Assembly (NCBI GenBank): GCA_028821405.1 | Contig: JAPPGK010000117.1 | Coordinates: forward strand, 7,398-71,397 | From: Gammaproteobacteria bacterium | Lineage (GTDB): Bacteria; Pseudomonadota; Gammaproteobacteria; Pseudomonadales; Azotimanducaceae | Direction: 5' to 3' | DNA: 64,000 nucleotides | Part shown: piece by piece, positions 1-64,000 of the stretch | How the letters are laid out: each line of letters begins with the position of its first letter | Numbering within the stretch: the stretch's first letter is position 1 | Made by a program: the position numbers and the translations under genes | The notes under the pieces: generated by a model | Seen by the model: the letters and a program-made list of their open reading frames with translations, nothing else | The model's database searches: none | Told to the model about the DNA's origin: nothing

Positions 1-2209
1 CGAGCGGGTTGTGCGTACACGGCGTGACCGTGGTGTCCACCGTGAAGCTCGGCAGGTCGTCGGCCCGGGGCATGGTGTAGTCCATGTACGAGCCCGAGAG
101 GAGTTGCCCGGCGTCGTCGTAGACGCCGTGCTCCAAGAGCGCCTGGCCGATGCCCTGGGCGAGACCGCCGTGCACCTGGCCTTCGACGATCATGGGGTTC
201 ACGACGTGGCCGAAGTCGTCCACGGCCACGAAGTCGACGATGTCGACGACGCCGGTATCCGGATCGACCTCCACTTCGCAGATGTGCGCGCCGGCCGGGT
301 AGGTAAAGTTCGGCGGATCGTAGAACGCCTTCTCCGAGAGACCGGGTTCGAGTTCCTCCAGCGGGTAGTTCTGCGGGACATAGGCCGCAAACGCCACTTC
401 GCCGAAGGTAATGGACTGGTTGGAATCGACGACGGTGAAGGTCCCGTCGGCGAAGTCCATCTGGTCCTCCTGGGCCTCGAGTATGTGCGCGGCGATCTTC
501 TTGCCCTTGGCGATGATCTTGTCGGTGGCCTTGATGATGGCCGAGCCACCTACCGCCAGCGATCGCGAACCGTAGGTGCCGAGGGCGTAGTCGGAGCGTC
601 CGGTGTCGCCGTGCAGCACAGTGACGTTCTCGAACGGCACGCCGAGCTTGTCGGAGATGATCTGCGCGAAGGTCGTCTCGTGGCTCTGGCCGTGGCTGTG
701 CGATCCGGTGACCACCGTCACGGAACCCGTGACGTCGACGCGGACCTCGCCGACCTCGAACAGCCCGACCCCCGCACCGAGGGAAATCGCCACCTGGGAA
801 GGCGCGAGTCCGCAGGCCTCGATGTAGCAGGAGAACCCGATGCCGCGTTTCTTGCCGGCCGATTCCGAGGCCGCCCGCCGAGCGCCGAACCCGGCGTAGT
901 CGATGTGCCCGAGCGCCTTGTCGAGACTGGCCTCGTAGTCGCCGGTGTCGTAGGTGAGCGCCACGGGCGTGTCGTACGGGAAATCGCCGGGCTGGATGAA
1001 GTTCCGGCGACGGATCTCCGCCGGGTCGATGCCCATTTCCCGGGCCGCCGTTTCCACGCAACGCTCCACCACGTAGGTCGCCTCCGGCCGACCGGCACCG
1101 CGGTAGGCGTCGACCGGGGCGGTGTTGGTGTAGAGGGACTGCACCTCGACGTAGATCGCCGGCGTCGTGTATTGCCCCGCCATCAGCGTGCCGTACAGAT
1201 ACGTCGGCACCGACGAGGCGAAGGTCGAGAGATAGGCACCCATGTTGGCCTTGGTCTTGACCCGCAGACCGAGGAATTTGCCGTTCTGGTCCAGTGCCAG
1301 CTGGGCGGTCGTGACATGGTCACGTCCGTGCGCGTCCGCCAGGAATGACTCGGATCGTTCAGCGCGCCATTTCACCGGTCGACGCACCTTGCCCGCAGCC
1401 CAGATGACTGCTGTTTCCTCCGCGTAGACGAAGATCTTGGAACCGAAGCCGCCGCCCACGTCCGGGGAAATCACCCGAAGGCGCGCTTCCGGGGCGACGT
1501 TGACGAACGCCGCCAGCACAAGTCGTTCGAGGTGCGGGTTCTGCGACGTGGTGTGCAGCGTGTAGGTGCCCGCCGCGGCATCGTATTCGCCGAGCGCCGC
1601 ACGCGGCTCGATGGCGTTGGGGATCAAGCGGTTGTTGACGATATCCACCGTGGCGACGTGGTGGGCGCCGTCGAAGGCCGCGTCGGTGGCTGCCTTGTCG
1701 CCGAGTTCCCAATCGTAGGCCTGGTTGTTGGGAACGGATTCGTGGATCTGATCCGCTGATGCCGCAGTGGCCAGGTCCACGACGGCGGGACGTTCCTCGA
1801 AGTCCGCATCCACCGCTTCCGCGCCGTTCCTGGCGGCTTCCAGTGTCTCGCCGATGACCACCGCGTACGGTTCGCCGACGTAATTGACCGCTTCGGTCGC
1901 GATCGGCGGGTGGGGCGGCGCGACCATGTCTGAGCCGTCCTTCGACTTCACGAGCCAGCCGCAGGGCAGGTCGCCGATCTCGTCGGCGGCCAGATCGGCC
2001 CCGGTGAAGACCGCCACCACACCGTCCGTCGCCGCAGCCGCCGCGGTGTCGATGCCGTTGATCCTGGCGCGCGCGTAGGGCGAGCGAACGAAGACCGCGT
2101 GGGTCTGCCCGGGCGCGTTGATGTCGTCGGTGTAGTTCCCGGCGCCGGTGATGAAGCGGGCGTCCTCCTTGCGCTTGACGGAGGCGCCGATGCCTGTTTC
2201 TGATGCCAT
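1..2209 (-). CDS. Molybdopterin-binding large subunit of a CoxL/xanthine-dehydrogenase-family enzyme (form II CoxL-like); C-terminal end runs off the window
   Basis: Absent from the ORF track because there is no stop in the window. Reverse-strand ATG at 2209..2207 gives [50 protein letters not shown]. In-frame AYRGAGR motif encoded at 1108..1088. Lies directly downstream of coxS. Confidence 0.85.
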
Positions 2210-2221
2210 GGTCCCCTCCCC

Positions 2222-2683
<462 letters not shown>

Positions 2684-2734
2684 TGTCCTATCCCTCCGAA
2701 TGAAAGCACCAAGGAGTGATGCCGATTACAACCA

Positions 2735-3232
2735 TTACGCCGTGTCAAAGTCCACCTTGAAGCGTTCAAAAAACCGCGCCGCCGTCTTGCGGGCCGCCGC
2801 ATCCACCAAGCGGGAGCCGATCTGGGCCAGCTTGCCGCCGATATTGCCGTTGATCTCGTAGGTGAGCAGCGTCTCATCGCCGTCTTCCCCGGTGACATCC
2901 TCGAGGTTGACCAAGGCGCTGCCCTTGGCGAAGCCGGCGGCCCCGCCCTTGACCTCGACGTCGAGGCGATAGCTCTCGGGTTCGACCACATCATTGAGCG
3001 CGATCGCGGCCTTGAAGGTCGCCTTGACAGGTCCCACCTTGGCACCGACCTCGGCTTCGTATTCGCCATCGCCGACCGGCGTCATCGACTTGCAGCCGTC
3101 CAGGCAACGGGCGAGCACCTCGGGGTCGTTCAGCGCCCGCCAAACCCGGTCTCTCGGCTGCGCGATGCGACTCTCGCCGGCTTGTTCCACGCCTTCCCCC
3201 GGACGCGGCTCAACTCCGACTAACTCTCGCAC
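2735..3232 (-). CDS. coxG: CoxG-family SRPBCC protein (carbon monoxide dehydrogenase subunit G-like)
   Basis: ESRIAQPRDRVWRALNDPEVLARCLDGC...GGKLAQIGSRLVDAAARKTAARFFERF matches the CoxG pattern. Homologs start near GTG at 3190, so the N-terminus may be shorter than the track ORF. Confidence 0.8.
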   Translation of the reverse strand: MRELVGVEPRPGEGVEQAGESRIAQPRDRVWRALNDPEVLARCLDGCKSMTPVGDGEYEAEVGAKVGPVKATFKAAIALNDVVEPESYRLDVEVKGGAAGFAKGSALVNLEDVTGEDGDETLLTYEINGNIGGKLAQIGSRLVDAAARKTAARFFERFKVDFDTA

Positions 3233-3288
3233 AATCCGCCGACACGGGGAACTGCTAGCATGGTTCGGCTGGCAGGAGGGGGAACTGC

Positions 3289-4839
3289 ATGGGTGAGGTG
3301 ATTCCGGGGGCGGATCGACGCCCGTTGACCACGTTCAACTACGTCTCCTACGGCGCACCGGCCGCTCCGTTGGCGCTTGCGGGCTTACCCCTGGCCGTCT
3401 ACCTGCCGGTGATCTACGCCGACTCCGACGGTTTCGGCCTGTCGCTGGCGACCGTGGGCCTCTTGATCGGCCTGTCGCGGTTCTCCGACGTATTCACCGA
3501 CCCGCTCATCGGGTACCTGTCCGACAAGTGGAAGACGCGCTGGGGTCGCCGCAAGCCCTGGGTCCTGGTCGGCACCCCGATCTTCGCGTTGGGCATGTGG
3601 TTCATGTTCATGCCGCCGTTCGAGTTCAGCGACATCACGTTGTTCGGGGCGACGTTCTCGAATGGCTACCTCTGGCTCGTGGCCATGCTCACGTTGTTCT
3701 TCGTCGGATCGACCATCAAGGATCTGCCCTTCTCGGCGTGGGGCGCGGAGTTGTCGAGCAACTACCACGAACGCACGCTGATCATGAGCTGGAAGGAGGG
3801 ATTCAGCGTCGCCGGATCCCTGGTGTCGTCGTTCATTCCCCTCGCGGTCCTGTTCTTCGGGCAGGTCAAGCCCAGCGACGCCGTGTACATCCTGGTACTC
3901 GGGATGTGCATCGCGATGCCGATCCTGAACCTCAACTGCCTGATCGGTGTGCCCGAATGGCGTGTCGTTGAGCGCAAGGAGCGGATCGGTCTGATGGAGG
4001 GTCTGCGGATCGTCGTCAAGAACAAGCCCTATGTGATCCTGGTCGTGGTGTTTGCGTTCGGCGCCATCGGTTCCGCCATGACCAACAGCCTGTCGCTCTT
4101 CTTCGTCAAGCACGTCATGCTGGTCGGCGAACTCTACGGCGCCTATCTCGCGCCCTACTTCGTCTGCCAGTTGGCCGCCATTCCCCTGTGGTTCAAGCTG
4201 TCGCGCCGCATCGGCAAGCACAAGGCGACGATGTGGGCCGTCGGCTGGTACGCGCTGTGGTCGTCCTTCATCCCGCTCGTCATGATTGCGCCATCCGAGT
4301 GGTTCGCGATCTTCGAGGTGCAGAGATACATCGGTTTCACGACCGCCGAGTTTCAAGCCGAGGCCCGGCCCTACCTCGAAGGCGTCGAGACCGGCAAGCT
4401 GCCGGTATATCTCGTGGTCATGTGCCTCAAGGGTTCCGCCATCGGCGCGTTGTCGGCGCTGCCGTTCGCCATGTGCGCCGACGTGATCGACATCGACACC
4501 GCCGAGACCGGCCAACGCCGCGCCGGCGCCTACATGGCGATCTGGTCGATGGTCAAGAAGGGCGCCTACGCACTCGGTACCATGATCGGCCTGCTGCTCG
4601 TCGTCTACTGGGGTTTCGACTCGCTGGCCGAGCCGCGGGGGACTACCAACACCGAGTTCTCGCTGCTCATGCTGGCCTGCACCTATTCGGTGCTGCCGGC
4701 GATCTTCAAGTTCGTCGGCATGCCGCTGTTGTGGATCTACCCGCTCACCGAGGAGAAGCTCCGCGAGGTGCAGGCGCAGATACGCTTGAAACACGGCGTT
4801 GGCGGCGGGGAAGGATTGGCCACGATGCCGGCCCGTTAG
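3289..4839 (+). CDS. MFS transporter, glycoside-pentoside-hexuronide (GPH) cation symporter family
   Basis: 516 aa polytopic protein. RFSDVFTDPLIGYLSDKWKTRWGRRKPW is the GPH/MelB-type signature loop. About 12 hydrophobic segments. Confidence 0.85.
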   Translation: MGEVIPGADRRPLTTFNYVSYGAPAAPLALAGLPLAVYLPVIYADSDGFGLSLATVGLLIGLSRFSDVFTDPLIGYLSDKWKTRWGRRKPWVLVGTPIFALGMWFMFMPPFEFSDITLFGATFSNGYLWLVAMLTLFFVGSTIKDLPFSAWGAELSSNYHERTLIMSWKEGFSVAGSLVSSFIPLAVLFFGQVKPSDAVYILVLGMCIAMPILNLNCLIGVPEWRVVERKERIGLMEGLRIVVKNKPYVILVVVFAFGAIGSAMTNSLSLFFVKHVMLVGELYGAYLAPYFVCQLAAIPLWFKLSRRIGKHKATMWAVGWYALWSSFIPLVMIAPSEWFAIFEVQRYIGFTTAEFQAEARPYLEGVETGKLPVYLVVMCLKGSAIGALSALPFAMCADVIDIDTAETGQRRAGAYMAIWSMVKKGAYALGTMIGLLLVVYWGFDSLAEPRGTTNTEFSLLMLACTYSVLPAIFKFVGMPLLWIYPLTEEKLREVQAQIRLKHGVGGGEGLATMPAR

Positions 4840-5206
4840 CGTCGTCGCTTTGGCGAGCTTTTCGGCCTGGAGGAATACACAGCAAGCTGGATGGAACAAA
4901 CGCGTCTTCCTTCCGTCCGTGTCCCTAAAGTCCGATTCGAGAAACCGACGACGCGGGTTCACCGACGGCCACGGTCAGACGTTGCCAGGCGCATCGCATC
5001 GTCAATAGTGCTGTTTCGGACACGAGCATCTCGGATCCGAACACTTGCTCGCGACGCTGCTCAGACCGAGGAGGCATGCCGTAGGGGCGACCCCTTGCGG
5101 CCGCACGACCGACCGAACAGTGCGCGCTTTTCTTACTCCGCGGGCGAGGACAAGCCTCGCACCTATGAGGTCTCGCAACGCAGCCCGACCGTCAAGCGTC
5201 AACCTA

Positions 5207-6421
5207 CTAGCCGGTCGCACGCCGGCATTGGCGAGCGACGACGCTTTCGATCCGCTGCAGTGCCGGCGTCGCCCCGTAGCGCCGTTCGAATGCCGATCGG
5301 ACAAGAGGAAGACTGTGGCGGATGCGTTCCGCCATAGCTCCGACACGCCCGTGCAGGAAGCGCGGCCGCACACCGCATTCGTCCGCGAGCGCACGCCAGT
5401 GGGTCGAGGTGATCTGGCCCGGGTCTGTCTCTCCCCCGATACCCATCGCCAACCGGCGGTCGATACGCGCTACCGCCCGCGTACAGACGAGATCGTAGAA
5501 CGGCGCCAGTCGAACCGAGCGGCCGGTGTAGAGCAGCGCCAGATTCTTGGCATGGCCGTCCGAGTTGCCCGCGAGCCAGTTGAACGCCTGCCAGTTCAGT
5601 AGACGTTCGATGTCGATGACGGGGTCGGTAACGGTATCGCGCAACAGGCGGACGCAATCGGCAAGGGAAGGACCACCGTCGGACTCGTATTTCCGTTCCG
5701 AGCCCAATCCCAGTGCCTGGCAGAAGTCCTCCTGATGCAGCCGTCGGATGCCACCGTATTCCGCAACGCGGTCGAATCGTGCAACCTCGACGTAGCGCCG
5801 ACCTCCGACTTCCCGCAATTCGACGTCCGCCGCCTCCAAACCCACGGCCTTTGCGAGGGCCGTCGTGAATGTCTCGTAGGCCGGAACATTCCGGAAGTCG
5901 GCCACTTCGAACTTCAGGATGTGGGTGCTCGGCGCGTCCTTGACGGGCAGGAAGTACTGACCGTCGCGCAGCAACACCGGGCACTTGTGCTGGGCACCGG
6001 CCAAGGACAACCGCGGGCGTTCGCGCGATTCGTCGCCATGCAGGTCGCCTCGCCGTGCCGCAAGGTCTGCTAGTTCGTCATCGAGCATTGGGCGGTACTC
6101 GTTCCCCCCGTTCGCGACCGGCGGCGAATCCAACGCCGTAAGCGCGATCGCGCCCGCACACTCACCGCCGATGGCACGAAGGAGGTCGAAATCGGTATTT
6201 GGAATTCGCAAGGTACGGACGATTCGTTCGCGCGCCTCGCCCTCGGGCAACAGGTTGGCGAAGAAACGATGCGCCGCGCCATGACTCGCGCGAAAAGAAG
6301 CATCCGTGAGAGGCAACGAGCACGAGATTGCGAATCCGCGCCGAACCCACCGCCGGGAATACTCGAAACCGATTCGACCGGCGTCGTCGCGATGCAGCCG
6401 ACCGACCGACTGCGCACTCAA
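5207..6421 (-). CDS. hipA: HipA-family serine/threonine kinase toxin (type II TA)
   Basis: 404 aa from TTG. GRIGFEYSRRWV...SLPL...FFANLLPEGEAR...SLAGAQHKCPV...NSDGHAKN are HipA N- and C-domain motifs. Conserved coding (DIDALDVWYRRTG) continues upstream to about 6457 without a canonical start. Confidence 0.88.
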   Translation of the reverse strand: MSAQSVGRLHRDDAGRIGFEYSRRWVRRGFAISCSLPLTDASFRASHGAAHRFFANLLPEGEARERIVRTLRIPNTDFDLLRAIGGECAGAIALTALDSPPVANGGNEYRPMLDDELADLAARRGDLHGDESRERPRLSLAGAQHKCPVLLRDGQYFLPVKDAPSTHILKFEVADFRNVPAYETFTTALAKAVGLEAADVELREVGGRRYVEVARFDRVAEYGGIRRLHQEDFCQALGLGSERKYESDGGPSLADCVRLLRDTVTDPVIDIERLLNWQAFNWLAGNSDGHAKNLALLYTGRSVRLAPFYDLVCTRAVARIDRRLAMGIGGETDPGQITSTHWRALADECGVRPRFLHGRVGAMAERIRHSLPLVRSAFERRYGATPALQRIESVVARQCRRATG

Positions 6422-6458
6422 GCCGGTGCGCCGATACCAGACGTCAAGGGCGTCGATG

Positions 6459-6767
6459 TCACGCCCCTCCGGGGTGCCTGGTTTCCACGTTGTTCGAAGT
6501 ATCTTCGGACTCCTCGACCAGCGGCTTCATCTGCCGCGGCTCGACGACCATTTCGAGACCCAGAGCAGCAAGCGCTGCCATCGCCTTTCCGAGCTCCGCC
6601 GTGTCTTTGCCGCGCTCAAGTTCGGAAAGGAACCGCATGCTGAAACCCCCGATGGCCGAAACGGTCTCCAGATTGAGCGAGCGTTCCTTGCGGTGCGCCC
6701 GAACCAAGCTGCCCAGTTCCGTTGCGCTGCGAACAACGCCGTGACGTGTCCTAGTCTCTTTCGTCAT
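6459..6767 (-). CDS. hipB: HipB-like XRE-family HTH antitoxin
   Basis: 102 aa. LGSLVRAHRKERSLNLETVSAIGGFSMRFLSELERGK is an XRE helix-turn-helix. Sits immediately upstream of hipA on the same strand. Confidence 0.85.
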   Translation of the reverse strand: MTKETRTRHGVVRSATELGSLVRAHRKERSLNLETVSAIGGFSMRFLSELERGKDTAELGKAMAALAALGLEMVVEPRQMKPLVEESEDTSNNVETRHPGGA

Positions 6768-6776
6768 CGTGGCGGT

Positions 6777-6845
6777 ATTTTACCGTACGGGAAAACCACA
6801 TGCGATCACCTCGGCAAGCCATGGGGTTTTCCCGTACGGTAAAAT
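6777..6845. promoter_or_regulatory. Paired operator-like inverted repeat upstream of hipB
   Basis: ATTTTACCGTACGGGAAAACC (6777..6797) and its exact reverse complement GGTTTTCCCGTACGGTAAAAT (6825..6845) are 27 bp apart. Each arm is itself a near-palindrome around CCGTACGG. The first arm begins 10 bp upstream of the hipB start. Confidence 0.6.
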
Positions 6846-6992
6846 TAGAACGCGAAGGCCTAGGATGTTCGGCCGACGCAACGAAACAAAACTGTCCGGT
6901 TCCGAACAAGCGCGTCTCGAATCCGAACGCCATCACTGCCAAAACAGGCGCACGCGCCTAGGGAAGACGCCGCCCGAGCGACACGGACCCGT

Positions 6993-7007
6993 TGGCACAT
7001 GTCTTGC
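6993..7007 (+). promoter_or_regulatory. Sigma54 (-24/-12) promoter upstream of the adaptor/ATPase/ADOP operon
   Basis: TGGCAC-ATGTC-TTGC is an exact match to the TGGCAC-N5-TTGC consensus with correct GG-N10-GC spacing. Located 20-150 nt upstream of the candidate starts of the HlyD-family gene. Confidence 0.65.
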
Positions 7008-7026
7008 CCCAAGTTACGTGAGTTGA

Positions 7027-8415
7027 GTGGCAATCACTTGCACAACGGACGGGCAAATGGCCGTGGCCAAGCGTATTGCGGGGGGCGACAACGAAACTGG
7101 GTCGGACGCGGCGGACATACGCCACATCCGGCTCCACGCCGAGGGTGCGCGGTCGCCGATGGACGTGCCCCGTCCTCAAGGCAGACGCCGCGTTGGGAAG
7201 CTCGTCGCTGCGGCCGTCGGTGTTGTCGGCCTCGCCGCCGTCACCGCCTACGTGGCGACCCTGGGACCGGCGCTCCCGACCGTGCAGGCGGACACGGTCT
7301 GGATGGACACCGTGGCTCACGGCGAATTCGTGCGCGACGTTCGGGGACCCGGTACGTTGGTCCCCGTGCGGCGGCGCTGGATCACCGCGCTAACGGCGGG
7401 GCGCGTCGACGAGATATTGGTCGAGCCCGGCGCCGAAGTGACCGCGACGACGGCCCTTTACCGATTGTCGAACCCCGATGTCGAGGTTCAACTGCTGACC
7501 GTGCGCCAACAGCTATCGGATGCCGAAGCGGAACTCGTGACCTTGGCGTCGAACGTCGAGTCGAATGAACTGGCCCAGAAAGCGCTGATCGCCCAGGTGC
7601 GCACGCAGTATCTCGAAGCCACGCACCGCGACGAGATGAACCGCGAACTCAATGCCAAGAACCCGGGCCTTGTGGCCGAATTCGACCTTGCGCGTGGCCG
7701 GGAACTTGTGGCGGAGCTGGACAACCGCCTCGCCATCGAGACCCGCCGACTCGATGTGCTCGCCGACTCGGCGGACGAGCAGCTGTCGGCGCAGCGCACC
7801 CAGGTCGGGCGCCTGCGCTCGATCGTCCGCTTCAACGAGGAACGGGCCAGGGCGCTCGTCGTGCGTTCGGGCATCGACGGGGTTCTCGCCGAGTCGGGGG
7901 TCGAGGAGGGACAGTGGATTAACGCCGGGGAGACCATGGGCCGCGTGGTCCAGCCGGGTCGCCTCAAGGCGGAACTGCGCGTGCCGCAGAACCGCGCGGG
8001 AGACTTGGCGATCGGCCAGGCGGCCGAGATCGACACGCGCAACGGGATGATCGACGGCAGCGTCAGCCGCATCGATCCCGCGGTACGAGATGGCACGATC
8101 ACGGTGGACGTCTCTCTCGCTTCCGATCTACCGGCGGGCGCCCGGCCGAACATGAGCGTCGATGGCACGGTCGTACTGGAACGCTTAGACGACATCACCT
8201 ATGTCGGCCGACCGGCCAACGCCCGGGCGCACGAGCGAGTGGGCCTCTACCGACTCGACGATGGCGGCGAAGTTGCCCGGCGCGTGAGCGTCAAGCTCGG
8301 ACGCGTATCGGCGAACCACGTCGAGGTTCTAGAAGGCCTGCGGCCCGGAGACCGCGTGGTGCTGTCGGGGTTGTCGGCGTTGGACGAGCACGACGCCGTG
8401 CGGATAGAACGGTGA
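7027..8415 (+). CDS. HlyD/MacA-family periplasmic adaptor (membrane fusion protein)
   Basis: Single N-terminal TM (VGKLVAAAVGVVGLAAVTAYV), a long coiled-coil region and a C-terminal beta-barrel pattern (GMIDGSVSRIDPAV...VSVKLGRVSANHVEVLEGLRPGDRVVL). The true start is probably ATG 7057 or 7159. Confidence 0.85.
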   Translation: MAITCTTDGQMAVAKRIAGGDNETGSDAADIRHIRLHAEGARSPMDVPRPQGRRRVGKLVAAAVGVVGLAAVTAYVATLGPALPTVQADTVWMDTVAHGEFVRDVRGPGTLVPVRRRWITALTAGRVDEILVEPGAEVTATTALYRLSNPDVEVQLLTVRQQLSDAEAELVTLASNVESNELAQKALIAQVRTQYLEATHRDEMNRELNAKNPGLVAEFDLARGRELVAELDNRLAIETRRLDVLADSADEQLSAQRTQVGRLRSIVRFNEERARALVVRSGIDGVLAESGVEEGQWINAGETMGRVVQPGRLKAELRVPQNRAGDLAIGQAAEIDTRNGMIDGSVSRIDPAVRDGTITVDVSLASDLPAGARPNMSVDGTVVLERLDDITYVGRPANARAHERVGLYRLDDGGEVARRVSVKLGRVSANHVEVLEGLRPGDRVVLSGLSALDEHDAVRIER

Positions 8416-8447
8416 ACCCATGAAGATCCAAACAACGGAGGCACGGC

Positions 8448-9143
8448 ATGGACGAGGCTGAACAGACGCTCATCCGTCTGCGCGACCTGCACAAGGTCTA
8501 CTACACGGACGAACTGGAGACACACGCCCTGTTCGACGTGGACTTGGACATCGAGCGCGGGGATTTCGTCTCGGTGGCGGGACCCTCGGGATGCGGCAAG
8601 TCGACGCTCTTGGGGATCATCGGCCTGCTGGACAACGCCAGCGGCGGCCAGTACGACCTCGACGGCAACCCGGTGCATGCGCTCGGCGCATCGGAACGGG
8701 CCCGCATCCGCAACGAGGCCATCGGGTTCATCTTCCAGGCCTTCAACCTGATCGGCGACCTCACGGTCTACGAGAACGTGGAACTGCCGTTGGTCTACCG
8801 GGGTACGCCAGGACCAAAACGCCGGGATCGCGTCGAACACGCGTTGGAGCGGGTGGGCATGGTTCATCGCGCCAAGCACTTCCCGGCGCAGCTCTCCGGC
8901 GGCCAGCAGCAGCGCGTCGCCGTCGCCCGTGCCATCGTCGGCGATCCGTTGATCCTGCTTGCCGACGAACCCACCGGCAACCTCGACTCCGCCAACGGCC
9001 AAGCCGTGATGGATCTGCTGGCGGAACTTCATGCCGGCGGGTCGACGGTCTGCATGGTCACCCACGATCCGCGCTACGCGAGCATGGCGGCTCGCACCGT
9101 CCACCTGCTCGACGGGAGAATCGTCGACGAAGTCGAGGCGTGA
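8448..9143 (+). CDS. ABC transporter ATP-binding protein (MacB/LolD-type NBD, stand-alone)
   Basis: 231 aa. Walker [10 protein letters not shown], signature [14 protein letters not shown], Walker [10 protein letters not shown]. Confidence 0.93.
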
Positions 9144-11653
9144 ACCTCGTGCGGATCGACGCGCTGACGAGGGAGTTCCTGCAGGCGGGGCGCAGCCTGG
9201 CGCGTTCGCCTCGGTTCGCGATCATTGCCGTGCTGACCCTGGGCCTCGCGTGCAGTGCCGCCACAGCCGTCTACGCGGTTCTCAAGCAAGTGGTCCTCGA
9301 TGGCCTGCCGTATCCCGACGCCGAACGGCTGATGGTTCTGCGCACGGCGATGCCGAAGGTCGGGGACTTCGAGTGGCAGTTCTCCAAGGAGCAGTTGCTG
9401 TACCTCCGAGACAAAGCCCCCTCTTTGGAAAGCGTCGATGTCTATGCGACCGTGCCCATGCAGGTGGAAACGCCCGAGGGCGTACAGCGGATGGCGGTCA
9501 CCGTGGCCACCGCCGGGATGCATCGGTTGCTCGGCGCGAAGGCGAGCCTAGGCCGGACATTGCGGGCGGCCGACGAGCAACGCGACGCGCCGCCGGTGGT
9601 TTTCCTGACGCATGGATTCTGGCAGCGCCATTTCGGCGGCGACCCATCCGTCCTTGGCGACGTTCTCCGCATCGACCTCGGCACCTACCGCGAGCCGCTG
9701 AACATGGGGGACGAGTACTTCGAGATCGTTGGCATTCTCGACCCGGGGCCACCGCCTCCAGAGGGGTTCGCCGACAGCGCCGAACGCCCCGACATCTGGA
9801 TGGCCCATGGGCCATTGCCGGACTCCACCGGTCATTCGTGGCCGGCCATCGCCAAACGGCGGCCCGGCGTCGACCACGAACAGGTGCAGATCGAGCTCGA
9901 CAGCCTGATGGCCGGCCTTGCCGACGCGTTCCCCGACACCTACGACGAGTCGGGCCTCGAGCGTTCCGGCTACCGCACGCGAGCAACGCCGCTCAAGTCC
10001 CATGTCGTGGGATCCTTCGCCGCGAACCTATGGCTTGCCCAGGCCGCCGCGGGCCTTCTCCTGGTCGTAGCCTGGGTCAACACCGCGGGCCTGTTCCTCG
10101 TCCGTGGGGAGGCGCGCAACCGGGAGGTGGCGGTGCGGGCGGCGCTTGGCGCGGGGCGCGGGGCGACCTTCCGGCTCTTTCTGGCCGAGTGCTGTCTGAT
10201 CACGCTGACCGCCGGGGCGCTTGGCCTGCTGGGAGGCTACTGGTCAATACAATGGCTGGCACTGGCCTCGCCGAATCCAATCCCCCGCCTCGTCGATCAC
10301 GCCTTTGAAGGCGGCGTCCTGGGATTCGCGCTCGCCCTGTCGGCAGTCGCCGCCGTGGTAATCGCGGGAGCGCTGACGGTGCGGTTCCGAAGGATGGACA
10401 CACTGGCCGAGGCCGGACGTCGTGCCACCCCGAATGCCAACCTGCGTCGCGTGCAGGCCGGACTGGTCATCGCCCAAGTCGCGATGGCAACGGCGTTGAT
10501 CGCCGCGGCGGGGCTACTCCTTTCGACCTTTGCCACGTTGCGGAACACCGATCCGGGGTTTCGCCCCGACGGGGTCGTCCGAGTGGCCGTGACCACACAC
10601 CGGGACCTATTCGAACCGTGGTGGCCCTCGATCCGCGAGATCACCCGCGCCATCGAAGAGATTCCCGGCGTCTCGGTCGCGGGCGCGGCCTCGGGACTAC
10701 CGCTCACGGGCTTCTATGGGCACGACCCGTGTCCCGGACAACTCTTCGAAGCCGCCCACTACAAGCCGGACGACAAAGGAGGCAAGCGCTGCATCATGCA
10801 GGTCGTCGTCTCGCCCGGCTATTTCGACGCGCTCGGCATACCGCTGGTGTTGGGCCGCGCCTTCGAAACCGGCGATCTGGACGAGGCGACCACCGGCGCC
10901 GCCGTCGTCAGCCAAGCCGTGGCCGAGGCGGTCTGGCCCGGCGAGAACCCGCTCGGAAAGGGCATTGCGCCGCCCCGCTCGCCGGCTGGCACCTGGTACC
11001 GGATCGTCGGCGTCGTCGGCGATGTGCAAGCCTACTCCGTGCGGGACGAGCCTGTGCTGGCGGTCTACTATCCACTGGCACCGGTCCCGGGCACGTCGGG
11101 CGGCTACCACGCTGACCTGGACATCGTCGTGCGCACCGGCTTCGACGACCCGACGGTGCTCATTGGCGACATCCGTCGTGCCGTCGAGAACGTCGACTCA
11201 ACACTGTTCGTCGACAATGGCGAGGCGGTAACCGCCATCGTGCACCGCTCGATGGGTCAGGTCGCCTTCGTATTGGTATTGCTCACAGCCGCATCCGGGG
11301 GCGCGTTGGTCCTCGCCGTGGTGGGGATCTACGCCACGGTTACCTGGACGACGGCCCGACGGACGAACGAGATCGGGGTTCGCATGGCGCTCGGCGCCCG
11401 GCGCGGGCGGCTACAGCGCATGGTCGTGGTCGGTGCAATGAAGCCCGTCGTCGTGGGACTAGCCATCGGGATTCCGGCCGGCATGACCGGGGCGCAAGCG
11501 GTACGCAGTCTGTTGTTCGGCGTAACGCCCACCAGTCCGCTGGTGCATGGCTTGGCAGTCGCCGCGCTTCTCGCGGCCGCCTGCGGCGCCAGTTGGCTAG
11601 CGGCGCGGCGGGCAACCCGGATCTCGCCGATGGACGCGTTGCGCCTGGAGTAG
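9140..11653 (+). CDS. ADOP-type duplicated FtsX/MacB-like ABC permease (two periplasmic core + FtsX repeats)
   Basis: GTG at 9140 overlaps the NBD stop (GTGA). N-terminus RSLARSPRFAIIAVLTLGLACSAATAVYAVLKQVVLDGLPYPDAERLMVL is typical of the ADOP family. Two FtsX modules, each ending in ...AARRATRISPMDALRLE-type tails. The track ORF 8591..11653 over-extends 5'. Confidence 0.85.
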   Translation: MNLVRIDALTREFLQAGRSLARSPRFAIIAVLTLGLACSAATAVYAVLKQVVLDGLPYPDAERLMVLRTAMPKVGDFEWQFSKEQLLYLRDKAPSLESVDVYATVPMQVETPEGVQRMAVTVATAGMHRLLGAKASLGRTLRAADEQRDAPPVVFLTHGFWQRHFGGDPSVLGDVLRIDLGTYREPLNMGDEYFEIVGILDPGPPPPEGFADSAERPDIWMAHGPLPDSTGHSWPAIAKRRPGVDHEQVQIELDSLMAGLADAFPDTYDESGLERSGYRTRATPLKSHVVGSFAANLWLAQAAAGLLLVVAWVNTAGLFLVRGEARNREVAVRAALGAGRGATFRLFLAECCLITLTAGALGLLGGYWSIQWLALASPNPIPRLVDHAFEGGVLGFALALSAVAAVVIAGALTVRFRRMDTLAEAGRRATPNANLRRVQAGLVIAQVAMATALIAAAGLLLSTFATLRNTDPGFRPDGVVRVAVTTHRDLFEPWWPSIREITRAIEEIPGVSVAGAASGLPLTGFYGHDPCPGQLFEAAHYKPDDKGGKRCIMQVVVSPGYFDALGIPLVLGRAFETGDLDEATTGAAVVSQAVAEAVWPGENPLGKGIAPPRSPAGTWYRIVGVVGDVQAYSVRDEPVLAVYYPLAPVPGTSGGYHADLDIVVRTGFDDPTVLIGDIRRAVENVDSTLFVDNGEAVTAIVHRSMGQVAFVLVLLTAASGGALVLAVVGIYATVTWTTARRTNEIGVRMALGARRGRLQRMVVVGAMKPVVVGLAIGIPAGMTGAQAVRSLLFGVTPTSPLVHGLAVAALLAAACGASWLAARRATRISPMDALRLE

Positions 11654-11656
11654 CTC

Positions 11657-14143
11657 ATGCGCATGATCCTCGACTTGAAGCAGGCGTCGCGAAGCTTGCG
11701 GCGGACGCCGGGCTTCACGGTGCTCGCGGCGCTCTGCATGAGTATCGGTCTCGGCGCCACCGCCGCCGTGTTCACCGTCGTCAAGCAGGTGCTGCTGGAT
11801 CCACTGGGCTACCCGGACGCCGATCGGCTCGTGGTCCTGCGCAGCGCGGTTCCCAAGTCCGGAATGGGCAGCGAGTGGGGATTCGCGTCCGCCCAGTACT
11901 TCCACCTGGGAGACAATGCCAAGTCCCTCGCCGACATCGGGGCTTCCCAGGACTTCCGGGCAAGCGTTGCCACGCCCGATGGGCTCACGGGTGCCCGGGT
12001 CACCCAGGCCACCGCCGGAATACACCGCCTGATCGGCGCGCAGGCCGTGCTCGGCCGGGTCTTTGAAGAGGCCGACGACGACCCCGGCGCCCGGCGGGTC
12101 GCCGTGCTCTCCTACGGGTACTGGCAGGACCGCTTCGGCGGCGATCCCGAAGTCGTGGGCAAAACCATCCGGTTCGATCCCGGCATCGTCGGCCGGGCCT
12201 TGACGGCGGAGGAACTGGCACAAATCGAGCACCGAATCGTCGGTGTCCTCGCGCCCGGAACAGGCATGTTCGACGTGGACCTGTGGATCCCATGGATTCT
12301 CGACCGGGCCGGCCCCCACTACAACCAACATGGGATGTTCGTGATGGCGAAGCTCGCAGACGGGGTCGGCATCGACGCGGCCCGCACCGAGCTCACGGGC
12401 TTGACGGCTCAATTGGTCGATGCCTATCCCGAGGTCTATTCACGGGGTTTCATCGAGCAGTTCGGGTTCCGCACGGTGGTTCACGACGCCAAGCGCTACC
12501 GGGTCGGGGCCTTTGCCGACCACCTTTGGCTGCTGCAGGCGGGTGCCGTGTTGTTGCTGATCGTCGCCTGGGGCGATGTGGCCAACCTGCTTCTGGCCCG
12601 GGCCGAAACCAGCCGCCGGGATCTCGCCGTGCGCACGGCGCTCGGGGCCGGGTGGCGCGACGCGGCCCGTCACCATGCTGCGCTAGGCCTGCTGCTGACA
12701 GTCCCGGCCGCCGCGCTGGGCGCGTTGATCGCGTGGGGGGCCATCAACTACCTTGTCGCCACGGCGCCTCTGCCGCTGCCCCGACTCGACGAGGTGGCGC
12801 TCGACGGCGGCGTATTTGCATTCCTTGCCGCCGTCTCCGCCATCGCCGCCGCAGGCTTGGCGGCGTTGCCGGCCTCGCGCGTGCGCCACTTCGGGCTTGA
12901 CTTGGCGGAGGCCGGGCGAGGCGCCACACACAGTCGCGAACGAACCCGGGTGCGCGCCGGGATGGTCGTCGGACAAGTCGCCCTAACGCTTGTGCTCATG
13001 GTCCTCGCCGGAGGGCTCGTCGAGAGCTTCCGGTCGCTGCGCAACGTCGATCCGGGTATCGATGCCGAGGCGGTGGTCAGTGTGGCCGTGACCCCGAACG
13101 CCTCCCATACGGACATCGCCACATGGTGGGCACTCGTCCGGGATACGCAGGACAGGCTCGAGTCGCTGCCCGGCGTCACGGCCGTTGGCGCGTCCTCGGC
13201 GGTGCCCCTCAATTGGTTCCCGGGCTGCGCGGCACAACAGTTCGACGATCCGGCCGTGTATGAACGCGTCGGCGCCTCCGACTTCACGACCTGCGCTTCG
13301 GTGCTGCTCACAACGCCCGGTTGGTTCCGAACGTTGGGAATCCCGATCATCGAGGGCCGTGGCTTCGAGATGGCGGACCTCACCGACCCCGGGCGCGGCG
13401 TTGTCGTCGTCAGCCGATCATTCGCCGACCGGTTCTGGCCCAACGAGAACGCCATCGGCAAACGCATTTCGGCATACGGCGGCCCTTGGTACACGATCGT
13501 CGGCGTGGTCGGCGACGTCTACGGCAAGTCCGTCGACGAACCGCCGGCGATCGCCGCCTACTACCCGCTGAACCCCGTTCCCGGCTCCCGCTGGCCGCAC
13601 TACGGCGTGGCGATGGCGGTGCGGACCGGGCTTGAAGATCCTGCCGCCATCCTGCCCGCTGTGCTCCGGGAATTCGAACACGTCGATCCGACGATGCAGG
13701 TCGAGGCCATGCCCACGCTGGCCGACATCGTGGGCCGCTCGATGGCGCCCGCGAGTTTCGCCTCCACAATGTTCATCGCGGTGGCGATCGGTGCGCTGGT
13801 GCTCGCCCTTGCCGGGCTCTATGGCGTGGTCTCCCACGTGGCTGCACGACGCACTACCGAGATCGGCGTACGCATGGCGCTGGGTGCTCGGCCGGACCAA
13901 GTCCGACGCATGGTGGTAGCGGGTGGGCTCAAGCCCGTCGTCCTAGGGGTCGTCTTGGGTGTCCCTATTGGCGTCATTGCTGCCGGAATGCTGCGCGGCT
14001 TGCTGTTCGGCGTCACCCCGGTGAGCCCCGCGGTCCATGTCACGGCGGCGGTATTGCTAGTGGCCGCAGGCACCTTGGCGACCTGGATAGCCGCGCGACG
14101 GGCGACGGCCATCCAGCCGCTCGCCGCCTTGCGGGTGGAGTAG
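11657..14143 (+). CDS. ADOP-type duplicated FtsX/MacB-like ABC permease, paralog 2
   Basis: 828 aa. SRSLRRTPGFTVLAALCMSIGLGATAAVFTVVKQVLLDPLGYPDADRLVVL. Second repeat ends TEIGVRMALGARPDQVRRMVV...ARRATAIQPLAALRVE. Confidence 0.88.
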   Translation: MRMILDLKQASRSLRRTPGFTVLAALCMSIGLGATAAVFTVVKQVLLDPLGYPDADRLVVLRSAVPKSGMGSEWGFASAQYFHLGDNAKSLADIGASQDFRASVATPDGLTGARVTQATAGIHRLIGAQAVLGRVFEEADDDPGARRVAVLSYGYWQDRFGGDPEVVGKTIRFDPGIVGRALTAEELAQIEHRIVGVLAPGTGMFDVDLWIPWILDRAGPHYNQHGMFVMAKLADGVGIDAARTELTGLTAQLVDAYPEVYSRGFIEQFGFRTVVHDAKRYRVGAFADHLWLLQAGAVLLLIVAWGDVANLLLARAETSRRDLAVRTALGAGWRDAARHHAALGLLLTVPAAALGALIAWGAINYLVATAPLPLPRLDEVALDGGVFAFLAAVSAIAAAGLAALPASRVRHFGLDLAEAGRGATHSRERTRVRAGMVVGQVALTLVLMVLAGGLVESFRSLRNVDPGIDAEAVVSVAVTPNASHTDIATWWALVRDTQDRLESLPGVTAVGASSAVPLNWFPGCAAQQFDDPAVYERVGASDFTTCASVLLTTPGWFRTLGIPIIEGRGFEMADLTDPGRGVVVVSRSFADRFWPNENAIGKRISAYGGPWYTIVGVVGDVYGKSVDEPPAIAAYYPLNPVPGSRWPHYGVAMAVRTGLEDPAAILPAVLREFEHVDPTMQVEAMPTLADIVGRSMAPASFASTMFIAVAIGALVLALAGLYGVVSHVAARRTTEIGVRMALGARPDQVRRMVVAGGLKPVVLGVVLGVPIGVIAAGMLRGLLFGVTPVSPAVHVTAAVLLVAAGTLATWIAARRATAIQPLAALRVE

Positions 14144-14337
14144 GAGGGAGTCATGCGGTCGCCTGCATCGAACTCGCAATCGATTGATTCGCATGGCCGG
14201 AATCCGATTCGGGTCGGTACCGGGGACCTCTGAACCCAAGCTGGAACGGAACGTCACCTCGTGCCGGTGGGTCTCGAGGCCGGAGCGGGAACCCTTCGAG
14301 CCGCAGTCCAAACCCCCCAACGTCGTACACTGCCGTT

Positions 14338-16317
14338 CTATGTCGTCGCCAGGGCCGCGACCGGATCGAGGCGCGATGCCCGGCGAGCGGGAACGATGCC
14401 GAATACGAGCCCGGTGGCGATTCCGCAGGCCAAGGCCACAGGCACGAACCAGGGGGCCAATGCCACCGGAGCATCGGCCAGCCAGACCAGGAAGGGTGTC
14501 GTCGCGAGACCCAGGAGGGTGCCAGCCCCGCCTCCGAGTGTGGTAGGCACGGCCGTCTCCGCGAGGAACTGTAGGGTGATGTCGCGCCGGCGGGCGCCCA
14601 CCGCCATCCGAATGCCGATCTCGCGCGTACGCTGGCTCACTGCGGCGAGGGTCACGCCCATGACCGCAAGACCGCCGGCCAGGAGCGAGACCCCTGCGAG
14701 GGCGCCGAGAATCGTCGCATGCAGATTCGAAAGCTCCATGTGGGCGGCCAGTTGCTCGGCGCGGTTCGTCAACGTATAGCCCTCGCGATCGTGCCGGCGA
14801 TTCATGAGATCGCGAACGTCCGCCGCCGTTTCGTCGATCCGCGACACGTCGTCAACGAATACCTGGATGAAGTTCAACTGGTCCGTGCCGTAGAGCACTT
14901 CGGCCCCGGTTCGGAACGGGATGAACACCACGGTTTCCTGCCACACCAGGCCTGACTCCGTGGTCGCAAACGCGACGCCCTCGCCTTCGCGGCCGGGGTG
15001 GGGGCCCAACACCCCCTTGACTTCGAAAGGCGTCCCATCCAGGAAGATCGTCGTGCCCAGGGCGTTCGCGTCCGTTCCGATCAGGCGGTCGCGTATCGGG
15101 CGTCCGATCACCGCGACCTGCGCGAGGCTGTCGTTGTCGCCCTCGGTAGGAAACGTACCTTGTTCGAGCGGCCACAATACGTTGTCGGTGGTCCGGGGTT
15201 CGGTGTGGATGACCGCCCTTACCATCACGTCGTCGATGCCTTGGCTGCCCGCGTTCACAGCGCTCCTTCGGTTCAGCACCGGTACGACGGACTGCACGTT
15301 GGCCACCTGTTCCGCGATGGCATGCGCGTCGGCCAAGGTCTGCGGAAACAACACGAACCGTTGTCCCGAAAACTCGTAGCCTCCCACGTTGAGCCGGTTC
15401 GCTCCCATTCGCTCGAGGATGCCCGCCGCATCGCGGTGGGCACCCTCCGCCAAGCCGAGCAGGGCCACGACGGACCACACCCCGACTGCGACGCTTGCAA
15501 CCGTCAGCGCGGCTGCCAGCCGGTGTGAGCGCATCCAGGTCCAACCGCCGCGCACGGCGGCCAGCCAAGGCATGGCACCGGGTTGTCCCACTCTTCCCGC
15601 AACGGATCCTTCCGACGCCTTCCCGGTACCGTCGTCCGAAACAACGCGCCCGTCGGCAAGTTCGATCCGACGCCGGGCCCGGGCCGCGACGGCAGCGTCG
15701 TGGGAGACCACGATGATCGCGTGGCCACGGTCGGCAAGTCGTTCGAGCAGGCCGAGAATCTTGTCTCGCTGGGCCGTGTCGACGGCGCCGGTCGGCTCGT
15801 CGGCCAGTATGACCTGGGCCCCGTTCATCAACGCGCGACCAATGGTGACGCGCTGCTGCTCCCCGCCCGACAACTCCGCAGGACGGTGGTCGACCCGGTC
15901 GCCAAGTCCGATGGCGCGCAGTATCTCGGCGGCGCGTCGCCGGCGTTGACGCCGGGGTTCGCCCGTATACGTTGCCGGCATTTCGACATTGTCACGCGCG
16001 GTGGCGGACTCGAGCAGATTGTAGTTCTGGAACACAAAACCGAAGGTCTCCCGCCGGCGCCGGGCCAGGTCGTCGGCACCCAAGGCGGTGACGTCCTCAC
16101 CCGCGACGCGATAGGCACCCGACGTCGGCTGGTCCAAGCAGCCGAGGATGTGCAGAAGCGTCGACTTGCCCGAACCCGATGGTCCTATGACGCAGACGAA
16201 CTCGCCGGCGTCGACCTCCAAGGTGACGTCCGCGAGGGCTTCGATCGCCGCCTCGCCGTCGTCGCCGTCGTCAAAGGCTCTCGACACCCCCTCGAGTTGC
16301 AAAAGCGCCGTGCTCAT
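14338..16317 (-). CDS. macB: MacB-type fused ABC ATPase-permease (NBD + periplasmic core domain + FtsX)
   Basis: GPSGSGKSTLL, LSGGEQQRVTIGRA and ILADEPTGAVD are followed by 4 TM with a large periplasmic loop (VAVIGRPIRDRLIG...FEVKGVLGPHP) and TREIGIRMAVGARRRDI. Start taken at ATG 16317 (MSTALLQLEGV). The track ORF extends to 16365. Confidence 0.9.
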   Translation of the reverse strand: MSTALLQLEGVSRAFDDGDDGEAAIEALADVTLEVDAGEFVCVIGPSGSGKSTLLHILGCLDQPTSGAYRVAGEDVTALGADDLARRRRETFGFVFQNYNLLESATARDNVEMPATYTGEPRRQRRRRAAEILRAIGLGDRVDHRPAELSGGEQQRVTIGRALMNGAQVILADEPTGAVDTAQRDKILGLLERLADRGHAIIVVSHDAAVAARARRRIELADGRVVSDDGTGKASEGSVAGRVGQPGAMPWLAAVRGGWTWMRSHRLAAALTVASVAVGVWSVVALLGLAEGAHRDAAGILERMGANRLNVGGYEFSGQRFVLFPQTLADAHAIAEQVANVQSVVPVLNRRSAVNAGSQGIDDVMVRAVIHTEPRTTDNVLWPLEQGTFPTEGDNDSLAQVAVIGRPIRDRLIGTDANALGTTIFLDGTPFEVKGVLGPHPGREGEGVAFATTESGLVWQETVVFIPFRTGAEVLYGTDQLNFIQVFVDDVSRIDETAADVRDLMNRRHDREGYTLTNRAEQLAAHMELSNLHATILGALAGVSLLAGGLAVMGVTLAAVSQRTREIGIRMAVGARRRDITLQFLAETAVPTTLGGGAGTLLGLATTPFLVWLADAPVALAPWFVPVALACGIATGLVFGIVPARRASRLDPVAALATT

Positions 16318-16513
16318 CGTTGGTCCCGCTTCACGAGAAGCCCCTCGGGGATGACCATTTATCACGACACCGTAACAATTCCAAGGTTGCCACGATAACC
16401 CGACTCACGAGCCACCACTCGCCGTCCTGCCGTGCAGCCGCCTGCCTCCACGCTCGGCTAGCGTTGGCGCGCGCGCCCGGCGCGGATGGCCACCCGGCCG
16501 CTTGCTACAGCTC

Positions 16514-17620
16514 CTAGGCAACCTGAAGACTCTGGGCGATTGACTTCCTGGCGACTCGACGCGCGGGCAACAAGGCGCCGATCAACCCGATCGCGCAGGC
16601 CCAGGCGATTCCAACGACAACGTGCTCGCCAGCGACGTCCAGACGCAACGTGAGATGGTTGGCGCTTGCGCCGGGGCCGAGGTACTGCGCGGCGGCGAAA
16701 ATGTTCCCGTCGGCGACGACCCAGGCGGTCAACGCCCCGAGGCACGCGCCAATGATCGCCAGCAACGTCGACTCTGCGAGAACGGAGACCATGATCGGGA
16801 TCGTCCCGAACCCGATGGCACGCAATGTCGCGACCTCCCGGGCTCGCGCATCCACGATCGAATAGGTCATGTTCAGGGCGCCGCATGTGGCGCCAAGCGC
16901 CATGATCGTGCCGACGACGTAGGCGATGATGAAGGCGAGCCGTGACATGGTCTCCGACTGACCTTCGTAGTAGTCGGACTCGCGCTCCGCCTTGAGGTTG
17001 GCGCCCCGGATAGCGGCGAGGGCGTCTCGAAATGCATCGAAGTCGTGGGCAGAGGAAAGCTGGACGGTCGCGGAACTGAATTCGTTTCGACCGATTCCCG
17101 CCATCAGCGTCGGACCATCCGCGAGCAGTTCCGACTCGTGCGCGTCGCCGCCGCTCTCGAAAACGCCGACGATTCGCCAGTCGACGGCGTTGACCGTCAG
17201 ATGGGCGCCCACCGTGACAGACGGCGCCGACCGCTGGACGAGGCGCCCGACCATCAGTTCGTGCTTGCCCTGGGCCACCCTCCTGCCCTCGACGACCGTC
17301 AGATTGGGCCGTAGTTCGAACCCCATCGCCGTAACTCCGCGCACCAGAACCAGACCGGGCACGTCCTCTAGCATGACGTTGACGAGCACTTCCGGCGATA
17401 CGGCGACTTCCCCGCCTTGACGCGCGACATACGGGAGATCCCGCAATCTCAAGACATCGTCCCGGCCGATCGAACTGAGCGATTCGACCACGGCGCCGTT
17501 CCTGAGCACCAGCGCTCGGTCGGGGTGCCCCGTCGTTCGGATGGCATCGGTCAAGCTGGTCGCGAGGGCGAGGCCCGTGACGAGGACCAGGACCACGCAA
17601 CCGATGCCGAGGGCAACCAC
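16514..17620 (-). CDS. FtsX/MacB-like ABC permease (no NBD); conserved coding continues upstream to the TAG at 17696..17698
   Basis: 368 aa from GTG. TM1, then a periplasmic domain, then 3 TM with REVATLRAIGFG...ARRVARKSIAQSLQVA. The 25 codons upstream (RTLVEILHITLVGLRGIPHRLGEST) look like the normal FtsX N-terminus. Confidence 0.8.
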   Translation of the reverse strand: MVALGIGCVVLVLVTGLALATSLTDAIRTTGHPDRALVLRNGAVVESLSSIGRDDVLRLRDLPYVARQGGEVAVSPEVLVNVMLEDVPGLVLVRGVTAMGFELRPNLTVVEGRRVAQGKHELMVGRLVQRSAPSVTVGAHLTVNAVDWRIVGVFESGGDAHESELLADGPTLMAGIGRNEFSSATVQLSSAHDFDAFRDALAAIRGANLKAERESDYYEGQSETMSRLAFIIAYVVGTIMALGATCGALNMTYSIVDARAREVATLRAIGFGTIPIMVSVLAESTLLAIIGACLGALTAWVVADGNIFAAAQYLGPGASANHLTLRLDVAGEHVVVGIAWACAIGLIGALLPARRVARKSIAQSLQVA

Positions 17621-17695
17621 GGTGGATTCGCCGAGCCTGTGCGGAATGCCCCGCAGCCCGACCAGCGTGATATGCAGTATCTCGACCAGGGTCCG

Positions 17696-18856
17696 CTATC
17701 TCCCGGCGATGGCCTGCGTCACCGACAGTCTTCGAAGGTGGATGATCGGCCACAGGGAGATCAGGCCGGACAAGCCGATTGCGAATGCAAGACCGCTCGC
17801 GTACACGCCGAGGGGCAAGGGCAGTACCGGGCCGCCGACGAACTCGTAGATCACCGGTAGCGAGAGTGCGCCAACGACCAGTCCCACGGCCGCACCGCCG
17901 AGGCAGACGGGGGACGACTCGGCAAGGATCGTCATCGCGATCGCGCCGTCCCCGAAACCCATGGCTTTCAGGATGCCGAATTCCGGTGTGCGCGCCTTGG
18001 CGGCCTGGACCATCATCGTGCCGGTCAGGAACAGCAGCGAGAAGAACACGGCCCCGACGACCAGCTCGACAAACAGACGGAGATCTTCGATCTGGCTGAG
18101 CTGCGAGGAGACCCATTGCTTCTCGCTCAGCGTGCGGGTCTGGTGCGGCGAGTTGCTGAACAGTTCGTCGATGGCGCTCGCCACCGTGGCAGCCCGCGTC
18201 GGATCGTCCAGGGCGACGATGAAATGCTGCACGGTATCCTTCTGGGCCGTTCGGGACTCGTTCAAGTACCTGTAGTCGAAGAACAGACCGTCCGCGTAGA
18301 GCTTGTCGTCGTCGGGGCCGCTGTTGGCGATGGCGAGCACCTCGAACGTCCAGGTTTCGTTGCTTTGGTTGTTGATCCAGAAGGCCGACTTGATTGGAAC
18401 GCGATCCCCCAGCCGCCAGCCAAACCGGTTCGCGGTCGAACTTCCCACGACCGCGCCGCTTCTGGAGGCCAGTACACGATCGAGCTGATCCGGCGGCACC
18501 CTCATCTCCGCAATCACATCCAGGAACTCCACGAGGTCGACGCCGGCGGAACTCACCGGCTGGTTCAGATCTTGGTAGTACCCTCCCAACAAGGTCGCGT
18601 GGGTGACTTTCCGAACGTTCTCCACCGTCGACAACCGAGCCCCGTATGCGATTGGCAGCGGCTCGAGCGGCCCGGTTCGATTCAGAACCCGGAGTCTTGT
18701 GTCGCCAAGTCGATCGAGTGCCCCATCGAACCCGGAGACGACGCCATTGAGAACCGCATAGAGCACGAACGCCGCGAAGGTGGCGAACAGCGTTAGAGCC
18801 CACCGCAGCGGGCGCCGGAACGTATTGCCGACGGCAAGCCTAACGGGGACGGACAG
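17696..18856 (-). CDS. FtsX/MacB-like ABC permease (no NBD), probable non-canonical CTG start
   Basis: The track ORF starts at GTG 18766, inside TM1. The upstream in-frame sequence LSVPVRLAVGNTFRRPLRWALTLFATFAAF is the canonical FtsX N-terminus. AAGGAGG at 18868..18862 lies 5 nt before CTG 18856. An in-frame TAG sits just upstream. Confidence 0.75.
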   Translation of the reverse strand: MSVPVRLAVGNTFRRPLRWALTLFATFAAFVLYAVLNGVVSGFDGALDRLGDTRLRVLNRTGPLEPLPIAYGARLSTVENVRKVTHATLLGGYYQDLNQPVSSAGVDLVEFLDVIAEMRVPPDQLDRVLASRSGAVVGSSTANRFGWRLGDRVPIKSAFWINNQSNETWTFEVLAIANSGPDDDKLYADGLFFDYRYLNESRTAQKDTVQHFIVALDDPTRAATVASAIDELFSNSPHQTRTLSEKQWVSSQLSQIEDLRLFVELVVGAVFFSLLFLTGTMMVQAAKARTPEFGILKAMGFGDGAIAMTILAESSPVCLGGAAVGLVVGALSLPVIYEFVGGPVLPLPLGVYASGLAFAIGLSGLISLWPIIHLRRLSVTQAIAGR

Positions 18857-18869
18857 GCCAGCCTCCTTT

Positions 18870-18911
18870 GGTCGGGGCTAGGGTCGGTGTGGCTAGGACC
18901 GGTGTGGCTAG
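18870..18911. repeat. Three tandem 12-15 bp CTAG-containing repeats abutting the Shine-Dalgarno of the FtsX operon
   Basis: On the plus strand: ggtcggggctag / ggtcggtgtggctag / gaccggtgtggctag. On the coding strand: CTAGCCACACCGGTC CTAGCCACACCGACC CTAGCCCCGACC, followed by AAAGGAGG. Confidence 0.7.
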
Positions 18912-19200
18912 CCGAGCCGATGGATCTATGCGAACAGACTGCGGCGCACGCCGGGGCCGGGCTTGTCCCCGCTCGAGCCGCCCGCTGCGCGCTGTGCGTT
19001 TGTCGGGCGACCCCAAGGTTCGCCCTACGGTTTGTTCCATGGAAAGGCTAACGGCCCAGCCCGGTTACAGCGTACCCCAACCACGGAACCGAGGCTTGCC
19101 CGGATCCGAGGTGCCGATCGTTTGGGAGCGGACCCCGCTCGGCCTCAAAATCGGGCGCCCGCGCCGACATTCCCCCGTCGACGAAAGGTAGACTTCGCCC

Positions 19201-20580
19201 ATGGATCGAGCGGTCCCCCGGGTTCTATTCGCCGACGACGATGCGGATGTAGTCGAGGCCCTGCGGATGTTGCTGGGGAACGCCGGCTTCGAAACCGAGG
19301 GCGTGCGGTCGCCAAGCGCCACGCTTGACGCCGTGGCACGCTTCGACCCGGACTGCGTGCTCATCGACATGAACTACACGCGGGACACGACCTCGGGACG
19401 GGAGGGGCTCGACCTCCTTGCCAGCCTTCGCAGACTCGACCCGGCGTTGCCCGTCGTGGTCATGACCGCATGGGGCAACGTCGAGGGCGCGGTCGAGGCG
19501 ATGCGCGGCGGTGCACGGGACTACGTGCAGAAACCCTGGGACAACGAACGCCTTGTCCGAACGGTTGCTACGCAGGTCGAACTTGGGCGGGCGCAGCGGC
19601 GGGGCCACCGGCTCGCCGGTGCCAACCGGTATCTGAATTCCGCCGCGCTGAAGGACTTCGTGGCGGAGTCGCCCGCCATGCGCTCGGTCGTGGAACTGAT
19701 GGACCGGGTCGGGCCGTCCGATGCCAACGTGCTGATCAGCGGCGAACACGGCACCGGCAAGGAAGTCGTTGCGCACTATCTCCACGAAGCATCGGCCCGG
19801 GCCGGCGAATCCTTCGTCGCCGTGAACGCGGGCGGTTTCGCGGAAGGGGTGTTCGAGTCCGAGATGCTGGGCCACGTCAAGGGCGCCTTCACGGATGCGA
19901 GGTCGGATCGGCCCGGGTGTTTCGAACTGGCGGACCGGGGCACGCTCTTCCTGGACGAGATCGCCAATGTTCCCTATCGCCAACAAGCGGTGCTGCTGCG
20001 CGTCCTCGAGACGCAACTCGTGCAGCGCGTCGGGTCGCCGAAGACGCGAAGGGTGAACGCACGCGTCCTTTCCGCCACCAATGCCGACATCGACGCAGCC
20101 GTGGCACAAGGCACGTTCCGTGAAGACCTCCTCTACCGGCTGAACACGGTCGAGATCCGACTGCCGCCATTGCGCGACCGGCGCGAGGACATTCCGATTC
20201 TCGCAACGCGATTCCTGGCTAGGGAGGCGATCCGCTACGACAAGCCACTCGACGCCTTCACCGACGACGCCCTGGCGACATTGCTCGCCCATCCCTGGCC
20301 GGGCAACGTCCGCCAACTCATGCATGCCGTCGAACGGGCAGTGCTGGTGTCCAACGGAACGAAGATCGCAGGCGACGACTTGGGGCTGCGTCCGGCGGCT
20401 TCCCCACCGCGTTTCCTCGATTCGTTGACGCTCGCCGAAGCCGAGCGGACTCTCGTGGCGAAGGCTCTGGACCGACACGCCGGCAACATCTCCAAAGCCG
20501 CTCGCGATCTCGGCGTCAGCCGCGCGGCTCTCTACCGGAAGCTCGAACGGCATCGGATCCCCCTTCGCGATGGGAAGTAG
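19201..20580 (+). CDS. Sigma54-dependent NtrC-family response regulator (REC + AAA+ + Fis HTH)
   Basis: 459 aa. REC domain (VLFADDDADV...DCVLIDMNY), AAA+ domain with GEHGTGKE and GAFTDA (GAFTGA-like sigma54 contact loop), C-terminal HTH NISKAARDLGVSRAALYRKL. Confidence 0.93.
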   Translation: MDRAVPRVLFADDDADVVEALRMLLGNAGFETEGVRSPSATLDAVARFDPDCVLIDMNYTRDTTSGREGLDLLASLRRLDPALPVVVMTAWGNVEGAVEAMRGGARDYVQKPWDNERLVRTVATQVELGRAQRRGHRLAGANRYLNSAALKDFVAESPAMRSVVELMDRVGPSDANVLISGEHGTGKEVVAHYLHEASARAGESFVAVNAGGFAEGVFESEMLGHVKGAFTDARSDRPGCFELADRGTLFLDEIANVPYRQQAVLLRVLETQLVQRVGSPKTRRVNARVLSATNADIDAAVAQGTFREDLLYRLNTVEIRLPPLRDRREDIPILATRFLAREAIRYDKPLDAFTDDALATLLAHPWPGNVRQLMHAVERAVLVSNGTKIAGDDLGLRPAASPPRFLDSLTLAEAERTLVAKALDRHAGNISKAARDLGVSRAALYRKLERHRIPLRDGK

Positions 20581-21904
20581 CGGCAGACGGCGAACCCACT
20601 CGGCGCTTCCCTGGGTGCTTCTCGCCGGCGCGCCAGGCGTCGGGACCGCCATCGTCCTGTTGTGGATCGCGGACTACGGCACCGCCGTTCGCTGGTCCGT
20701 CACATTGGGCCTCGCCGGCGCGTGGATCGTGCTCGGACTCGTTTTGAAGACGCGCCTGCACCGGCCGCTGCGCATCGTCGCGAACCTCTTGGCAGCAGTG
20801 CGACAAGGCGACTACTCCGTGCGCGCTCGCGGTGCCGGTACGAACAACCCGTTGGCCCTGACGCTCCACGAGGTCAATGCATTGGAGGAGTTGCTGCGCA
20901 GGGAGCGGCTCGATGCCGCAGAGGCGTCCGGCTCGCTGCAGCATGTGCTTGACGCCGTGGGCATGGCGGTGTTCGCATTCGACGATGAGCGACGCCTGCA
21001 TCTTGTGAACCGCGCTGGCGAACACCTTATCGGGCTGGCCGAACGCGACGCGACGGGACAGGCGGCCGCAGACATCGGGCTTCACGAGACCCTCACCGGT
21101 AGGGCCCCTCGAACCATCGAGCGCAGCGACCCGACCGGCGTCCGGCGCTGGCAGGTTCGACGCAGCGCCATTCGTCTGGCCGGGAAGCGCCTGACCCTGG
21201 TCGTCCTAACCGACCTCTCCAGCGCCCTGCGCGAAGAAGAGCGGGAAACTTGGCGACGCCTCGTCCGGGTTCTGAGCCACGAGATCAACAATTCCCTGAC
21301 CCCGATCAAGTCGATCGTGGCGAGCATCCGCGCCCTCCTGCGTCGGGATCCGCTGCCGGCCGATTGGTCGAGCGACGTTGAACGCGGACTCGAGATCGTC
21401 TCGGGGCGCGCCGAGGGTCTGGAGCGGTTCATGTCCGCCTATGCCCGCCTGGCGCGGTTGCCGCCTCCCAACCTCGTTGAGTGCGACTTGGCTGACTGCA
21501 TCCAACGGGTTGCGAAACTCGAGACGCGCATGACCGTGGCCGTTCAGGAAGGGCCTGGCGTATCGGTGCGAGCCGACCCCGATCAACTCGAGCAGGCGCT
21601 GCTGAATCTCGTCCGCAACGCTGCCGACGCGGCATTGCAGACCGGCGGCGGGGTCGCGGTTCGCTGGCAAAAAATCGACGAACACCTCGAGATTCTCGTC
21701 GAGGACGAAGGCCCCGGCATCGCCGAGACGGACAACCTGTTCGTGCCCTTCTATTCCACCAAGGCCGACGGCGCCGGCATCGGCCTGGTGCTTGCCCGGC
21801 ACATCGCCGAGAGCCACGACGGCGCGTTGGACCTGGTCAACCGCTCGGCCGTCCGCGGCGCCCGAGCAAGCCTCAGGCTGCCTGTGGCAACGCATGAGTC
21901 GTAG
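20570..21904 (+). CDS. Sensor histidine kinase (2 TM, HAMP, HisKA, HATPase_c)
   Basis: 444 aa. H-box VLSHEINNSLTPI, N-box LLNLVRNAADA, G-boxes VEDEGPGI and GAGIGL. Overlaps the response-regulator stop by 11 nt. Confidence 0.9.
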   Translation: MGSSGRRRTHSALPWVLLAGAPGVGTAIVLLWIADYGTAVRWSVTLGLAGAWIVLGLVLKTRLHRPLRIVANLLAAVRQGDYSVRARGAGTNNPLALTLHEVNALEELLRRERLDAAEASGSLQHVLDAVGMAVFAFDDERRLHLVNRAGEHLIGLAERDATGQAAADIGLHETLTGRAPRTIERSDPTGVRRWQVRRSAIRLAGKRLTLVVLTDLSSALREEERETWRRLVRVLSHEINNSLTPIKSIVASIRALLRRDPLPADWSSDVERGLEIVSGRAEGLERFMSAYARLARLPPPNLVECDLADCIQRVAKLETRMTVAVQEGPGVSVRADPDQLEQALLNLVRNAADAALQTGGGVAVRWQKIDEHLEILVEDEGPGIAETDNLFVPFYSTKADGAGIGLVLARHIAESHDGALDLVNRSAVRGARASLRLPVATHES

Positions 21905-22526
21905 CCCGAAAGTGCCGGCGGCGGAGCTTGCGAAGGTGAGCCGAAAGGGCCAGGACGCCCCGCGACGGGAACGCATCTGCGTCATGTGCGGTTCCAGCAA
22001 GGGCCGCGACCCGGCGTACGTGCTCGCTGCCCAGACGCTTGGCCGGACGCTCGCGAAGTGCGGGATCGGCGTCGTCTATGGCGGCGCCGGTGTCGGGCTC
22101 ATGGGTGCGCTGGCCGATGCGGCAAGCGCGGCAGGGGGCGAAGTCATCGGTGTCATCACGCCGGATCTGGCCGATCTCGTAGGTCACGAAGGCGTACGAC
22201 TTGAGCGGGTCGATACGATTCACCAGCGCAAGCAACGCTTCGCCGAGCTGTCGGATGGCTACATCGCCCTGCCGGGCGGGTTCGGCACGCTCGAGGAGTT
22301 GTTCGAGGCCCTGACCTGGAACCAACTCGGTCTACACGACAAGCCGGTGGGACTGTTGAACGTCGCGGGTTATTTCGACGCCTTGCTGGCATATCTCCGC
22401 CATGTCCAAGGCGAGGGCTTCGTGCGGCGCGAACACGTCGACGGAATCCTTGTCGACGACGATCCAGGGCGGCTGATCGAAGCCCTTCGGGGATACCGCC
22501 CGGTCCGCCTCGGCAAATGGCGGTAG
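21894..22526 (+). CDS. LOG-family (TIGR00730) nucleotide 5'-monophosphate nucleosidase / cytokinin riboside 5'-monophosphate phosphoribohydrolase-like protein
   Basis: ICVMCGSSKG...GVVYGGAGVGLMG...IALPGGFGTLEELFE (PGGxGTxxE motif). ATG 21894 overlaps the kinase stop. The track ORF 21792.. over-extends 5'. Confidence 0.85.
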   Translation: MSRSPKVPAAELAKVSRKGQDAPRRERICVMCGSSKGRDPAYVLAAQTLGRTLAKCGIGVVYGGAGVGLMGALADAASAAGGEVIGVITPDLADLVGHEGVRLERVDTIHQRKQRFAELSDGYIALPGGFGTLEELFEALTWNQLGLHDKPVGLLNVAGYFDALLAYLRHVQGEGFVRREHVDGILVDDDPGRLIEALRGYRPVRLGKWR

Positions 22527-22543
22527 ATCTTCCGGGGATTGCC

Positions 22544-25477
22544 CTAAAGGCCGTATTGAAGACCGATGCGCACGGTTCGCGGCTGCTGGAACCGAATCGG
22601 CAGGCCGAAGGTGGATGAGGGTCGGCGGCCGCCCCAGCGGTCAGCCCGTTCGTCGACCTCCGTCTCGGCATCGAAGTCGAAGACGTTGAAGACGTCGAGT
22701 CGAACGGTGAGCTTGCCCCCGGAGAATGCGTCGCGCGTGTACTTGAGCCCCAGGTCGAGCCGAAATATGTCGGCGGTCGTTCCCAACGAACCGCGCGGCA
22801 CCGGGGTGCCCTGTCGGAAGAACGACGACGAGCCGTATTGGCGGGCGTGCCGATCGGTCGGATGGAAGCCCAAGGCGTTGCGCGGCCGGCCACTCGAGAA
22901 CTCGAAGGCGGCACTGGCCTGCCAGGCGTGGGCAAACTGCCACACGCCCCAGAGTCTCAGCATGTGGCGACGGTCGTTGGGCAGGTCGCCGTCCGCCCCG
23001 TCCAGGAGGCCAACGAAGTCGAATTGGGAGGTGAAGCCCGTGAGATCCTCCCCGCGGTCGCTGCGAACCGTCCCTTCGTAGTTGCCGTAGCTATGCGACA
23101 GGGTGTAGGTACCCCTTAGGTAGAACACCCCGTCCCATGGTCGCTTGAGGTCCAACGTCAACGCCTTGTAGCGACGCGTCATCGGCGGGAAGCGAAGATC
23201 TTCGGCGGACAGCGTCACTTCCTCCAACGTGCCGTCGCCGTGCAGATCGTAGAACGTGCGGACGTCCCGGCCCGGATTGACGAGGACATAGTTGAACTCG
23301 CCACGAACCCCGAAGGCCTGGTCGGTCGTGATGTCTTCGATGCCCTGGGACAGATTGCGGTAGGTGAACGTGACGTTGGCTATGTAGTCGGAGAAGACTG
23401 GCCACTCGTAGCCAAGGATGTACTCGTCCTGCGCCATCGGCTCGAGGTCCTGGTCGACGACCGTGCGGACATCGGGCGAGGAGCCGTCGGCGAATACCGC
23501 TCGCTCGCCGATGGGGGTGCGAAGTTCGGTGCTGCCGTCCTCGGCGATGGCGCCATCGAGCACGAACCAGTCCTCCGTGAACAGCGTCGAGCCGGCGAAG
23601 TGGACGTTCACGATGGTGGCAACGGGCAGGTGGTACCGACCGTAGTTCGCGAACACCTTGGCGGTGCCTTCGCCCCGGGGATCCCAGGCGAACCCGATGC
23701 GCGGCGCGTATTGATCCGTGATGCGAATGAACGTTTGCCCTTCGGCGTTGCGGTTGTCGAAACGTTCGTTCCGCAAGCCAAGGCGCAGGGTCGCATTGAT
23801 GGCGGGGATCTGCCATTCATCTTCGATGTAGTACGCGGACGCGATCGCATCGAAATGGCCCCCGTTCACGTATTGGCGGTAGCGCACGGCCTGCGTGACG
23901 CCTTGTGGGACTGTTCCACCGTTGCTCAGTACCCTGCCCGGCACAACGTCGAAGTAGCGGTAGTACTCGCCGCCCGAGTACTCGAGGAGGTCGAACGAGG
24001 TCTTCGTTTCGCGGTCGGCGCCGAAACGAAGCAGGTGCTGTTCGCCGATGGCCCATTCGATGTCGACCCGCACCACGTCGCGTTCGTCCTTTGCCCCGGT
24101 CGCGATGAAATTGGTCCAGCAACCGAGTTCGCCAAACCCACCGAGCCTGGAGTCCACAGCGGCCGGGCAGGTGGCGTCCCCCGGCGACTCGGTCGTCAAG
24201 TCGTATTCGCCCTTTCCCCACAGCCCGGATGCGGCGATGCGCGTTCCGAAGTAGCCCCGGTAGGCGACGATGTGATTGACGCCGCCGCGCTCGAACCGGG
24301 TCCGGCCCACTTCCCGACCCACCGCACCCGTCGAGTCGTCCCATCTGAACGAAGTCCGCCGTACCGTCCTGTCGTCCGAAAATCCTGTGTACTCGACGCG
24401 GTGGTTGTCGGTGAGAAGCCAGTCGAGCTTGATCCCCCAGAACCCGTCGTCGTTGACGTCCTTGTGCATCCGACCCGAGGCTTCGAAGTCGCGTTCGTCG
24501 AGCGCCCTGAAATCGTAGATGCCGTAGACGAACAGGCGGTCGCGGACTACGGGGCCGCGTGCGGTTACGAAGAGGTCGAGGTCATCCTTCTCGTCGAAGC
24601 CATCCGCAGAGTCGTAGCGGCGCCGGCTCGAGGGGTGTTCGACGTTCGGCACGCGGCCGCGCAGCGAATCGGGCTCGTAGTAGCCGCCGACGGTGAACTG
24701 CCACTTGTTCGTGCCGCGTTTCGTGACCGAGTTGATGACGCCGCCGGTCGCGCGCCCGAACTCGGCACCGAAGCCGCCCGTCTTGAGCTGGAACTGATCG
24801 TAGAACTCGAACGGAACGGTGCTGGCGCCGAGTCCATTGCGGAAGTTCGTCACGTTCATGCCGTTGATGTAGTAGATGTTCTCGGCAACCGACGCGCCGC
24901 CCAGCGATGCGTAGCCGAAGCCGGTGCCGTAGTGTTCGCGGCTATTGCTCGTGCCGAACGCGGTGTCGCCGTAGACTGCGCCCGGTGCCATGAGGACAAC
25001 GGCGTTGGGATCCCTGGGGATGGGCAGCCGGTCGATGTCGCCGGCCGTCACGACTCTCGTGGTCTCCGAGCGGGTGACATCAACCGGGGAGATCGCGTCG
25101 GCGATGACCACGACTTCCTCCACGGTTCTCGGATTCTCCATCCGCAGATCCACCGCCGTGCCTTCGCCGACGTTGACCTCCGCGATGATCGTACTCGTCT
25201 GCAGGTTCCCGAGAACGGCCGTAACCGCGTAGCGCCCGACGGCCAGTCCTGAAAACCGGTAGCGACCATCCAAACCGCTGACCGCGGAACGGGTGCGCGC
25301 CGTGTCGACATGCCAGGCCGTTACGGTCGCATCCGCGACGGGGCCTGAACTCGAAAAGACATCGCCCAGGATGTAGCCAAGGGTCTTGCCTTGGCCGTGG
25401 GCCGGTAGCACGAATATCAATGCGCTGGCGACAAGCACGCAGAGCAACCCGCTATCGCGCCGATTCCTTTCCGCCAA
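22544..25477 (-). CDS. TonB-dependent receptor with N-terminal carboxypeptidase-regulatory-like domain (Oar-like)
   Basis: 977 aa. Signal peptide, then a CarboxypepD_reg-like segment (VSGLDGRYRFSGLAVGRYAVTAV), a plug (DVTRSETTRVVTAGDIDRLPIPRDPNAVVLMAPG), and a long beta-barrel ending TVRIGLQYGL. Confidence 0.88.
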   Translation of the reverse strand: MAERNRRDSGLLCVLVASALIFVLPAHGQGKTLGYILGDVFSSSGPVADATVTAWHVDTARTRSAVSGLDGRYRFSGLAVGRYAVTAVLGNLQTSTIIAEVNVGEGTAVDLRMENPRTVEEVVVIADAISPVDVTRSETTRVVTAGDIDRLPIPRDPNAVVLMAPGAVYGDTAFGTSNSREHYGTGFGYASLGGASVAENIYYINGMNVTNFRNGLGASTVPFEFYDQFQLKTGGFGAEFGRATGGVINSVTKRGTNKWQFTVGGYYEPDSLRGRVPNVEHPSSRRRYDSADGFDEKDDLDLFVTARGPVVRDRLFVYGIYDFRALDERDFEASGRMHKDVNDDGFWGIKLDWLLTDNHRVEYTGFSDDRTVRRTSFRWDDSTGAVGREVGRTRFERGGVNHIVAYRGYFGTRIAASGLWGKGEYDLTTESPGDATCPAAVDSRLGGFGELGCWTNFIATGAKDERDVVRVDIEWAIGEQHLLRFGADRETKTSFDLLEYSGGEYYRYFDVVPGRVLSNGGTVPQGVTQAVRYRQYVNGGHFDAIASAYYIEDEWQIPAINATLRLGLRNERFDNRNAEGQTFIRITDQYAPRIGFAWDPRGEGTAKVFANYGRYHLPVATIVNVHFAGSTLFTEDWFVLDGAIAEDGSTELRTPIGERAVFADGSSPDVRTVVDQDLEPMAQDEYILGYEWPVFSDYIANVTFTYRNLSQGIEDITTDQAFGVRGEFNYVLVNPGRDVRTFYDLHGDGTLEEVTLSAEDLRFPPMTRRYKALTLDLKRPWDGVFYLRGTYTLSHSYGNYEGTVRSDRGEDLTGFTSQFDFVGLLDGADGDLPNDRRHMLRLWGVWQFAHAWQASAAFEFSSGRPRNALGFHPTDRHARQYGSSSFFRQGTPVPRGSLGTTADIFRLDLGLKYTRDAFSGGKLTVRLDVFNVFDFDAETEVDERADRWGGRRPSSTFGLPIRFQQPRTVRIGLQYGL

Positions 25478-25870
25478 GTCGCAGCTCCCTCGTCGCTAGA
25501 GGCGTGATGCTCGCGTCTCGCGAGTACGCGAGCCGTTCAACAGTAACTCGATGCGTTGTTCCAATTGCGACCTGGGCATGAACGCCAAGGGCGCTCAAGG
25601 AGTCTAGCGTGCGAGGCGCCACGTCTGGCATGTCGCGTTTTGAAATCTGCATGGATGTTCTTCATGCTCAATCGAGGTGGCAACCACGTACAATTGGCTT
25701 TTCATCGCCATGCGCCGGTCGAAGACGAGCACCCGAATCCGCCTCGGCAGCCAGGTCAACAACCACGACCGGTGCGACCGCTGCGCAACGACCGTGAGGA
25801 ATCGCCGATTCGAGTGCTTGCTGGCGGGAGCCTCGGTGACGATACGGAACAACAATCCGCCGTTTCTTCC

Positions 25871-27028
25871 ATGAAAGCCCCGCACGTCGAATACCGAAAT
25901 GTCCAGAAGAGCTACGACGGGCGCGTCTTGGTCGTGGAGGACCTGAACCTCGCCGTTGAAACGGGCGAGTTCCTGACGCTGCTCGGCCCTTCAGGGTCCG
26001 GCAAGACCACTTGTCTCATGATGCTCGCCGGGTTCGAGCAGGCCACCTCGGGAGCGATTCTGGTCAATGGCGAGTCCGTACACGATTTGCCGCCGGACAA
26101 GCGCGGCATCGGGGTCGTGTTCCAGAACTACGCGCTGTTCCCACACATGAGTGTCGGCGGAAACCTGGCGTTTCCGTTGGAGGTGCGACGGTTGCCCGCC
26201 CCTGAACGCGCCGAGCGCGTCGCCCGGGCCCTCGGCCTGGTTCAGCTCGAAGGCTTCGAAGACCGTCGACCGGCCGAGCTTTCCGGCGGTCAACAGCAGC
26301 GGGTGGCGATTGCACGCGCTCTCGTGTTCGAACCCGGTTTGGTGCTGATGGACGAACCGTTGGGGGCACTGGACCGGCGTCTGCGCGAAGAGATGCAGTT
26401 CGAGATTCGCCGCATCCAGCGCGAACTGGGCGTGACGGTGATCTACGTTACCCACGATCAGCAGGAGGCCATGGTGATGTCGGACCGGGTCGCGGTGTTC
26501 CGCGACGGCCGGATCGAGCAGGTGGCCGCTCCCGAGACGCTCTACGAAGAACCGGAACGTGCCTTCGTCGCGCACTTCATCGGTGAGAACAATCTGCTTG
26601 CGGGCACTGTCGTCGGTTCCGACGGCGACATCTGCGTCGTCGATACCCAAGGCGGCACGGTTCACGCCTTCGACGTGGCGGGCAGCGCACCCGGCGATGA
26701 GGTGCTGCTTGCCATTCGCCCGGAACGCGTCGGCGTGCAACCGGACGGGGTGTCTGCCGACAGCGTGTCTGACGACAGCGTGTCTGACGACACGGGGCAC
26801 TACGCGAACGAATTGGCCGCCGCCGTCGTCGATGTCGTGTTCATCGGCGATCACCTGCGCGTGCGTCTGAAGGTCGGCGAACGCGACGACTTCATCGCCA
26901 AGATTCCCAACATCGTCGGCCACGGCAGGGTGCTGCCGGGCGACACCGTGCGTATCGGCTGGGCAACGCTTGACTGCCGAGCGCTTCCCCCCGACCCAAC
27001 TGTTCTTCAAACGGAGGATGACCGATGA
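25871..27028 (+). CDS. ABC transporter ATP-binding protein, PotA/spermidine-putrescine type
   Basis: MKAPHVEYRNVQKSYDG...GPSGSGKTT...[14 protein letters not shown]...LMDEPLGALD plus a C-terminal TOBE-like domain. The track ORF 25556.. over-extends 5'. Confidence 0.9.
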   Translation: MKAPHVEYRNVQKSYDGRVLVVEDLNLAVETGEFLTLLGPSGSGKTTCLMMLAGFEQATSGAILVNGESVHDLPPDKRGIGVVFQNYALFPHMSVGGNLAFPLEVRRLPAPERAERVARALGLVQLEGFEDRRPAELSGGQQQRVAIARALVFEPGLVLMDEPLGALDRRLREEMQFEIRRIQRELGVTVIYVTHDQQEAMVMSDRVAVFRDGRIEQVAAPETLYEEPERAFVAHFIGENNLLAGTVVGSDGDICVVDTQGGTVHAFDVAGSAPGDEVLLAIRPERVGVQPDGVSADSVSDDSVSDDTGHYANELAAAVVDVVFIGDHLRVRLKVGERDDFIAKIPNIVGHGRVLPGDTVRIGWATLDCRALPPDPTVLQTEDDR

Positions 27029-28149
27029 ACCGAATGACCCCAACGCCTCGACCGAGTACGTTCGCGTGCAAGCTACGCGCCCACGTCGCGGCAACCTTTG
27101 CGCTGGTGTTTGCCGCCGCCTCGGCAACGGCCGCCGAGTCCGTGACCGTGGTGTCCTGGGGCGGGTCGTATGAGAGGGCGTGCGTCGAGGGCTACCACAA
27201 GGCCTTCACCGCCGAGACCGGCATCGAGATCAAGCTCGAGGACTACAACGGCGGGCTGGCCGAGGTACGCGCCCAAGTGGATTCCGGCGCGGTGCATTGG
27301 GACGTGGTGGACGTCGAACTGGCCGACGGCGTGCGGGGATGCGACGAGGGTCTGTTCAAGGTCTTCGATCCTGCCACCCTGCCTCCGGGTGCGGACGGCT
27401 CCGCGCCCGAGGACGACTACTACCCGGACGCCATCACCGAGTGCGGCGCCAACACGCTCTACTACTCCACCGTCTACGCCTACAACGCCGAGAAGATTCC
27501 CGGCGAGAAACCGGCCACGATGCAGGACTTCTTCGACCTCGAGCGCTTTCCGGGGCGCCGCGGCATGCGCCGTTCGCCGGTCGTGAACCTCGAGTTCGCG
27601 CTGATGGGCGACGGCGTCCCGGCCGACGAGGTGTACGCGCTTCTGGACACCGAGGAGGGTGTCGAACGGGCATTCGCGAAACTCGACACCATCAAGGACC
27701 ACGTCGTCTGGTGGGAGGCCGGCGCCCAACCGCCGCAAATGCTGGCCGACGGCGAAGTGCTCATGTCCACCGCCTACAACGGGCGCATCTTCAACGCCCA
27801 GGTGCTGGAGGAGCAGCCCTTCGTCATCGTCTGGGACGGCCAGGTCCTCGACACCGGCTTCCTCGCGATCCTCGAAGGCGCGCCGAACGCCGAAGCCGCG
27901 CAACGGTTCGTGGAATTCGCGGCGCGGCCGTCGTCCATGGCCGGGACCGCCCGGTACATCTCCTACAGCCCCACGCGTCGCTCGGCCGAGGCACTGATCT
28001 CCACCCACGCCGAAACCCACGTGCCGATGCGCCCGCACATGCCCAACACGCCCGCGAACGCCCAGCGTGCGTTGCATAACGACTGGGAATGGTGGAGCGA
28101 CAACCGCGACGACATGAACGAGCGCTTCGCGGCGTGGCTGGCTCGATAG
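27025..28149 (+). CDS. Periplasmic solute-binding protein, PotD/PotF-like family
   Basis: 374 aa with signal peptide (AATFALVFAAASATAAES). VVSWGGSYE...WDVVDVE pattern of polyamine-type SBPs. 4-nt overlap with the ATPase gene. Confidence 0.82.
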   Translation: MNRMTPTPRPSTFACKLRAHVAATFALVFAAASATAAESVTVVSWGGSYERACVEGYHKAFTAETGIEIKLEDYNGGLAEVRAQVDSGAVHWDVVDVELADGVRGCDEGLFKVFDPATLPPGADGSAPEDDYYPDAITECGANTLYYSTVYAYNAEKIPGEKPATMQDFFDLERFPGRRGMRRSPVVNLEFALMGDGVPADEVYALLDTEEGVERAFAKLDTIKDHVVWWEAGAQPPQMLADGEVLMSTAYNGRIFNAQVLEEQPFVIVWDGQVLDTGFLAILEGAPNAEAAQRFVEFAARPSSMAGTARYISYSPTRRSAEALISTHAETHVPMRPHMPNTPANAQRALHNDWEWWSDNRDDMNERFAAWLAR

Positions 28150-28168
28150 CGTCGATCTGCGAGGTGTC

Positions 28169-29383
28169 TTGAGGCCAAGCATGGCCGCAGGGTCGCCCAG
28201 GATTCGGGCCGCGGGCCTGACGATCCCGTTGATCGCTTTCATCGGGGTGACGTTCATCGCGCCGCTCGGGACGTTGTTGACGCGTAGCGTCTACGACGCG
28301 GAAGTCGCCGAGATCCTGCCCGAGACCAGGGCGGTGCTCGCGGATTGGGACGGTCGCGGGACGCCTTCCGAGGCAACCTACGCGACGATCGGGATGGAAC
28401 TGCTGCGCGCCCGGGACGAACGCACGCTGGGACGCGCGGCGACGCGCATCAACCGGATTCAGAGCGGCCTGCGCAGCGTCGTGGTCAAGACGCCGCGCCG
28501 CCTTGGGCGCGATCTCGACACCGATCCGCCAAGTTCCTGGCGGGAAGCCCTGGTCGCCATCGACGACGCCTGGGCCGAGACCGCCACCTGGCGGGCGATC
28601 CGCGAGGCGGGACAGCCGTTCACGGCGCGCCACTTCCTGAACGCGGCAGACCTCGAAACGCGGCCGGACGGAAGCATCGGTGCCATGCCCGAGACGCGGC
28701 GCATCTACGTGCCGCTTTATCTCCGGACGCTCTGGGTAAGCCTCGGCGTCACCGCGCTGTGTCTCGTGATCGGCTATCCCATCGCCCATGCCATCGCCCA
28801 TGCGGGATCGCGCTGGTCGACCACGTTGCTGGTGCTGGTGCTCGTGCCCTTCTGGACGTCGCTCCTGGTGCGCACCACGGCCTGGATCGTGCTGCTTCAG
28901 AACCAGGGCGTCGTCAACGACATCCTGGTGGCGCTCGGTATCGTCGCCGACAACGAACGCATCGCCATGATCTACAACATGACCGGCACCTTCGTCGCCA
29001 TGACCCACGTGCTGCTGCCGTTCATGGTGCTGCCGCTGTATTCGGTGATGCGTTCGATCCCCGCGCGCCATATGGACGCAGCAGCTTCCCTCGGCGCCAC
29101 GCCGATGCAGGCGTTCCGCAGGGTCTACTGGCCGCAGACGCTGCCGGGCGTCGGGGCGGGCTCGCTGCTGGTATTCATCCTGGCGATCGGCTACTACATC
29201 ACCCCGGCGCTGGTGGGCGGCCAGAGTGGACAGTTGATCTCCAACATGATCGCCTACCACATGCAGACATCCCTGAACTGGGGCCTGGCGGCGGCGCTGG
29301 CGGCGATCCTGCTGCTGGCGGTGATCGGGCTCTACGTGCTCTACGACCGCGTCGTCGGCATCGACCGGATGCGGCTCGGATGA
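28169..29383 (+). CDS. ABC transporter permease, PotB-like, with long N-terminal periplasmic extension
   Basis: 404 aa. The C-terminal half has the binding-protein-dependent permease EAA loop (AASLGATPMQAFRRVYWPQTLPG). Confidence 0.85.
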   Translation: MRPSMAAGSPRIRAAGLTIPLIAFIGVTFIAPLGTLLTRSVYDAEVAEILPETRAVLADWDGRGTPSEATYATIGMELLRARDERTLGRAATRINRIQSGLRSVVVKTPRRLGRDLDTDPPSSWREALVAIDDAWAETATWRAIREAGQPFTARHFLNAADLETRPDGSIGAMPETRRIYVPLYLRTLWVSLGVTALCLVIGYPIAHAIAHAGSRWSTTLLVLVLVPFWTSLLVRTTAWIVLLQNQGVVNDILVALGIVADNERIAMIYNMTGTFVAMTHVLLPFMVLPLYSVMRSIPARHMDAAASLGATPMQAFRRVYWPQTLPGVGAGSLLVFILAIGYYITPALVGGQSGQLISNMIAYHMQTSLNWGLAAALAAILLLAVIGLYVLYDRVVGIDRMRLG

Positions 29384-30216
29384 CGACGGCGACGACATTC
29401 GCCGGCAGGAGGCTGGGGCGCTACGCCTACGTCGGCTTCTGCGCCTGCGCGTTCGTTTTCCTGGTTGCGCCGATCCTGGTGATCGTGCCGTTGAGCTTCA
29501 ACGCCGAGCCCTACTTCACGTTCACCGAGGGCATGCTTCGGCTCGATGCGGACGCCTGGTCCTTACGGTGGTACCGCAGCATCGTCGAGGACGAACAATG
29601 GGGGCGGGCGCTCGTCAACAGCATGATCATCGGCGTGGCCGCCACGGTGCTCGCCACCACTCTTGGGACGGTCGCCGCCTTGGGCCTCGCGAACGCGGCC
29701 ATGCCCGCGCGACGGCTGGCCATGGGCATTCTCATCTCCCCGATGATCACGCCGGTCATCATCGTCGCCGTGGGCGTGTTCTTCTTCTACTCCAAGCTCG
29801 GCCTCGCCCAGACCCACTTGGGGTTGATTCTTGCCCATGCCGCCCTCGGCGCACCGTTCGTGGTGATCACCGTCACCGCGACGCTCGCCGGTTTCGATCA
29901 AACGTTGATGCGTGCGGCGGCGAGCCTTGGCGCGGGCCCGCTGACGAGGTTCCGGCGAGTTCAGTTGCCGCTGATTGCGCCTGGAGTCTTTTCTGGGGGC
30001 CTGTTCGCGTTCGCTGCGTCGTTCGACGAGGTGGTCGTGGTTCTTCTGATGGGCGGCTTGGAACAACGGACCATTCCGCGCCAGATGTGGTCGGGAATCC
30101 GGGAGCAGATCAGCCCGACGATTCTCGCCGTCGCGACGCTCCTGATCATCTTCGCGGTGCTGGTGCTGTTCACCGTCGAGTGGCTGCGGCGGCGGTCGAG
30201 CGAAGTCTCCCCGTAA
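29380..30216 (+). CDS. ABC transporter permease, PotC-like
   Basis: ATG 29380 overlaps the upstream stop (ATGA). EAA loop AASLGAGPLTRFRRVQLPLIAPG. The track shows it fused in frame to a spurious 28345.. ORF. Confidence 0.85.
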   Translation: MTTATTFAGRRLGRYAYVGFCACAFVFLVAPILVIVPLSFNAEPYFTFTEGMLRLDADAWSLRWYRSIVEDEQWGRALVNSMIIGVAATVLATTLGTVAALGLANAAMPARRLAMGILISPMITPVIIVAVGVFFFYSKLGLAQTHLGLILAHAALGAPFVVITVTATLAGFDQTLMRAAASLGAGPLTRFRRVQLPLIAPGVFSGGLFAFAASFDEVVVVLLMGGLEQRTIPRQMWSGIREQISPTILAVATLLIIFAVLVLFTVEWLRRRSSEVSP

Positions 30217-30520
30217 ACAATCGTCGTCGTCCGCCGGGAGTATCAACGGTCTATAACCGTAACGCCTCGCAATGGGCAGACAAACTCCGATCCCAGGCCC
30301 GAAATGTCGCCGGAACACTTCGGACGGTTTGGGTTGACGCTCGGCATCACGCCGTTTCTCTCTGGTTCGGTTCGCGAAGACTCCCCCTCGTTGCCCAACG
30401 CTGACCCGGCGGTTGCACGGAACCAGCTTCTCCGCCAAATCTACCCATTACCTTGCGCGAACGCGAGCCATCAAGGCCTATAGGCCTATACTCGTTCAGC
30501 GTTTCCCACAGGGGTCTGGG

Positions 30521-32284
30521 ATGGTTGGACGGTCTTGCGCGATGGGCGCGTTTCTAGCTGCCGGCGTAACTGCAAGTGTGGCCTTCGGCGGCGAAGGGGA
30601 AACCTCAAGCTTCGTCCCGGTCACCGACGCCATGCTTGCCGACCCGCCGGCCGAGGATTGGCTCACTTGGCGGCGCACCAACGACGCCTGGGGCTACAGC
30701 CCGCTCGACGAGATCACCACCGAGAACGTCGCCAAGCTCGAACAGGTGTGGACGCGGCCCCTGCGCCGGGGTAGCCAGACCGCAACGCCGTTGGTCTACG
30801 ACGGCGTGATGTACATGCCGAACCCCAACGACGTGATCCAGGCGTTGGACGCGGTTACCGGCGAGGTGATTTGGGAACACGAGCGCGAAACGCCGGAGGC
30901 GGCCCGCAGGATGGGCGGCCTACTCGGCAGCAACAACCGCAACATCGCGATCTACGGCAACCTGATCATCGACACCAGCGTCGACCTCCACCTGTTCGCC
31001 CTCGATGCCGAGACCGGCGAGTTGGCCTGGGAGACCCCGGTTCTTGACTATACGAAGGACCGCGCCATCCAGGGCGCCGGGCCGATCATCGCCAACGGCA
31101 AGGCCGTTTCCGGGCGAAGCTGCCTGCCGTACGGCGGACCCCACGCCTGCGTCATCGTGGCCCTCGATGCCATGACGGGCAAGGAGGTCTGGCGGCGGCG
31201 GTTGATCCCGGCGGCCGGCGAGCACGGCGACGAGTCCTGGGGCGATATGCCGTTCGAAGCGCGCAGCCACGTCGGCTCCTGGATGGTGCCGAGCTACGAC
31301 CCCGAACTCGATCTGGTCTTCGTGGGTACGTCGGTGACCGCGCCGACCCCCAAGTTCCTGCTGCAGGGGTCGGACAAGGAATACCTCTACCACAACTCCA
31401 CCCTGGCGCTGGACGGCGACACGGGCGAAATCCGCTGGTACTACCAGCACCTTGTCGACCATTGGGATCTGGATCATCCGTTCGAGCGAATGCTGCTCGA
31501 CACCGCGGTTGCGCCGGATTCCGAGGACGTGCTGTGGATCAACCCCGGCATCAAGCCGGGCGAGAACCGCAAAGTCATGACCGGCATCCCCGGCAAGACG
31601 GCCTTGATCTATACCTTGGACCGGGAGACCGGGGAGTTCCTCTGGGCCAGGCCGACGGTCGAGCAGAACGTCGTCGCCGACATCGACGGCGCGACCGGCA
31701 AGGTGACCGGGGAAGGCGATTCCATTCCGACCGAAATGGGGCAGACGCTCAACATCTGCCCGTCCATGCACGGCGGCAAGGATTGGGAGGCGGGCGCCTA
31801 CAGCCCCTTGACCCACACGATGTACTTCCCGCTCCGCAACGCCTGCATGCCGACCTTGATCACCACCGACCGCGATGCGTCCCATTCCTACTACGCGCTC
31901 AACGTCGGGTTCGAACTCTCGCCGGGCAAGACGGACCTCGGCACGATCTACGCGGTCTCGGCGGAAACCGGAGCCACGACATGGCTCTACGAGCAGCGGG
32001 CGTCGACGACATCGGTGGTCGCGACGGGTGGCGGGTTGCTCTTCTTTGGCGACACCGGCGGCGGATTCATGGCGCTCGACCAGGAGAACGGCGAGGTGCT
32101 GTGGCGCGTGGAACTCGGTTCTCCCGTCACCGGGTTCCCGATTACCTACGCGGTGGACGGGCGGCAGTACGTGGCGGTGAGCACCGGGTTCTCGGCAACC
32201 ACCGGGAGCTTTCTCCGGATGACGCCGGAGATTAAGCCGAGCTTCGGGAACAACCTGTACGTATTCGCGTTGCCGGAGTCTTAG
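30521..32284 (+). CDS. PQQ-dependent dehydrogenase (quinoprotein alcohol/methanol dehydrogenase family beta-propeller)
   Basis: Signal peptide from ATG 30521. DWLTWRRTNDAWGYSPLDEIT...ATPLVYDGVMYMP...ALDAVTGEVIWE, with repeated W-motif propeller blades throughout. Confidence 0.85.
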   Translation: MVGRSCAMGAFLAAGVTASVAFGGEGETSSFVPVTDAMLADPPAEDWLTWRRTNDAWGYSPLDEITTENVAKLEQVWTRPLRRGSQTATPLVYDGVMYMPNPNDVIQALDAVTGEVIWEHERETPEAARRMGGLLGSNNRNIAIYGNLIIDTSVDLHLFALDAETGELAWETPVLDYTKDRAIQGAGPIIANGKAVSGRSCLPYGGPHACVIVALDAMTGKEVWRRRLIPAAGEHGDESWGDMPFEARSHVGSWMVPSYDPELDLVFVGTSVTAPTPKFLLQGSDKEYLYHNSTLALDGDTGEIRWYYQHLVDHWDLDHPFERMLLDTAVAPDSEDVLWINPGIKPGENRKVMTGIPGKTALIYTLDRETGEFLWARPTVEQNVVADIDGATGKVTGEGDSIPTEMGQTLNICPSMHGGKDWEAGAYSPLTHTMYFPLRNACMPTLITTDRDASHSYYALNVGFELSPGKTDLGTIYAVSAETGATTWLYEQRASTTSVVATGGGLLFFGDTGGGFMALDQENGEVLWRVELGSPVTGFPITYAVDGRQYVAVSTGFSATTGSFLRMTPEIKPSFGNNLYVFALPES

Positions 32285-32582
32285 ACACGCGGTCAGGTCG
32301 GGTAGTAGCGGCGCCCGCGAGTTCGACCTTCGGCCCGCGCCAAACCTGCCCGCACCAAGTCCTGGAGCAACTCGCGGGTAGTATTCATCGACGCGTCGAT
32401 CAGTCGGGGCGGCTTCGACGGCCGTGACCCGCCCGCATTGCATCGAGCAGCACTTTACGGCAACCAACAGGAGCCCAAGATAACCCGATCTTTCGCCAAG
32501 CAGGAGCGAAGTCCTTATTTTGGGGAAAGATTCCACTATCTTTGGCCACGACTTCTCGGCGACACCCGGCCCAGGTGACCCT

Positions 32583-32690
32583 TTACCGGTTGAGCGCGTC
32601 GCCCTGGACGACGACCACCGCGGAAGCCCGACCCCGAGCCGTTGGCTCCAGCAATCCGGCCCAACAGACATCGGCCCGCGAGATCACCAT
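32583..32690 (-). pseudogene. N-terminal relic (34 codons) of a MazF/PemK-family toxin gene
   Basis: MVISRADVCWAGLLEPTARGRASAVVVVQGDALNR* resembles the MazF N-terminus pattern (RGDVWWADL.P..G.E....RPVVVVQSDAFN) and then stops. No continuation in any frame. Its ATG overlaps the stop of the AAA ATPase gene. Confidence 0.45.
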
Positions 32691-33931
32691 TCGGTGTCGG
32701 CAAGCACCCGCTTGCCAGCGGCGGCGAGGAAGGCGTCTTCGTTTTCTTCGACATCGCCTTGGGCACCGGCCAGCCACGACATCATCCTAGGCAGCGTCTT
32801 CGCTCGGATCCCTCGGCCGACGGGATAGTCCTCCTGATCCGCCGTGCCGCTGTGAACCACGAACTTCCGATCGGGCCGCAGATCTTCGCAGGCGCTGTAG
32901 AACCCCTTCGAGACCTTGGGCGCGGCGCCCCGCTTGATCTCGATGGCCCACAGCTCACCGCTGCCCGATTCCACGACCAGATCGATCTCAGCACCTCCCG
33001 ATGTTCGGTAGAACCCCCAAGCCGCCCGTCGAGGCAGCGCACTGATGATGTTCTCGATGACGAACCCCTCCCAACTGACGGCAACGACAGGATGCCCGAA
33101 CAAGGCGTCGATGGTCTCGATGCCGAGCAAGGCGTGGCAGATGCCGCTATCCCGGATGTAGACCTTCGGCGCCTTGACCAGACGTCGACCCAAATTCGAC
33201 GTCCAAGGCTGAAGTCGTCGAACCAGCAGGAGGTCGACCAAGAGGTCGAGATACCGCGCGATGGTCACACCGTTGACGTCGAGTCCCCTAGCCAGGGCTG
33301 CGGCGTTGTGCAACTGGCCTTGGTTGTGGGCCAACATGGTCCAGAAACGGCGCAGCGTTTCGGCCGGAATGCGTGGCCCGAACTGCGGTATGTCCCGTTC
33401 CAAGTAGCTGCGGATGAAGTCCATGCGCCAATCGAGGCTCGCGGCGTCGGTTTCGGCGAGAAAGCTGTCCGGAAAGCCGCCGCGGGACCACAGTGTGCGA
33501 AGTTCTCCGGCGTCGACTTCCTGCACGGCAAGCGGTTGCAGTTCGCGGAGCGCGACTCGCCCGGCGAGGGATTCGCTGGATTGTTTCAGAAGGTCCTGCG
33601 ACGCTGATCCCAGCAGAAGGAACAACCCAGTCCGCCGGCCCGAGCGGCGGCGCTCGTCGATGATGCTTCTCAGCGGCGCGAACAGGCCCGGCATGCGGTG
33701 CACCTCATCGAAAACCAGCAGCTTGTCGGACTGTTCCTCGCAGTACTCCTCGATGTCCCCAATCATCGCGAGGTGGCTCGGTCGCTCCAAGTCGAGATAG
33801 ACGGCGTCGCGTTCCTCCGAGATCTCCCGGGCGAGCGTCGTCTTGCCGACCTGGCGCGGCCCGGTGAGCACAACGGCTGGGTTGGCGTCCAGGAGGCGGT
33901 GGAGCGTCTGCTTCAGGCTTCGGTCAATCAT
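32684..33931 (-). CDS. AAA ATPase with C-terminal DUF4143 domain (AAA_14 family)
   Basis: 415 aa. VVLTGPRQVGKTTLA (Walker A), LLVFDEVHRMP (Walker B), GRV...L.PL and GGFPDSFL motifs typical of AAA_14/DUF4143 proteins. Confidence 0.85.
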   Translation of the reverse strand: MIDRSLKQTLHRLLDANPAVVLTGPRQVGKTTLAREISEERDAVYLDLERPSHLAMIGDIEEYCEEQSDKLLVFDEVHRMPGLFAPLRSIIDERRRSGRRTGLFLLLGSASQDLLKQSSESLAGRVALRELQPLAVQEVDAGELRTLWSRGGFPDSFLAETDAASLDWRMDFIRSYLERDIPQFGPRIPAETLRRFWTMLAHNQGQLHNAAALARGLDVNGVTIARYLDLLVDLLLVRRLQPWTSNLGRRLVKAPKVYIRDSGICHALLGIETIDALFGHPVVAVSWEGFVIENIISALPRRAAWGFYRTSGGAEIDLVVESGSGELWAIEIKRGAAPKVSKGFYSACEDLRPDRKFVVHSGTADQEDYPVGRGIRAKTLPRMMSWLAGAQGDVEENEDAFLAAAGKRVLADTEW

Positions 33932-33933
33932 CC

Positions 33934-33966
33934 ATGTAAATATATCTCAACGTGTTACATTTACAT
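33934..33966. promoter_or_regulatory. AT-rich inverted repeat immediately upstream of the DUF4143 ATPase start codon
   Basis: ATGTAAAT-N17-ATTTACAT. Perfect 8-bp arms in a locally very AT-rich stretch of a high-GC genome. The right arm overlaps the cytochrome c stop codon. Confidence 0.5.
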
Positions 33967-34479
33967 AGTTTCAGACGGCTGAATCTCGATTGTGCCAAGA
34001 ACCTCCCGATCCGTTGACAGTTCGTCCTTTCCGGTCGGGTACCCCATCTCCGACAGCAGGTAGGCGACGAGGTCGGCGTAGGTCTCTTCGCTCAAGCTTC
34101 CCGGTGCGCTTTGGGGCATCGTGTTGCGCATGCCCACGAAGTAGTCGTAGAGCTTCTTGTCCTTCCAGCGGAACGCAAAAGCGATGCCGACGAGGGAGGG
34201 CGTCATCTGCTGATCGCCGCGGAGATCCTCCTTGTGGCATTCGACGCACTGCTCGAGATAGACGGTCTTGCCGCGCGCCGCCTGGGCTTCGGTGTAGACC
34301 CCGTCGCGCACCGAACGCGCCGGCGGTTTCAGAGGCTCTTCTTCGGAACCGAATCCCGCAGCGGCCAGCCAAGCAGCGGCCACGAGGATGACCAGGACGA
34401 ACGGGACGGGACAAGCCCGTCCCCTACAGTTCGTGTTCCCTGCACGTCCGGAGCCGGGCTCAAGAGTCGGAACTTCCAC
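33961..34479 (-). CDS. c-type cytochrome (single haem, secreted)
   Basis: 172 aa. Hydrophobic signal/anchor and a CVECH haem-binding motif (CxxCH). Met-rich distal region (RNTMPQSAPGS). Confidence 0.8.
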   Translation of the reverse strand: MEVPTLEPGSGRAGNTNCRGRACPVPFVLVILVAAAWLAAAGFGSEEEPLKPPARSVRDGVYTEAQAARGKTVYLEQCVECHKEDLRGDQQMTPSLVGIAFAFRWKDKKLYDYFVGMRNTMPQSAPGSLSEETYADLVAYLLSEMGYPTGKDELSTDREVLGTIEIQPSETM

Positions 34480-34480
34480 G

Positions 34481-34708
34481 CTACAGCCGGCGGTAGTCGT
34501 AGCTGCCCTTGATCATCGTGTTCACGAATCCACCCTTGGACTCGGCGCGCATCAGTTCGTCGAAGACCGACGACGGGACGTCGTAATAGACATAGGCTTT
34601 GCCGGAACCGATGAATCGCAGGTAGAGCCTTCGGGTCTCGTGGTCGTAACTCACGGTTTCAATGCTGGACGACTCGACGCGCCGAATGGCGGGAAACGAC
34701 TCGACCAC
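34481..34708 (-). CDS. KTSC domain-containing protein
   Basis: 75 aa. SSSIETVSYDHETRRLYLRFIGSGKAYVYYDVPSSVFDELMRAESKGGF matches the KTSC domain pattern. Confidence 0.8.
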   Translation of the reverse strand: MVESFPAIRRVESSSIETVSYDHETRRLYLRFIGSGKAYVYYDVPSSVFDELMRAESKGGFVNTMIKGSYDYRRL

Positions 34709-34711
34709 CGC

Positions 34712-35377
34712 TCAGTCGCCGAAGGGAGAGCCATCGAAGGCATCGACCGTGGCGAAGGCTGCCACCGGATTGCGGCGCAGACGCGTGAGTTGCTTGACCG
34801 GCTTGCCGATGGGGAGCATGGCGGTCAGCGCGTGGTTCTCCGGGATGCTGAACAGCGCCTTGGCCTTGGCTTCCTCGGCGGCCAAGAACGTGGTCAGTGT
34901 GCCGCCGAGCCCTTCGTTGCGCGCCGCCAGCAGGATGTTCCAGACGAAGGGATAGATGGAAGCTCCGGAGATGACGCCGATGCGCGGCAGGTGCTGGTCC
35001 ATGGACGCGACGACGGCGAGGTCGACGGTCACCAGCAACAGCACCGGCGCATGGATCAGCCGGTCGATGAACCCGGGGGGAATCGCGACGGCGTCGATGT
35101 CGGCTTGGCTGACCTTGGCGGGAGCAATCGTGTTCCAGGGATTAGCACCCGCCCTGACCTCCGCCAGGTAGCGTCTGTAGGTCGGTTCGATGAGCGGCCC
35201 CAAGGCAGCGCGTTTGGCGAGGTCGCGGACGACGATGACGCGCCAGCCCTGCCGGTTGCCGCCGCTAGGGGCGAAGCGGGCATTGTCGAGGATCGCCTCG
35301 AGCACGTCGTCTGGCACCGGATCAGCCGTGAAATCCCGGGCCGCGAACGCGGTGCGCATGACATCGAAGAGTTCCAT
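34712..35377 (-). CDS. Nitroreductase-family protein
   Basis: From ATG 35377: MELFDVMRTAFAARDFTADPVPDDVLEAILDNARFAPSGGNRQGWRVIVV is the classical nitroreductase N-terminus. The track ORF extends to 35473. Confidence 0.85.
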   Translation of the reverse strand: MELFDVMRTAFAARDFTADPVPDDVLEAILDNARFAPSGGNRQGWRVIVVRDLAKRAALGPLIEPTYRRYLAEVRAGANPWNTIAPAKVSQADIDAVAIPPGFIDRLIHAPVLLLVTVDLAVVASMDQHLPRIGVISGASIYPFVWNILLAARNEGLGGTLTTFLAAEEAKAKALFSIPENHALTAMLPIGKPVKQLTRLRRNPVAAFATVDAFDGSPFGD

Positions 35378-35388
35378 TGCCTCGGCTC

Positions 35389-36888
35389 CTAGTGTGGCGG
35401 CGCCACGGCTTCCTGCTCGGGGTAAAGCTCGTCCAACGGCACGGATTTTCCGTCGTCCTGCACGATGCGGCAATGGAACCGTCTCAAGCGACGCGGTTCC
35501 GGCACGCCGCAGGAGTGGGCGATGACGCCGACCTCCTTGCGGATCGACAGCGCGTAGCGGGCGACTCGCTCCGCCTTGTCAACCGGGTCGAGACCTCGCT
35601 GCAGCCTGGGATTATGGGTCGTGACCCCCGTGGGGCAGGTGTTCTTGTTGCACTGCAACGCCTGGATGCAGCCCAGCGCGAACATGAAGCCCCGGGCCGA
35701 GGCCACGAAGTCCGCGCCCGCGCAGAGCGCCCAGGCCACCGGCCCGGGCAGAACCATCTTGCCGCTCGCGATCACCTTGATGCGCTCGCGCAAGCCGTGC
35801 TTCGTCAGCAGGTCCACGACCAGCGGCAGGCTCTCCTTGATCGGCAGTCCCATGTAGTCGATGAGGCTCATGGGCGCGGCGCCCGAACCGCCGTCCGCGC
35901 TGTCCACGGTGATGAAGTCCGGCGCGCTCTCGATGCCCCGTCGGTGAATTTCCTCACACAGTTTGTCGAGCCATTCGTAGGTGCCGATGACCGTCTTGAA
36001 CCCGGTCGGCTTGCCGGTCGCCCGCCGTACCCGACCGATCATGTCGAGGAGATCCGCCTCGGAGTTGATCTCCGGGTGGCGGTTGGGACTGATGGAGTCC
36101 TCGCCCGGATCGATGAGCCGAATGGCCGCGACCTCGTCGGTCACCTTTGCACCAGGCAGGATTCCTCCCTTGCCGGGCTTGGCGCCCTGGGAGAGCTTGA
36201 TCTCGAACATCCGCACCTGCTCGTGCGCGGCGACAGCTTCGAGGCGCGCGTCCGAAAGTTCCCCGTCAGAATCCCGAACGCCGTATTTCGCGGTGCCGAA
36301 CTGGAACACGATGTCGGCGCCGCCTTCGAGGTGCGTGGGCGACAGGCCGCCTTCGCCGGTGTTGAGCCAGACACCGGCCATGCGCGCGCCGTTCGACAGG
36401 GCGGCGACCGCCGGTCGGGAGACCGCGCCGTAGCTCATGGCCGAAACGTGGAAAACGGACGACGTCGTGTAGGGCTTCTCGCAATACGGCCCGATGGTCA
36501 CGTCGGTCGTATCCACCGCATCCTGTTCCAGGGTCGGGTAGGGACAGTTGACGAAGATCACCGAGCCGACGGGACGCATGTCCCGGGTGGAGCCGAATGC
36601 GACCATGGTGTCCTCGCCCTTGGCGGCCCGGTAGACCCAGGAGCGCTCCGCCCGGTTGAACGGCATCTCCTCCCGATCCATGGCGAAGAAGTACTGCCGG
36701 AAGAACTCGCCGAGGCGCTCGAAGAGATAGCGGAAACGCCCGATGACCGGGAAGTTGCGCCGCACCGCCTGCCGGGTCTGGGTGCGGTCGATGACGTAGA
36801 GGACGGCGACGACGAGGACGCCGACACCGACGGCGAGCACGAACAGTTGGGCGAGGAAGTCGAGCAGGTACACGATGCGTTCCTCCAA
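35389..36888 (-). CDS. FMN-binding glutamate synthase-family protein (GltB domain-2-like, membrane anchored)
   Basis: 499 aa. N-terminal TM, then RRNFPVIGRFRYLFE...MSYGAVS...GEGG...KLSQGAKPGKGGILPG...DGGSGAAP motifs. Confidence 0.88.
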   Translation of the reverse strand: MEERIVYLLDFLAQLFVLAVGVGVLVVAVLYVIDRTQTRQAVRRNFPVIGRFRYLFERLGEFFRQYFFAMDREEMPFNRAERSWVYRAAKGEDTMVAFGSTRDMRPVGSVIFVNCPYPTLEQDAVDTTDVTIGPYCEKPYTTSSVFHVSAMSYGAVSRPAVAALSNGARMAGVWLNTGEGGLSPTHLEGGADIVFQFGTAKYGVRDSDGELSDARLEAVAAHEQVRMFEIKLSQGAKPGKGGILPGAKVTDEVAAIRLIDPGEDSISPNRHPEINSEADLLDMIGRVRRATGKPTGFKTVIGTYEWLDKLCEEIHRRGIESAPDFITVDSADGGSGAAPMSLIDYMGLPIKESLPLVVDLLTKHGLRERIKVIASGKMVLPGPVAWALCAGADFVASARGFMFALGCIQALQCNKNTCPTGVTTHNPRLQRGLDPVDKAERVARYALSIRKEVGVIAHSCGVPEPRRLRRFHCRIVQDDGKSVPLDELYPEQEAVAPPH

Positions 36889-36931
36889 GGGCTGGATCGC
36901 CTACGACTCTCTGACCGGCCTGCCTCGGTGA

Positions 36932-37402
36932 TTACTGCCGGCTTCGGTCCGCTAACAGCTCGAACGTTACCACCACGTCCCGAGCCACCGCTGACTCGAA
37001 CTGCGCTTCCGTTATCTCCTGTCCCCGTTTGACCACGATCCCGTGGTACGGGGCGTCGGCCGGGAACCGCCCGAGCGTCTCCCGGAGTACCGACGTCTTG
37101 TGTTCGGTGTCATCCGGTCGGGCGTGGGCCCGGGCCGCGACGCGACGCCCCGCCAACTGCAGCTCGACGTCGCGCGGTTCCAGGAAATTCGGCCACCACC
37201 CGGTCTCGCGACCGGTCAGGCACACCACGCGCGACTCGCCCTCGCGCAAGTACCGCACGGGTGTCGCGCGTCGCCTGCCCGTTTTGCGTCCCGTGAAGTA
37301 GATCACCATCACGCTGGGGCTCATCAGGCCGTGCAAGGGCGAGTTCAGGAGCAGTCGCATGACCCGGTTGATGACGGGAAAGAACGGCTCGGGTATGCGC
37401 AC
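36932..37402 (-). CDS. Deazaflavin-dependent nitroreductase/quinone reductase family protein (DUF385)
   Basis: 156 aa. VMVIYFTGRKTGRRRATPVRYL...GWWPNF pattern of the DUF385/F420H2-dependent reductase family. Confidence 0.75.
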   Translation of the reverse strand: MRIPEPFFPVINRVMRLLLNSPLHGLMSPSVMVIYFTGRKTGRRRATPVRYLREGESRVVCLTGRETGWWPNFLEPRDVELQLAGRRVAARAHARPDDTEHKTSVLRETLGRFPADAPYHGIVVKRGQEITEAQFESAVARDVVVTFELLADRSRQ

Positions 37403-37421
37403 TCGACCCCCCCTTACTCAA

Positions 37422-38249
37422 TCACAAGACATGGCTGCCAGCTCGCCGGCCCCACCACCATAGTTGGCCCATTACGACCTGTGCGCGTTTTGCCGGCACT
37501 ACCTCCAACGACATTCCACCAGTGATTCCCGACTCACCCAATGGCCGTGCGTCTTTCGTTCCGTCACCGCCGCGCCTATCCGCCCACGCCGGGCCGATTT
37601 CATCGAACACCCTTCCGGACGACGAATCCCGTACCAGCCAGACAGTTCCGTATGCATGAGGTCCGAAGGGTTGAAGCCTCAGCCAAACCCGATCAAGAAA
37701 CTGCCAAACAGGCAGGCCCGCATCATAGAGTTCTTCCCACTGCGCCCCGTTTGGACCCTGCAACGGTCTCGCATCCAACTGAACAACGGATGCCCTTACG
37801 TTCTCGATCGCTCGCTCTCGGACATCATCCAAGACCTTTAACGCGGTAGAACGCCGACACTTGCTCGAGATCTCCGGCATGTCGAAGCTGTGCAATAAGC
37901 CTTCGTCCGCGAGTGCAAGACTCAAGCTTCTTACAGCACTCGAGCTAATGTTTGCTGTCCCTTGGTGCATTGCACCCACAAAAGCCTCCACCGTCGTCGG
38001 TCCGAACTCGGAAGGCGGGTAGAACACCCAAGGGCGTTTCCACAGGAACACGAAAAAGGCCGACGCAATGCCGATTGCGAACAACAACATGAACGCGAGT
38101 ATTGACGCCTGTAACCAGTCAGAAGAGACGGCCACTGCGACCCCGCATCCTACCTCTACAAGGCCGCAAAAGAGGCCCACTATGTAGAGGGGGCTATTGG
38201 CGAACTTGCGCTTCGCTTTTGGTGTGGCCTGCGCTGGCTCCCCCGTCAT
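37422..38249 (-). CDS. Hypothetical membrane protein (2 N-terminal TM helices + about 200-aa soluble domain), low-GC cassette gene 4
   Basis: 275 aa. TM segments LYIVGLFCGLVEVGCGVAVAV and ILAFMLLFAIGIASAFFVFLW. ATGA overlap with the upstream gene. No family recognised. Confidence 0.6.
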   Translation of the reverse strand: MTGEPAQATPKAKRKFANSPLYIVGLFCGLVEVGCGVAVAVSSDWLQASILAFMLLFAIGIASAFFVFLWKRPWVFYPPSEFGPTTVEAFVGAMHQGTANISSSAVRSLSLALADEGLLHSFDMPEISSKCRRSTALKVLDDVRERAIENVRASVVQLDARPLQGPNGAQWEELYDAGLPVWQFLDRVWLRLQPFGPHAYGTVWLVRDSSSGRVFDEIGPAWADRRGGDGTKDARPLGESGITGGMSLEVVPAKRAQVVMGQLWWWGRRAGSHVL

Positions 38250-38728
38250 TGGCTAGAGATTTGACCATCTACCGAGAGTTGAAGAGTAGCCAACCAGACG
38301 AAGAGCATTCGTTCATCCACGGGCCTGTAGCGCAACGCGTACAGAAGATCGTCATACAGTTGTCGGGGAAGGATAGCGGGGGACAGTTTCATGAACGCTA
38401 GACCGCATCGAACGGCGAACATCTCGTTAATGAATAGGATTGACTGTGAAGCATCTTCGACCTCACAAGTGAACTGAATTGGACGGAGCTTCGATATCCA
38501 CTTGATCGTAAAGGCCGCCTGTTTGGCTTCGTCAACACGCTCTGATCCATGGAAGTCTTTGTGCCTATCCACATCATGGAAATAACTGACAACGACGTTA
38601 AAAAGCACAACTCGATTTAGTTCCAAGTTCGCAAAGCCCAGGTCGAGCCCTGCAAGGAGTCCGGTGAAGATCTGCTCAAGCAGCTCCTGTCGTTGAGCAA
38701 CCCGTGTCTCCTGGGGCGTGAGGGGCAT
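38246..38728 (-). CDS. Hypothetical all-alpha-looking protein with RHKDFH (Rx4H) motif, low-GC cassette gene 3
   Basis: 160 aa in a local 40-47% GC region. AAGGCGAG lies 4 nt upstream of the ATG. No family recognised by eye. Confidence 0.6.
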   Translation of the reverse strand: MPLTPQETRVAQRQELLEQIFTGLLAGLDLGFANLELNRVVLFNVVVSYFHDVDRHKDFHGSERVDEAKQAAFTIKWISKLRPIQFTCEVEDASQSILFINEMFAVRCGLAFMKLSPAILPRQLYDDLLYALRYRPVDERMLFVWLATLQLSVDGQISSQ

Positions 38729-38770
38729 GTGACTCGCCTTGGCGGTCGATCAATTCAAAGACGAGGGGGT

Positions 38771-38986
38771 TCAGCGACGGTTCGTTCCCGCAAGCCTTCT
38801 AAGCGTGGATCGTATGTATCCTGCGTGGTCTTCGTCCGAAGCCCGAACGAAGTCCAAGACGGCTTCCTCGTCGACGGGATGGGCATCATTCGGCGTGCGT
38901 GCTTCCACTACTTCTCGGATCGCATCGTTGTCGAAGAACACCCGATACCGGCGTTCGAGCTTTTCACCCTTGAGTAGTGGCATCAC
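38771..38986 (-). CDS. Small hypothetical acidic protein, low-GC cassette gene 2
   Basis: 71 aa. Its start (GTG 38986 or ATG 38983) overlaps the TGA of the XRE gene, implying translational coupling. Confidence 0.5.
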   Translation of the reverse strand: MMPLLKGEKLERRYRVFFDNDAIREVVEARTPNDAHPVDEEAVLDFVRASDEDHAGYIRSTLRRLAGTNRR

Positions 38987-39249
38987 GTCTCCTCCGCCGT
39001 CCCATCCTCGGCCTCCTCAAGGACAAGTTCGATCTCCACACACAGCGAACCCCCGTGAAGGTCCTGCAACGCGTTGAACACCAGCATCACTTTGTGTCTT
39101 GAATGTGGCTTGCCCTGTTCAAGTGATCGAATCAGGTCACGACCGACTCCGGCCAAGCCGGCAAAGCGGCTCATGCTAACGCCCGCACTCTCGCGTAACG
39201 CTCCGCAGTTTGGGAACCTGCTCTTACGTGCCGTTTTAGCCATTCGCAT
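38983..39249 (-). CDS. XRE-family helix-turn-helix transcriptional regulator, low-GC cassette gene 1
   Basis: 88 aa. LRESAGVSMSRFAGLAGVGRDLIRSLEQGK fits the HTH_3/XRE pattern. Acidic C-terminal tail. Confidence 0.7.
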   Translation of the reverse strand: MRMAKTARKSRFPNCGALRESAGVSMSRFAGLAGVGRDLIRSLEQGKPHSRHKVMLVFNALQDLHGGSLCVEIELVLEEAEDGTAEET

Positions 39250-39252
39250 GCG

Positions 39253-39281
39253 AACCTAGCCGTCAGCACTCCAAATGTCAA
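39253..39281 (-). promoter_or_regulatory. Sigma70-type promoter of the low-GC cassette, giving a leaderless or near-leaderless XRE mRNA
   Basis: On the minus strand: TTGACA (39281..39276), 17-nt spacer, TAGGTT (39258..39253). The first ATG (39249) is 3 nt and the second ATG (39243) 9 nt downstream of the -10 hexamer. Confidence 0.5.
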
Positions 39282-39362
39282 CATGAATCGGCAGTATCAG
39301 GCAGTTTCCCGCTTGAAACATCATTTACTGTACGTGTGTAGTCCCGCCCTCCGTGCATGCCA

Positions 39363-40736
39363 TCACTTGAACTCCGCGATCAGCGCCGAGATCGACGCCT
39401 TGGCATCGCCGAACAGCATGCGCGTGTTGGTGCCGAAAAACAGCGGGTTGTCGACACCCGCAAAGCCCGAGGCCATCGATCGCTTGAGGACGAAAACAGT
39501 GCGCGCGTGGTCGACGTTGACGATCGGCATGCCGTAAATCGGGCTCGCCTCGTCATCCCTGGCCGCCGGATTCACGACGTCGTTCGCGCCGATAACGACG
39601 GCGACGTCCACGTTCGGCATGCGCGGGTTGATGTCGTCGGACTCGACGAGTTGATCGTACGGCACGTTCGCCTCCGCAAGCAGCACGTTCATGTGCCCCG
39701 GCATGCGTCCGGCGACGGGATGGATCGCGTAGCTCACCTCGCAGCCGTTCGACTCCAGGATCTCGCCGAGTTCGCGGACCACGTGCTGGGCTTGAGCAAC
39801 GGCCATCCCGTAGCCCGGCACGAAGGTGACCGACGAGGCGGCTTCGAGGATCAGGTAGGCGTCCTCGGCGACAATGGGCTTCACCTCGCCTTCCACCTTG
39901 GTGGCGGTCTTGACGGCGCCGAAGCCGCTGAACAACACGTTGGTGAGCGACCGGTTCATCGCCTTGCACATGATGTTGGTGAGGATGATCCCCGCGGCGC
40001 CGACAAGCGATCCCGAGACGATCAGGATGTTGTTGTTGATGGCGAACCCGGCCGCACAGGCGGCGAGCCCGGAGTAGCTGTTCAGGAGCGAAATCACCAC
40101 CGGCATGTCCGCTCCGCCAATCGGGATGACCGCCATGATGCCGAGTAGCACAGCGAGCCCCAGGATGGCGTAGAAGAGGTGGGTGTCCGGCGCCGGCTCG
40201 AGGGCAAAGAAAACGCCGCAGACCACCAGGCCGCCCAGTAGCGCGCCGTTGATGAAGCGCTGCGCGGCGAAGACGATGGCACCGCTCGGCATCACCTCCG
40301 CGAGCTTAGCCCAGGCGATGATGCTCCCCGAGAAGGTCACGCCGCCGATCATTACCGAGAGAAAGACCGTGACAGCCGTGAACGTCGTCACCGCACCGAC
40401 GCCCGGATCCGGTGCGAACAGCGCGGCCCACCCCACGAGCAGACTCGCAATGCCGCCGGATCCGTTGAACAGCGCCACCATTTCCGGCATCGAGGTCATG
40501 GCGACCAAACGGGACGCCAACGCGCCGACCAGCGCGCCGGCTGCGGCGGCGATGGCGATCCAGTGGAACTCGACGATGCCCTTCGAGAGCAGCGTGACCA
40601 CGATGGCGATCAACATGCCGCCCGACGACAGCGCATTTCCCGACCGGGCCGTGGCGGGCGAGCCCAACATCCGCAGGCCGAAAATGAACATCACGGCGGC
40701 GGCGAGGTAGGCAAGGTTGACGACGAGGGCGCTCAT
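39363..40736 (-). CDS. pntB: NAD(P) transhydrogenase subunit beta
   Basis: 457 aa. Polytopic N-terminus plus the C-terminal NADP(H)-binding dIII domain (VPGYGMAVAQAQH...AIHPVAGRMPGHMNVLLAEA...VIGANDVVNP). Confidence 0.95.
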   Translation of the reverse strand: MSALVVNLAYLAAAVMFIFGLRMLGSPATARSGNALSSGGMLIAIVVTLLSKGIVEFHWIAIAAAAGALVGALASRLVAMTSMPEMVALFNGSGGIASLLVGWAALFAPDPGVGAVTTFTAVTVFLSVMIGGVTFSGSIIAWAKLAEVMPSGAIVFAAQRFINGALLGGLVVCGVFFALEPAPDTHLFYAILGLAVLLGIMAVIPIGGADMPVVISLLNSYSGLAACAAGFAINNNILIVSGSLVGAAGIILTNIMCKAMNRSLTNVLFSGFGAVKTATKVEGEVKPIVAEDAYLILEAASSVTFVPGYGMAVAQAQHVVRELGEILESNGCEVSYAIHPVAGRMPGHMNVLLAEANVPYDQLVESDDINPRMPNVDVAVVIGANDVVNPAARDDEASPIYGMPIVNVDHARTVFVLKRSMASGFAGVDNPLFFGTNTRMLFGDAKASISALIAEFK

Positions 40737-40742
40737 CGGGCG

Positions 40743-41042
40743 TTACGGCGCGTCATCCGTCCTCTTCTTGAACATCCCGAGCATCCGATCCGTGACCAGG
40801 TAGCCGCCGACCACGTTGACGGTGGCGAAGAAGACGGCGGTTGCGCCGAGCAGCGTCGCGAGCCAACTCGGACCCCCAGCGCCGCCGGTAAGCAACGCGC
40901 CGACGATGGTGATGCCGGAAATGGCATTCGCACCCGACATCAACGGCGTGTGCAGCGTCGCCGGCACCTTCGAGATCAACTCGAAGCCGAGGAAGATCGC
41001 GAGGATCAATATGAATGCGAGATAGACGGGGATCAGTTCCAC
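40743..41042 (-). CDS. pntA: NAD(P) transhydrogenase subunit alpha part 2 (membrane dII segment)
   Basis: 99 aa with 3 TM. FLGFELISKVPATLHTPLMSGANAISGI is the PntAB signature. Confidence 0.92.
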   Translation of the reverse strand: MELIPVYLAFILILAIFLGFELISKVPATLHTPLMSGANAISGITIVGALLTGGAGGPSWLATLLGATAVFFATVNVVGGYLVTDRMLGMFKKRTDDAP

Positions 41043-41066
41043 TCGATGCTCCAGTTCGCCGGAGAG

Positions 41067-42194
41067 CTATGCCGCCCGCGCCGTCTCGCTAACCACTTCG
41101 CCACCGCGTGTCAGCACGCAGCCGGCGACGATCTCGTCGGTCGGGTCCAGGTTGAATCGTCGGTTATCGGCATCGTAGAACTCGTCGATGAAGTGCGTGA
41201 CGTTAGACGAGTACATCTCGCTTGCGTTCTGCGCCACCTCCGAGGGGAGGTTGCCGAGGCCGACCAGCTTGACGCCGCCGATGTCCACGACCTCGTCCAA
41301 TACCGAGCCCTCGACGTTGCCGCCGGATTCCACGGCCATGTCCACGACCACGCTGCCCGGACGCATGGCTTCGACCATGTCGCGCGCGACGATCCGGGGG
41401 GCGGGTCGTCCGAACACCTGCGCGGTGGTGATGACCACGTCGGAGTAGCCGATGACCCGCTTCATACCTTGGCGTTGCATCTCGAGTTGCGCCGCGGTGA
41501 GTTCCCGGGCGTAGCCCTGCTCCGTCTGGCCGATCTCGCCGATGTCGATCTCGACGAACCGGGCGCCGAGGGACTGCACCTGCTCGGCAACCACCGGGCG
41601 GGTATCGAAGGCTTCCACCCGGGCACCCAGGCGTTTCGCCGTCGCGATCGCCTGGAGTCCAGCGACACCGGCGCCGATAACGAACACCCGCGCCGGTGCG
41701 ATGGTGCCGGCCGGCGTCATCATCATGGGGAAGACCTTCGGCGTGTGCGAAGCGGCCAGGACGACCGTGACGTAGCCCGCCAAGCTGGCCTGGGACGAGA
41801 GCGCGTCCATCTTCTGCGCCCGGGTGGTTCTCGGGATCATTTCCATGGACACGGCCGTCACGCCACGAGCGGCAAGTCTCCCGATGAGCGGTTTCTCGTT
41901 GAAGGGATCGAGAAAGCTGATGTGCAGCGTGTCTTCCGCCAGGAATTCCAGGTCCTCCTCCGGGGGCCTTCGGACCCGGAGCACGACCTCCGACGACAGC
42001 AGCGCCGAGGCAATGTCCTTGACCACGTCCGCGCCCGCCGTTTCGTAGTCCCGATCCAGAAACCCGGACGCGACCCCGAGGCCGGTTTCGACCATGACGT
42101 CGAAACCGAGACCCACAAGCTTCTTGACGCTGGCTGGGACCAACGCGGCGCGCAGTTCACCGGGCCACGTCTCCCTTGGCACGGCGATACGCAT
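41067..42194 (-). CDS. pntA: NAD(P) transhydrogenase subunit alpha part 1 (NAD(H)-binding dI)
   Basis: 375 aa. RIAVPRE...E.R.ALVP, the Rossmann motif VFVIGAGVAGLQAIATAKRLGA, and an alanine-dehydrogenase-like fold pattern. Confidence 0.95.
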   Translation of the reverse strand: MRIAVPRETWPGELRAALVPASVKKLVGLGFDVMVETGLGVASGFLDRDYETAGADVVKDIASALLSSEVVLRVRRPPEEDLEFLAEDTLHISFLDPFNEKPLIGRLAARGVTAVSMEMIPRTTRAQKMDALSSQASLAGYVTVVLAASHTPKVFPMMMTPAGTIAPARVFVIGAGVAGLQAIATAKRLGARVEAFDTRPVVAEQVQSLGARFVEIDIGEIGQTEQGYARELTAAQLEMQRQGMKRVIGYSDVVITTAQVFGRPAPRIVARDMVEAMRPGSVVVDMAVESGGNVEGSVLDEVVDIGGVKLVGLGNLPSEVAQNASEMYSSNVTHFIDEFYDADNRRFNLDPTDEIVAGCVLTRGGEVVSETARAA

Positions 42195-42296
42195 CCGTAA
42201 GAGAACACCGTCTGCTGACGGGCGGTAAGCGTAATGGAAAGCCGGGCGGTTTACACTCGATGAGGCGTCCTCGGAGGGTCGGAAAGTGATCGCCCG

Positions 42297-43190
42297 ATGC
42301 TTCTTGTGATTACGCCTCGGTGGTTGATCGTGGCGTGCCTCGCGCCCTGGCCGGCTGCCGGTTCCGTGTGCGAGCCTGGCGCGGTGCGCGGCGCGTTCCT
42401 TGCCGAGTGGACCCGCATCGAAACGTCGGCCTTTGAGTCACCGGCATTGGGCGCCGTGCAACTGACCGCGTCGTCGTTGCGGGCCCGGCTGTGGCGCCGG
42501 GCGAAGAAGCACGCGTCCGAATCCGGGTGGCGAACGTTGCGTCTCGTGCACGACTACCGGGCCTACGATATTCCATCCACGGACAGCCCGCTCGAAACCA
42601 ACGGCCATCTCCACCACCTCGGCTTGGAGTATCGCGTGGAGCATGGCGCCTGGGAGTGGGCGGTCTCGCCGCTGCTCGCGGCGTCGTCCAACGCCGGACG
42701 CCACCCGAGAGTGATCGACCGCGACACCGTCGCGTGGCATGGTTTCGCGCGGCGAACCCATCGCCTCAGCGAATCCGTTGGCGCGTTCTGGGGCGTCTGC
42801 CGCGATGACCGCCTCGGGAGGCGCCGCGTGGTGCCGGTTGTCGGCGTCGACTGGCACATCGAGCGATTCGAGCTTGCCATTGGGTACCCCGAGTCGGCAT
42901 TGACCTGGCATGCGCACCCGCGATGGGCGGTTCAAGCCCGGGTTCATCCTTCCGGCGGCAGTTGGCGGGTGTTCTCCGACGATCTCACGCGACGCAGCCG
43001 GTTCGGGCAGGCCGGATGGCGATACGGTGTCGGCTTGACCTTCGGGGCGACCGCCAAGCACCGGTTGACCGCCATCGTCGGGCGGGACGTGCGGCGGTCG
43101 TTCCGCTTTCGTCTGGAGGACGGCCGCAATGTGCGGGCCGAGGCTTCAGCCGCTTGGCTCCTGGGTGTTCGACTGCAATGGGTCGGATGA
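42297..43190 (+). CDS. Hypothetical secreted protein, possibly an outer-membrane beta-barrel
   Basis: 297 aa. N-terminal hydrophobic signal-like segment. Alternating hydrophobic/polar strands rich in W/R/G. No family recognised. Confidence 0.45.
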   Translation: MLLVITPRWLIVACLAPWPAAGSVCEPGAVRGAFLAEWTRIETSAFESPALGAVQLTASSLRARLWRRAKKHASESGWRTLRLVHDYRAYDIPSTDSPLETNGHLHHLGLEYRVEHGAWEWAVSPLLAASSNAGRHPRVIDRDTVAWHGFARRTHRLSESVGAFWGVCRDDRLGRRRVVPVVGVDWHIERFELAIGYPESALTWHAHPRWAVQARVHPSGGSWRVFSDDLTRRSRFGQAGWRYGVGLTFGATAKHRLTAIVGRDVRRSFRFRLEDGRNVRAEASAAWLLGVRLQWVG

Positions 43191-43267
43191 GCCGGCGGTG
43201 TTGCATGCGGCCTGTGGGGCTTGCCGACACAACGGCCGGCTTGTAGCCTCGATCACCGCGTTGCAAA

Positions 43268-44308
43268 GTGAGTACTCACTTGGCGAAGACACCGGGATTC
43301 GTGCCGATGGATAGAGAAGCATGGCTCGCGCAGGTGACCGAGGAGGTCATCGAGCCTGAATTGCCGATTTGCGACCCGCACCACCACCTATGGGACTACC
43401 CGGAGGGCCGCTACCTGCTCGACGAGTTGCTCGCCGATGTCGGCAGCGGCCACAAGGTCGTCTCGACGGTGTTCATGGAGTGCGGGTCCATGTACCGCAC
43501 CGATGGGCCCGAGGCCTGCAAGCCCGTCGGCGAGACGGAGTTCGTCAACGGCATCGCCGCGATGAGCGCCAGCGGCCAATACGGCGATTGCCGGGCCTGC
43601 GCCGCGATTGTCGGGTATGCGGATCTGAACCTGGGCAGAGCGGTGGGGGACGTGCTCGATCGCCACGCGGCGGTCAGTTCGCGGTTTCGCGGGATCCGGC
43701 ACGCCGCCGGTTGGGACGTCCACGACGAGATCCGCAACTCGCACACCGCGCCGGTGGAAGGGATGCTCGGGACGGCGAAGTTCCGCGAGGGGTTCGCGGA
43801 ACTCGGCAAGCGCGGCATGACCTTCGACGGCTGGCTCTACCACCCGCAGATCGATGAGTTGACCGACCTCGCCCGAGCGTTCCCGGACCAGGTGATCATC
43901 TTCGACCACTTCGGCGGCCCCCTCGGCATCGGTCCGTACGCCGGGAAGCGGGCCGAGATCTTCGAATACTGGAAAGGCGCGGTGCGCGATCTCGCGCGCG
44001 CCGAGAACGTCGTCGCGAAACTCGGCGGCCTCGTCATGGCGGTCAACGGGTTCGGCTTCCACAAGCGGGAACGGCCGGCGACGTCGGAGGAACTCGTCGC
44101 CGCGACGCGGGACTACTACCTGCACATGATCGAGTGCTTCGGCGTCGAGCGTTGCATGTTCGAGAGCAACTTCCCCGTGGACAAGGTGAGTTGCTCCTAC
44201 CGCGTGCTGTGGAACTCCTTCAAGCGCCTGACGGCCAGCTTCTCGGCCGCCGAGAAGGCCGCGTTGTTCCACGACACGGCGGTCCGTGTCTACCGACCGG
44301 AGACCTAA
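43268..44308 (+). CDS. Amidohydrolase-2 family metal-dependent hydrolase (TIM barrel)
   Basis: 346 aa. ICDPHHHLWDYP metal-binding HxH motif near the N-terminus and FDHFGGP...ESNFPVD near the C-terminus. Confidence 0.85.
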   Translation: MSTHLAKTPGFVPMDREAWLAQVTEEVIEPELPICDPHHHLWDYPEGRYLLDELLADVGSGHKVVSTVFMECGSMYRTDGPEACKPVGETEFVNGIAAMSASGQYGDCRACAAIVGYADLNLGRAVGDVLDRHAAVSSRFRGIRHAAGWDVHDEIRNSHTAPVEGMLGTAKFREGFAELGKRGMTFDGWLYHPQIDELTDLARAFPDQVIIFDHFGGPLGIGPYAGKRAEIFEYWKGAVRDLARAENVVAKLGGLVMAVNGFGFHKRERPATSEELVAATRDYYLHMIECFGVERCMFESNFPVDKVSCSYRVLWNSFKRLTASFSAAEKAALFHDTAVRVYRPET

Positions 44309-44401
44309 CGGCCCCTCGAGCACGGCCATCGTCGGCCACCTCGCTGACCCCGGGTTGGCGGGCGAGATCAAAGCTCTCGTTCGCCGCAACCCGCGTACGA
44401 C

Positions 44402-45550
44402 GTGCCGTATGATGGCCCTGCCGTCGTCACCGACTGGAAGCTGACCATCACCAACAAGACCGCCTTGATCGCCGTCGTCGTCGCCTTCCTGGCGGGCATG
44501 CTCGCCACGCTGGCCATTCGTCCGCCGGGAGAGGGCTCGGTGAGTGCGGCACAGAACGAAGAAGGGGTGGCCGTCGAGGTTCGTTGGCGGGTTCCCGTGG
44601 CGTTCGCCACGACGCTTGAAGTGCTGGGCGACAACGTGATTTGGGTGACCGACGCCATCCGGCGCAGTTCCAACGGGGCGATCGTCCTCGAACCCTTCGA
44701 GCCCGGCGAGGTCGTGCCGCCGCTCAACATCGTCGACGCCGTGCGCGAGGGGAAGGTCCAAGCCGGATACACCTGGCTCGGCTACGACCAGGGCAAGATT
44801 CCCGCTTCGCCGCTGCTTGGCGCCGTGCCATTCGGGATGGAGCCGTGGGAGTACACCGCGTGGTGGTTCGAGGCGGGTGGGTGCGAACTCGCCGAGGCTC
44901 TCTACGCCAAGTACGACGTCCATCCGCTGCTTTGCGGTCTGATCGGTCCCGAGACCGCCGGCTGGTTCCGCTCGCCCATCGAGAGCCTCGACGACCTCGA
45001 GGGTCTGAAGATTCGTTTCGCGGGTCTCGGCGGCAAGGTCATCGAGCGTCTCGGGGCATCGGTCACCATGTTGCCGGGTGGCGAGATCTTCCAGGCGCTT
45101 GAGAAAGGCGCCATCGACGCCACCGAGTTCTCCCTGCCGAACGTGGACGAGCAACTCGGCTTCGACCGGATCGCGAAGCTGAACTACTACCCGGGTTGGC
45201 ATCAGCCGTACACCGCGGCGCATATGGTCGTGAACATCGAGGAATGGCGCGCGCTGACAGCGGCCCAGCAGGCGGTGATCGATACCGCTTGCACGGGTGG
45301 GGTCACCCGCAACCTGGCCAATTCGGAGGCCAAGCAGGGACCGATACTGGCGGGTTTCCCGGCCAAGGGCGTGACACCCATCGTGCTGCCCGAGCCGATC
45401 CTGCGCCAGCTCAACGAGGTCGCCGACGACGTGATGGCGGAGGAAGCCGCCAACGACGAGGATTTTCGGATCATCCACGAGTCCCAGTTGGCGTTCCGGG
45501 CGCAGTACGCGCGATGGAAGCGATTCGCCTACCTGCCTCGGGACTTCTAG
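44402..45550 (+). CDS. TRAP transporter substrate-binding protein (DctP superfamily, COG4663-like)
   Basis: 382 aa with N-terminal anchor/signal. GLKIRFAGLGGKVIERLGASVTMLPGGEIFQALEKGAIDATEF motif. Confidence 0.88.
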   Translation: MPYDGPAVVTDWKLTITNKTALIAVVVAFLAGMLATLAIRPPGEGSVSAAQNEEGVAVEVRWRVPVAFATTLEVLGDNVIWVTDAIRRSSNGAIVLEPFEPGEVVPPLNIVDAVREGKVQAGYTWLGYDQGKIPASPLLGAVPFGMEPWEYTAWWFEAGGCELAEALYAKYDVHPLLCGLIGPETAGWFRSPIESLDDLEGLKIRFAGLGGKVIERLGASVTMLPGGEIFQALEKGAIDATEFSLPNVDEQLGFDRIAKLNYYPGWHQPYTAAHMVVNIEEWRALTAAQQAVIDTACTGGVTRNLANSEAKQGPILAGFPAKGVTPIVLPEPILRQLNEVADDVMAEEAANDEDFRIIHESQLAFRAQYARWKRFAYLPRDF

Positions 45551-46070
45551 TTGGAACTTCCTGAGACCCCCTTCTCGCGACTCGTCGATCCGGTCCTTGA
45601 CTGGATCGGCAACGCCACGTCCTGGATCTGGGTCGTACTGCTCGCGGTGATCGTCTGCAACGTCGTGTTGCGCTACGCGCTGGCCGAGGGCCGCATCGAG
45701 TTCGAGGAGATCCAATGGCACCTGTATTCGGTCGGCTTCATGCTGGGACTCGGCTACGCCCTGCAACATGACGCCCATGTCCGCGTCGATGTATTGCACG
45801 AGCGCTTCCGGCCGAGCACCCAAGCCTGGATCGATCTCTACGGCATCGTCCTGTTCCTGTTGCCGTTCATCGCCTTGATGCTGATCTACGGCGTGCCGTT
45901 CGTGGTCGATAGCTTCGTCACCAGCGAGATATCGAGTTCGCCGGGCGGACTGCCCTACCGTTGGGCCATCAAGTCCGTTCTCGTAATCGGGTTCGCGCTG
46001 CTCGGAATTGCGGCGTTGTCGCGCCTAACGCGGCTTTGGAAGTTCCTCTTCCTCGGACCACGGGCCGGCG

Positions 46071-46081
<11 letters not shown>
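45551..46081 (+). CDS. TRAP transporter small permease (DctQ family)
   Basis: 176 aa, TTG start directly after the SBP stop, 4 TM helices. Confidence 0.82.
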
Positions 46082-47419
<1,338 letters not shown>

Positions 47420-47420
<1 letters not shown>

Positions 47421-48202
47421 TGCGCGTCTACCAGGCCACCGCCCGGAACTTCGCCGAGGCTACCGAGAACCGCATCCACAGCGACGAGGTCGCGGCGCAG
47501 TTCGGGTTCGCGGGCGCGCTGGTAGCCGGTGCGGCGGTCTTCGGGCACATGACGCGACCGCTGGTCGAGGCACTGGGAACCGACTGGCTCGCGAACTGGA
47601 CTGCCGACGTGCGGTTCCTCAAACCCGCCTACCACGGCGATTCGTTGACGATTCACCACGAGGCCGCGTGCGGCGAACATACTGTCCGATGCCATGCGCG
47701 CGGGGTGCTGCTTGCCGAGTTGACATCGACCCGAGACGAGACAGCCGAGTCAGAACCCGCCACCATAGGTGCCGGTGCGGCGATCGACGAACGCCCCGAA
47801 ATCCTCTGGGACAACGTGGTGGTCAACGAACCGTTTCCCGCCTGGACCTGGTCGCCCGATGCCATCGCCAACGCCGAATCCGCCGCGCAGGTGGAGGATG
47901 ACCTCGACTGCTACCGGAGCGGTGTCATCCACCCCAATGCGATACTCGGCACGGCCAACCACGCCTTCACACGACGCTATATCCTGCCAGCCTGGATCCA
48001 CGTCGGGTCGACTGTAAGATTCCACAGACTGTTGCGCGTGGACGATGCGATCGAAGTACGCACCGTGCCGACGCGGAAGTGGCAGCGCAAGGGGCACGAG
48101 TTCGTCAGCTTGGACATCGCCTATCTAGTCGATGGCGCAGTGGCGGCGGAGATTCGGCACGTGTCGATCTTTCGCGTTCGATCAGACCGGGCGCCGGCAT
48201 AG
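47420..48202 (+). CDS. MaoC-like/hotdog-fold dehydratase family protein
   Basis: ATG 47420 overlaps the dctM stop. 260 aa with two hotdog-like halves (IHSDEVAAQFGF...; IHPNAILGTANHAF...HVGSTVRFHR). Hidden in the track inside ORF 46148..48202. Confidence 0.7.
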
Positions 48203-48217
48203 ACCATTTCCGCAAGG

Positions 48218-48793
48218 TCAACTCGCGGGGCGAGGTTTCTCCCCGACAAGAAGGGTCTCGACCCGGACAACGCGTTCTCGCAGTGACCCGATCTCTTCCC
48301 GGATGCTGTCGTGGTTTGCGTTCATCTCCTGGCGCAAGCTGCCGATTTCCTGTCGCAAACCGCCGATCTCGGCCTTCATCCCCTGACGCAAGCCGCCGAT
48401 CTCGGCCTTCATCTCCTGACGCAAACCGCCGACCTCGCTGCGGATCTGGCTGCCGAGATCCTCGCGTACGCTACCGATCTGGGCGTAGAGCTCCCGGATA
48501 ACCGTGGTGTGTAGCTCCCTCATTTCGACGCGCGTGTCGGAAATCTGCTGGTATAGGACACCGAACGCGCCCAGTACCGCAGCGACGAGGAACGTTCCCA
48601 GCCACTTGAACAACCGGAATTCGTTCTGGGTGACGACTTCGGATTGGCCCGATGCCGGACGACCCTCCTCGTCGATTCGGGCAGGTGACGGGGCTGCGGC
48701 TCCTTCCAGCGCGGCCAAGCGCGAAGCCATGCGTTCGATCATCGCATCGAATTCCGTGCGCGAAATCGCCTCGGTGTTCGCCGTCGACGCCAT
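48218..48793 (-). CDS. Membrane-anchored coiled-coil protein with 7/11-residue EIGxLRQ(EMKA) repeats
   Basis: From ATG 48793: MASTANTEAISRTEFDAMIERM..., a central TM (WLGTFLVAAVLGAFGVLY), then a repeat array EVGGLRQEMKAEIGGLRQGMKAEIGGLRQEIGSLRQEM. The track ORF extends to 48964 over a neighbouring gene. Confidence 0.6.
   Translation of the reverse strand: MASTANTEAISRTEFDAMIERMASRLAALEGAAAPSPARIDEEGRPASGQSEVVTQNEFRLFKWLGTFLVAAVLGAFGVLYQQISDTRVEMRELHTTVIRELYAQIGSVREDLGSQIRSEVGGLRQEMKAEIGGLRQGMKAEIGGLRQEIGSLRQEMNANHDSIREEIGSLRERVVRVETLLVGEKPRPAS
48329..48436. repeat. In-frame 21/33-bp tandem repeats inside the coiled-coil gene
   Basis: The core ctgNcgcaaRcYgccgaYYtc recurs at 48329, 48350, 48383 and 48416. 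The 48350 and 48383 33-bp units differ at 3 positions. Confidence 0.85.
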
Positions 48794-48914
48794 CGTCCGT
48801 TTGCCTAGCGTTCCCAACTCGGACTCTGCGTGTTTCCCCGTATCCGCGCAATGCCAAATCGGCAATGGCGGGCATCCAAATACGTATTTGCCCGTATTTG
48901 ATATTGCAGTGCTG

Positions 48915-49973
48915 TCAGGCGAGCCGCGCGAAGACCACCGCCGAGTCCACTGCCAAGTCGACATTCGGCGACGCGATGTCTTGGCGCCACCAAAGGGCCT
49001 TGATCGAATGACCGGCGACGTTCAGGTGGTACACCGACTCGCCACCTAGCCGTTCGATGCCAACCACCTCCGCGGCGATGCCACCCGTATCCACGATGGC
49101 GACTTCTTCCGGGCGGACGCCAAAGGTGCACGGTCCATCCGCGACGTCGAGATGTTCGGGGAGAGCGAAGGCGAGGTCTCCTGCGACGAATCGGCCGTCG
49201 CGGACGATACCGTCGATGAGATTCATCGGTGGCGTCCCGAGGAAGGACGCCACGAAAGCGTTGGCTGGACGGTGGTACGCCGTGAGCGGTGTCGCGTGCT
49301 GTTGCAGGCAGCCACCGTCGAGGATCGCGATGCGATCCGCCAAGGTCATCGCTTCCACCTGGTCGTGGGTGACGTAGTAGATCGTCGTCGTGCCGTGCTG
49401 TTCGTGCAGGCGTCGCAGTTCGATGCGCATCTGGCCGCGCAGCTTGGCGTCTAAGTTGGATAGCGGCTCATCCATGAGTAACACCTTAGGCCGCCGCACG
49501 AGTGCGCGCCCAATGGCGACGCGCTGGCGCTGGCCGCCGGAGAGGTCGCGGGGTTTCTTCTCGAGTTCGGTGGCGAGGCCGAGCATGTCCACGGCTTCGT
49601 CGACCCTCGCGGCGATCTCGGCCGCCTCGAGCCGCTCGCCGCGACGTGCCATGCGCAGGCCGAAGGAGAGGTTCTCCGCGACGGTCATGTGCGGATAGAG
49701 GGCGTAGGACTGGAACACCATGCCAAGGCCCCGGGCACCCGGCGGCAGGTCGTTGACCTTGGCGCCGCCGATGCGGATCTCGCCCTCGGTGATCTCCTCG
49801 AGGCCCGCGAGCATGCGCAAGGTCGTGGATTTGCCACAGCCGGAAGGACCTAGGAGAACGAGGAACTCCCCCGCGTCCACCGTGAGATCGAGCGCATCCA
49901 CCGCCAACGTGCCATCGTCGTAGCGTTTGGTGACGCCTTGGAAGACAACGTCGCGACTCGCCTCGATGGCCAT
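48915..49973 (-). CDS. Sugar-type ABC transporter ATP-binding protein (MalK/UgpC family)
   Basis: 352 aa. [47 protein letters not shown] and a C-terminal TOBE/MalK regulatory domain. Confidence 0.92.
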   Translation of the reverse strand: MAIEASRDVVFQGVTKRYDDGTLAVDALDLTVDAGEFLVLLGPSGCGKSTTLRMLAGLEEITEGEIRIGGAKVNDLPPGARGLGMVFQSYALYPHMTVAENLSFGLRMARRGERLEAAEIAARVDEAVDMLGLATELEKKPRDLSGGQRQRVAIGRALVRRPKVLLMDEPLSNLDAKLRGQMRIELRRLHEQHGTTTIYYVTHDQVEAMTLADRIAILDGGCLQQHATPLTAYHRPANAFVASFLGTPPMNLIDGIVRDGRFVAGDLAFALPEHLDVADGPCTFGVRPEEVAIVDTGGIAAEVVGIERLGGESVYHLNVAGHSIKALWWRQDIASPNVDLAVDSAVVFARLA

Positions 49974-49976
49974 GAC

Positions 49977-51128
49977 CTACCCCTTTACTCCGCCGAAACT
50001 CAACCCCTGCACCAGCGGCTTTTGGAACAGGACGAATAGGATCACCACCGGCACGCTAACCAGGATGCTGGCCGCCGCGAAGTCACCCCAGCGCTGGCCG
50101 TTGGCCGGGATCATCGACGCCAAACCCACGGGTAGCGTGTATTGCTCGTTGGAGGTGTTGAAGACCAGGGCGAGGAGGAACTCGTTCCAAGCCGCGAGGA
50201 ACGAGAACAATGCTGTCACGGCGACCGCGGGCAGCGATAACGGCAGCACGATGCGCCGGAACACCTGCACCTGGGTGCAACCGTCGAGCAGCGCGGCTTC
50301 CTCCAGTTCCCGGGGCACGGTGTCGAAGAACCCCTTCAGCATCCACACGCAGAGCGGCAGCGCGGTCACCGAGTAGGCGAGGATCAGGCCGATGCTGGTG
50401 TTCAGGAGGCCGAGCGTCTTCATGACCATGAAATAGGGCACCAGGATGATGACGCCGGGGAACATCTGCACCAGGAGCACCGCGAACATGGCCTGGGATC
50501 GGCCCGAGAACTTGAAGCGGCTGAAGGCGTAGCCCGCCGGGATCGCGAACGCAAGCCCGAGCATCGTGGTTCCGGTCGCCACGGTCAGCGAGTTGCGGGT
50601 CCAGAGCCAGAACGACTCGCCGACGAGGAGCCGCTCGAAGTGTTCCAGGGTGAACGCATCGCCGATCGCGCCCCCGAGCGCGTTGCCGGGGGATATGGCG
50701 ACATCGACGATCCAGACCACGGGCACGACCACCAACGCGGCGGCGTGCCAGAGCAGGAGGTGGGTGCCGAAGGACTCGAGCCGAGGCACCAGTCGACGGT
50801 GCCGGGCGAGTCCGGCGGCGGCATTCTCGCCGTCTACTTGGCCTGCGAACCAAACCCGGACCTCTTGGGAGAGAAGCCAATAGAGCGTCAAACCACCGGG
50901 CCCGATCAGCCACGCCCTTGAGAAGAGGTCGTAGAACGAAAAGGACGATCGCACGAGCGACAGCAACCCGATGGCCAATGCGGACAAGGACACGAACACC
51001 GCCGGCAGCCAGCGACGGAGGAACGTCACTGCCACGGGCCGGTACCAGCGGATGGCGATGTCGTCGTAGCTGTCGCGGGGCGCGTTCACGCGATTGCGGA
51101 ACCGCAATCTGTACGTTCCCCGGGACAT
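49977..51128 (-). CDS. Carbohydrate ABC transporter permease (MalG/UgpE-like) with an atypical about 100-aa N-terminal extension
   Basis: The C-terminal 280 aa match the MalG pattern, including the EAA loop EEAALLDGCTQVQVFRRIVLPLSLPA. The N-terminal extension overlaps a LacI fragment on the other strand, so the true start may be internal. Confidence 0.8.
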   Translation of the reverse strand: MSRGTYRLRFRNRVNAPRDSYDDIAIRWYRPVAVTFLRRWLPAVFVSLSALAIGLLSLVRSSFSFYDLFSRAWLIGPGGLTLYWLLSQEVRVWFAGQVDGENAAAGLARHRRLVPRLESFGTHLLLWHAAALVVVPVVWIVDVAISPGNALGGAIGDAFTLEHFERLLVGESFWLWTRNSLTVATGTTMLGLAFAIPAGYAFSRFKFSGRSQAMFAVLLVQMFPGVIILVPYFMVMKTLGLLNTSIGLILAYSVTALPLCVWMLKGFFDTVPRELEEAALLDGCTQVQVFRRIVLPLSLPAVAVTALFSFLAAWNEFLLALVFNTSNEQYTLPVGLASMIPANGQRWGDFAAASILVSVPVVILFVLFQKPLVQGLSFGGVKG

Positions 51129-51417
51129 CTCGGTGGTCGGCTTCGACGATCTCCCGTCGATCGCCTACACGACGCCGGCCCTCACCACCGTGCGCCAAGA
51201 CACGGCAACCGCCGGCCACGTGCTCGTCGAGACCCTGCTCGCCCTCATTCGAGGAGACGACGTGGTTTCCCGGCTCCTGCCACCCGAGCTGATCGTGCGT
51301 CAATCCAGCCGGCAGCTGCGCGCCGAACAGGCGGCATCAAGCCGAGCCGGTCCACGGCCAGCCGACGCCGAACGGCCCGACAACGCTGCGCCGGACGTGC
51401 GACGCCACCGCCGATGA
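51094..51417 (+). pseudogene. C-terminal fragment of a LacI-family transcriptional regulator (no HTH, no N-subdomain)
   Basis: VPRDISVVGFDDLPSIAYTTPALTTVRQDTATAGHVLVETLLALIRGD...PELIVRQSS is the last ~70 aa of a LacI/GalR-type protein. The region where its N-terminus should be is occupied by the permease gene on the opposite strand. Confidence 0.6.
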
Positions 51418-51462
51418 CGGGATCCCCAAGCCGCGCCCGCTGGCCGCGTTATCATCCCGCCC

Positions 51463-52242
51463 ATGGCAGATTCACCGGCTCACGTACGACCGTTCCTCGG
51501 CCTTGAGGGTCCGCTCGCGATCGCCCATCGAGGCGGCGGTGCCGAACGGCCGGAAAACACGATGGCCGCCTTCGAACATGCGGTGGAACTGGGCTACCAC
51601 TGCGTCGAGACCGATGTTCGGGCGACCCGGGACCGCGTGGTGGTCGTCTACCACGACGAGGATCTAGACCGCCTGACCAACCACACCGGACCCATTGCGG
51701 CCCGGGACTGGCGGGATCTCAAGACCGTGCGCGTCGACGGTACCGAGGCCATCCCTCGACTCGAGGACGTGCTCGGCGCCTGGCCGGACCTCCGCCTCAC
51801 CGTCGACCCCAAGTGCGACGATGTCGTCGCCCCGCTGATCGAGGTGTTTCGCCGCACCGGCGCCCGCGACCGCGTCTGCGTCGGTTCGTTTTCGGCGCAC
51901 CGCCTTCGGTGGATCCGTACCGACGCCCCCGGCTACACGTCGTGCAGTCCGTTCGAGGTAGTCCGGATGCGTGCCGAATCCTGGACCTTTCCCTTCGGTT
52001 CGCTGGCACCCGATTGCGCCCAGGTGCCGCCACGTCAGACGATCTTTGGCAACATTTCGATCCCCGTGGTCGATGCGGCGTTCGTTCGTGCCGCCCATGC
52101 CCGCGGGATGCCGGTGCAGGTCTGGACCGTTGACGAAGAAGCGGAGATGGAACGCTTGCTCGACCTCGGCGTGGACGGCGTGATGAGCGACTACGCGACG
52201 ACGCTCAAGGCCGTATTCGAACGTCGCAACCTTTGGCGTTGA
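51463..52242 (+). CDS. Glycerophosphodiester phosphodiesterase family protein
   Basis: 259 aa. LAIAHRGGGAERPENTMAAFEHAVELGYHCVETDVRATRDRVVVVYHDEDLDR is the GDPD catalytic motif set. Confidence 0.9.
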   Translation: MADSPAHVRPFLGLEGPLAIAHRGGGAERPENTMAAFEHAVELGYHCVETDVRATRDRVVVVYHDEDLDRLTNHTGPIAARDWRDLKTVRVDGTEAIPRLEDVLGAWPDLRLTVDPKCDDVVAPLIEVFRRTGARDRVCVGSFSAHRLRWIRTDAPGYTSCSPFEVVRMRAESWTFPFGSLAPDCAQVPPRQTIFGNISIPVVDAAFVRAAHARGMPVQVWTVDEEAEMERLLDLGVDGVMSDYATTLKAVFERRNLWR

Positions 52243-52363
52243 GCCGGTGACCCGCGTACCGCACGGACACCGCGCAACCAAGGTCCGGGCGCGGCTTCGG
52301 CAGAGGACGAAGATCGACATCGCTGCGCTCGACGCCGCAGCCAACCCATAGAGGAACCTACTT

Positions 52364-52729
52364 ATGCCCTATATCGATGGTTTCGTGATTGCGGTGCCCA
52401 CCGCGAACAAAGCGTGGTTCGTCGACCATTCCGCCGCCACCGACGCGCTGTTCAAGGAGTTTGGCGCCAGCCGCGTCGTCGAGTGCTGGGGCGACGACGT
52501 CCCCGATGGCAAAGTCACAGACTTCCGCAAGGCGGTGCAGGCCAAGGACGACGAGACGGTGGTGTTTTCCTGGATCGAATGGCCGGACAAGGCGACCCGA
52601 GATGCCGGGATGGCCCGGTTTCACGAACGGGCGCAGACCGACAGCAGTTTCGACATCGAGCAGAATCCCGTGCCGTTCGACGGCGCGCGGATGATCTTCG
52701 GCGGTTTCTCCGCAGTGGTCGAACTCTGA
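52364..52729 (+). CDS. DUF1428 domain-containing protein
   Basis: 121 aa. MPYIDGFVIAVP...VVFSWIEWPDKATRD...PFDGARMIFGGF is the characteristic DUF1428 pattern. Confidence 0.85.
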   Translation: MPYIDGFVIAVPTANKAWFVDHSAATDALFKEFGASRVVECWGDDVPDGKVTDFRKAVQAKDDETVVFSWIEWPDKATRDAGMARFHERAQTDSSFDIEQNPVPFDGARMIFGGFSAVVEL

Positions 52730-52742
52730 CGCGGACAATTGC

Positions 52743-53759
52743 ATGTCCGACCTGGCGACCTTTGTCCGCAAACTGCCGAAAGCAGAATTGCATCTGCACA
52801 TCGAGGGTGCGCTTGAACCGGAGCTGGCTTTCGCCATCGCCGAGCGAAACGACATCGCGTTGCCTTATTCCTCGGTTGACGAACTGCGCGCCGCGTACCG
52901 TTTCGCGAACCTCCAGGAGTTCCTGGATGTCTACTACGCGTGCGCCGGTGTGCTCGTGGAGTCCCAGGATTTCTACGACCTGACGTGGTCGTACCTCGAA
53001 CGCGCCCGGACCGACAACGTCCGCCACGCCGAGATCTTCTTCGATCCCCAGACCCACACCGCCCGCGGCGTCGAGTTCGCGACCGTGGTCGACGGCATCT
53101 CGTGGGCGCTCGACGATGCCCGCGACAAACTGGGTCTGACATCCCGCTTGATCCTGTGCTTCCTGCGCCACCTCGATGAAGCGTGCGCACTCGAGACGCT
53201 GGCTGCCGCCATGTCGTACCGGGACCGGATCGCCGGCGTGGGACTCGATTCCGGAGAACGCGGCAACCCCCCACGAAAGTTCGCCGAGGTGTTCCGCCGC
53301 GCCCGCGACGCGGGATTCGTTCCCGTCGCCCACGCCGGCGAAGAAGGCCCGGCGGAGTATGTCCGGGAAGCGCTGGAGGTTCTCGAGGTCGTGAGGATCG
53401 ACCATGGCAACAACGCCCTGGACGATCCCGGGGTGGTCGCGGAACTCCTACGACGCCGTACGCCGTTGACGGTCTGCCCCTTGAGCAACCTAAAGCTGTG
53501 CGTTGTCGACGACCTGGCATCGCATCCCCTCAAGCGGATGCTCGATCTTGGCCTGTTCGTGACCGTGAACTCGGACGACCCCGCGTATTTCGGGGGTTAT
53601 GTCAATGACAACTACGTCGCGATCGCCAGCGCGCTAGGTCTCGGCAAGGCCGACCTGGTACGGCTGGCCCGCAACTCCTTCGCCGCCTCGTTGCTCCCCG
53701 AGACGGACAAGGCTAGGCTGATCCGTGAACTGGACGCAGTCTCGTCGCCGTTGCGATGA
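52743..53759 (+). CDS. add: Adenosine/adenine deaminase family protein
   Basis: 338 aa. LPKAELHLHIEGALEP..., HAGEEGP..., RIDHG..., VNSDDPAYFGG metal and catalytic motifs. Confidence 0.92.
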   Translation: MSDLATFVRKLPKAELHLHIEGALEPELAFAIAERNDIALPYSSVDELRAAYRFANLQEFLDVYYACAGVLVESQDFYDLTWSYLERARTDNVRHAEIFFDPQTHTARGVEFATVVDGISWALDDARDKLGLTSRLILCFLRHLDEACALETLAAAMSYRDRIAGVGLDSGERGNPPRKFAEVFRRARDAGFVPVAHAGEEGPAEYVREALEVLEVVRIDHGNNALDDPGVVAELLRRRTPLTVCPLSNLKLCVVDDLASHPLKRMLDLGLFVTVNSDDPAYFGGYVNDNYVAIASALGLGKADLVRLARNSFAASLLPETDKARLIRELDAVSSPLR

Positions 53760-53788
53760 GGCCCACCGACACACCCCAAGGAGGCGCC

Positions 53789-54223
53789 ATGCAAATCGAG
53801 TCGCTCGGCCACGTGGTCATCAAGGTCCGCGACGTGAAACGCTCCGAGGCCTTCTACAACGGCGTTCTGGGTCTACCCATCGCCGCCCGGAGCCGGCGCT
53901 CCCCGATGACGTTTTTCTCGCTGGGCGACCATCACGACTTCGCCATCATGGGTCTCGGCGACGACGCGGAGTCCCCCAGCGGCAATGCCGTCGGTCTAGC
54001 CCACGTCGCGTTCAAGATCGGCGACTCCCTCGATGAACTGAAGGATGCCAAGCGGCATCTCGACGAGGCGGGCATCCCGTGCGCGCCGGTGGATCACGAG
54101 GTCACCCAGTCGCTTTATTTCGCGGATCCCGATGGCAACCAGGTCGAGTTGTACGTGGATGTCTCGGATGCCTGGAAGCAGGAACCCCAGCGCGTGGCCC
54201 AGTCGTCAAGACTCGAAATCTGA
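53789..54223 (+). CDS. VOC-family (glyoxalase/bleomycin-resistance/extradiol dioxygenase) protein
   Basis: AAGGAGG lies 5 nt before ATG 53789. MQIESLGHVVIKVRDVKRSEAFYNGVLGL...HVAFKI...SLYFADPDGNQVELY. Confidence 0.85.
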   Translation: MQIESLGHVVIKVRDVKRSEAFYNGVLGLPIAARSRRSPMTFFSLGDHHDFAIMGLGDDAESPSGNAVGLAHVAFKIGDSLDELKDAKRHLDEAGIPCAPVDHEVTQSLYFADPDGNQVELYVDVSDAWKQEPQRVAQSSRLEI

Positions 54224-54269
54224 CGGCGAGGCATGCCGATTGGGTCAGACCCACGCGCGTCCGGTCGGA

Positions 54270-55142
54270 TTACCGACGCAATCGCCGCTCTAGCGCCGCG
54301 ATACGACGTTCCGCTGCTTCCCGGGCCGCCGTTTCTTCGGCCAAGCGCTCCTCGGCGGCGCTGGCGCGCGTCTCGGCGGCGCTGGCGCGCGTCTCGGCGG
54401 CGCTGGCTCGCGTCTCGGCGGCGCTGGCCCGCGACTCGGCGGCACGCCGCATCGCTTCCGACTCCACGTGGTCCGGCAGAATCTCGCCCGTCGCGGGATC
54501 GCGGAACCGGAGCAGCCGCCCCCAGGCGAAGAGGTCGAGGCCGAGAACGCCGCTCCGGAATTCGCCGGACGGTGACGGTGCGATCCGCGTCCGGGTCCCC
54601 GTGCGGCCAAGTCGCCAGCCTTCCAATGGCGGACCGCCATCGGTGCGGACACCGCGCGGGTCGAAGGTCCAGTACTCCCGAACGCCGAGTTCCGCGTAAA
54701 GCGCGGGCTTCCTCTCGATGTCGTTGCGCCAGTTTTCCGCCGACAGCACCTCGAGCACGAAGTCGGGCGCCTTGCCTTCCTCCCAATGCTTGTACGACTG
54801 CCTCGGTCCGCTCGGCGGCCCGAACGCCACGAGGACATCCGGAACGACCGCCGCCCGCCGGTTGCCCTCTTCCAGGAACAGAAACTTGTCGGTCGACGCG
54901 TAGACTTCGTGGCCCTCGAAACGCGCGCGAAGGGCACCCTTGGCGTAGCTGAGCACGTCGCCGTGGTAGTCGCCTTCCGACATGGGCTTGGCGTCGCTGA
55001 ACGGGTAGCCGTCTTCGTCACACTCGACCGGCGGCGTCGGTCGGTACAACGCCGCGGCGTGGACGACGGCAAGCGACGGCCGCTCGGCCCTCGCGTCGCC
55101 CCTTTCTCGCGATCCGGTTGGCCGGCGTCTCGTCTGCATCAT
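54270..55142 (-). CDS. Uma2-family (DUF820) PD-(D/E)xK-like endonuclease with C-terminal heptad-repeat tail
   Basis: From ATG 55142. Core VPDVLVAFG...PDFVLEVLSAENWRNDIERKPALYAELGVREYWTFDP is typical of Uma2. The tail is ESRASAA ETRASAA ETRASAA ETRASAA EERLAEE. The track ORF over-extends to 55454. Confidence 0.8.
   Translation of the reverse strand: MMQTRRRPTGSRERGDARAERPSLAVVHAAALYRPTPPVECDEDGYPFSDAKPMSEGDYHGDVLSYAKGALRARFEGHEVYASTDKFLFLEEGNRRAAVVPDVLVAFGPPSGPRQSYKHWEEGKAPDFVLEVLSAENWRNDIERKPALYAELGVREYWTFDPRGVRTDGGPPLEGWRLGRTGTRTRIAPSPSGEFRSGVLGLDLFAWGRLLRFRDPATGEILPDHVESEAMRRAAESRASAAETRASAAETRASAAETRASAAEERLAEETAAREAAERRIAALERRLRR
54351..54450. repeat. In-frame 21-bp tandem repeat (about 4.7 copies) in the Uma2 gene tail
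   Basis: ctcggcggcgctggcgcgcgt at 54351 and 54372, variants at 54393 and 54414, partial copy at 54435. Encodes (E/A)TRASAA heptads on the minus strand. Confidence 0.9.
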
Positions 55143-55305
55143 CGGAACGTACCACAACGCGGTCCCGCTCGGTGTGGGCCGCAAATCATCCAACACAACG
55201 CATCGTCCCCGATAGCGAGATCGCCCATTCGGCCTGTAGGAAATCGCCGTTGCGTGACGAATTTCCGTCAGCGTCGTGGTCCAAACGATAGCCGCCGAGG
55301 CAGTG

Positions 55306-57312
55306 CTAGTCGGCGAGCGCCACGCTGGGCTCAAGCCTCGCCGCTCGAACCGCTGCCACGATGCCCGATGCGAGGCCCGTTGCGACGGCGAGTCCAATGG
55401 CCGCCGGCCAGAACCACGGCGCAAACGAGGTCGGCATGTCGAGCGCGGCACCAACCGCGGGACCGACCGTGAATCCCAAAATGGTGCCAGCGGTCCCGCC
55501 TACCAAGGCCACGGTGCCGGACTCGAACAGGAACTGCCAGACAATGTCGCGGCGGCGGGCGCCCACCGCCCGCCGGATGCCGATCTCACGGGTACGCTGG
55601 CTGACCGAGGCCAGCATCACCGCCATCACGCCAAGTCCGCTGACGATCAGCGCGACGGCACCGATGCCGGCCAGCACCGCGTAGCGCTGACGGGTTGTTT
55701 GGCGGTTGACATCCAGCAAGCTCCGATGCAGCTGCATTTGGAACCCCTCCCTGCCGTGGCGACGCATGAGCAGGTCTCGGATGTCGTCAGCGGTTTCCTG
55801 GACCCTCGCGGCGTTGTGCGCGAAAACGTCGATCGACAGCCGCGCGTCAGGCGGGAACAGCATCGCTTCGGCCGTCCCGAACGGAACGTAGACGACTGTG
55901 CTCATCATAGCGGCCCGATCCGGCGTGTAGTTCGGCCCCGTCATGATCGGATGCGGTGCGAGAACCCCCTTGACCGTGAGGGGGAGGCCGTCGAGCAGCA
56001 GGGTTTCGCCGATTGGGTCCGCCCCCGGCGGGAAGAGGCGTTCTCGCAGACCGGGTCCGATCACGGCGACATGCCGCCGGTATTCGTCGTCCTGCACGCT
56101 CAGGAAGGTGCCCAGTCCGACGGGCCACTCTTCGTACATGAACTCGGGCTGGGAGTCGGTCGCGTCCGCATGCACGCCTGCTTCGACGTTCCGCGTCCCG
56201 TATTGAGCAGTGGCTTTGCGGTAGAGCGACGGCACCGTTGTCCGGACGTTCGGCACCTCGGCCTCGATGGCGCGGGCGTCGGCGACCGCCAAAAGAACGG
56301 GTTCGATGTCGGCTTGCTGAAGACGGTTGTCCTCGAACACGTACCCTGGGCTCTGGACGACCGTGATCCGGTCCAAACCCGCCCGACCGATGGCCTGCTG
56401 AATCGCGACGTAGGTGCCTTGCGCGAAGCCGAGCGCGGTGGTCACCGAAACGATGCCGATGGCGATGCTCAGCGTGCTCAAGGCCGAATGCACCACGCCG
56501 CCTTTGAGCGCTCCGAGGGCCTGTCGAACAGCTGCCCGGAGACTCCCGAGTGGCCCGGCGGCGGCAACGGCGGATTGGGGTGCAATCGCGACGTCGCCTG
56601 CGGGCGGGGTCGGGGTGCCCGTATCGGCTACGATGCGCCCATCCCGCAGTTCGACGTGCCTCGTCGCGTAGGCGGCGACCGCCGGGTCGTGGGAGACGAC
56701 GACCACCGTCTGGCCGCCTGCCGAGAGATTCCTCAGCAGCGTCATGATCTCGTCGCTTTGCTTCGAGTCGAGTGCGCCGGTCGGTTCGTCGGCAAGCAAC
56801 ACCTTCCCGCTGTTCATGAGCGCGCGGGCGATGGCAACGCGTTGCTGCTCGCCCCCGGACAGCTCGCCGGGACGATGGTCGATGCGTGACCCGACGCCTA
56901 GCGAGTCAAGAAGCTCGACCGCACGGCCCCGATCCAACCTCCCGATGTTGGTGTAGGCCGCGGGCAACTCGACGTTCTGGCGTGCGGTCGCGTGCTTGAG
57001 CAGGTTGAAGGATTGGAACGCGAACCCGAAGGTTGCCAAGCGTATGGCGGCAAGCCCAGCGTCGTCCAAGCGGGCGATGTCGTTCCCCGCGAACCGGTAG
57101 GTGCCGCTGGTGGGTCGATCAAGGCAACCGATGATGTTGAGCAGGGTGGACTTGCCTGAACCCGATGCGCCGGTGACGCAAACGAACTCGCCTTGATCGA
57201 TCTGCAGCGATAGCCCGTCGAGGGCGCGGACACGATCACCGCCTTCGTGCTCGAAATCGCGGGTGATGCCCTCCAGCTTGATCAGCGCCCGGGGGGAGGC
57301 GTCTTCGGACAT
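55306..57312 (-). CDS. macB: MacB-type fused ABC ATPase-permease, paralog 2
   Basis: 668 aa. GASGSGKSTLL, LSGGEQQRVAIARA and [11 protein letters not shown]. Periplasmic core (VAVIGPGLRERLFPPGADPIGETLLLDGLPLTVKGVLAPHP) and FtsX (TREIGIRRAVGARRRDI). Confidence 0.92.
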   Translation of the reverse strand: MSEDASPRALIKLEGITRDFEHEGGDRVRALDGLSLQIDQGEFVCVTGASGSGKSTLLNIIGCLDRPTSGTYRFAGNDIARLDDAGLAAIRLATFGFAFQSFNLLKHATARQNVELPAAYTNIGRLDRGRAVELLDSLGVGSRIDHRPGELSGGEQQRVAIARALMNSGKVLLADEPTGALDSKQSDEIMTLLRNLSAGGQTVVVVSHDPAVAAYATRHVELRDGRIVADTGTPTPPAGDVAIAPQSAVAAAGPLGSLRAAVRQALGALKGGVVHSALSTLSIAIGIVSVTTALGFAQGTYVAIQQAIGRAGLDRITVVQSPGYVFEDNRLQQADIEPVLLAVADARAIEAEVPNVRTTVPSLYRKATAQYGTRNVEAGVHADATDSQPEFMYEEWPVGLGTFLSVQDDEYRRHVAVIGPGLRERLFPPGADPIGETLLLDGLPLTVKGVLAPHPIMTGPNYTPDRAAMMSTVVYVPFGTAEAMLFPPDARLSIDVFAHNAARVQETADDIRDLLMRRHGREGFQMQLHRSLLDVNRQTTRQRYAVLAGIGAVALIVSGLGVMAVMLASVSQRTREIGIRRAVGARRRDIVWQFLFESGTVALVGGTAGTILGFTVGPAVGAALDMPTSFAPWFWPAAIGLAVATGLASGIVAAVRAARLEPSVALAD

Positions 57313-57366
57313 GATTCGGCCCTACTTGGTGGAGTCCACGGGGTAGTGTGCGCGAATGTCCATGAT

Positions 57367-57401
57367 TGCATAATATTGTGCATTGTGCTTACAGTTGTGC
57401 A
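57367..57401. promoter_or_regulatory. Candidate BlaI/MecI/CopY-type operator in the divergent macB-blaI intergenic region
   Basis: AT-rich patch containing TGCATAATATTGTGCA (14/16 palindrome, 57367..57382), three TTGTGC(A/T) repeats, and TACAGTTGTG (57390..57399), which matches 9/10 of the TACAnnTGTA box. Confidence 0.5.
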
Positions 57402-57427
57402 TCCATTCGCTCTTCGGCGGAGTCGAA

Positions 57428-57814
57428 ATGAAATCCCGAAGAAAACTTGCACGGCGTGAGCAGGAGGCGTTGGAGGCGCTGCACCGCCTCGCTCCCTGTA
57501 CCGCGGCGATACTCCAAGGCGAGATTGGCGGTACCTATTCGGGCACGCGCGCGGTGCTCTCTCGCCTGGTGGCCAAAGGGTTGGCGAGCCACCGCTACGA
57601 CGGACCGCGCTATGTCTACGAACCGGTCCAGGATTCGTCGTCCGCTGGCAGGTACGCGCTGCGCGAGGTCGTGGACACGTTCTTCAAGGGCAGCAACATG
57701 GAGGCGCTCGGTGCGCTTCTGGGGATGTCCAAGGAGGTTGTCGACGAGGCCGAGCTGAAAGAGCTCGAAGCGATGCTCGCGTCCATTCGGGGACGGTCGG
57801 ACACCGATGCTTGA
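57428..57814 (+). CDS. BlaI/MecI/CopY-family winged-helix transcriptional repressor
   Basis: 128 aa from ATG 57428. EQEALEALHRLAPCTAAILQGEIGG...SGTRAVLSRLVAKGLASHRYDGPRYVYEP fits the penicillinase-repressor fold pattern. Overlaps the downstream M56 gene by 8 nt. Confidence 0.82.
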   Translation: MKSRRKLARREQEALEALHRLAPCTAAILQGEIGGTYSGTRAVLSRLVAKGLASHRYDGPRYVYEPVQDSSSAGRYALREVVDTFFKGSNMEALGALLGMSKEVVDEAELKELEAMLASIRGRSDTDA

Positions 57815-59498
57815 GAGCGTCGTCGCGTTCCTGGTCAAGTCGACGGTCGTACTCGCCTTGGGCCTGTGGGCCTGTTCCCTGAAGCGCCTTTCCGCGGCAG
57901 AACGCCACGCGGTGGCGGGAACCGGGTTGGTCGCCGTGGCGGTCCTCGCGGTGCTGGCGTGTCTCACGGAACAGCCTCGGATTCCTGCGTGGACGTTCGT
58001 ATTGCCCGTGGAGAACGTCGGTCTCGGTCCTGTATCAGCGCCACCGCCGATGCCGGATGCGGTGAAACAGGCCGATCCCGCTACCGCAGCGATGGCGGTG
58101 CCGCCGGAGATTCCCGCAAGGGCTGGCAACTGGTGGGTCTTGGGATTGGGGATCTACGCGGCGACCGTTGTTGCCCTGGGCGTCTCGATGCTGGCCGGTC
58201 GACGGCGCGTGGCGAACTACGTTCGACAGTTGCCCGTATGGCCCGGGCCCGCCCTCGTGCCGGACCATGTCGATGTGCGCGTCGACGGGCTCGGCACCCC
58301 CTGGACGTGGGGGCATCGGCACCCGGTCATGGTGCTGCCCGTTGACTTCGAGACGTGGCCCCGCGAGCGCCGGCAAGCCGTGCTCGCGCATGAACTGAGC
58401 CACATCCAACGCCGAGATTGCCTGACCGATGGCATATCCCGATGGCTGTGCAACGTATTCTGGTTCCACCCGATGATGTGGATGCTGTGGTCGCGCCAGC
58501 GAAGGTACGCCGAGGAAGCCTGCGACGACGCGGCGCTCGCGACGGGCACCGACCCCTGCGAGTATGCCGCAGCCCTGCTGGCGGTGGCGCGCCGCAACCG
58601 GGACGCGAAGCCGATGGGGCTCTCGGTCAGCCGCAGTGACCTGTCCAACCGGTTACGGTCGATACTCCTTTCGGGAGCGAGGCGTACCCGGATGACATCC
58701 GCCAAGCGCTGTTTGTTGATCGTGTCGGCAACGGCACTCGTACTACCGATCGGCGCGAGCACCGTCGCCACGACGGGCATCGGGGATTCGGATCTACATG
58801 GCGGGCCCCAGTCGATCCGCGAGCTCCGCCGCGAGATCATTGTCGTTCTCCGATACCCGCGGCTTCATGGTCCGACCGTTGAAGACGCGGAGGAAATCGC
58901 CAAACAGGTAGCCAACGTCACGCACGCCTCGCCGTACTACTCATCCCACATTAGCGTCTTTGTCGCTCGGAACGGGGATCGGGAAGCCCCAATGGTCGTC
59001 ATTGCCCAGGAGGATCTGAGTCCAAGGGCCGAAACGTCGGCCGGAGCGGTGTGGCCACTCGAAGAAGGCCACCGCCTCTCGGCGAGCGACGACCTCAACG
59101 GCGAGCGGGTGGCGGTGATCGGTGGTCCCATACGCGATGCGCTGTTCGGACACGGCGCGAACGCCATTGGCGAGGAAGTCGTCATCGGTGGTGAACCGTT
59201 TCGAGTCAAGGGTGTGCTGGCGCCCCACCCGCCGTTCGTGAATGTCGATACACCGTATCCCGAACACATGGCGAGCGCCTTGGCGAAGCGCGTGTACGTG
59301 CCTTTTGGGCTCGGCGTCAAGCTGTTCTTCGAGGGCAGGCGTCCTAGCTACCTTCGGGTGGCCGTCGACGATCAGCAACGTATCCACGAGACGGCTGCCG
59401 AGATCCGCGAACTGCTCGAAGGCCGCTATGGCCATGCCGCCGGCGTGTTGACGGAAACGCTGACCATGCCACCGCCGGACTCAACGCGAAGCAGTTGA
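57807..59498 (+). CDS. BlaR1-like M56 zinc-metalloprotease signal transducer with a C-terminal MacB-type periplasmic core domain
   Basis: 563 aa. N-terminal TMs, HELSH (HExxH) within AVLAHELSHIQRRDC, a further TM (CLLIVSATALVLPIG), then about 230 aa with VAVIGGPIRDALFGHGANAIGEEVVIGGEPFRVKGVLAPHPP. This closely parallels the periplasmic domains of the three MacB paralogs in the window. Confidence 0.85.
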   Translation: MLESVVAFLVKSTVVLALGLWACSLKRLSAAERHAVAGTGLVAVAVLAVLACLTEQPRIPAWTFVLPVENVGLGPVSAPPPMPDAVKQADPATAAMAVPPEIPARAGNWWVLGLGIYAATVVALGVSMLAGRRRVANYVRQLPVWPGPALVPDHVDVRVDGLGTPWTWGHRHPVMVLPVDFETWPRERRQAVLAHELSHIQRRDCLTDGISRWLCNVFWFHPMMWMLWSRQRRYAEEACDDAALATGTDPCEYAAALLAVARRNRDAKPMGLSVSRSDLSNRLRSILLSGARRTRMTSAKRCLLIVSATALVLPIGASTVATTGIGDSDLHGGPQSIRELRREIIVVLRYPRLHGPTVEDAEEIAKQVANVTHASPYYSSHISVFVARNGDREAPMVVIAQEDLSPRAETSAGAVWPLEEGHRLSASDDLNGERVAVIGGPIRDALFGHGANAIGEEVVIGGEPFRVKGVLAPHPPFVNVDTPYPEHMASALAKRVYVPFGLGVKLFFEGRRPSYLRVAVDDQQRIHETAAEIRELLEGRYGHAAGVLTETLTMPPPDSTRSS

Positions 59499-59599
59499 CC
59501 GATCTCGCCTCGGAAGCGACATGCCTAGCGTGCAACGCTAACCTATTGCGTCGGGAATATGGATTGGATGCGTGACACAGCACCACGGGGATTGATCAC

Positions 59600-61597
59600 G
59601 TGGCCGCCGCCGAACCGCCGCTGATCGAACTTGCCGGTGTCGGCCGGGTGTACCGCCGTGCGGGAGCGCGGGGTCGGGGGGTCGCCACCCGGGCGCTGTC
59701 CGACGTGTCGCTGCGCATCGAACGTGGCGAGTTCGTCGCCGTCATGGGCCCTTCGGGGTCCGGCAAGTCGACGCTCATGAACATCCTCGGCTGCCTCGAC
59801 CGGCCGACCGTGGGGGCGTACCGGTTCCGGGGCCGGGATGTCGGCCGGTTGCGCGCGGACGAACTGGCTGCGCTGCGCCGGGAGTCGTTCGGCTTCGTAT
59901 TCCAGTCCTACAACCTGATCGGCTCGGCGACGGCGCGGGAGAACGTCGAACTGCCGGCGGCCTATGCCGGCCTCCGGCGCATGCATCGCGCGGATCGGGC
60001 GGAACGGCTGCTCGGCGCTTTCGGCCTAGGCGCCCGCCTCAGGCACCAGCCGCGGGCGATGTCCGGCGGCGAGCAGCAGCGCGTGGCCATCGCCCGGGCG
60101 CTGATGAACGGCGGCCGGGTGATCCTCGCGGACGAGCCGACAGGCGCGCTCGACTCGAAGAACGGGGAGGACGTGCTGGGCGTTCTCGCCGATCTGGCCG
60201 CGAGCGGCCACACCGTCGTCGTCATCACCCACGACCCCGAGGTTGCGGCCTGGGCGGAACGCCGCATCGAGTTGCTGGATGGACGCGTGGTCGCCGACCG
60301 GAAGACGCCCGTCCGTCAGCGGACCGGGGCGGGAGGCAGGATCGTACGCGGCGAAGGCATACCGGCGGCCAGCGCGGGTCAGCCGTCGTCGCTCGCCAGC
60401 GCCGCGGAGTGGCTTCAGAGCACGTTCGCCTCGCTGCGGGCCAACCTGCTGCGCGGCAGCCGGCTGCGTACCGCGCTGACAGTGCTCAGCGTAACGGTCG
60501 GGGTGTGGTCGGTGGTGGCAATGCTGAGCGTTGTGCAGGGCGGCTACCAGGCGGGCGTGGACGCGGTCAGCCGGGCCGGTGCCGATGCGATGTCGATCCG
60601 CCCCGGTGTGCCGTTCACGGATCGTCGATCGACGCCGGTTCGGCTCACCGTGGCCGACGCCGAGGCGATTGCCGGATTGGACAACGTACGCGGCGTGCTG
60701 CCCAATCTCATCGGCCAGGGGACATTGCGCCGAGGCGACCGGCAGACCGAGGCCACCGTGAGCGCCACCACCCCGGACGAGCTCGCGATCCACGGCTGGA
60801 CGCTGGCGCGCGGCGTATTCCTCTCCGAACGCGACAGCATTGGCAATGAACCCGTGGTCGTCATCGGCGCGGGAATCCGGGACGAACTGTTCCCGACCGA
60901 CGCCGCCGTCGACGAACCCATCCTTATCGACGGAACGCCTTTTCTGGTCAAGGGCGTGCTAATGCGATTCGCGAGGCGTGGCAGCGTCGCTGTGGACTAT
61001 CGCGACAGAAAGGTCCTGGTGCCGCTCGGCACCGCCCAAGCGCTGCTCTTCGGTCGCAAGCACCTCGACTCCATCACGGTCTACGCGACCGATCCCAAAA
61101 GGCTCGGCGAGACTGCGCGCGCGGTGGACGACCTGCTCGCCCGCCGCCACGGCCACCGCGGATTCATGATGGACACCGACATCGGACTGCGGATCGGGTT
61201 CACGACGGTGGAGCGGCTGCTGTCGGCGCTGATCGGCGCCGTGGGTGCCATCTCGCTGTTCGTGGGCGGCATGGGGGTGACCTCGGTGATGCTGGTGTCG
61301 GTCGCCGAGCGCACCCGCGAAATCGGTATCCGCATGGCGACCGGGGCCCGGCGGCGTGACATCCTGCGCCAGTTCCTGCTGGAGGCGGTGGCAGTCACCT
61401 TCGCGGGCGGCGTGCTCGGGACCGTGTTGGGATTCGCGAGCCGGTTCGTGTTCGAGGCCTTCAACGTGCCGGCGGGCCTATCGCCTTGGTTCGTGTTCGC
61501 GGCCCTAGGTTGCGCCGTGGCTACGGGACTCGCTGCGGGCATCGTGCCCGCCCGCCGGGCAGCGGGGCTCGACCCGGTGGCTGCGTTGGCGCGTTAG
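59600..61597 (+). CDS. macB: MacB-type fused ABC ATPase-permease, paralog 3
   Basis: 665 aa, GTG start. GPSGSGKSTLM, MSGGEQQRVAIARA and ILADEPTGALD. Periplasmic core (VVVIGAGIRDELFPTDAAVDEPILIDGTPFLVKGVL) and FtsX (TREIGIRMATGARRRDI). Confidence 0.92.
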   Translation: MAAAEPPLIELAGVGRVYRRAGARGRGVATRALSDVSLRIERGEFVAVMGPSGSGKSTLMNILGCLDRPTVGAYRFRGRDVGRLRADELAALRRESFGFVFQSYNLIGSATARENVELPAAYAGLRRMHRADRAERLLGAFGLGARLRHQPRAMSGGEQQRVAIARALMNGGRVILADEPTGALDSKNGEDVLGVLADLAASGHTVVVITHDPEVAAWAERRIELLDGRVVADRKTPVRQRTGAGGRIVRGEGIPAASAGQPSSLASAAEWLQSTFASLRANLLRGSRLRTALTVLSVTVGVWSVVAMLSVVQGGYQAGVDAVSRAGADAMSIRPGVPFTDRRSTPVRLTVADAEAIAGLDNVRGVLPNLIGQGTLRRGDRQTEATVSATTPDELAIHGWTLARGVFLSERDSIGNEPVVVIGAGIRDELFPTDAAVDEPILIDGTPFLVKGVLMRFARRGSVAVDYRDRKVLVPLGTAQALLFGRKHLDSITVYATDPKRLGETARAVDDLLARRHGHRGFMMDTDIGLRIGFTTVERLLSALIGAVGAISLFVGGMGVTSVMLVSVAERTREIGIRMATGARRRDILRQFLLEAVAVTFAGGVLGTVLGFASRFVFEAFNVPAGLSPWFVFAALGCAVATGLAAGIVPARRAAGLDPVAALAR

Positions 61598-61736
61598 GGT
61601 CGCCCATTCCATGAAACATCCGCCAAGGGGAACGTAGTGACCCGCGGCGAGTGTTCCATGAACGACGGCGCGGCCGGGCCGGAGGCGGCGCGACCGGGCG
61701 CACTGCGAAGCGAAGCGCCAAGGACTCTTTGCGGCG

Positions 61737-62855
61737 CTACGGGAGGGTTCTCAGGAAATCCAGTGCGGGCATGGCCCTGATGCCTTCGCGAGTTACAAAG
61801 TCGCGTTCCCCATACAGGGCGATCTGCCGGGCATCCGCGCCAGGAAAGCGGGCCTTTAGATACCGCAGGCCGCGATCAATGTCGCGATCCGAGAGCTTGC
61901 ACTCGACCAGCATCAGTGGGCGGCGGTTCTCCAGAACCACGAAATCGACCTCGCGACCATCGATGTCGCGGAAGAAGCGAAGTTCGAGATCGCGCCCCTG
62001 TGTGTCCTGCTCATAGTGGACCCATTTCAGCAAGTGGCACGCAAGAAGATTCTCGAATCGAGCACCCGGGGCGGCAACTAGCGACCAATCGAAGTGGTAG
62101 TGCTTGCGTTCCTGCTTCACCGCCCGGATGCGTGGCGCCCCGAAAGGCGGAAGCCGAAAGAGGGCGAACAGGCGTTCTAACGTGTCGAGCCACGAGGCGA
62201 CGGTCTTGTGCGCCACCTGCAGATCCTCGCGCAGCGCGTTTATGGACAACGGCGAGCCGACGAGGTCGGGTAGCCGGAGCATCATTTCCTCCAACCGCCC
62301 AAGATCGCGAATGCTGGTCGTACCCGTCACATCCTCCTCGATCAGACGCGTTCGGTTCTGTCGCGACCAGCGCCGCGCTTCGACCTCGTTGCCGCCCAGG
62401 TACGGCTCGGGGAACCCGCCGAGACGCAGTAGATCAGCCAGACCCTCGGCATCCTCGACGCCGGCCTCGGCCACGGAAAAAGGATGCAGGCGAAGCAGGT
62501 GGTAGCGGCCCTGGAGCGAGTCACCACCGAACGAGAAGAGTTCCAGCCTGCCGCTACCGGTCACCAATATCCGCTGACCTTCCTGTCTCGAATCGTATAG
62601 ACCCTTTAAGTAGTTACGCCACGGTCGGTACTTGTGGAGTTCGTCGAAGACCCAAAACCCGGTTGCGGGCAACTCCCGGCGCAGGATGCGTTCCCGGTCG
62701 GCGGCCACATCCCAGTTCAGGTATCCGGCGCGCGCGTCCGGCAAGTCGAGCGCCAGTGTCGTCTTGCCGACCTGCCGCGGCCCGGTAACGAACACCATCT
62801 TCGTCGCCAAGTCGTCTTGAACTTGGGATGCCAGGTATCGGGTCGAGACAGCCAC
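61737..62855 (-). CDS. AAA ATPase with DUF4143 domain (AAA_14 family), paralog 2
   Basis: VFVTGPRQVGKTTLA, FWVFDELHKY, GRYHLLRLHPFS and GGFPEPYL. By alignment to the paralog at 32684..33931, the start is probably GTG 62855. The track ORF starts at TTG 62891. Confidence 0.85.
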   Translation of the reverse strand: MAVSTRYLASQVQDDLATKMVFVTGPRQVGKTTLALDLPDARAGYLNWDVAADRERILRRELPATGFWVFDELHKYRPWRNYLKGLYDSRQEGQRILVTGSGRLELFSFGGDSLQGRYHLLRLHPFSVAEAGVEDAEGLADLLRLGGFPEPYLGGNEVEARRWSRQNRTRLIEEDVTGTTSIRDLGRLEEMMLRLPDLVGSPLSINALREDLQVAHKTVASWLDTLERLFALFRLPPFGAPRIRAVKQERKHYHFDWSLVAAPGARFENLLACHLLKWVHYEQDTQGRDLELRFFRDIDGREVDFVVLENRRPLMLVECKLSDRDIDRGLRYLKARFPGADARQIALYGERDFVTREGIRAMPALDFLRTLP

Positions 62856-62886
62856 GCAGTGAACGTTACGAGTATTTTGAATGAGT

Positions 62887-62914
62887 GTCAAAAATACTCG
62901 CGTGTATTTTTGAC
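62887..62914. promoter_or_regulatory. AT-rich perfect inverted repeat upstream of the second DUF4143 ATPase gene
   Basis: GTCAAAAATAC-tcgcgt-GTATTTTTGAC with 11-bp perfect arms. Flanked by AATACTCGCGTG / AATACACTCGCGTG direct repeats, in the divergent intergenic region shared with the SDR gene. Confidence 0.55.
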
Positions 62915-62961
62915 CCCACTACAATACACTCGCGTGGTTCGACTCGAGGAGGGATGACGCC

Positions 62962-63738
62962 GTGCCAGCACAAGGTAGGGCCGGGAACGGGGAAACCGCG
63001 CTGATCGTCGGGGGCGGTCCCGGCATCAGCGCAAGCTGCGCGCGTTTGTTCACCAGGGTCGGCATGCGCGCGGCAATGGCGGCGCGCACACCGGACAAGC
63101 CCGTGCTCGTCGACTTGGCAGCGCGGTTCGGCGTGAGGAACTACACCTGCGATGCTTCCGATCCCGTCGCGGTCAGGCGTTTGTTCGAGTCGGTTACAGC
63201 GGAACTCGGCAGCCCGACGCTCGTGGTGCACAACATCGACGGAAGGATGGGGGGCATCTTCCGCAAGGGCATCACCGAGGCGGATCCGGACCTGGTTCGC
63301 GACACCGTGATGAACTCGGCCTACAGCGCCTTTCTCGTCGCGCAGCAAGCGGCGCGACAGATGCTCGACGGACCGCCGGACGCCGCCAACGCGGGGCATC
63401 GGGGCACGATCATCTTCACCAACGCCAGCGCCGCGATGAAGGGCTATCCCCGAAGCGGCGCCTTCGCGATGGCTTGCCAGGCCAAGGCGGGACTCGCGCA
63501 AAGCATGGCGCGGGAACTCATGGGACAAGGCATCCACGTCGCCCAGGTGCCGATCGACGCCGCCATCGGGTGGACGCAGCCGGATGGCACCCGGGCCCAC
63601 CGCATGGCCGGCACCACCGTCGACGACAACATGGCCGATCCCGACCGCATCGCCGAAACCTACCTGCAACTGCATCGGCAGCACCGTTCGACCTGGGCGT
63701 TCGAGGTCGTGCTGCGCCCTTGGGTGGAGAACTGGTAG
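62962..63738 (+). CDS. Short-chain dehydrogenase/reductase (SDR) family oxidoreductase
   Basis: 258 aa, GTG start. Cofactor-binding motif ALIVGGGPGISAS, NASAAMKGYPRSGAFAMACQAKAG (YxxxK-like region, with Y replaced in context), and an overall Rossmann pattern. Confidence 0.8.
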   Translation: MPAQGRAGNGETALIVGGGPGISASCARLFTRVGMRAAMAARTPDKPVLVDLAARFGVRNYTCDASDPVAVRRLFESVTAELGSPTLVVHNIDGRMGGIFRKGITEADPDLVRDTVMNSAYSAFLVAQQAARQMLDGPPDAANAGHRGTIIFTNASAAMKGYPRSGAFAMACQAKAGLAQSMARELMGQGIHVAQVPIDAAIGWTQPDGTRAHRMAGTTVDDNMADPDRIAETYLQLHRQHRSTWAFEVVLRPWVENW

Positions 63739-64000
63739 CGCCCGGCCGCGAACGTGCAAGGATCAAACGGGACCGTAGGGGACGCGCTTGTCTCGTCCCG
63801 CTGCCGAGGCTTCGGCGTCTCCCGCGCGGGCGAGCGCAAGGGTCGCCTACGATCTGGTCGTGCAATTGAGCGAAGGCGCGTCGTTGCCGACGCCCTCGGC
63901 CCGGGTTGGGAGCCCTACCGGCGATGGTCAGCCCCAGGTCAACGCCCCCGTGCTCTGACCGAAGGACTCCGCTGCGACGCCCACCGAGCGCAGCATCGTC

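Follow-up and report, generated by a model that had tools for sequence, protein, structure and literature searches.

Between pntB and a DUF385-type gene in a gammaproteobacterial genome (GCA_028821405.1) lies a compact group of four genes, which raises the question of whether an undescribed defense or addiction module was acquired at this site. A preliminary description of the locus had proposed such a module, pointing to its foreign composition, translational coupling, XRE-type regulator, and three downstream proteins that resembled nothing familiar. Here we follow up that proposal using the whole 64,000-nucleotide stretch of DNA that was analyzed (the window) together with homologous loci, structure models, and profile searches. 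The original observation is confirmed, and its interpretation is partly supported.

Results

The cassette occupies positions 37422 to 39249 (~1.9 kb) on the minus strand, and all four of the tightly packed open reading frames (ORFs) reported earlier are present, with products of 88, 71, 160, and 275 amino acids (aa) that we refer to as XRE, P71, P160, and P275. The overlaps between these genes can be read directly from the sequence: the stop codon of the XRE gene overlaps the start of the 71-aa ORF (...ACGTGATGCC), and the P160 stop overlaps the P275 start as ATGA. For P71 a GTG start is possible, but an ATG whose A is also that of the XRE TGA stop is more likely. The GC content of 40 to 50% given for this segment holds for local 60-nt intervals (the counts of 24/60 and 28/60 are exact) but not for the cassette as a whole, which has 55.9% GC compared to a window mean of 65.2% (a difference of ~4 SD) and is the lowest segment of equal length in the 64 kb. 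A sliding GC profile across the 64-kb window has a mean of 0.652, a standard deviation of 0.022, and a minimum of 0.551 at position 37592, and 600-nt intervals below 0.58 GC are found in the cassette region only. GC3 is 0.56 to 0.64 in the four cassette genes versus 0.84 to 0.88 in DUF385 and pntB on either side. The foreign composition extends to relatives, with the cassette being GC-poorer than its flanks in 14/14 loci examined, by 4 to 17 points in every case. The absence of tRNA genes and flanking direct repeats also stands, as we found no tRNA and no convincing repeats, and no Rfam family matched at the locus.

The probable low-coordinate border of the insert falls within 37425 to 37490, at the C-terminal end of P275, where cassette homology ends at about residues 252 to 256 and host-like GC resumes. 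In the P275 alignment all homologs but one end ~20 residues before the stop of the window ORF, and nothing in them corresponds to its final ~20 aa (37422 to ~37490); the exception (P0035) is the closest relative, which is 91% identical and has the C-terminal end "VNA...HRS." The host DUF385 gene starts at 37402. At the other end, alignment of upstream regions places the probable border within 39313 to 39362, between the pntB stop codon (39363 to 39365) and the conserved operator/promoter block. In one related locus (L004) the cassette likewise lies after the 3' end of pntB, with a spacer that can scarcely be aligned (66% over 110 nt).

The putative promoter/operator region (39250 to 39312, minus strand) emerged from a reading of the sequence and an alignment of 11 homologous upstream regions. 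A -35 box (TTGACA, 39281 to 39276) is separated by a 17-nt spacer from a -10-like box (TAGGTT, 39258 to 39253), and a conserved ATG lies only 9 nt downstream of the latter, which implies a near-leaderless mRNA; both boxes and the spacing to the ATG are kept across the 11 regions. A strict consensus scan of the locus returned no promoter because TAGGTT fits only 3/6 positions of TATAAT, and it was through the cross-locus alignment alone that the promoter was recognized. Two CTGCC(T/G)(G/A) repeats (39304 to 39298 and 39294 to 39288) are placed 10 nt apart, and repeats of the form CTGC[CA][GT][AG], a motif defined post hoc, occur at 13.2/kb in the upstream regions versus 1.4/kb in the background (~9-fold). 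The location of these CTGCCGA-type repeats at a conserved promoter suggests autoregulation by XRE.

The first gene (38983 to 39249, minus strand) was described as an 88-aa XRE regulator. The ORF exists with that length from its first ATG, and a helix-turn-helix (HTH) assignment is plausible given a sequence pattern typical of XRE HTH proteins, but all profile matches are below curated cut-offs, and alignment with homologous loci indicates that translation likely starts at the second ATG (39243), giving 86 aa. In Pfam the protein matches HTH_31 (PF13560; E = 1e-4, 23 bits, cut-off 27) and HTH_3 (PF01381; E = 0.04, 14.4 bits, cut-off 23), and its best NCBIfam match is couple_hipB (3e-6, below cut-off); the homolog in L022 has "weak" marks for both HTH_31 and HTH_3. 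Of 14 full-cassette loci scanned, 12 (11 distinct) have an XRE homolog with 47 to 69% identity as their first gene, while among the other two no XRE match was found in L007 and only a 24-residue fragment in L010.

P71 (70 to 71 aa; 38771 to 38986, minus strand), the proposed antitoxin or inhibitor, carries the motif ELERRYRxLFxNxAIxxVxxARTPNDAxPVDEEAIL, which is common to all cassette loci. Its description as acidic applies mildly to the window protein (pI 6.1, net charge -1.3), and most homologs are far more acidic (pI 4.2 to 5.1). A homolog search with the window P71 recovered 3 close matches only, and recognizably related acidic small ORFs lie upstream of distant P160 relatives. Comparison with Pfam, NCBIfam, PADLOC, and PHROGs returned nothing for P71 except DpdC (E = 0.0065), which we judge to be noise, and no similarity to Phd/YefM was detected.

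P160 (38246 to 38728, minus strand) is a proposed toxin or sensor. Its helical appearance is borne out by an AlphaFold2 (AF2) model (pLDDT 90.9) in which the protein is all-alpha with six main helices. The view that the three downstream proteins are orphans did not survive database searches, which found homologs for all of them. P160 itself has 34 close homologs, and a profile search recovered 1,197 clusters at E ≤ 1e-3 (511 at ≤1e-10), so that the superfamily contains at least 1,197 clusters at 50% identity; its members are spread across Proteobacteria, Latescibacterota, Bacteroidota, and Desulfobacterota. In an alignment of 150 members only W77 and N101 are invariant, and D52, K69, K76, P83, A105, and Y130 are conserved in ≥90%; P160 has no recognizable catalytic motif. 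No Pfam or PADLOC model covers P160, and the strong PADLOC matches among 150 diverse members are to TIR models only, on the TIR part of one fusion. This fusion protein (P0179) has an N-terminal TIR domain, matching ThsB and PDC-S66, and a C-terminal P160 domain, and its gene neighbors are a TIR-HD gene and, upstream, a gene for a 222-aa transmembrane (TM) protein. The fusion points to P160 as a possible sensor or adaptor, as opposed to a toxin. Sequence and profile searches of the PDB with the P160 and P275 alignments gave no match, a search of BFVD viral folds with P160 gave nothing significant, and no P160-family relative was found in viral contigs scanned with the P160 alignment or in phage records; in plasmids there was one only. 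The window P160 is acidic (pI 5.35) and the window P71 nearly neutral, both of which we counted against a toxin-antitoxin (TA) reading.

The modeled P160 fold weakly resembles that of Doc from phage P1. Five of the eight top Foldseek matches in the PDB are P1 Doc chains, and a Coxiella Fic protein ranks 32nd; for the Doc matches E values are ~0.7 to 1.8, probabilities 0.63 to 0.80, and TM scores 0.39 to 0.53 when normalized by the query and 0.47 to 0.65 when normalized by Doc. Membership in the Fic/Doc family (PF02661) was nevertheless rejected. The Fic motif HxFx(D/E)(A/G)N(G/K)RxxR is replaced in P160 by the register S-I-L-F-I-N-E-M, none of whose residues is His, Asp, Lys, or Arg; Q95 stands where the catalytic His would be, and N101 alone is retained, opposite the Fic-motif Asn. 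The corresponding Doc motif, H-x-F-x-D-x-N-K-R, is invariant in a 10-sequence Doc alignment. None of the 32 close or 150 diverse P160 members has a Fic Pfam match, and three hhalign runs against Doc gave insignificant probabilities of 0.2 to 2.1%, with two runs sharing a register and the third differing (the Doc query was 99.2% identical to P1 Doc, and the Doc alignment was verified). Assignment to the HEPN ribonucleases (Rx4-6H) was likewise rejected: R55-x4-H60 is found in the close family, but neither residue is among those conserved in ≥90% of the 150 members, H60 is replaced in several (P0100, P0164, and P0179), and there was no HEPN match in Pfam and no HEPN structure among the P160 fold matches.

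The last gene encodes the 275-aa membrane protein P275 (37422 to 38249, minus strand), for which we recovered 29 homologs. The two N-terminal TM helices and soluble C-terminal domain predicted earlier are supported by its AF2 model (pLDDT 73.5 overall and 70 to 94 over residues 150 to 250), which places the helices at residues 20 to 41 and 44 to 71, followed by the juxtamembrane motif WVFYPPSEF, invariant in the homolog alignment, a helical linker, and a beta-grasp (ubiquitin-like) domain at about residues 155 to 252. The structural match of the model to the beta-grasp fold is confident, with Foldseek matches in the PDB to YukD (2bps; E = 2.8e-4), the ubiquitin-like (Ubl) domains of EccD (7npt and 6umm), NEDD8, UBX, and a bacterial Ubl at probabilities of up to 1.0; at the sequence level the P275 alignment had no match in the PDB. 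A role in ubiquitin conjugation was discounted, since the pair G244-G245, invariant among P275 homologs, precedes the last beta-strand and is not C-terminal, and no E1, E2, or JAB gene is present in the cassette. A role in type VII secretion was discounted for want of partner genes nearby. The membrane-anchored terminal gene to which the preliminary description drew attention is present here, but it is an accessory specific to one clade and falls outside the conserved core.

The same four-gene order occurs in ~14 loci from metagenome-assembled genomes (MAGs) of Pseudomonadales and Latescibacterota, with protein identities of 30 to 91%; we suspect that these MAGs come from sponge symbionts. Genomic sites vary: the cassette is downstream of hisG in two loci (L001 and L009), near DUF3604 in two (L002 and L020), after pntB in the window and L004, and inside defense islands in L003 and L022, and one genome (CBDBPN010000004.1) has two copies, L005 and the decayed L013. 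Judged from this distribution, the cassette is patchy across phyla and horizontally mobile. In a metagenome scan for pntB, the close relative L004, whose pntB differs from that of the window by 16% at the nucleotide level, was the only locus with the cassette at the pntB site. Loci with 71 to 80% PntB identity had no cassette in the available sequence, of which L044 alone extends far enough past pntB to show a whole one. No isogenic empty site was found, and the flanking host proteins are not on record by exact sequence. The homologs did not turn out to be core genes in a syntenic high-GC context or members of housekeeping families.

Comparison with more distant relatives indicates that the conserved core is the P71 and P160 pair, predicted to be translationally coupled and arranged as in TA systems. 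An ORF of 63 to 99 aa that overlaps or abuts a P160-like gene is kept in very distant relatives in several phyla, including Magnetococcales (L016 and L019), Desulfamplus (L017), Desulfovibrio (L018, where the neighbor is a HipA-like gene named by eye), a plasmid of Azospirillum, and soil contigs (L114). The XRE gene, small protein, and P160 occur without a membrane gene in L023/L024 and L112/L113. In L112 and L114 the partner has a pI of ~4.3 and the P160-like protein a pI of ~9.4; an acidic partner with a basic toxin-like protein is the classic TA charge pattern. In the Bacteroidales, 4-TM and 1-TM proteins are encoded upstream of P160-like genes. Some relatives sit in plain housekeeping contexts (L017 and L114): the L017 pair is flanked by hemC and a cobA/hemD-like gene, identified by eye from their translations, and three soil contigs (L114 to L116) carry relatives at an identical position.

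TA, insertion sequence (IS), and defense genes recur as neighbors, an association that is qualitative and confined to the loci examined. ParDE is directly upstream in L023/L024, a PIN TA pair is downstream in L107, and IS elements are near L022, L023, and L112. L003 lies in a cluster with AbiJ, NERD, and a DUF1156 methylase/SNF2 helicase, PD-T4-4_A is near L007 and L010 (E = 1e-110 to 1e-113), and an IetS-like gene is near L013, while GajB-like neighbor matches may be ordinary UvrD helicases. Searches of PADLOC (PADLOC-DB v2.0.0), Pfam, NCBIfam, and PHROGs gave nothing for the three downstream proteins apart from the DpdC match, in line with the earlier statement that no named system fits, and a literature search found no published description of the cassette or the P160 domain.

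Discussion

We consider this ~1.9-kb segment an acquired operon that may encode a tripartite TA-like module, acting in addiction or abortive infection, with a membrane accessory. This reading draws on gene architecture and genomic context, and we give it a probability of about 45%. The conserved promoter, which is sigma-70-like, would yield a near-leaderless mRNA and be repressed by XRE through the CTGCCGA-type repeats around it and overlapping it, and P71 would keep P160 inactive. Loss or titration of P71, for example during phage infection or after loss of the element, would then free P160 to act on a cellular target or to turn on a partner effector. P275, as a clade-specific accessory, would probably be either a membrane-targeting effector or a membrane anchor or receptor for P160.

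Other readings divide the roles differently. The absence of an obvious catalytic constellation in P160, its C-terminal fusion to a TIR effector domain, and the occurrence of membrane proteins of unrelated forms (P275, 4-TM, 1-TM, and the 222-aa TM protein) beside P160-like genes would all suit a sensor-effector type of abortive infection, in which P160 is a sensing or switch domain held off by P71, XRE sets the expression level only, and killing falls to P275 here, to small TM proteins in the Bacteroidales, and to the TIR NADase in P0179. The juxtamembrane motif and beta-grasp domain of P275 are also suited to protein binding. We think this arrangement unlikely, since many relatives (L016, L017, L023, L112, and L114) comprise just the small protein and P160 and offer no candidate effector, in which case P160 must itself carry activity, if there is any, and the two-TM hairpin predicts pore formation weakly. 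Quite unlikely, in our view, is that the cassette has no part in conflict at all and is a small accessory module for regulation or stress, or what remains of a mobile element's regulatory region, in which XRE controls a membrane-associated function with no bearing on phage or addiction and the link to TA genes and defense islands reflects shared integration hotspots only. The stable housekeeping contexts of L017 and L114 to L116 favor it, the shared pntB site of the window and L004 despite their 16% nucleotide difference is compatible with long residence, and there is no catalytic motif, no phage carriage, and plasmid carriage in one case only. Such a role is harder to reconcile with the low GC of the cassette relative to its flanks in every host, its patchiness across phyla, the second, decayed copy in one genome, the TIR-fused member, the proximity, in most loci, of TA genes, IS elements, and defense genes, and an antitoxin-toxin-like coupled pair that is kept across the superfamily.

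A direct relationship to Phd-Doc would make P160 a divergent Doc-like kinase or AMPylase of a translation factor and P71 a Phd-like inhibitor. Doc chains dominate the top fold matches (5/8), both proteins have six main helices, two of the hhalign runs set N101 opposite the Fic-motif Asn, and the gene arrangement is equal, with a small upstream partner overlapping or abutting a larger gene. The missing Doc motif, with Q95 in place of the catalytic His and only the Asn kept, the absence of any Fic Pfam match among 150 members, hhalign probabilities of 0.2 to 2% with a different register in the third run, and Foldseek E values of ~1 make this relationship very improbable.

Returning to the TA-like module, a broader and more tentative proposal, on which we would not insist, is that the P160 superfamily and its small acidic partner form a new TA or abortive-infection class with varied effectors (beta-grasp, Bacteroidales TM, and TIR proteins), of which the four-gene form would be a new anti-phage system. 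P160 would then have a degenerate Doc-like helical fold without the Fic motif, in a superfamily so far unnamed. If P71 and P160 do form a working TA pair or phage-sensing switch, a function would be provided for a superfamily of ~1,200 clusters that has no Pfam or PADLOC model and that includes a very common gene triad of gut Bacteroidales, and bacterial immune and addiction modules would gain a new combination of fold and effector. Both the TIR fusion and the ubiquitin-fold protein tethered to the membrane would be testable starting points for asking how modules of this kind couple sensing to killing. For annotation, the cassette can be recognized by an XRE gene followed by an ORF of ~70 aa, an ORF of ~160 aa with SYFxDVxRHK and KWIxKLRPIQ, and a two-TM ORF with WVFYPPSEF.

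Parts of the cassette and its relatives recall several known systems. Structurally, the C-terminal domain of P275 is matched best by the Ubl domains of YukD and EccD, and EccD likewise tethers a cytoplasmic beta-grasp domain to a membrane-spanning part, but with the reverse domain order (in P275 the TM part comes first) and 11 TM helices versus 2; moreover, type VII secretion genes are absent from the vicinity, and P275 has no sequence similarity to YukD or EccD. The TIR fusion resembles Thoeris ThsB and PDC-S66 in its N-terminal TIR match and adjoining TIR-HD gene, whereas PADLOC models cover its TIR part only, and the window cassette has no TIR, SIR2, or other NADase domain. Phd-Doc of phage P1 shares with the cassette the arrangement of a small partner gene upstream of, and overlapping or abutting, a gene for a helical protein of toxin size and, if our reading is right, the character of an addiction-type mobile module, and Doc is the best, albeit weak, structural match of P160. 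It differs in that P160 has no Fic/Doc motif and no significant profile similarity to Doc, P71 has no Phd/YefM similarity, and DNA binding here is apparently given to the separate XRE protein. In PaaR2-PaaA2-ParE2 and omega-epsilon-zeta, both three-component TA systems, the regulator is a protein of its own. Like the cassette, these combine a regulator, a small acidic antitoxin, and a toxin on mobile DNA, but their protein families are unrelated to those described here, no ParE/RelE or zeta-kinase signature was found in the cassette, and the extra membrane protein is present only in the latter. In the tripartite HipBST system, an XRE-type HipB accompanies the small antitoxin HipS and the kinase toxin HipT (PMC6581861). 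P160 resembles neither kinases nor HipA, P71 and HipS are unrelated, and the fourth gene, for a membrane beta-grasp protein, is found only in the cassette; nonetheless, both are compact, mobile elements in which an HTH gene is followed by a separate small neutralizer, putative in the cassette, and then by a larger toxin-like protein, and the best NCBIfam match of the window XRE, although below cut-off, is to couple_hipB.

A low-GC cassette conserved at varied insertion sites

The cassette consists of four minus-strand ORFs at 37422-39249: an XRE-like gene (38983-39249) followed by genes for proteins of 71 aa (P71; 38771-38986), 160 aa (P160; 38246-38728), and 275 aa (P275; 37422-38249). The ORF call places these genes where the preliminary description had put them, and both of the overlaps it claimed are seen in the sequence, namely, ACGTGATG at the XRE stop and 71-aa start and ATGA at the P160 stop and P275 start. 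The segment has the lowest GC for its length within the window (mean of sliding windows, 0.652; standard deviation, 0.022) and is the sole place where 600-nt windows fall below 0.58; the two 60-nt counts reported earlier (24/60 and 28/60) are exact, but the whole cassette is 55.9% GC and not 40 to 50%. GC3 is 0.56 to 0.64 in the four cassette genes versus 0.84 to 0.88 in DUF385 and pntB on either side. A second, shorter dip occurs at 33750-34200, ∼3.5 kb from the cassette (0.55 to 0.58 in 300-nt windows). Searches recovered no tRNA and no convincing flanking repeat, in agreement with the preliminary description, and no Rfam family at the cassette. Pfam, NCBIfam, PADLOC, and PHROGs recognized the first protein alone, and weakly (HTH_31, E=1e-4; NCBIfam couple_hipB, 3e-6; both under curated cut-offs), with nothing for the three downstream proteins.

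The latter had been considered orphans, but P160 has 34 homolog clusters (33 to 100% identity) and P275 has 29. By locus retrieval and tblastn, about 14 loci in MAGs of Pseudomonadales/Azotimanducaceae and Latescibacterota were found to have the full order of XRE gene, small protein, P160, and P275, and in every one of these the cassette GC is 4 to 17 points under that of the flanks. Among retrieved loci (L handles), insertion sites are found after hisG (L001 and L009), near a DUF3604 gene (L002 and L020), after pntB (the window and L004), and inside islands (L003 and L022). One Pseudomonadales genome (CBDBPN010000004.1) has two paralogous cassettes, L005 and L013 (∼0.80 Mb and ∼1.46 Mb); L005 is complete and L013 is decayed, with P160 cut at about residue 133 and the P275 gene absent.

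In L004 (positions 1453-4433; Pseudomonadales MAG JAKZRQ010000079.1), the cassette lies directly after pntB, the same site as in the window (37422-40736). PntB is 91% identical between the two at the protein level and 84% at the nucleotide level, versus 47 to 69% and 61 to 71%, respectively, for the cassette proteins, and the spacer is barely alignable; this mismatch reflects either fast cassette evolution or replacement at a hotspot. The L004 cassette still has a low GC (0.52 versus 0.65), though the insertion seems old. No cassette was found in the available sequence of pntB loci at 71 to 80% identity, and among these loci only L044 reaches far enough beyond pntB to hold a whole one.

At the low-coordinate border, the terminal ∼20 residues of P275 in the window (…AKRAQVVMGQLWWWGRRAGSHVL; 37422-37490) are unmatched in homologs except for the closest relative, and the ORF stops 20 nt short of the DUF385 start. 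The ORF appears to continue across the border of the insert (about 37425-37490) and to end in host-like GC-rich DNA. The neighboring gene (36932-37402) encodes an F420H2-quinone-reductase/DUF385-type protein (family match, E=9e-8). F420-linked families are more typical of Actinobacteria and archaea, and this match occurs in a MAG labeled Gammaproteobacteria.

A shared promoter architecture

Alignment of 11 cassette upstream regions revealed a conserved -35 box (TGTTGACAT) and a shared -10-like hexamer (TAGGTT at 39258-39253 in the window), with an ATG 7 to 12 nt 3' of the latter. By this alignment the window XRE gene probably starts at its second ATG (39243), giving a near-leaderless transcript and an 86-aa protein. 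CTGC[CA][GT][AG] repeats with 10-nt spacing lie upstream of the -35 box, and 7 of the 11 loci have a further copy in the spacer separating the -35 and -10 boxes; this motif, which was defined post hoc, occurs at 13.2/kb upstream versus 1.4/kb in the background. Such repeats would fit autoregulation by the XRE protein.

A core pair of small protein and P160

A profile search with P160 against 1.84 billion representatives recovered 1197 clusters at E<=1e-3, 511 of them at <=1e-10, and no model in Pfam or PADLOC covers this domain. Only W77 and N101 are invariant in a 150-member alignment, with D52, K69, K76, P83, A105, and Y130 kept in at least 90%. Two homologs, P0175 (370 aa) and P0187 (363 aa), have the P160-like domain tandemly duplicated in one polypeptide.

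A small ORF of 63 to 99 aa precedes P160 relatives, overlapping or abutting them, in several distant sources: Magnetococcales (L016 and L019), Desulfamplus (L017, flanked by hemC-like and cobA/hemD-like genes), Desulfovibrio (L018, adjoining a HipA-like gene; these neighbors were named by eye, those of L017 from translations), soil contigs (L114 to L116), and Azospirillum lipoferum 4B plasmid AZO_p5 (NC_016624.1; L117:5732-6570), where a 77-aa ORF overlaps a P160-like ORF of 202 aa, each listed in RefSeq as a "hypothetical protein" (WP_162488498.1 and WP_044553535.1). This is the one match of the family on plasmids, and none was found on viral contigs or in phage records. The small proteins share by alignment the P71 pattern ELExxYxxLxxNxxhxxh...N..P.DE and are mostly strongly acidic (pI 4.2 to 5.1; 6.1 for P71 of the window). 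The P160-like partner is basic in L112 and L114 (pI 9.3 to 9.4). The membrane gene is missing from L023/L024 and L112/L113, which have the XRE gene, small protein, and P160; P275 is thus confined to a single clade, and the XRE gene is often added to the pair.

The P275 model (pLDDT 73.5) has TM helices at residues 20-41 and 44-71, an invariant juxtamembrane motif (WVFYPPSEF) modeled at low confidence, a helical linker, and a C-terminal beta-grasp domain. Foldseek matched P275 to YukD (E=2.8e-4), the Ubl domains of EccD from ESX systems, NEDD8, UBX, and a bacterial Ubl (probability, up to 1.0). Because the invariant GG precedes the final strand and genes for E1, E2, or JAB are absent from the cassette, a role for P275 in a ubiquitin-like conjugation system was rejected.

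Genomic neighbors

Neighborhoods annotated with Pfam and 128 flanking ORFs scanned in bulk revealed, in L003, AbiJ and NERD along with a DUF1156 methylase/SNF2 helicase cluster, and, near L013, an IetS-like gene. Two Latescibacterota genomes encode a PD-T4-4_A homolog 2 to 3 kb downstream of the cassette (L007:13538-15464 and L010:14383-15759; E=1e-110 to 1e-113; low-GC3 genes), and all three Latescibacterota loci share a 646-aa ORF, unmatched in PADLOC, after the cassette. Strong E1-E2 (CBASS-type) matches and GajB-like matches fall, unplaced, within L006 to L014; the GajB-like ones may be ordinary UvrD helicases. ParDE lies directly upstream in L023/L024; ParD-, RES/Xre-, and PIN-type genes lie within 10 kb in L001, L002, and L020; and IS elements are present in L022, L023, and L112. 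In gut Bacteroidales, a P160-like gene (P0216) forms an overlapping triad with genes for two TM proteins, one of 140 aa with four TM segments and one of 97 aa with a single segment (L107:5287-6501; also L108 to L111). The triad is very common (339 index blocks) and is found where glycosyltransferase (capsule-type) loci end, beside a VapE-like gene and a PIN TA pair, the latter directly downstream in L107.

Candidate functions

Together these data support a mobile module built around an antitoxin/toxin-like (or inhibitor/sensor) pair, which in the clade of the window follows its own XRE regulator and precedes a membrane-anchored beta-grasp protein. Our candidate reading, held tentatively at a probability of roughly 0.45, is that P160 itself is the toxin. 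Its AlphaFold model (pLDDT 90.9) has six main helices, and its top PDB fold matches are P1 Doc toxin chains (E, 0.7 to 1.8; probability, 0.63 to 0.80), with a Coxiella Fic protein at rank 32; BFVD gave nothing. That P160 is a true Fic/Doc enzyme is nonetheless very improbable: using a Doc query 99.2% identical to P1 Doc, hhalign of the Doc and P160 profiles gave probabilities of 0.2 to 2%, and of the H-x-F-x-D-x-N-K-R motif invariant in a 10-member Doc alignment, P160 keeps only the Asn (N101) in the helix-count-matching register, with Q95 at the catalytic His position. Family membership was therefore rejected, and the modeled fold may be at most degenerate Doc-like. A HEPN reading of R55-x4-H60 also failed when tested.

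P160 could instead be a switch controlling P275 rather than a toxin, which we regard as somewhat unlikely; here TIR would be the controlled partner in the 299-aa fusion P0179, whose N-terminal part is a TIR domain with matches to ThsB and PADLOC PDC-S66 and whose C-terminal part is a P160-like domain. Upstream of the fusion gene (L025:1126-2025 and L026:1159-2058) are an ORF of 54 aa and a gene for a TM protein of 222 aa; a TIR-HD protein is encoded downstream. Some P160 relatives have plain housekeeping neighborhoods (L017 and L114), and the cassette might serve a nonconflict accessory function, although we judge this unlikely.

Compact mobile TA/Abi-like cassettes with an XRE regulator are an already known general kind, while the libraries and literature searched yielded no description of the cassette protein families, the pairing of small partner and P160, or the TM-beta-grasp accessory.

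The closest functional analogies include PaaR-PaaA-ParE and omega-epsilon-zeta, tripartite TA systems in which the HTH regulator is a separate protein, though the cassette is a member of neither. The same holds for HipBST, a tripartite TA system with a separate HTH regulator (PMC6581861), to which the cassette likewise does not belong. Nor is it a member of Phd-Doc, which it resembles in gene arrangement and in weak fold similarity.

Follow-up and report, generated by a model that had tools for sequence, protein, structure and literature searches.

A BlaR-like M56 protease with a MacB-type periplasmic core domain suggests a pump-linked on-switch in uncultured Gammaproteobacteria

The blaI/M56 unit and its surroundings

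Within the 64,000-nucleotide stretch of DNA analysed here (the window), a blaI-like repressor gene and a gene for an M56 protease with a periplasmic core domain (PCD) are bracketed by two genes for fused MacB proteins, one divergent and one downstream; ORF and Pfam analyses agree with the original prediction on this arrangement. The unit comprises the following features.

55306..57312, minus strand: MacB-A, fused ABC ATPase, PCD and FtsX permease, 668 aa, divergent from blaI (Pfam)
57366..57401, no strand: putative BlaI operator, two tandem 16-bp near-palindromic boxes (conservation in 5 loci)
57428..57814, plus strand: blaI-like repressor gene (Penicillinase_R winged-helix family), 128 aa from ATG 57428
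57807..59498, plus strand: M56/PCD sensor protease gene, 563 aa (ORF list)
57807..58697, plus strand: M56 module of the sensor protease, aa 1-297 (Pfam PF05569)
58698..58826, plus strand: TM4 (aa 298-316) and predicted linker (aa 317-340) tethering the PCD (AF2, alignment)
58827..59468, plus strand: periplasmic sensor domain, aa 341-554, a complete MacB-type PCD (Pfam PF12704, AF2, Foldseek)
59511..59579, no strand: remnant of the ancestral macB2-MFP intergenic region, marking the site of loss (blastn)
59600..61597, plus strand: MacB-B, fused MacB, 665 aa, downstream of the sensor gene (Pfam ABC_tran, MacB_PCD, FtsX)

All four ORFs are intact at these coordinates, with catalytic and Walker motifs present. 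MacB-A carries Pfam ABC_tran, MacB_PCD and FtsX domains, scores 441 bits against NCBIfam PRK10535 MacB (i.e., under the equivalog cut-off of 966), and corresponds by orthology to the macB that lies upstream and divergent in loci L002 (84% aa, tblastn against L002_MacBup) and L018. MacB-B is the orthologue of macB3, which follows the OEP gene in L002 (89% aa, tblastn); no terminator-like site was found between 59498 and 59600.

The repressor ORF matches Penicillinase_R (PF03965, E 2.2e-14), and its product is 90% identical to the L002 BlaI, with a weak match to solved structures (E 0.84). Mechanical ORF calling placed the gene at 57383..57814 (+), starting from TTG 57383; this TTG sits within the operator/promoter block, and the true start is almost certainly ATG 57428, which gives 128 aa and has a GGAG ~6 nt upstream. 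The originally predicted overlap of the sensor gene with a BlaI-type repressor gene holds, the start of the M56 gene and the stop of blaI sharing 8 nt, and the overlap is kept in every locus examined. In a by-eye alignment, the canonical Asn-Phe cleavage site of S. aureus BlaI is not visibly conserved in this repressor.

Upstream of blaI, a 36-bp block is the only part of the region conserved in 5 loci. It holds box 1 (57367-57382, TGCATAATATTGTGCA) and box 2 (57386-57401, TGCTTACAGTTGTGCA) separated by a 3-bp spacer, and the same two TGCACAATATTGTGCA-like boxes stand with the same spacing before blaI in L001, L002, L003 and L018. The boxes overlap a weak -35 (TTGCAT, 57366-57371) and -10 (TACAGT, 57390-57395), both assigned by eye; a strict sigma-70 scan of the putative operator/blaI upstream region returned no promoter. 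Scanning found no further copy of the block in the window or the other loci, including before the downstream macB block of L002. We infer that BlaI would bind this tandem pair of palindromes, which covers the likely promoter of blaI.

In all 5 orthologous loci examined, the sensor gene is linked to MacB pumps, in the conserved order blaI-M56/PCD-macB(-MFP-OEP-macB). The gap from the sensor gene to macB is 10-23 bp in L001, L003 and L018 and 101 bp in the window, and in L002 a Uma2 gene is inserted between the sensor gene and the downstream macB block. The clusters of L001, L002 and L003 also include MFP and OEP genes, and tblastn detected no orthologues of the L002 MFP and OEP in the window. 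Window 54408-59507 is collinear with L002 6622-11703, and window 59599-61593 with L002 19697-21694; between them, the 69-bp remnant at 59511-59579 is 87% identical to L002 16877-16945 (blastn). To judge from these alignments, the window locus is a deletion derivative from which macB1-macB2 and MFP-OEP were lost. As MFP and OEP genes are absent from the window, the local pumps may be incomplete. Genes of mobile type (Uma2, DUF4143) flank the unit; elsewhere, the window also encodes an HlyD-family adaptor and numerous further type VII permeases.

The sensor protease and its periplasmic domain

Pfam, two AF2 models and Foldseek agree that the 563-aa protein has the BlaR1/M56 layout foreseen for it. 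Its Peptidase_M56 match (PF05569) covers residues 161-284 (E 1e-20), and the module as a whole has three transmembrane helices (TM1-TM3), a periplasmic loop that is disordered (aa 54-108) and, in the cytoplasm, a gluzincin domain bearing HELSH at residues 195-199 (58389-58403) together with Glu236; H195, E196, H199 and E236 are unchanged in an alignment of 18 orthologues. The module matches S. aureus BlaR1 (8exp_A, E 3.7e-5, Foldseek), has a dN/dS of 0.16-0.33, and has as its closest paralogues M56 modules that bear TPR-like sensors. In the AF2 model a helix at 298-316 is followed by pLDDT <50 over 315-340. Alignment columns across aa 317-340 are variable and poorly conserved, dN/dS for the TM4/linker segment is 0.41-0.47, and this stretch is modelled as a flexible linker.

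The extracytoplasmic domain had been proposed to be a MacB PCD as opposed to a penicillin-binding fold, and Pfam, both AF2 models and Foldseek bear this out. Pfam assigns MacB_PCD (PF12704) to residues 317-536 (E 7.6e-20), at 72.5 bits against a cut-off of 27 bits and spanning model positions 13-207 of 207. A PCD-only AF2 model (pLDDT 87.4, pTM 0.71) matches YknZ (5f9q, E 4.6e-14) and MacB (3ftj/5lil/5gko/5c59/5nik, E 1e-13 to 1e-10) in Foldseek; Porter N-half, Sabre and Porter C-half subdomains were assigned by eye from the order of secondary structures, and no transmembrane helix follows the PCD. By BLASTP, the C-terminal 247 aa are 40% identical to MacB-A over 132 aa (E 1e-22), 35% to MacB-B over 187 aa (E 3e-18), and 36% to the MacB at 14338..16365 over 197 aa (E 9e-31). 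The loop motifs WPLExG and GVLxPHP are common to the sensor, MacB-A and MacB-C, and the peptide strings originally quoted as alike between the sensor and the MacB paralogs were all found. The PCD is under purifying selection, with dN/dS of 0.26-0.39 across orthologue pairs and the highest value, 0.39, in the window-L002 pair.

The original prediction further held that the sensor uses a copy of the pump's own substrate-facing domain, and this part did not survive phylogenetic analysis. The sensor PCD is 25-34% identical to pump PCDs and is no recent copy of the PCD of a neighbouring pump. It nests, at 38-49% identity, among stand-alone "solo PCD" proteins that are either secreted or lipoproteins; this clade, sensor included, stood apart from every transporter PCD in 200/200 bootstraps. 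The solo PCD clade is previously unremarked, its members (P0060-P0069, P0207-P0215) being annotated "ABC transporter permease". Like the sensor gene, solo PCD genes lie directly upstream of macB or otherwise beside it (e.g., between OEP and macB in L014), and their products, the closest relatives of the sensor domain, have the motifs WPLExG and GVLxPHPPF in common with it. They differ in carrying a signal peptide or lipobox where the sensor has its M56 module, and their genes have neither an adjacent blaI nor operator boxes. Anchoring varies within the clade, which includes soluble, lipoprotein and M56-tethered forms. The sensor may have arisen when a lineage-specific M56 module was fused to an existing solo secreted PCD gene that already lay directly upstream of macB.

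A database survey found the M56+MacB_PCD architecture to be real and rare, i.e., one 50%-identity cluster confined to uncultured marine/sponge-type Gammaproteobacteria. It is represented by nineteen 90%-identity clusters from independent metagenomes, 18 of them full length (547-564 aa, 52-100% identity) with no frame breaks, and carrier contigs include ones of 2.5-5.1 Mb.

A proposed derepression switch and its alternatives

We propose that a BlaI/BlaR-type proteolytic switch heads a MacB tripartite-pump operon. The BlaI-like repressor, seated on its two tandem boxes, would keep blaI, the sensor gene and the presumably co-transcribed macB genes off, and its repression probably extends to the divergent macB-A. 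In the periplasm, the 4-TM M56 zinc protease would present its PCD on a flexible tether; binding of a periplasmic cue would activate the cytoplasmic protease, which would cleave BlaI and allow the operon to be expressed. The preferred cue would be pump cargo, or cargo that piles up when pump capacity is short. This predicted regulatory logic is well supported by synteny, and control of the macB cluster by BlaI/M56 is likely. Cargo sensing as the input is plausible but somewhat short of an even chance, and the full chain with cargo sensing included is put forward just as tentatively. The substrate cavity of MacB lies between two PCDs and MacA, and no single PCD is known to bind small ligands unaided, which counts against cargo sensing.

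Within the same BlaI/M56 circuit, the PCD could instead dock on the pump, binding the membrane-proximal MFP (MacA) ring in the manner of a MacB PCD, or else binding a MacB PCD itself; as a sensor of flux or occupancy, it would then signal whether the pump is assembled or active. In favour of docking, the documented non-transport roles of type VII ABC extracytoplasmic domains mostly consist of protein-protein contacts (MacB-MacA, LolC-LolA, FtsX-EnvC/PcsB), solo PCD relatives are located inside pump clusters such as L014, and the varied anchoring of the clade and the flexible linker suit a docking module. The motifs common to the sensor, MacB-A and MacB-C could be MFP-contact sites, and two sensor PCDs could mimic the MacB periplasmic dimer, S. 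aureus BlaR1 having been solved as a C2-symmetric dimer (8exp title). We nonetheless regard docking as possible but rather unlikely, given that the sensor is intact in the window despite the lost MFP and OEP genes and that its identity to pump PCDs is so low.

It is quite improbable that the PCD serves only to bring the protease to the pump, or as an accessory, and does whatever solo PCD proteins do, with the signal entering elsewhere (membrane stress, or the 55-aa periplasmic loop) or with an M56 substrate other than BlaI. In BlaR1/MecR1, the one well-studied group, input enters through the C-terminal extracytoplasmic domain; moreover, the fusion is conserved, its PCD is under purifying selection across orthologues 52-88% identical, and the blaI-M56 gene overlap persists. 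Such a role would accord with solo PCDs occurring without any protease, and with the many M56 proteins that lack a recognisable sensor domain yet are paired with BlaI-like repressors (PMC13492132; PvmSR preprint). Decay of the unit in this genome, such that after the deletions the sensor pair and two MacBs have ceased to work as an inducible pump, is very unlikely: the missing MFP and OEP orthologues, the spacer remnant before macB-B, the flanking mobile-type genes and the top PCD dN/dS in the window-L002 pair point that way, but the four ORFs and their motifs are intact, the operator boxes are preserved, an adaptor and many permeases are encoded elsewhere in the window, and MFP and OEP genes may sit elsewhere in the genome. 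The idea that the fusion is an assembly or gene-calling artefact, e.g., an M56 gene and a truncated macB run together by a frameshift, is effectively refuted by the full-length clusters from independent metagenomes, the multi-megabase contigs and the distinct phylogeny of the sensor domain; no point in its support was found.

Relation to known systems

With BlaR1/MecR1-BlaI/MecI of Staphylococcus and Bacillus licheniformis, the present unit has in common a 4-TM protein with a cytoplasmic M56 gluzincin domain (HExxH plus Glu), a putative C-terminal extracytoplasmic input domain that follows TM4, an operon shared with a Penicillinase_R repressor gene and, by prediction, two dyad operators at an autoregulated promoter. 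In contrast to those systems, the protease gene comes after blaI, the host, a Gammaproteobacterium, is diderm, a MacB PCD replaces the penicillin-binding/class D beta-lactamase fold, and the controlled genes would encode ABC efflux pumps instead of beta-lactamase or PBP2a. BlaI/MecI operators are of the TACA/TGTA type, unlike the putative operator described here.

Compared with MacB and other type VII ABC transporters (MacAB-TolC, YknXYZ, LolCDE, FtsEX), the sensor has the PCD fold with its Porter and Sabre subdomains, as well as loop motifs of the adjoining MacBs, which are themselves typical fused proteins; it lacks the ATPase and the FtsX four-helix bundle. Its PCD is C-terminal on one flexible tether, not between two stalk helices, and MacB-like mechanotransmission would therefore not be possible. 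The likeness to BceAB-BceRS of Bacillus subtilis is conceptual, an analogy only, in that a type VII ABC extracytoplasmic domain serves as the input controlling transporter expression. There, the transporter itself is the sensor and passes the signal to a histidine kinase by forming a complex with it, whereas the present PCD is a separate one, joined covalently to a site-specific protease, repressor cleavage would be the output, and the blaI/M56-macB unit encodes no histidine kinase.

BlaR-like proteins with non-penicillin sensors are already known to be common. Among M56 proteins, for which 254 architectures were counted, a penicillin-binding sensor occurs in only ~6%, and ~96% have a BlaI-like repressor encoded no more than 5 genes away; MacB_PCD is absent from the listed architectures with at least 100 entries (PMC13492132). 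Atypical systems with other sensor domains or none (CenIR of C. difficile, PvmSR of P. aeruginosa, mycobacterial BlaIR; M56-TonB_C, M56-M23) likewise combine M56, a non-penicillin C-terminal region and a linked BlaI-like repressor. The MacB PCD adds another sensor to this set and suggests a pump-linked on-switch not described before. The present sensor differs in being homologous to a domain of proteins encoded next door, an unusually explicit hint about the input. Several of the related solo PCD genes adjoin genes for small secreted Cys-containing peptides.

Architecture, fold and distribution of the sensor

The unit comprises four genes, the positions of which in the six-frame ORF list are exactly those of the original prediction, including the overlap with blaI and the flanking fused MacB genes:

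55306..57312, minus strand: MacB-A, a fused MacB (Pfam ABC_tran, MacB_PCD and FtsX)
57383..57814, plus strand: BlaI-like ORF (Penicillinase_R, PF03965, E 2.2e-14, model positions 3-114 of 115)
57807..59498, plus strand: the sensor, 563 aa (Peptidase_M56, then MacB_PCD)
59600..61597, plus strand: MacB-B, a fused MacB (Pfam ABC_tran, MacB_PCD and FtsX)

Along the sensor, Pfam places Peptidase_M56 (PF05569) at residues 161-284 (E 1e-20) and MacB_PCD (PF12704), the MacB-type periplasmic core domain (PCD), at residues 317-536, where the score of 72.5 bits exceeds the gathering cut-off (27 bits). This match, which is full length (model positions 13-207 of 207, E 7.6e-20), is the one that had been expected for the C-terminal part. 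NCBIfam gives a weak blaR1_generic match for the N-terminal half and an ADOP match for the C-terminal half, while MacB-A and MacB-B match MacB PRK10535 under its equivalog cut-off. The likeness of the sensor C-terminus to the MacB proteins, originally noticed by eye, is real and far beyond chance, since in BLASTP the last 247 aa of the sensor match all three fused MacBs of the window with 35-40% identity at E 1e-22 to 9e-31.

Across 18 aligned orthologues, the gluzincin ligands H195-E196-x-x-H199 and E236 never vary, and clusters of Arg/Lys follow TM1 and TM3 and precede TM4. As these clusters fit the positive-inside rule, the input domain would lie outside the cell after TM4; together with the structural model, the sequence predicts four TM segments, a protease between TM3 and TM4, and an extracytoplasmic input domain. 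In the full-length AF2 model (mean pLDDT 62), helices span residues 2-23, 30-53, 109-141 and 298-316. Residues 54-108 form a Pro/Ala-rich disordered loop and residues 315-340 a linker of low confidence; a domain rich in beta-alpha-beta elements occupies 341-554, after which the protein ends with no following TM. In Foldseek searches, the C-terminal half of this model matched the periplasmic domains of YknZ and MacB (E 3e-11 to 1e-7), and its N-terminal half matched the S. aureus BlaR1 cryo-EM structures 8exp_A (E 3.7e-5) and 8exr_B (E 1.9e-3). When the PCD was modelled by itself (AF2, 24-row alignment; pLDDT 87.4, pTM 0.71), the best 17 PDB matches were all extracytoplasmic domains of MacB-type transporters, namely MacB, YknZ and the S. 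pneumoniae transporter 5xu1 (YknZ E 4.6e-14; MacB entries E 1e-13 to 1e-10; TM 0.44-0.59), with LolC and LolE next in rank. The order of secondary-structure elements fits Porter N-half, Sabre and Porter C-half, and the sensor PCD is thus complete.

Pfam, AF2 and Foldseek therefore bear out the view that the C-terminus is not a penicillin-binding fold, and PF00905 had no match on the sensor at E <= 0.1, which makes the protein a BlaR-like M56 protein and not a beta-lactam sensor. Neither ABC_tran nor FtsX matched the sensor in Pfam; lacking ATPase and FtsX domains, it is not a MacB transporter, and its public name "ABC transporter permease" is misleading, the more so as its PCD is C-terminal with no TM after it. 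With BlaR1/MecR1 it shares the M56 HExxH+Glu site, four predicted TM segments and an adjoining BlaI-type gene, but not the penicillin-binding sensor that defines BlaR1. With MacB it shares the Porter+Sabre fold, but not the ATPase or the FtsX four-TM permease; moreover, the MacB PCD is held between two stalk helices, whereas that of the sensor sits on one flexible, poorly conserved tether.

The PF05569+PF12704 architecture, a survey of which had been proposed, occurs in 19 clusters (90%-identity clustering) with identities of 52-100%; 18 are represented by full-length proteins of 547-564 aa and the remaining one by a 417-aa partial sequence. All stem from metagenomes or MAGs that bear the label Gammaproteobacteria bacterium, and contigs of 2.5-5.1 Mb are among their sources. 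Nei-Gojobori dN/dS ratios between the window gene and three orthologues indicate purifying selection on both parts, at 0.16-0.33 in the M56 part and 0.26-0.39 in the PCD. A profile search covered 1.84 billion 50%-identity representatives; among the best 150 of ~35,570 matches at E <= 1e-10, there was one full-length M56+PCD representative and no other M56 protein with a PCD, so that within those 150 the fusion is rare and lineage-restricted. A GTDB scan with short back-translated patterns gave, among the matches listed, only distant M56 genes of other phyla.

M56 proteins number ~15,000 in 254 domain architectures, with a penicillin-binding domain in only ~6% and a BlaI-like repressor within five genes for ~96% (PMC13492132). 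The architectures that reach 100 entries comprise, among others, none, TonB_C, TP, M23, Plug, CarbopepD_reg_2, DUF4825 and Amidase_3, but MacB_PCD does not appear there (PMC13492132); for the atypical BlaIR systems of C. difficile, P. aeruginosa and mycobacteria, the signals are not known (PMC13492132; preprint). Our literature searches found no description of BlaR1/M56 fused with MacB or MacB_PCD. Within that scope, the pairing of a MacB-PCD input with a BlaR-like M56 protein appears to be a new combination, among M56 proteins in which domain shuffling is already known to be rampant.

Solo PCD proteins and the origin of the sensor domain

The same profile search recovered proteins of 205-288 aa that match the PCD part alone at 180-240 bits. 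These solo PCD proteins are complete and carry an N-terminal signal peptide or lipobox (e.g., P0061, ...LSVSGC; P0210, ...LSVAGC), are annotated as "ABC transporter permease", and reach four paralogues on one 4.74-Mb contig; word-indexed PCD-profile searches gave 16-18 proteins, a count to be read as a minimum. Their genes lie directly upstream of or beside a fused macB in L011, L013, L014/L015, L016 and L017, which by our comparison is the place that the 3' half of the sensor gene occupies:

L011 526-1272: solo PCD gene
L013 10001-10696: solo PCD gene
L014 2786-3547: solo PCD gene
L016 10001-11083: solo PCD gene
L017 2992-3708: solo PCD gene

The original prediction regarded the sensor domain as a copy of the pump's own domain, and proposed a phylogeny. 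In a neighbour-joining tree, sensor and solo PCDs split from all transporter PCDs (window plus six related loci) in 200/200 bootstraps, placing the sensor with the solo PCDs and not with those of pumps; solo PCDs alone were monophyletic in 0/200, and the sensor PCDs therefore nest among them. Identity of the window sensor PCD to solo PCDs is 38-49%, compared with 25-34% to pump PCDs. The idea of a copy thus holds at the level of fold and sub-family, but not as a recent origin. The nearest M56-module paralogues (~50% identity) have TPR-like C-termini, and more distant ones have TonB_C. In the simplest history, a lineage-specific M56 module would have joined a solo PCD gene that was already resident, and TM4 would stand in for the signal peptide.

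Literature searches aimed at the M56-PCD fusion found no published description of solo PCD proteins, and within that scope this secreted family is an additional new finding. It indicates that a PCD can exist as an independent periplasmic module, which bears on partner recruitment by type VII ABC systems, and it corrects a systematic mis-annotation, as these proteins bear the label "ABC transporter permease".

A general rule by which M56 sensors copy their neighbours was tested on other M56 proteins and rejected, because P0021, the nearest of the M56 paralogues, ends in a TPR-like region and adjoins a thioredoxin-like gene, and P0051, an M56 fused to MFP (MacA-type adaptor) domains, does not adjoin a pump. 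At another BlaI/M56 locus (L010 412-6326), one blaI is followed by three consecutive M56 genes, two with DUF3738 sensors and the third with a sensor of membrane-fusion-protein domains (RND/MFP barrel-sandwich plus beta-barrel), an efflux-pump part with no adjoining pump.

Putative operator and proposed circuit

The sensor start and the blaI stop overlap by 8 nt, and in the orthologous loci L001, L002, L003 and L018 a PF03965 gene likewise sits directly upstream of the sensor gene and overlaps it. The blaI product scores far under the cut-offs of the NCBIfam equivalogs CopY and BlaI, and is hence a distant Penicillinase_R member; against PDB sequences, it had a marginal match only. 5' of blaI, within a genome of 65% G+C, is an AT-rich block with two putative operator boxes separated by a 3-bp spacer:

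57367-57382: putative operator box 1, TGCATAATATTGTGCA
57386-57401: putative operator box 2, TGCTTACAGTTGTGCA

Each box is a 16-bp near-palindrome, and their consensus, TGCACAATATTGTGCA, is a perfect palindrome. The two-box layout and spacing are identical 5' of blaI in all five loci, including the window, and in the five-way alignment nearly all invariant columns fall within a 36-bp block, the remaining spacer being unconserved. No further copies occur in the window or related loci. The degenerate box pattern had a single match in 30/100 shuffles of the window and so is not rare by chance; the case for a putative operator is one of cross-locus conservation and not of pattern rarity. By eye, the boxes overlap a weak -35 (TTGCAT) and -10 (TACAGT), and a strict promoter scan of the blaI upstream region found none. 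The mechanical ORF start, TTG 57383, falls between the two boxes, which makes ATG 57428, with GGAG ahead of it, almost certainly the true start of blaI. A paralogous BlaI/M56-TPR pair (L009 9540-9590) has an alike-built but different two-box block, TTGCACTCTCTTGAACA taa TGCTTAAATATGTGCA; as judged from this sequence, the block suggests paralogue-specific operators.

Downstream, the sensor gene is followed by macB after 10-23 bp in L001, L003 and L018, and no terminator-like site lies between the sensor gene and MacB-B. The clusters of L001, L002 and L003 contain genes for an MFP, an outer-membrane factor (OEP) and further macB paralogues, and a divergent upstream macB is present in the window, L002 and L018.

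Of the readings considered, a BlaI/BlaR-type switch on macB pump genes has the best support. BlaI, from the tandem boxes, would repress the operon; a cue would reach the periplasmic PCD and activate the M56 domain, signal-dependent cleavage of BlaI would follow, and the pump genes would then be expressed. Computation shows the domain architecture and its fold, the catalytic residues, purifying selection, the overlap of the two genes, and the conservation of both the putative operator and the gene order, and we infer DNA binding by BlaI, its cleavage, co-transcription and the cue. Of the original prediction, the observation of an M56+PCD sensor with BlaI and MacBs is confirmed, and its interpretation is partly supported. 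Its comparison with BceAB-BceS flux sensing is apt as a functional analogy but not in components, as neither a kinase nor a response regulator is encoded within or beside the unit (window ORFs/Pfam, L001-L003), the histidine kinase and response regulator of BceAB-BceRS having no counterpart there; a sigma-54 regulator/kinase pair (19201..21904) is 35 kb off.

Homology between the sensor domain and a domain of the presumably regulated MacBs sharply narrows the candidate inputs to cargo, adaptor or the pump itself. Efflux pumps are commonly substrate-induced, and the loop motifs WPLExG and GVLxPHP are common to the sensor, MacB-A and MacB-C (a further fused MacB), suggesting a common partner; the cue may thus be pump cargo or its accumulation, a tentative assignment that we place somewhat short of an even chance. 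Alternatively, the PCD might dock on MacA or MacB and act as a flux or assembly sensor, which we consider only slightly less likely. The known non-transport roles of type VII extracytoplasmic domains are mostly protein-protein contacts (MacB-MacA, LolC-LolA, FtsX-EnvC), solo PCDs are encoded like pump subunits, and the sensor tether is flexible, all of which would favour docking. S. aureus BlaR1 was also solved as a C2-symmetric dimer (8exp title), such that two sensor PCDs could mimic the MacB periplasmic dimer.

More broadly, and with a good deal of doubt on our part, solo PCDs and their M56-fused derivative might form an accessory layer of MacB-type tripartite pumps, in which a free PCD would bind periplasmic cargo (possibly Cys-peptides) or the MacA ring and, in one lineage, would have been wired to a BlaR-type protease to convert pump load into proteolytic derepression of the pump operon. 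If true, flux sensing coupled to a transporter would have a counterpart that relies on a protease and needs a single protein. The recent structure of MacAB-TolC with the lipoprotein YbjP (9qgy; PMC13082787) shows that pumps of this kind can bear accessory lipoproteins, and a similar role for solo PCD lipoproteins would thus not be entirely without parallel.

Small Cys-peptide genes adjoin the solo-PCD/macB loci:

L012 737-973, minus strand: small Cys-peptide gene
L013 8719-8943, minus strand: small Cys-peptide gene
L014 2559-2783, plus strand: small Cys-peptide gene
L016 8219-8455, minus strand: small Cys-peptide gene

The products are 74-78 aa, with a signal peptide and conserved Cys (two to three in the mature part), and those of L016 and L012 are 65% identical. 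In a search of the window and L001-L015 (L016 and L018 lying outside it), such genes were found only at solo-PCD loci, with no homologue in the window or L001-L003. Enterotoxin STII is a cargo of MacAB, and by analogy these peptides may be pump cargo.

What induces MacB pumps in environmental bacteria and what they export are largely not known, as are most signals of BlaR-like M56 proteins; with the inputs narrowed, a hypothesis on pump-linked signalling becomes explicit and testable. Against this stand the uncultured hosts, the loss of adaptor and outer-membrane genes from the local copy, and the commonness of M56 shuffling.

Local deletions and neighbouring genes

Compared by blastn with L002, the 88%-identical reference, the window aligns in three collinear pieces:

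window 54408-59507 = L002 6622-11703: piece 1
window 59511-59579 = L002 16877-16945: piece 2, a 69-bp remnant of the macB2-MFP spacer
window 59599-61593 = L002 19697-21694: piece 3

The window therefore lacks the Uma2b, macB1, macB2, MFP and OEP genes of L002, and in the spacer (window 59499-59599 vs L002 11704-19696) the remnant marks two deletions, one of Uma2+macB1+macB2 and one of MFP+OEP. MacB-A and MacB-B each retain NBD, PCD and FtsX; the cognate MFP/OEP genes that follow in L001-L003 are absent at the window locus, and tblastn (1e-5) found no orthologue of the L002 OEP or of the L002 MFP, encoded at 16990..18159, in the 64 kb, where the HlyD gene at 7027..8415 is unrelated. Either the two local MacBs rely on adaptors from another part of the genome, or this copy of the unit has lost part of its function.

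That HlyD gene belongs to a second concentration of type VII ABC genes (window 7027-18803):

7027..8415: HlyD adaptor
8448..9143: ABC ATPase
to 11653, and 11657..14143: two duplicated PCD+FtsX permeases
14338..16365, minus strand: fused MacB-C
16514..17620 and 17696..18766, minus strand: two PCD+FtsX ORFs in different frames, possibly two genes, possibly parts of a single duplicated permease with a frameshift

Two further genes flank the unit:

54276-55142, minus strand: Uma2-family endonuclease gene
61737-62891, minus strand: DUF4143/AAA_14 ATPase gene

The 3' end of the Uma2 gene contains a tandem 21-bp repeat encoding AETRASA four times, and in L002 Uma2 is present twice, with one of these copies as an insertion between the sensor gene and macB1. 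Window 38001-40000 has a G+C of 0.576 vs 0.63-0.69 elsewhere in the window and may be a foreign insert.
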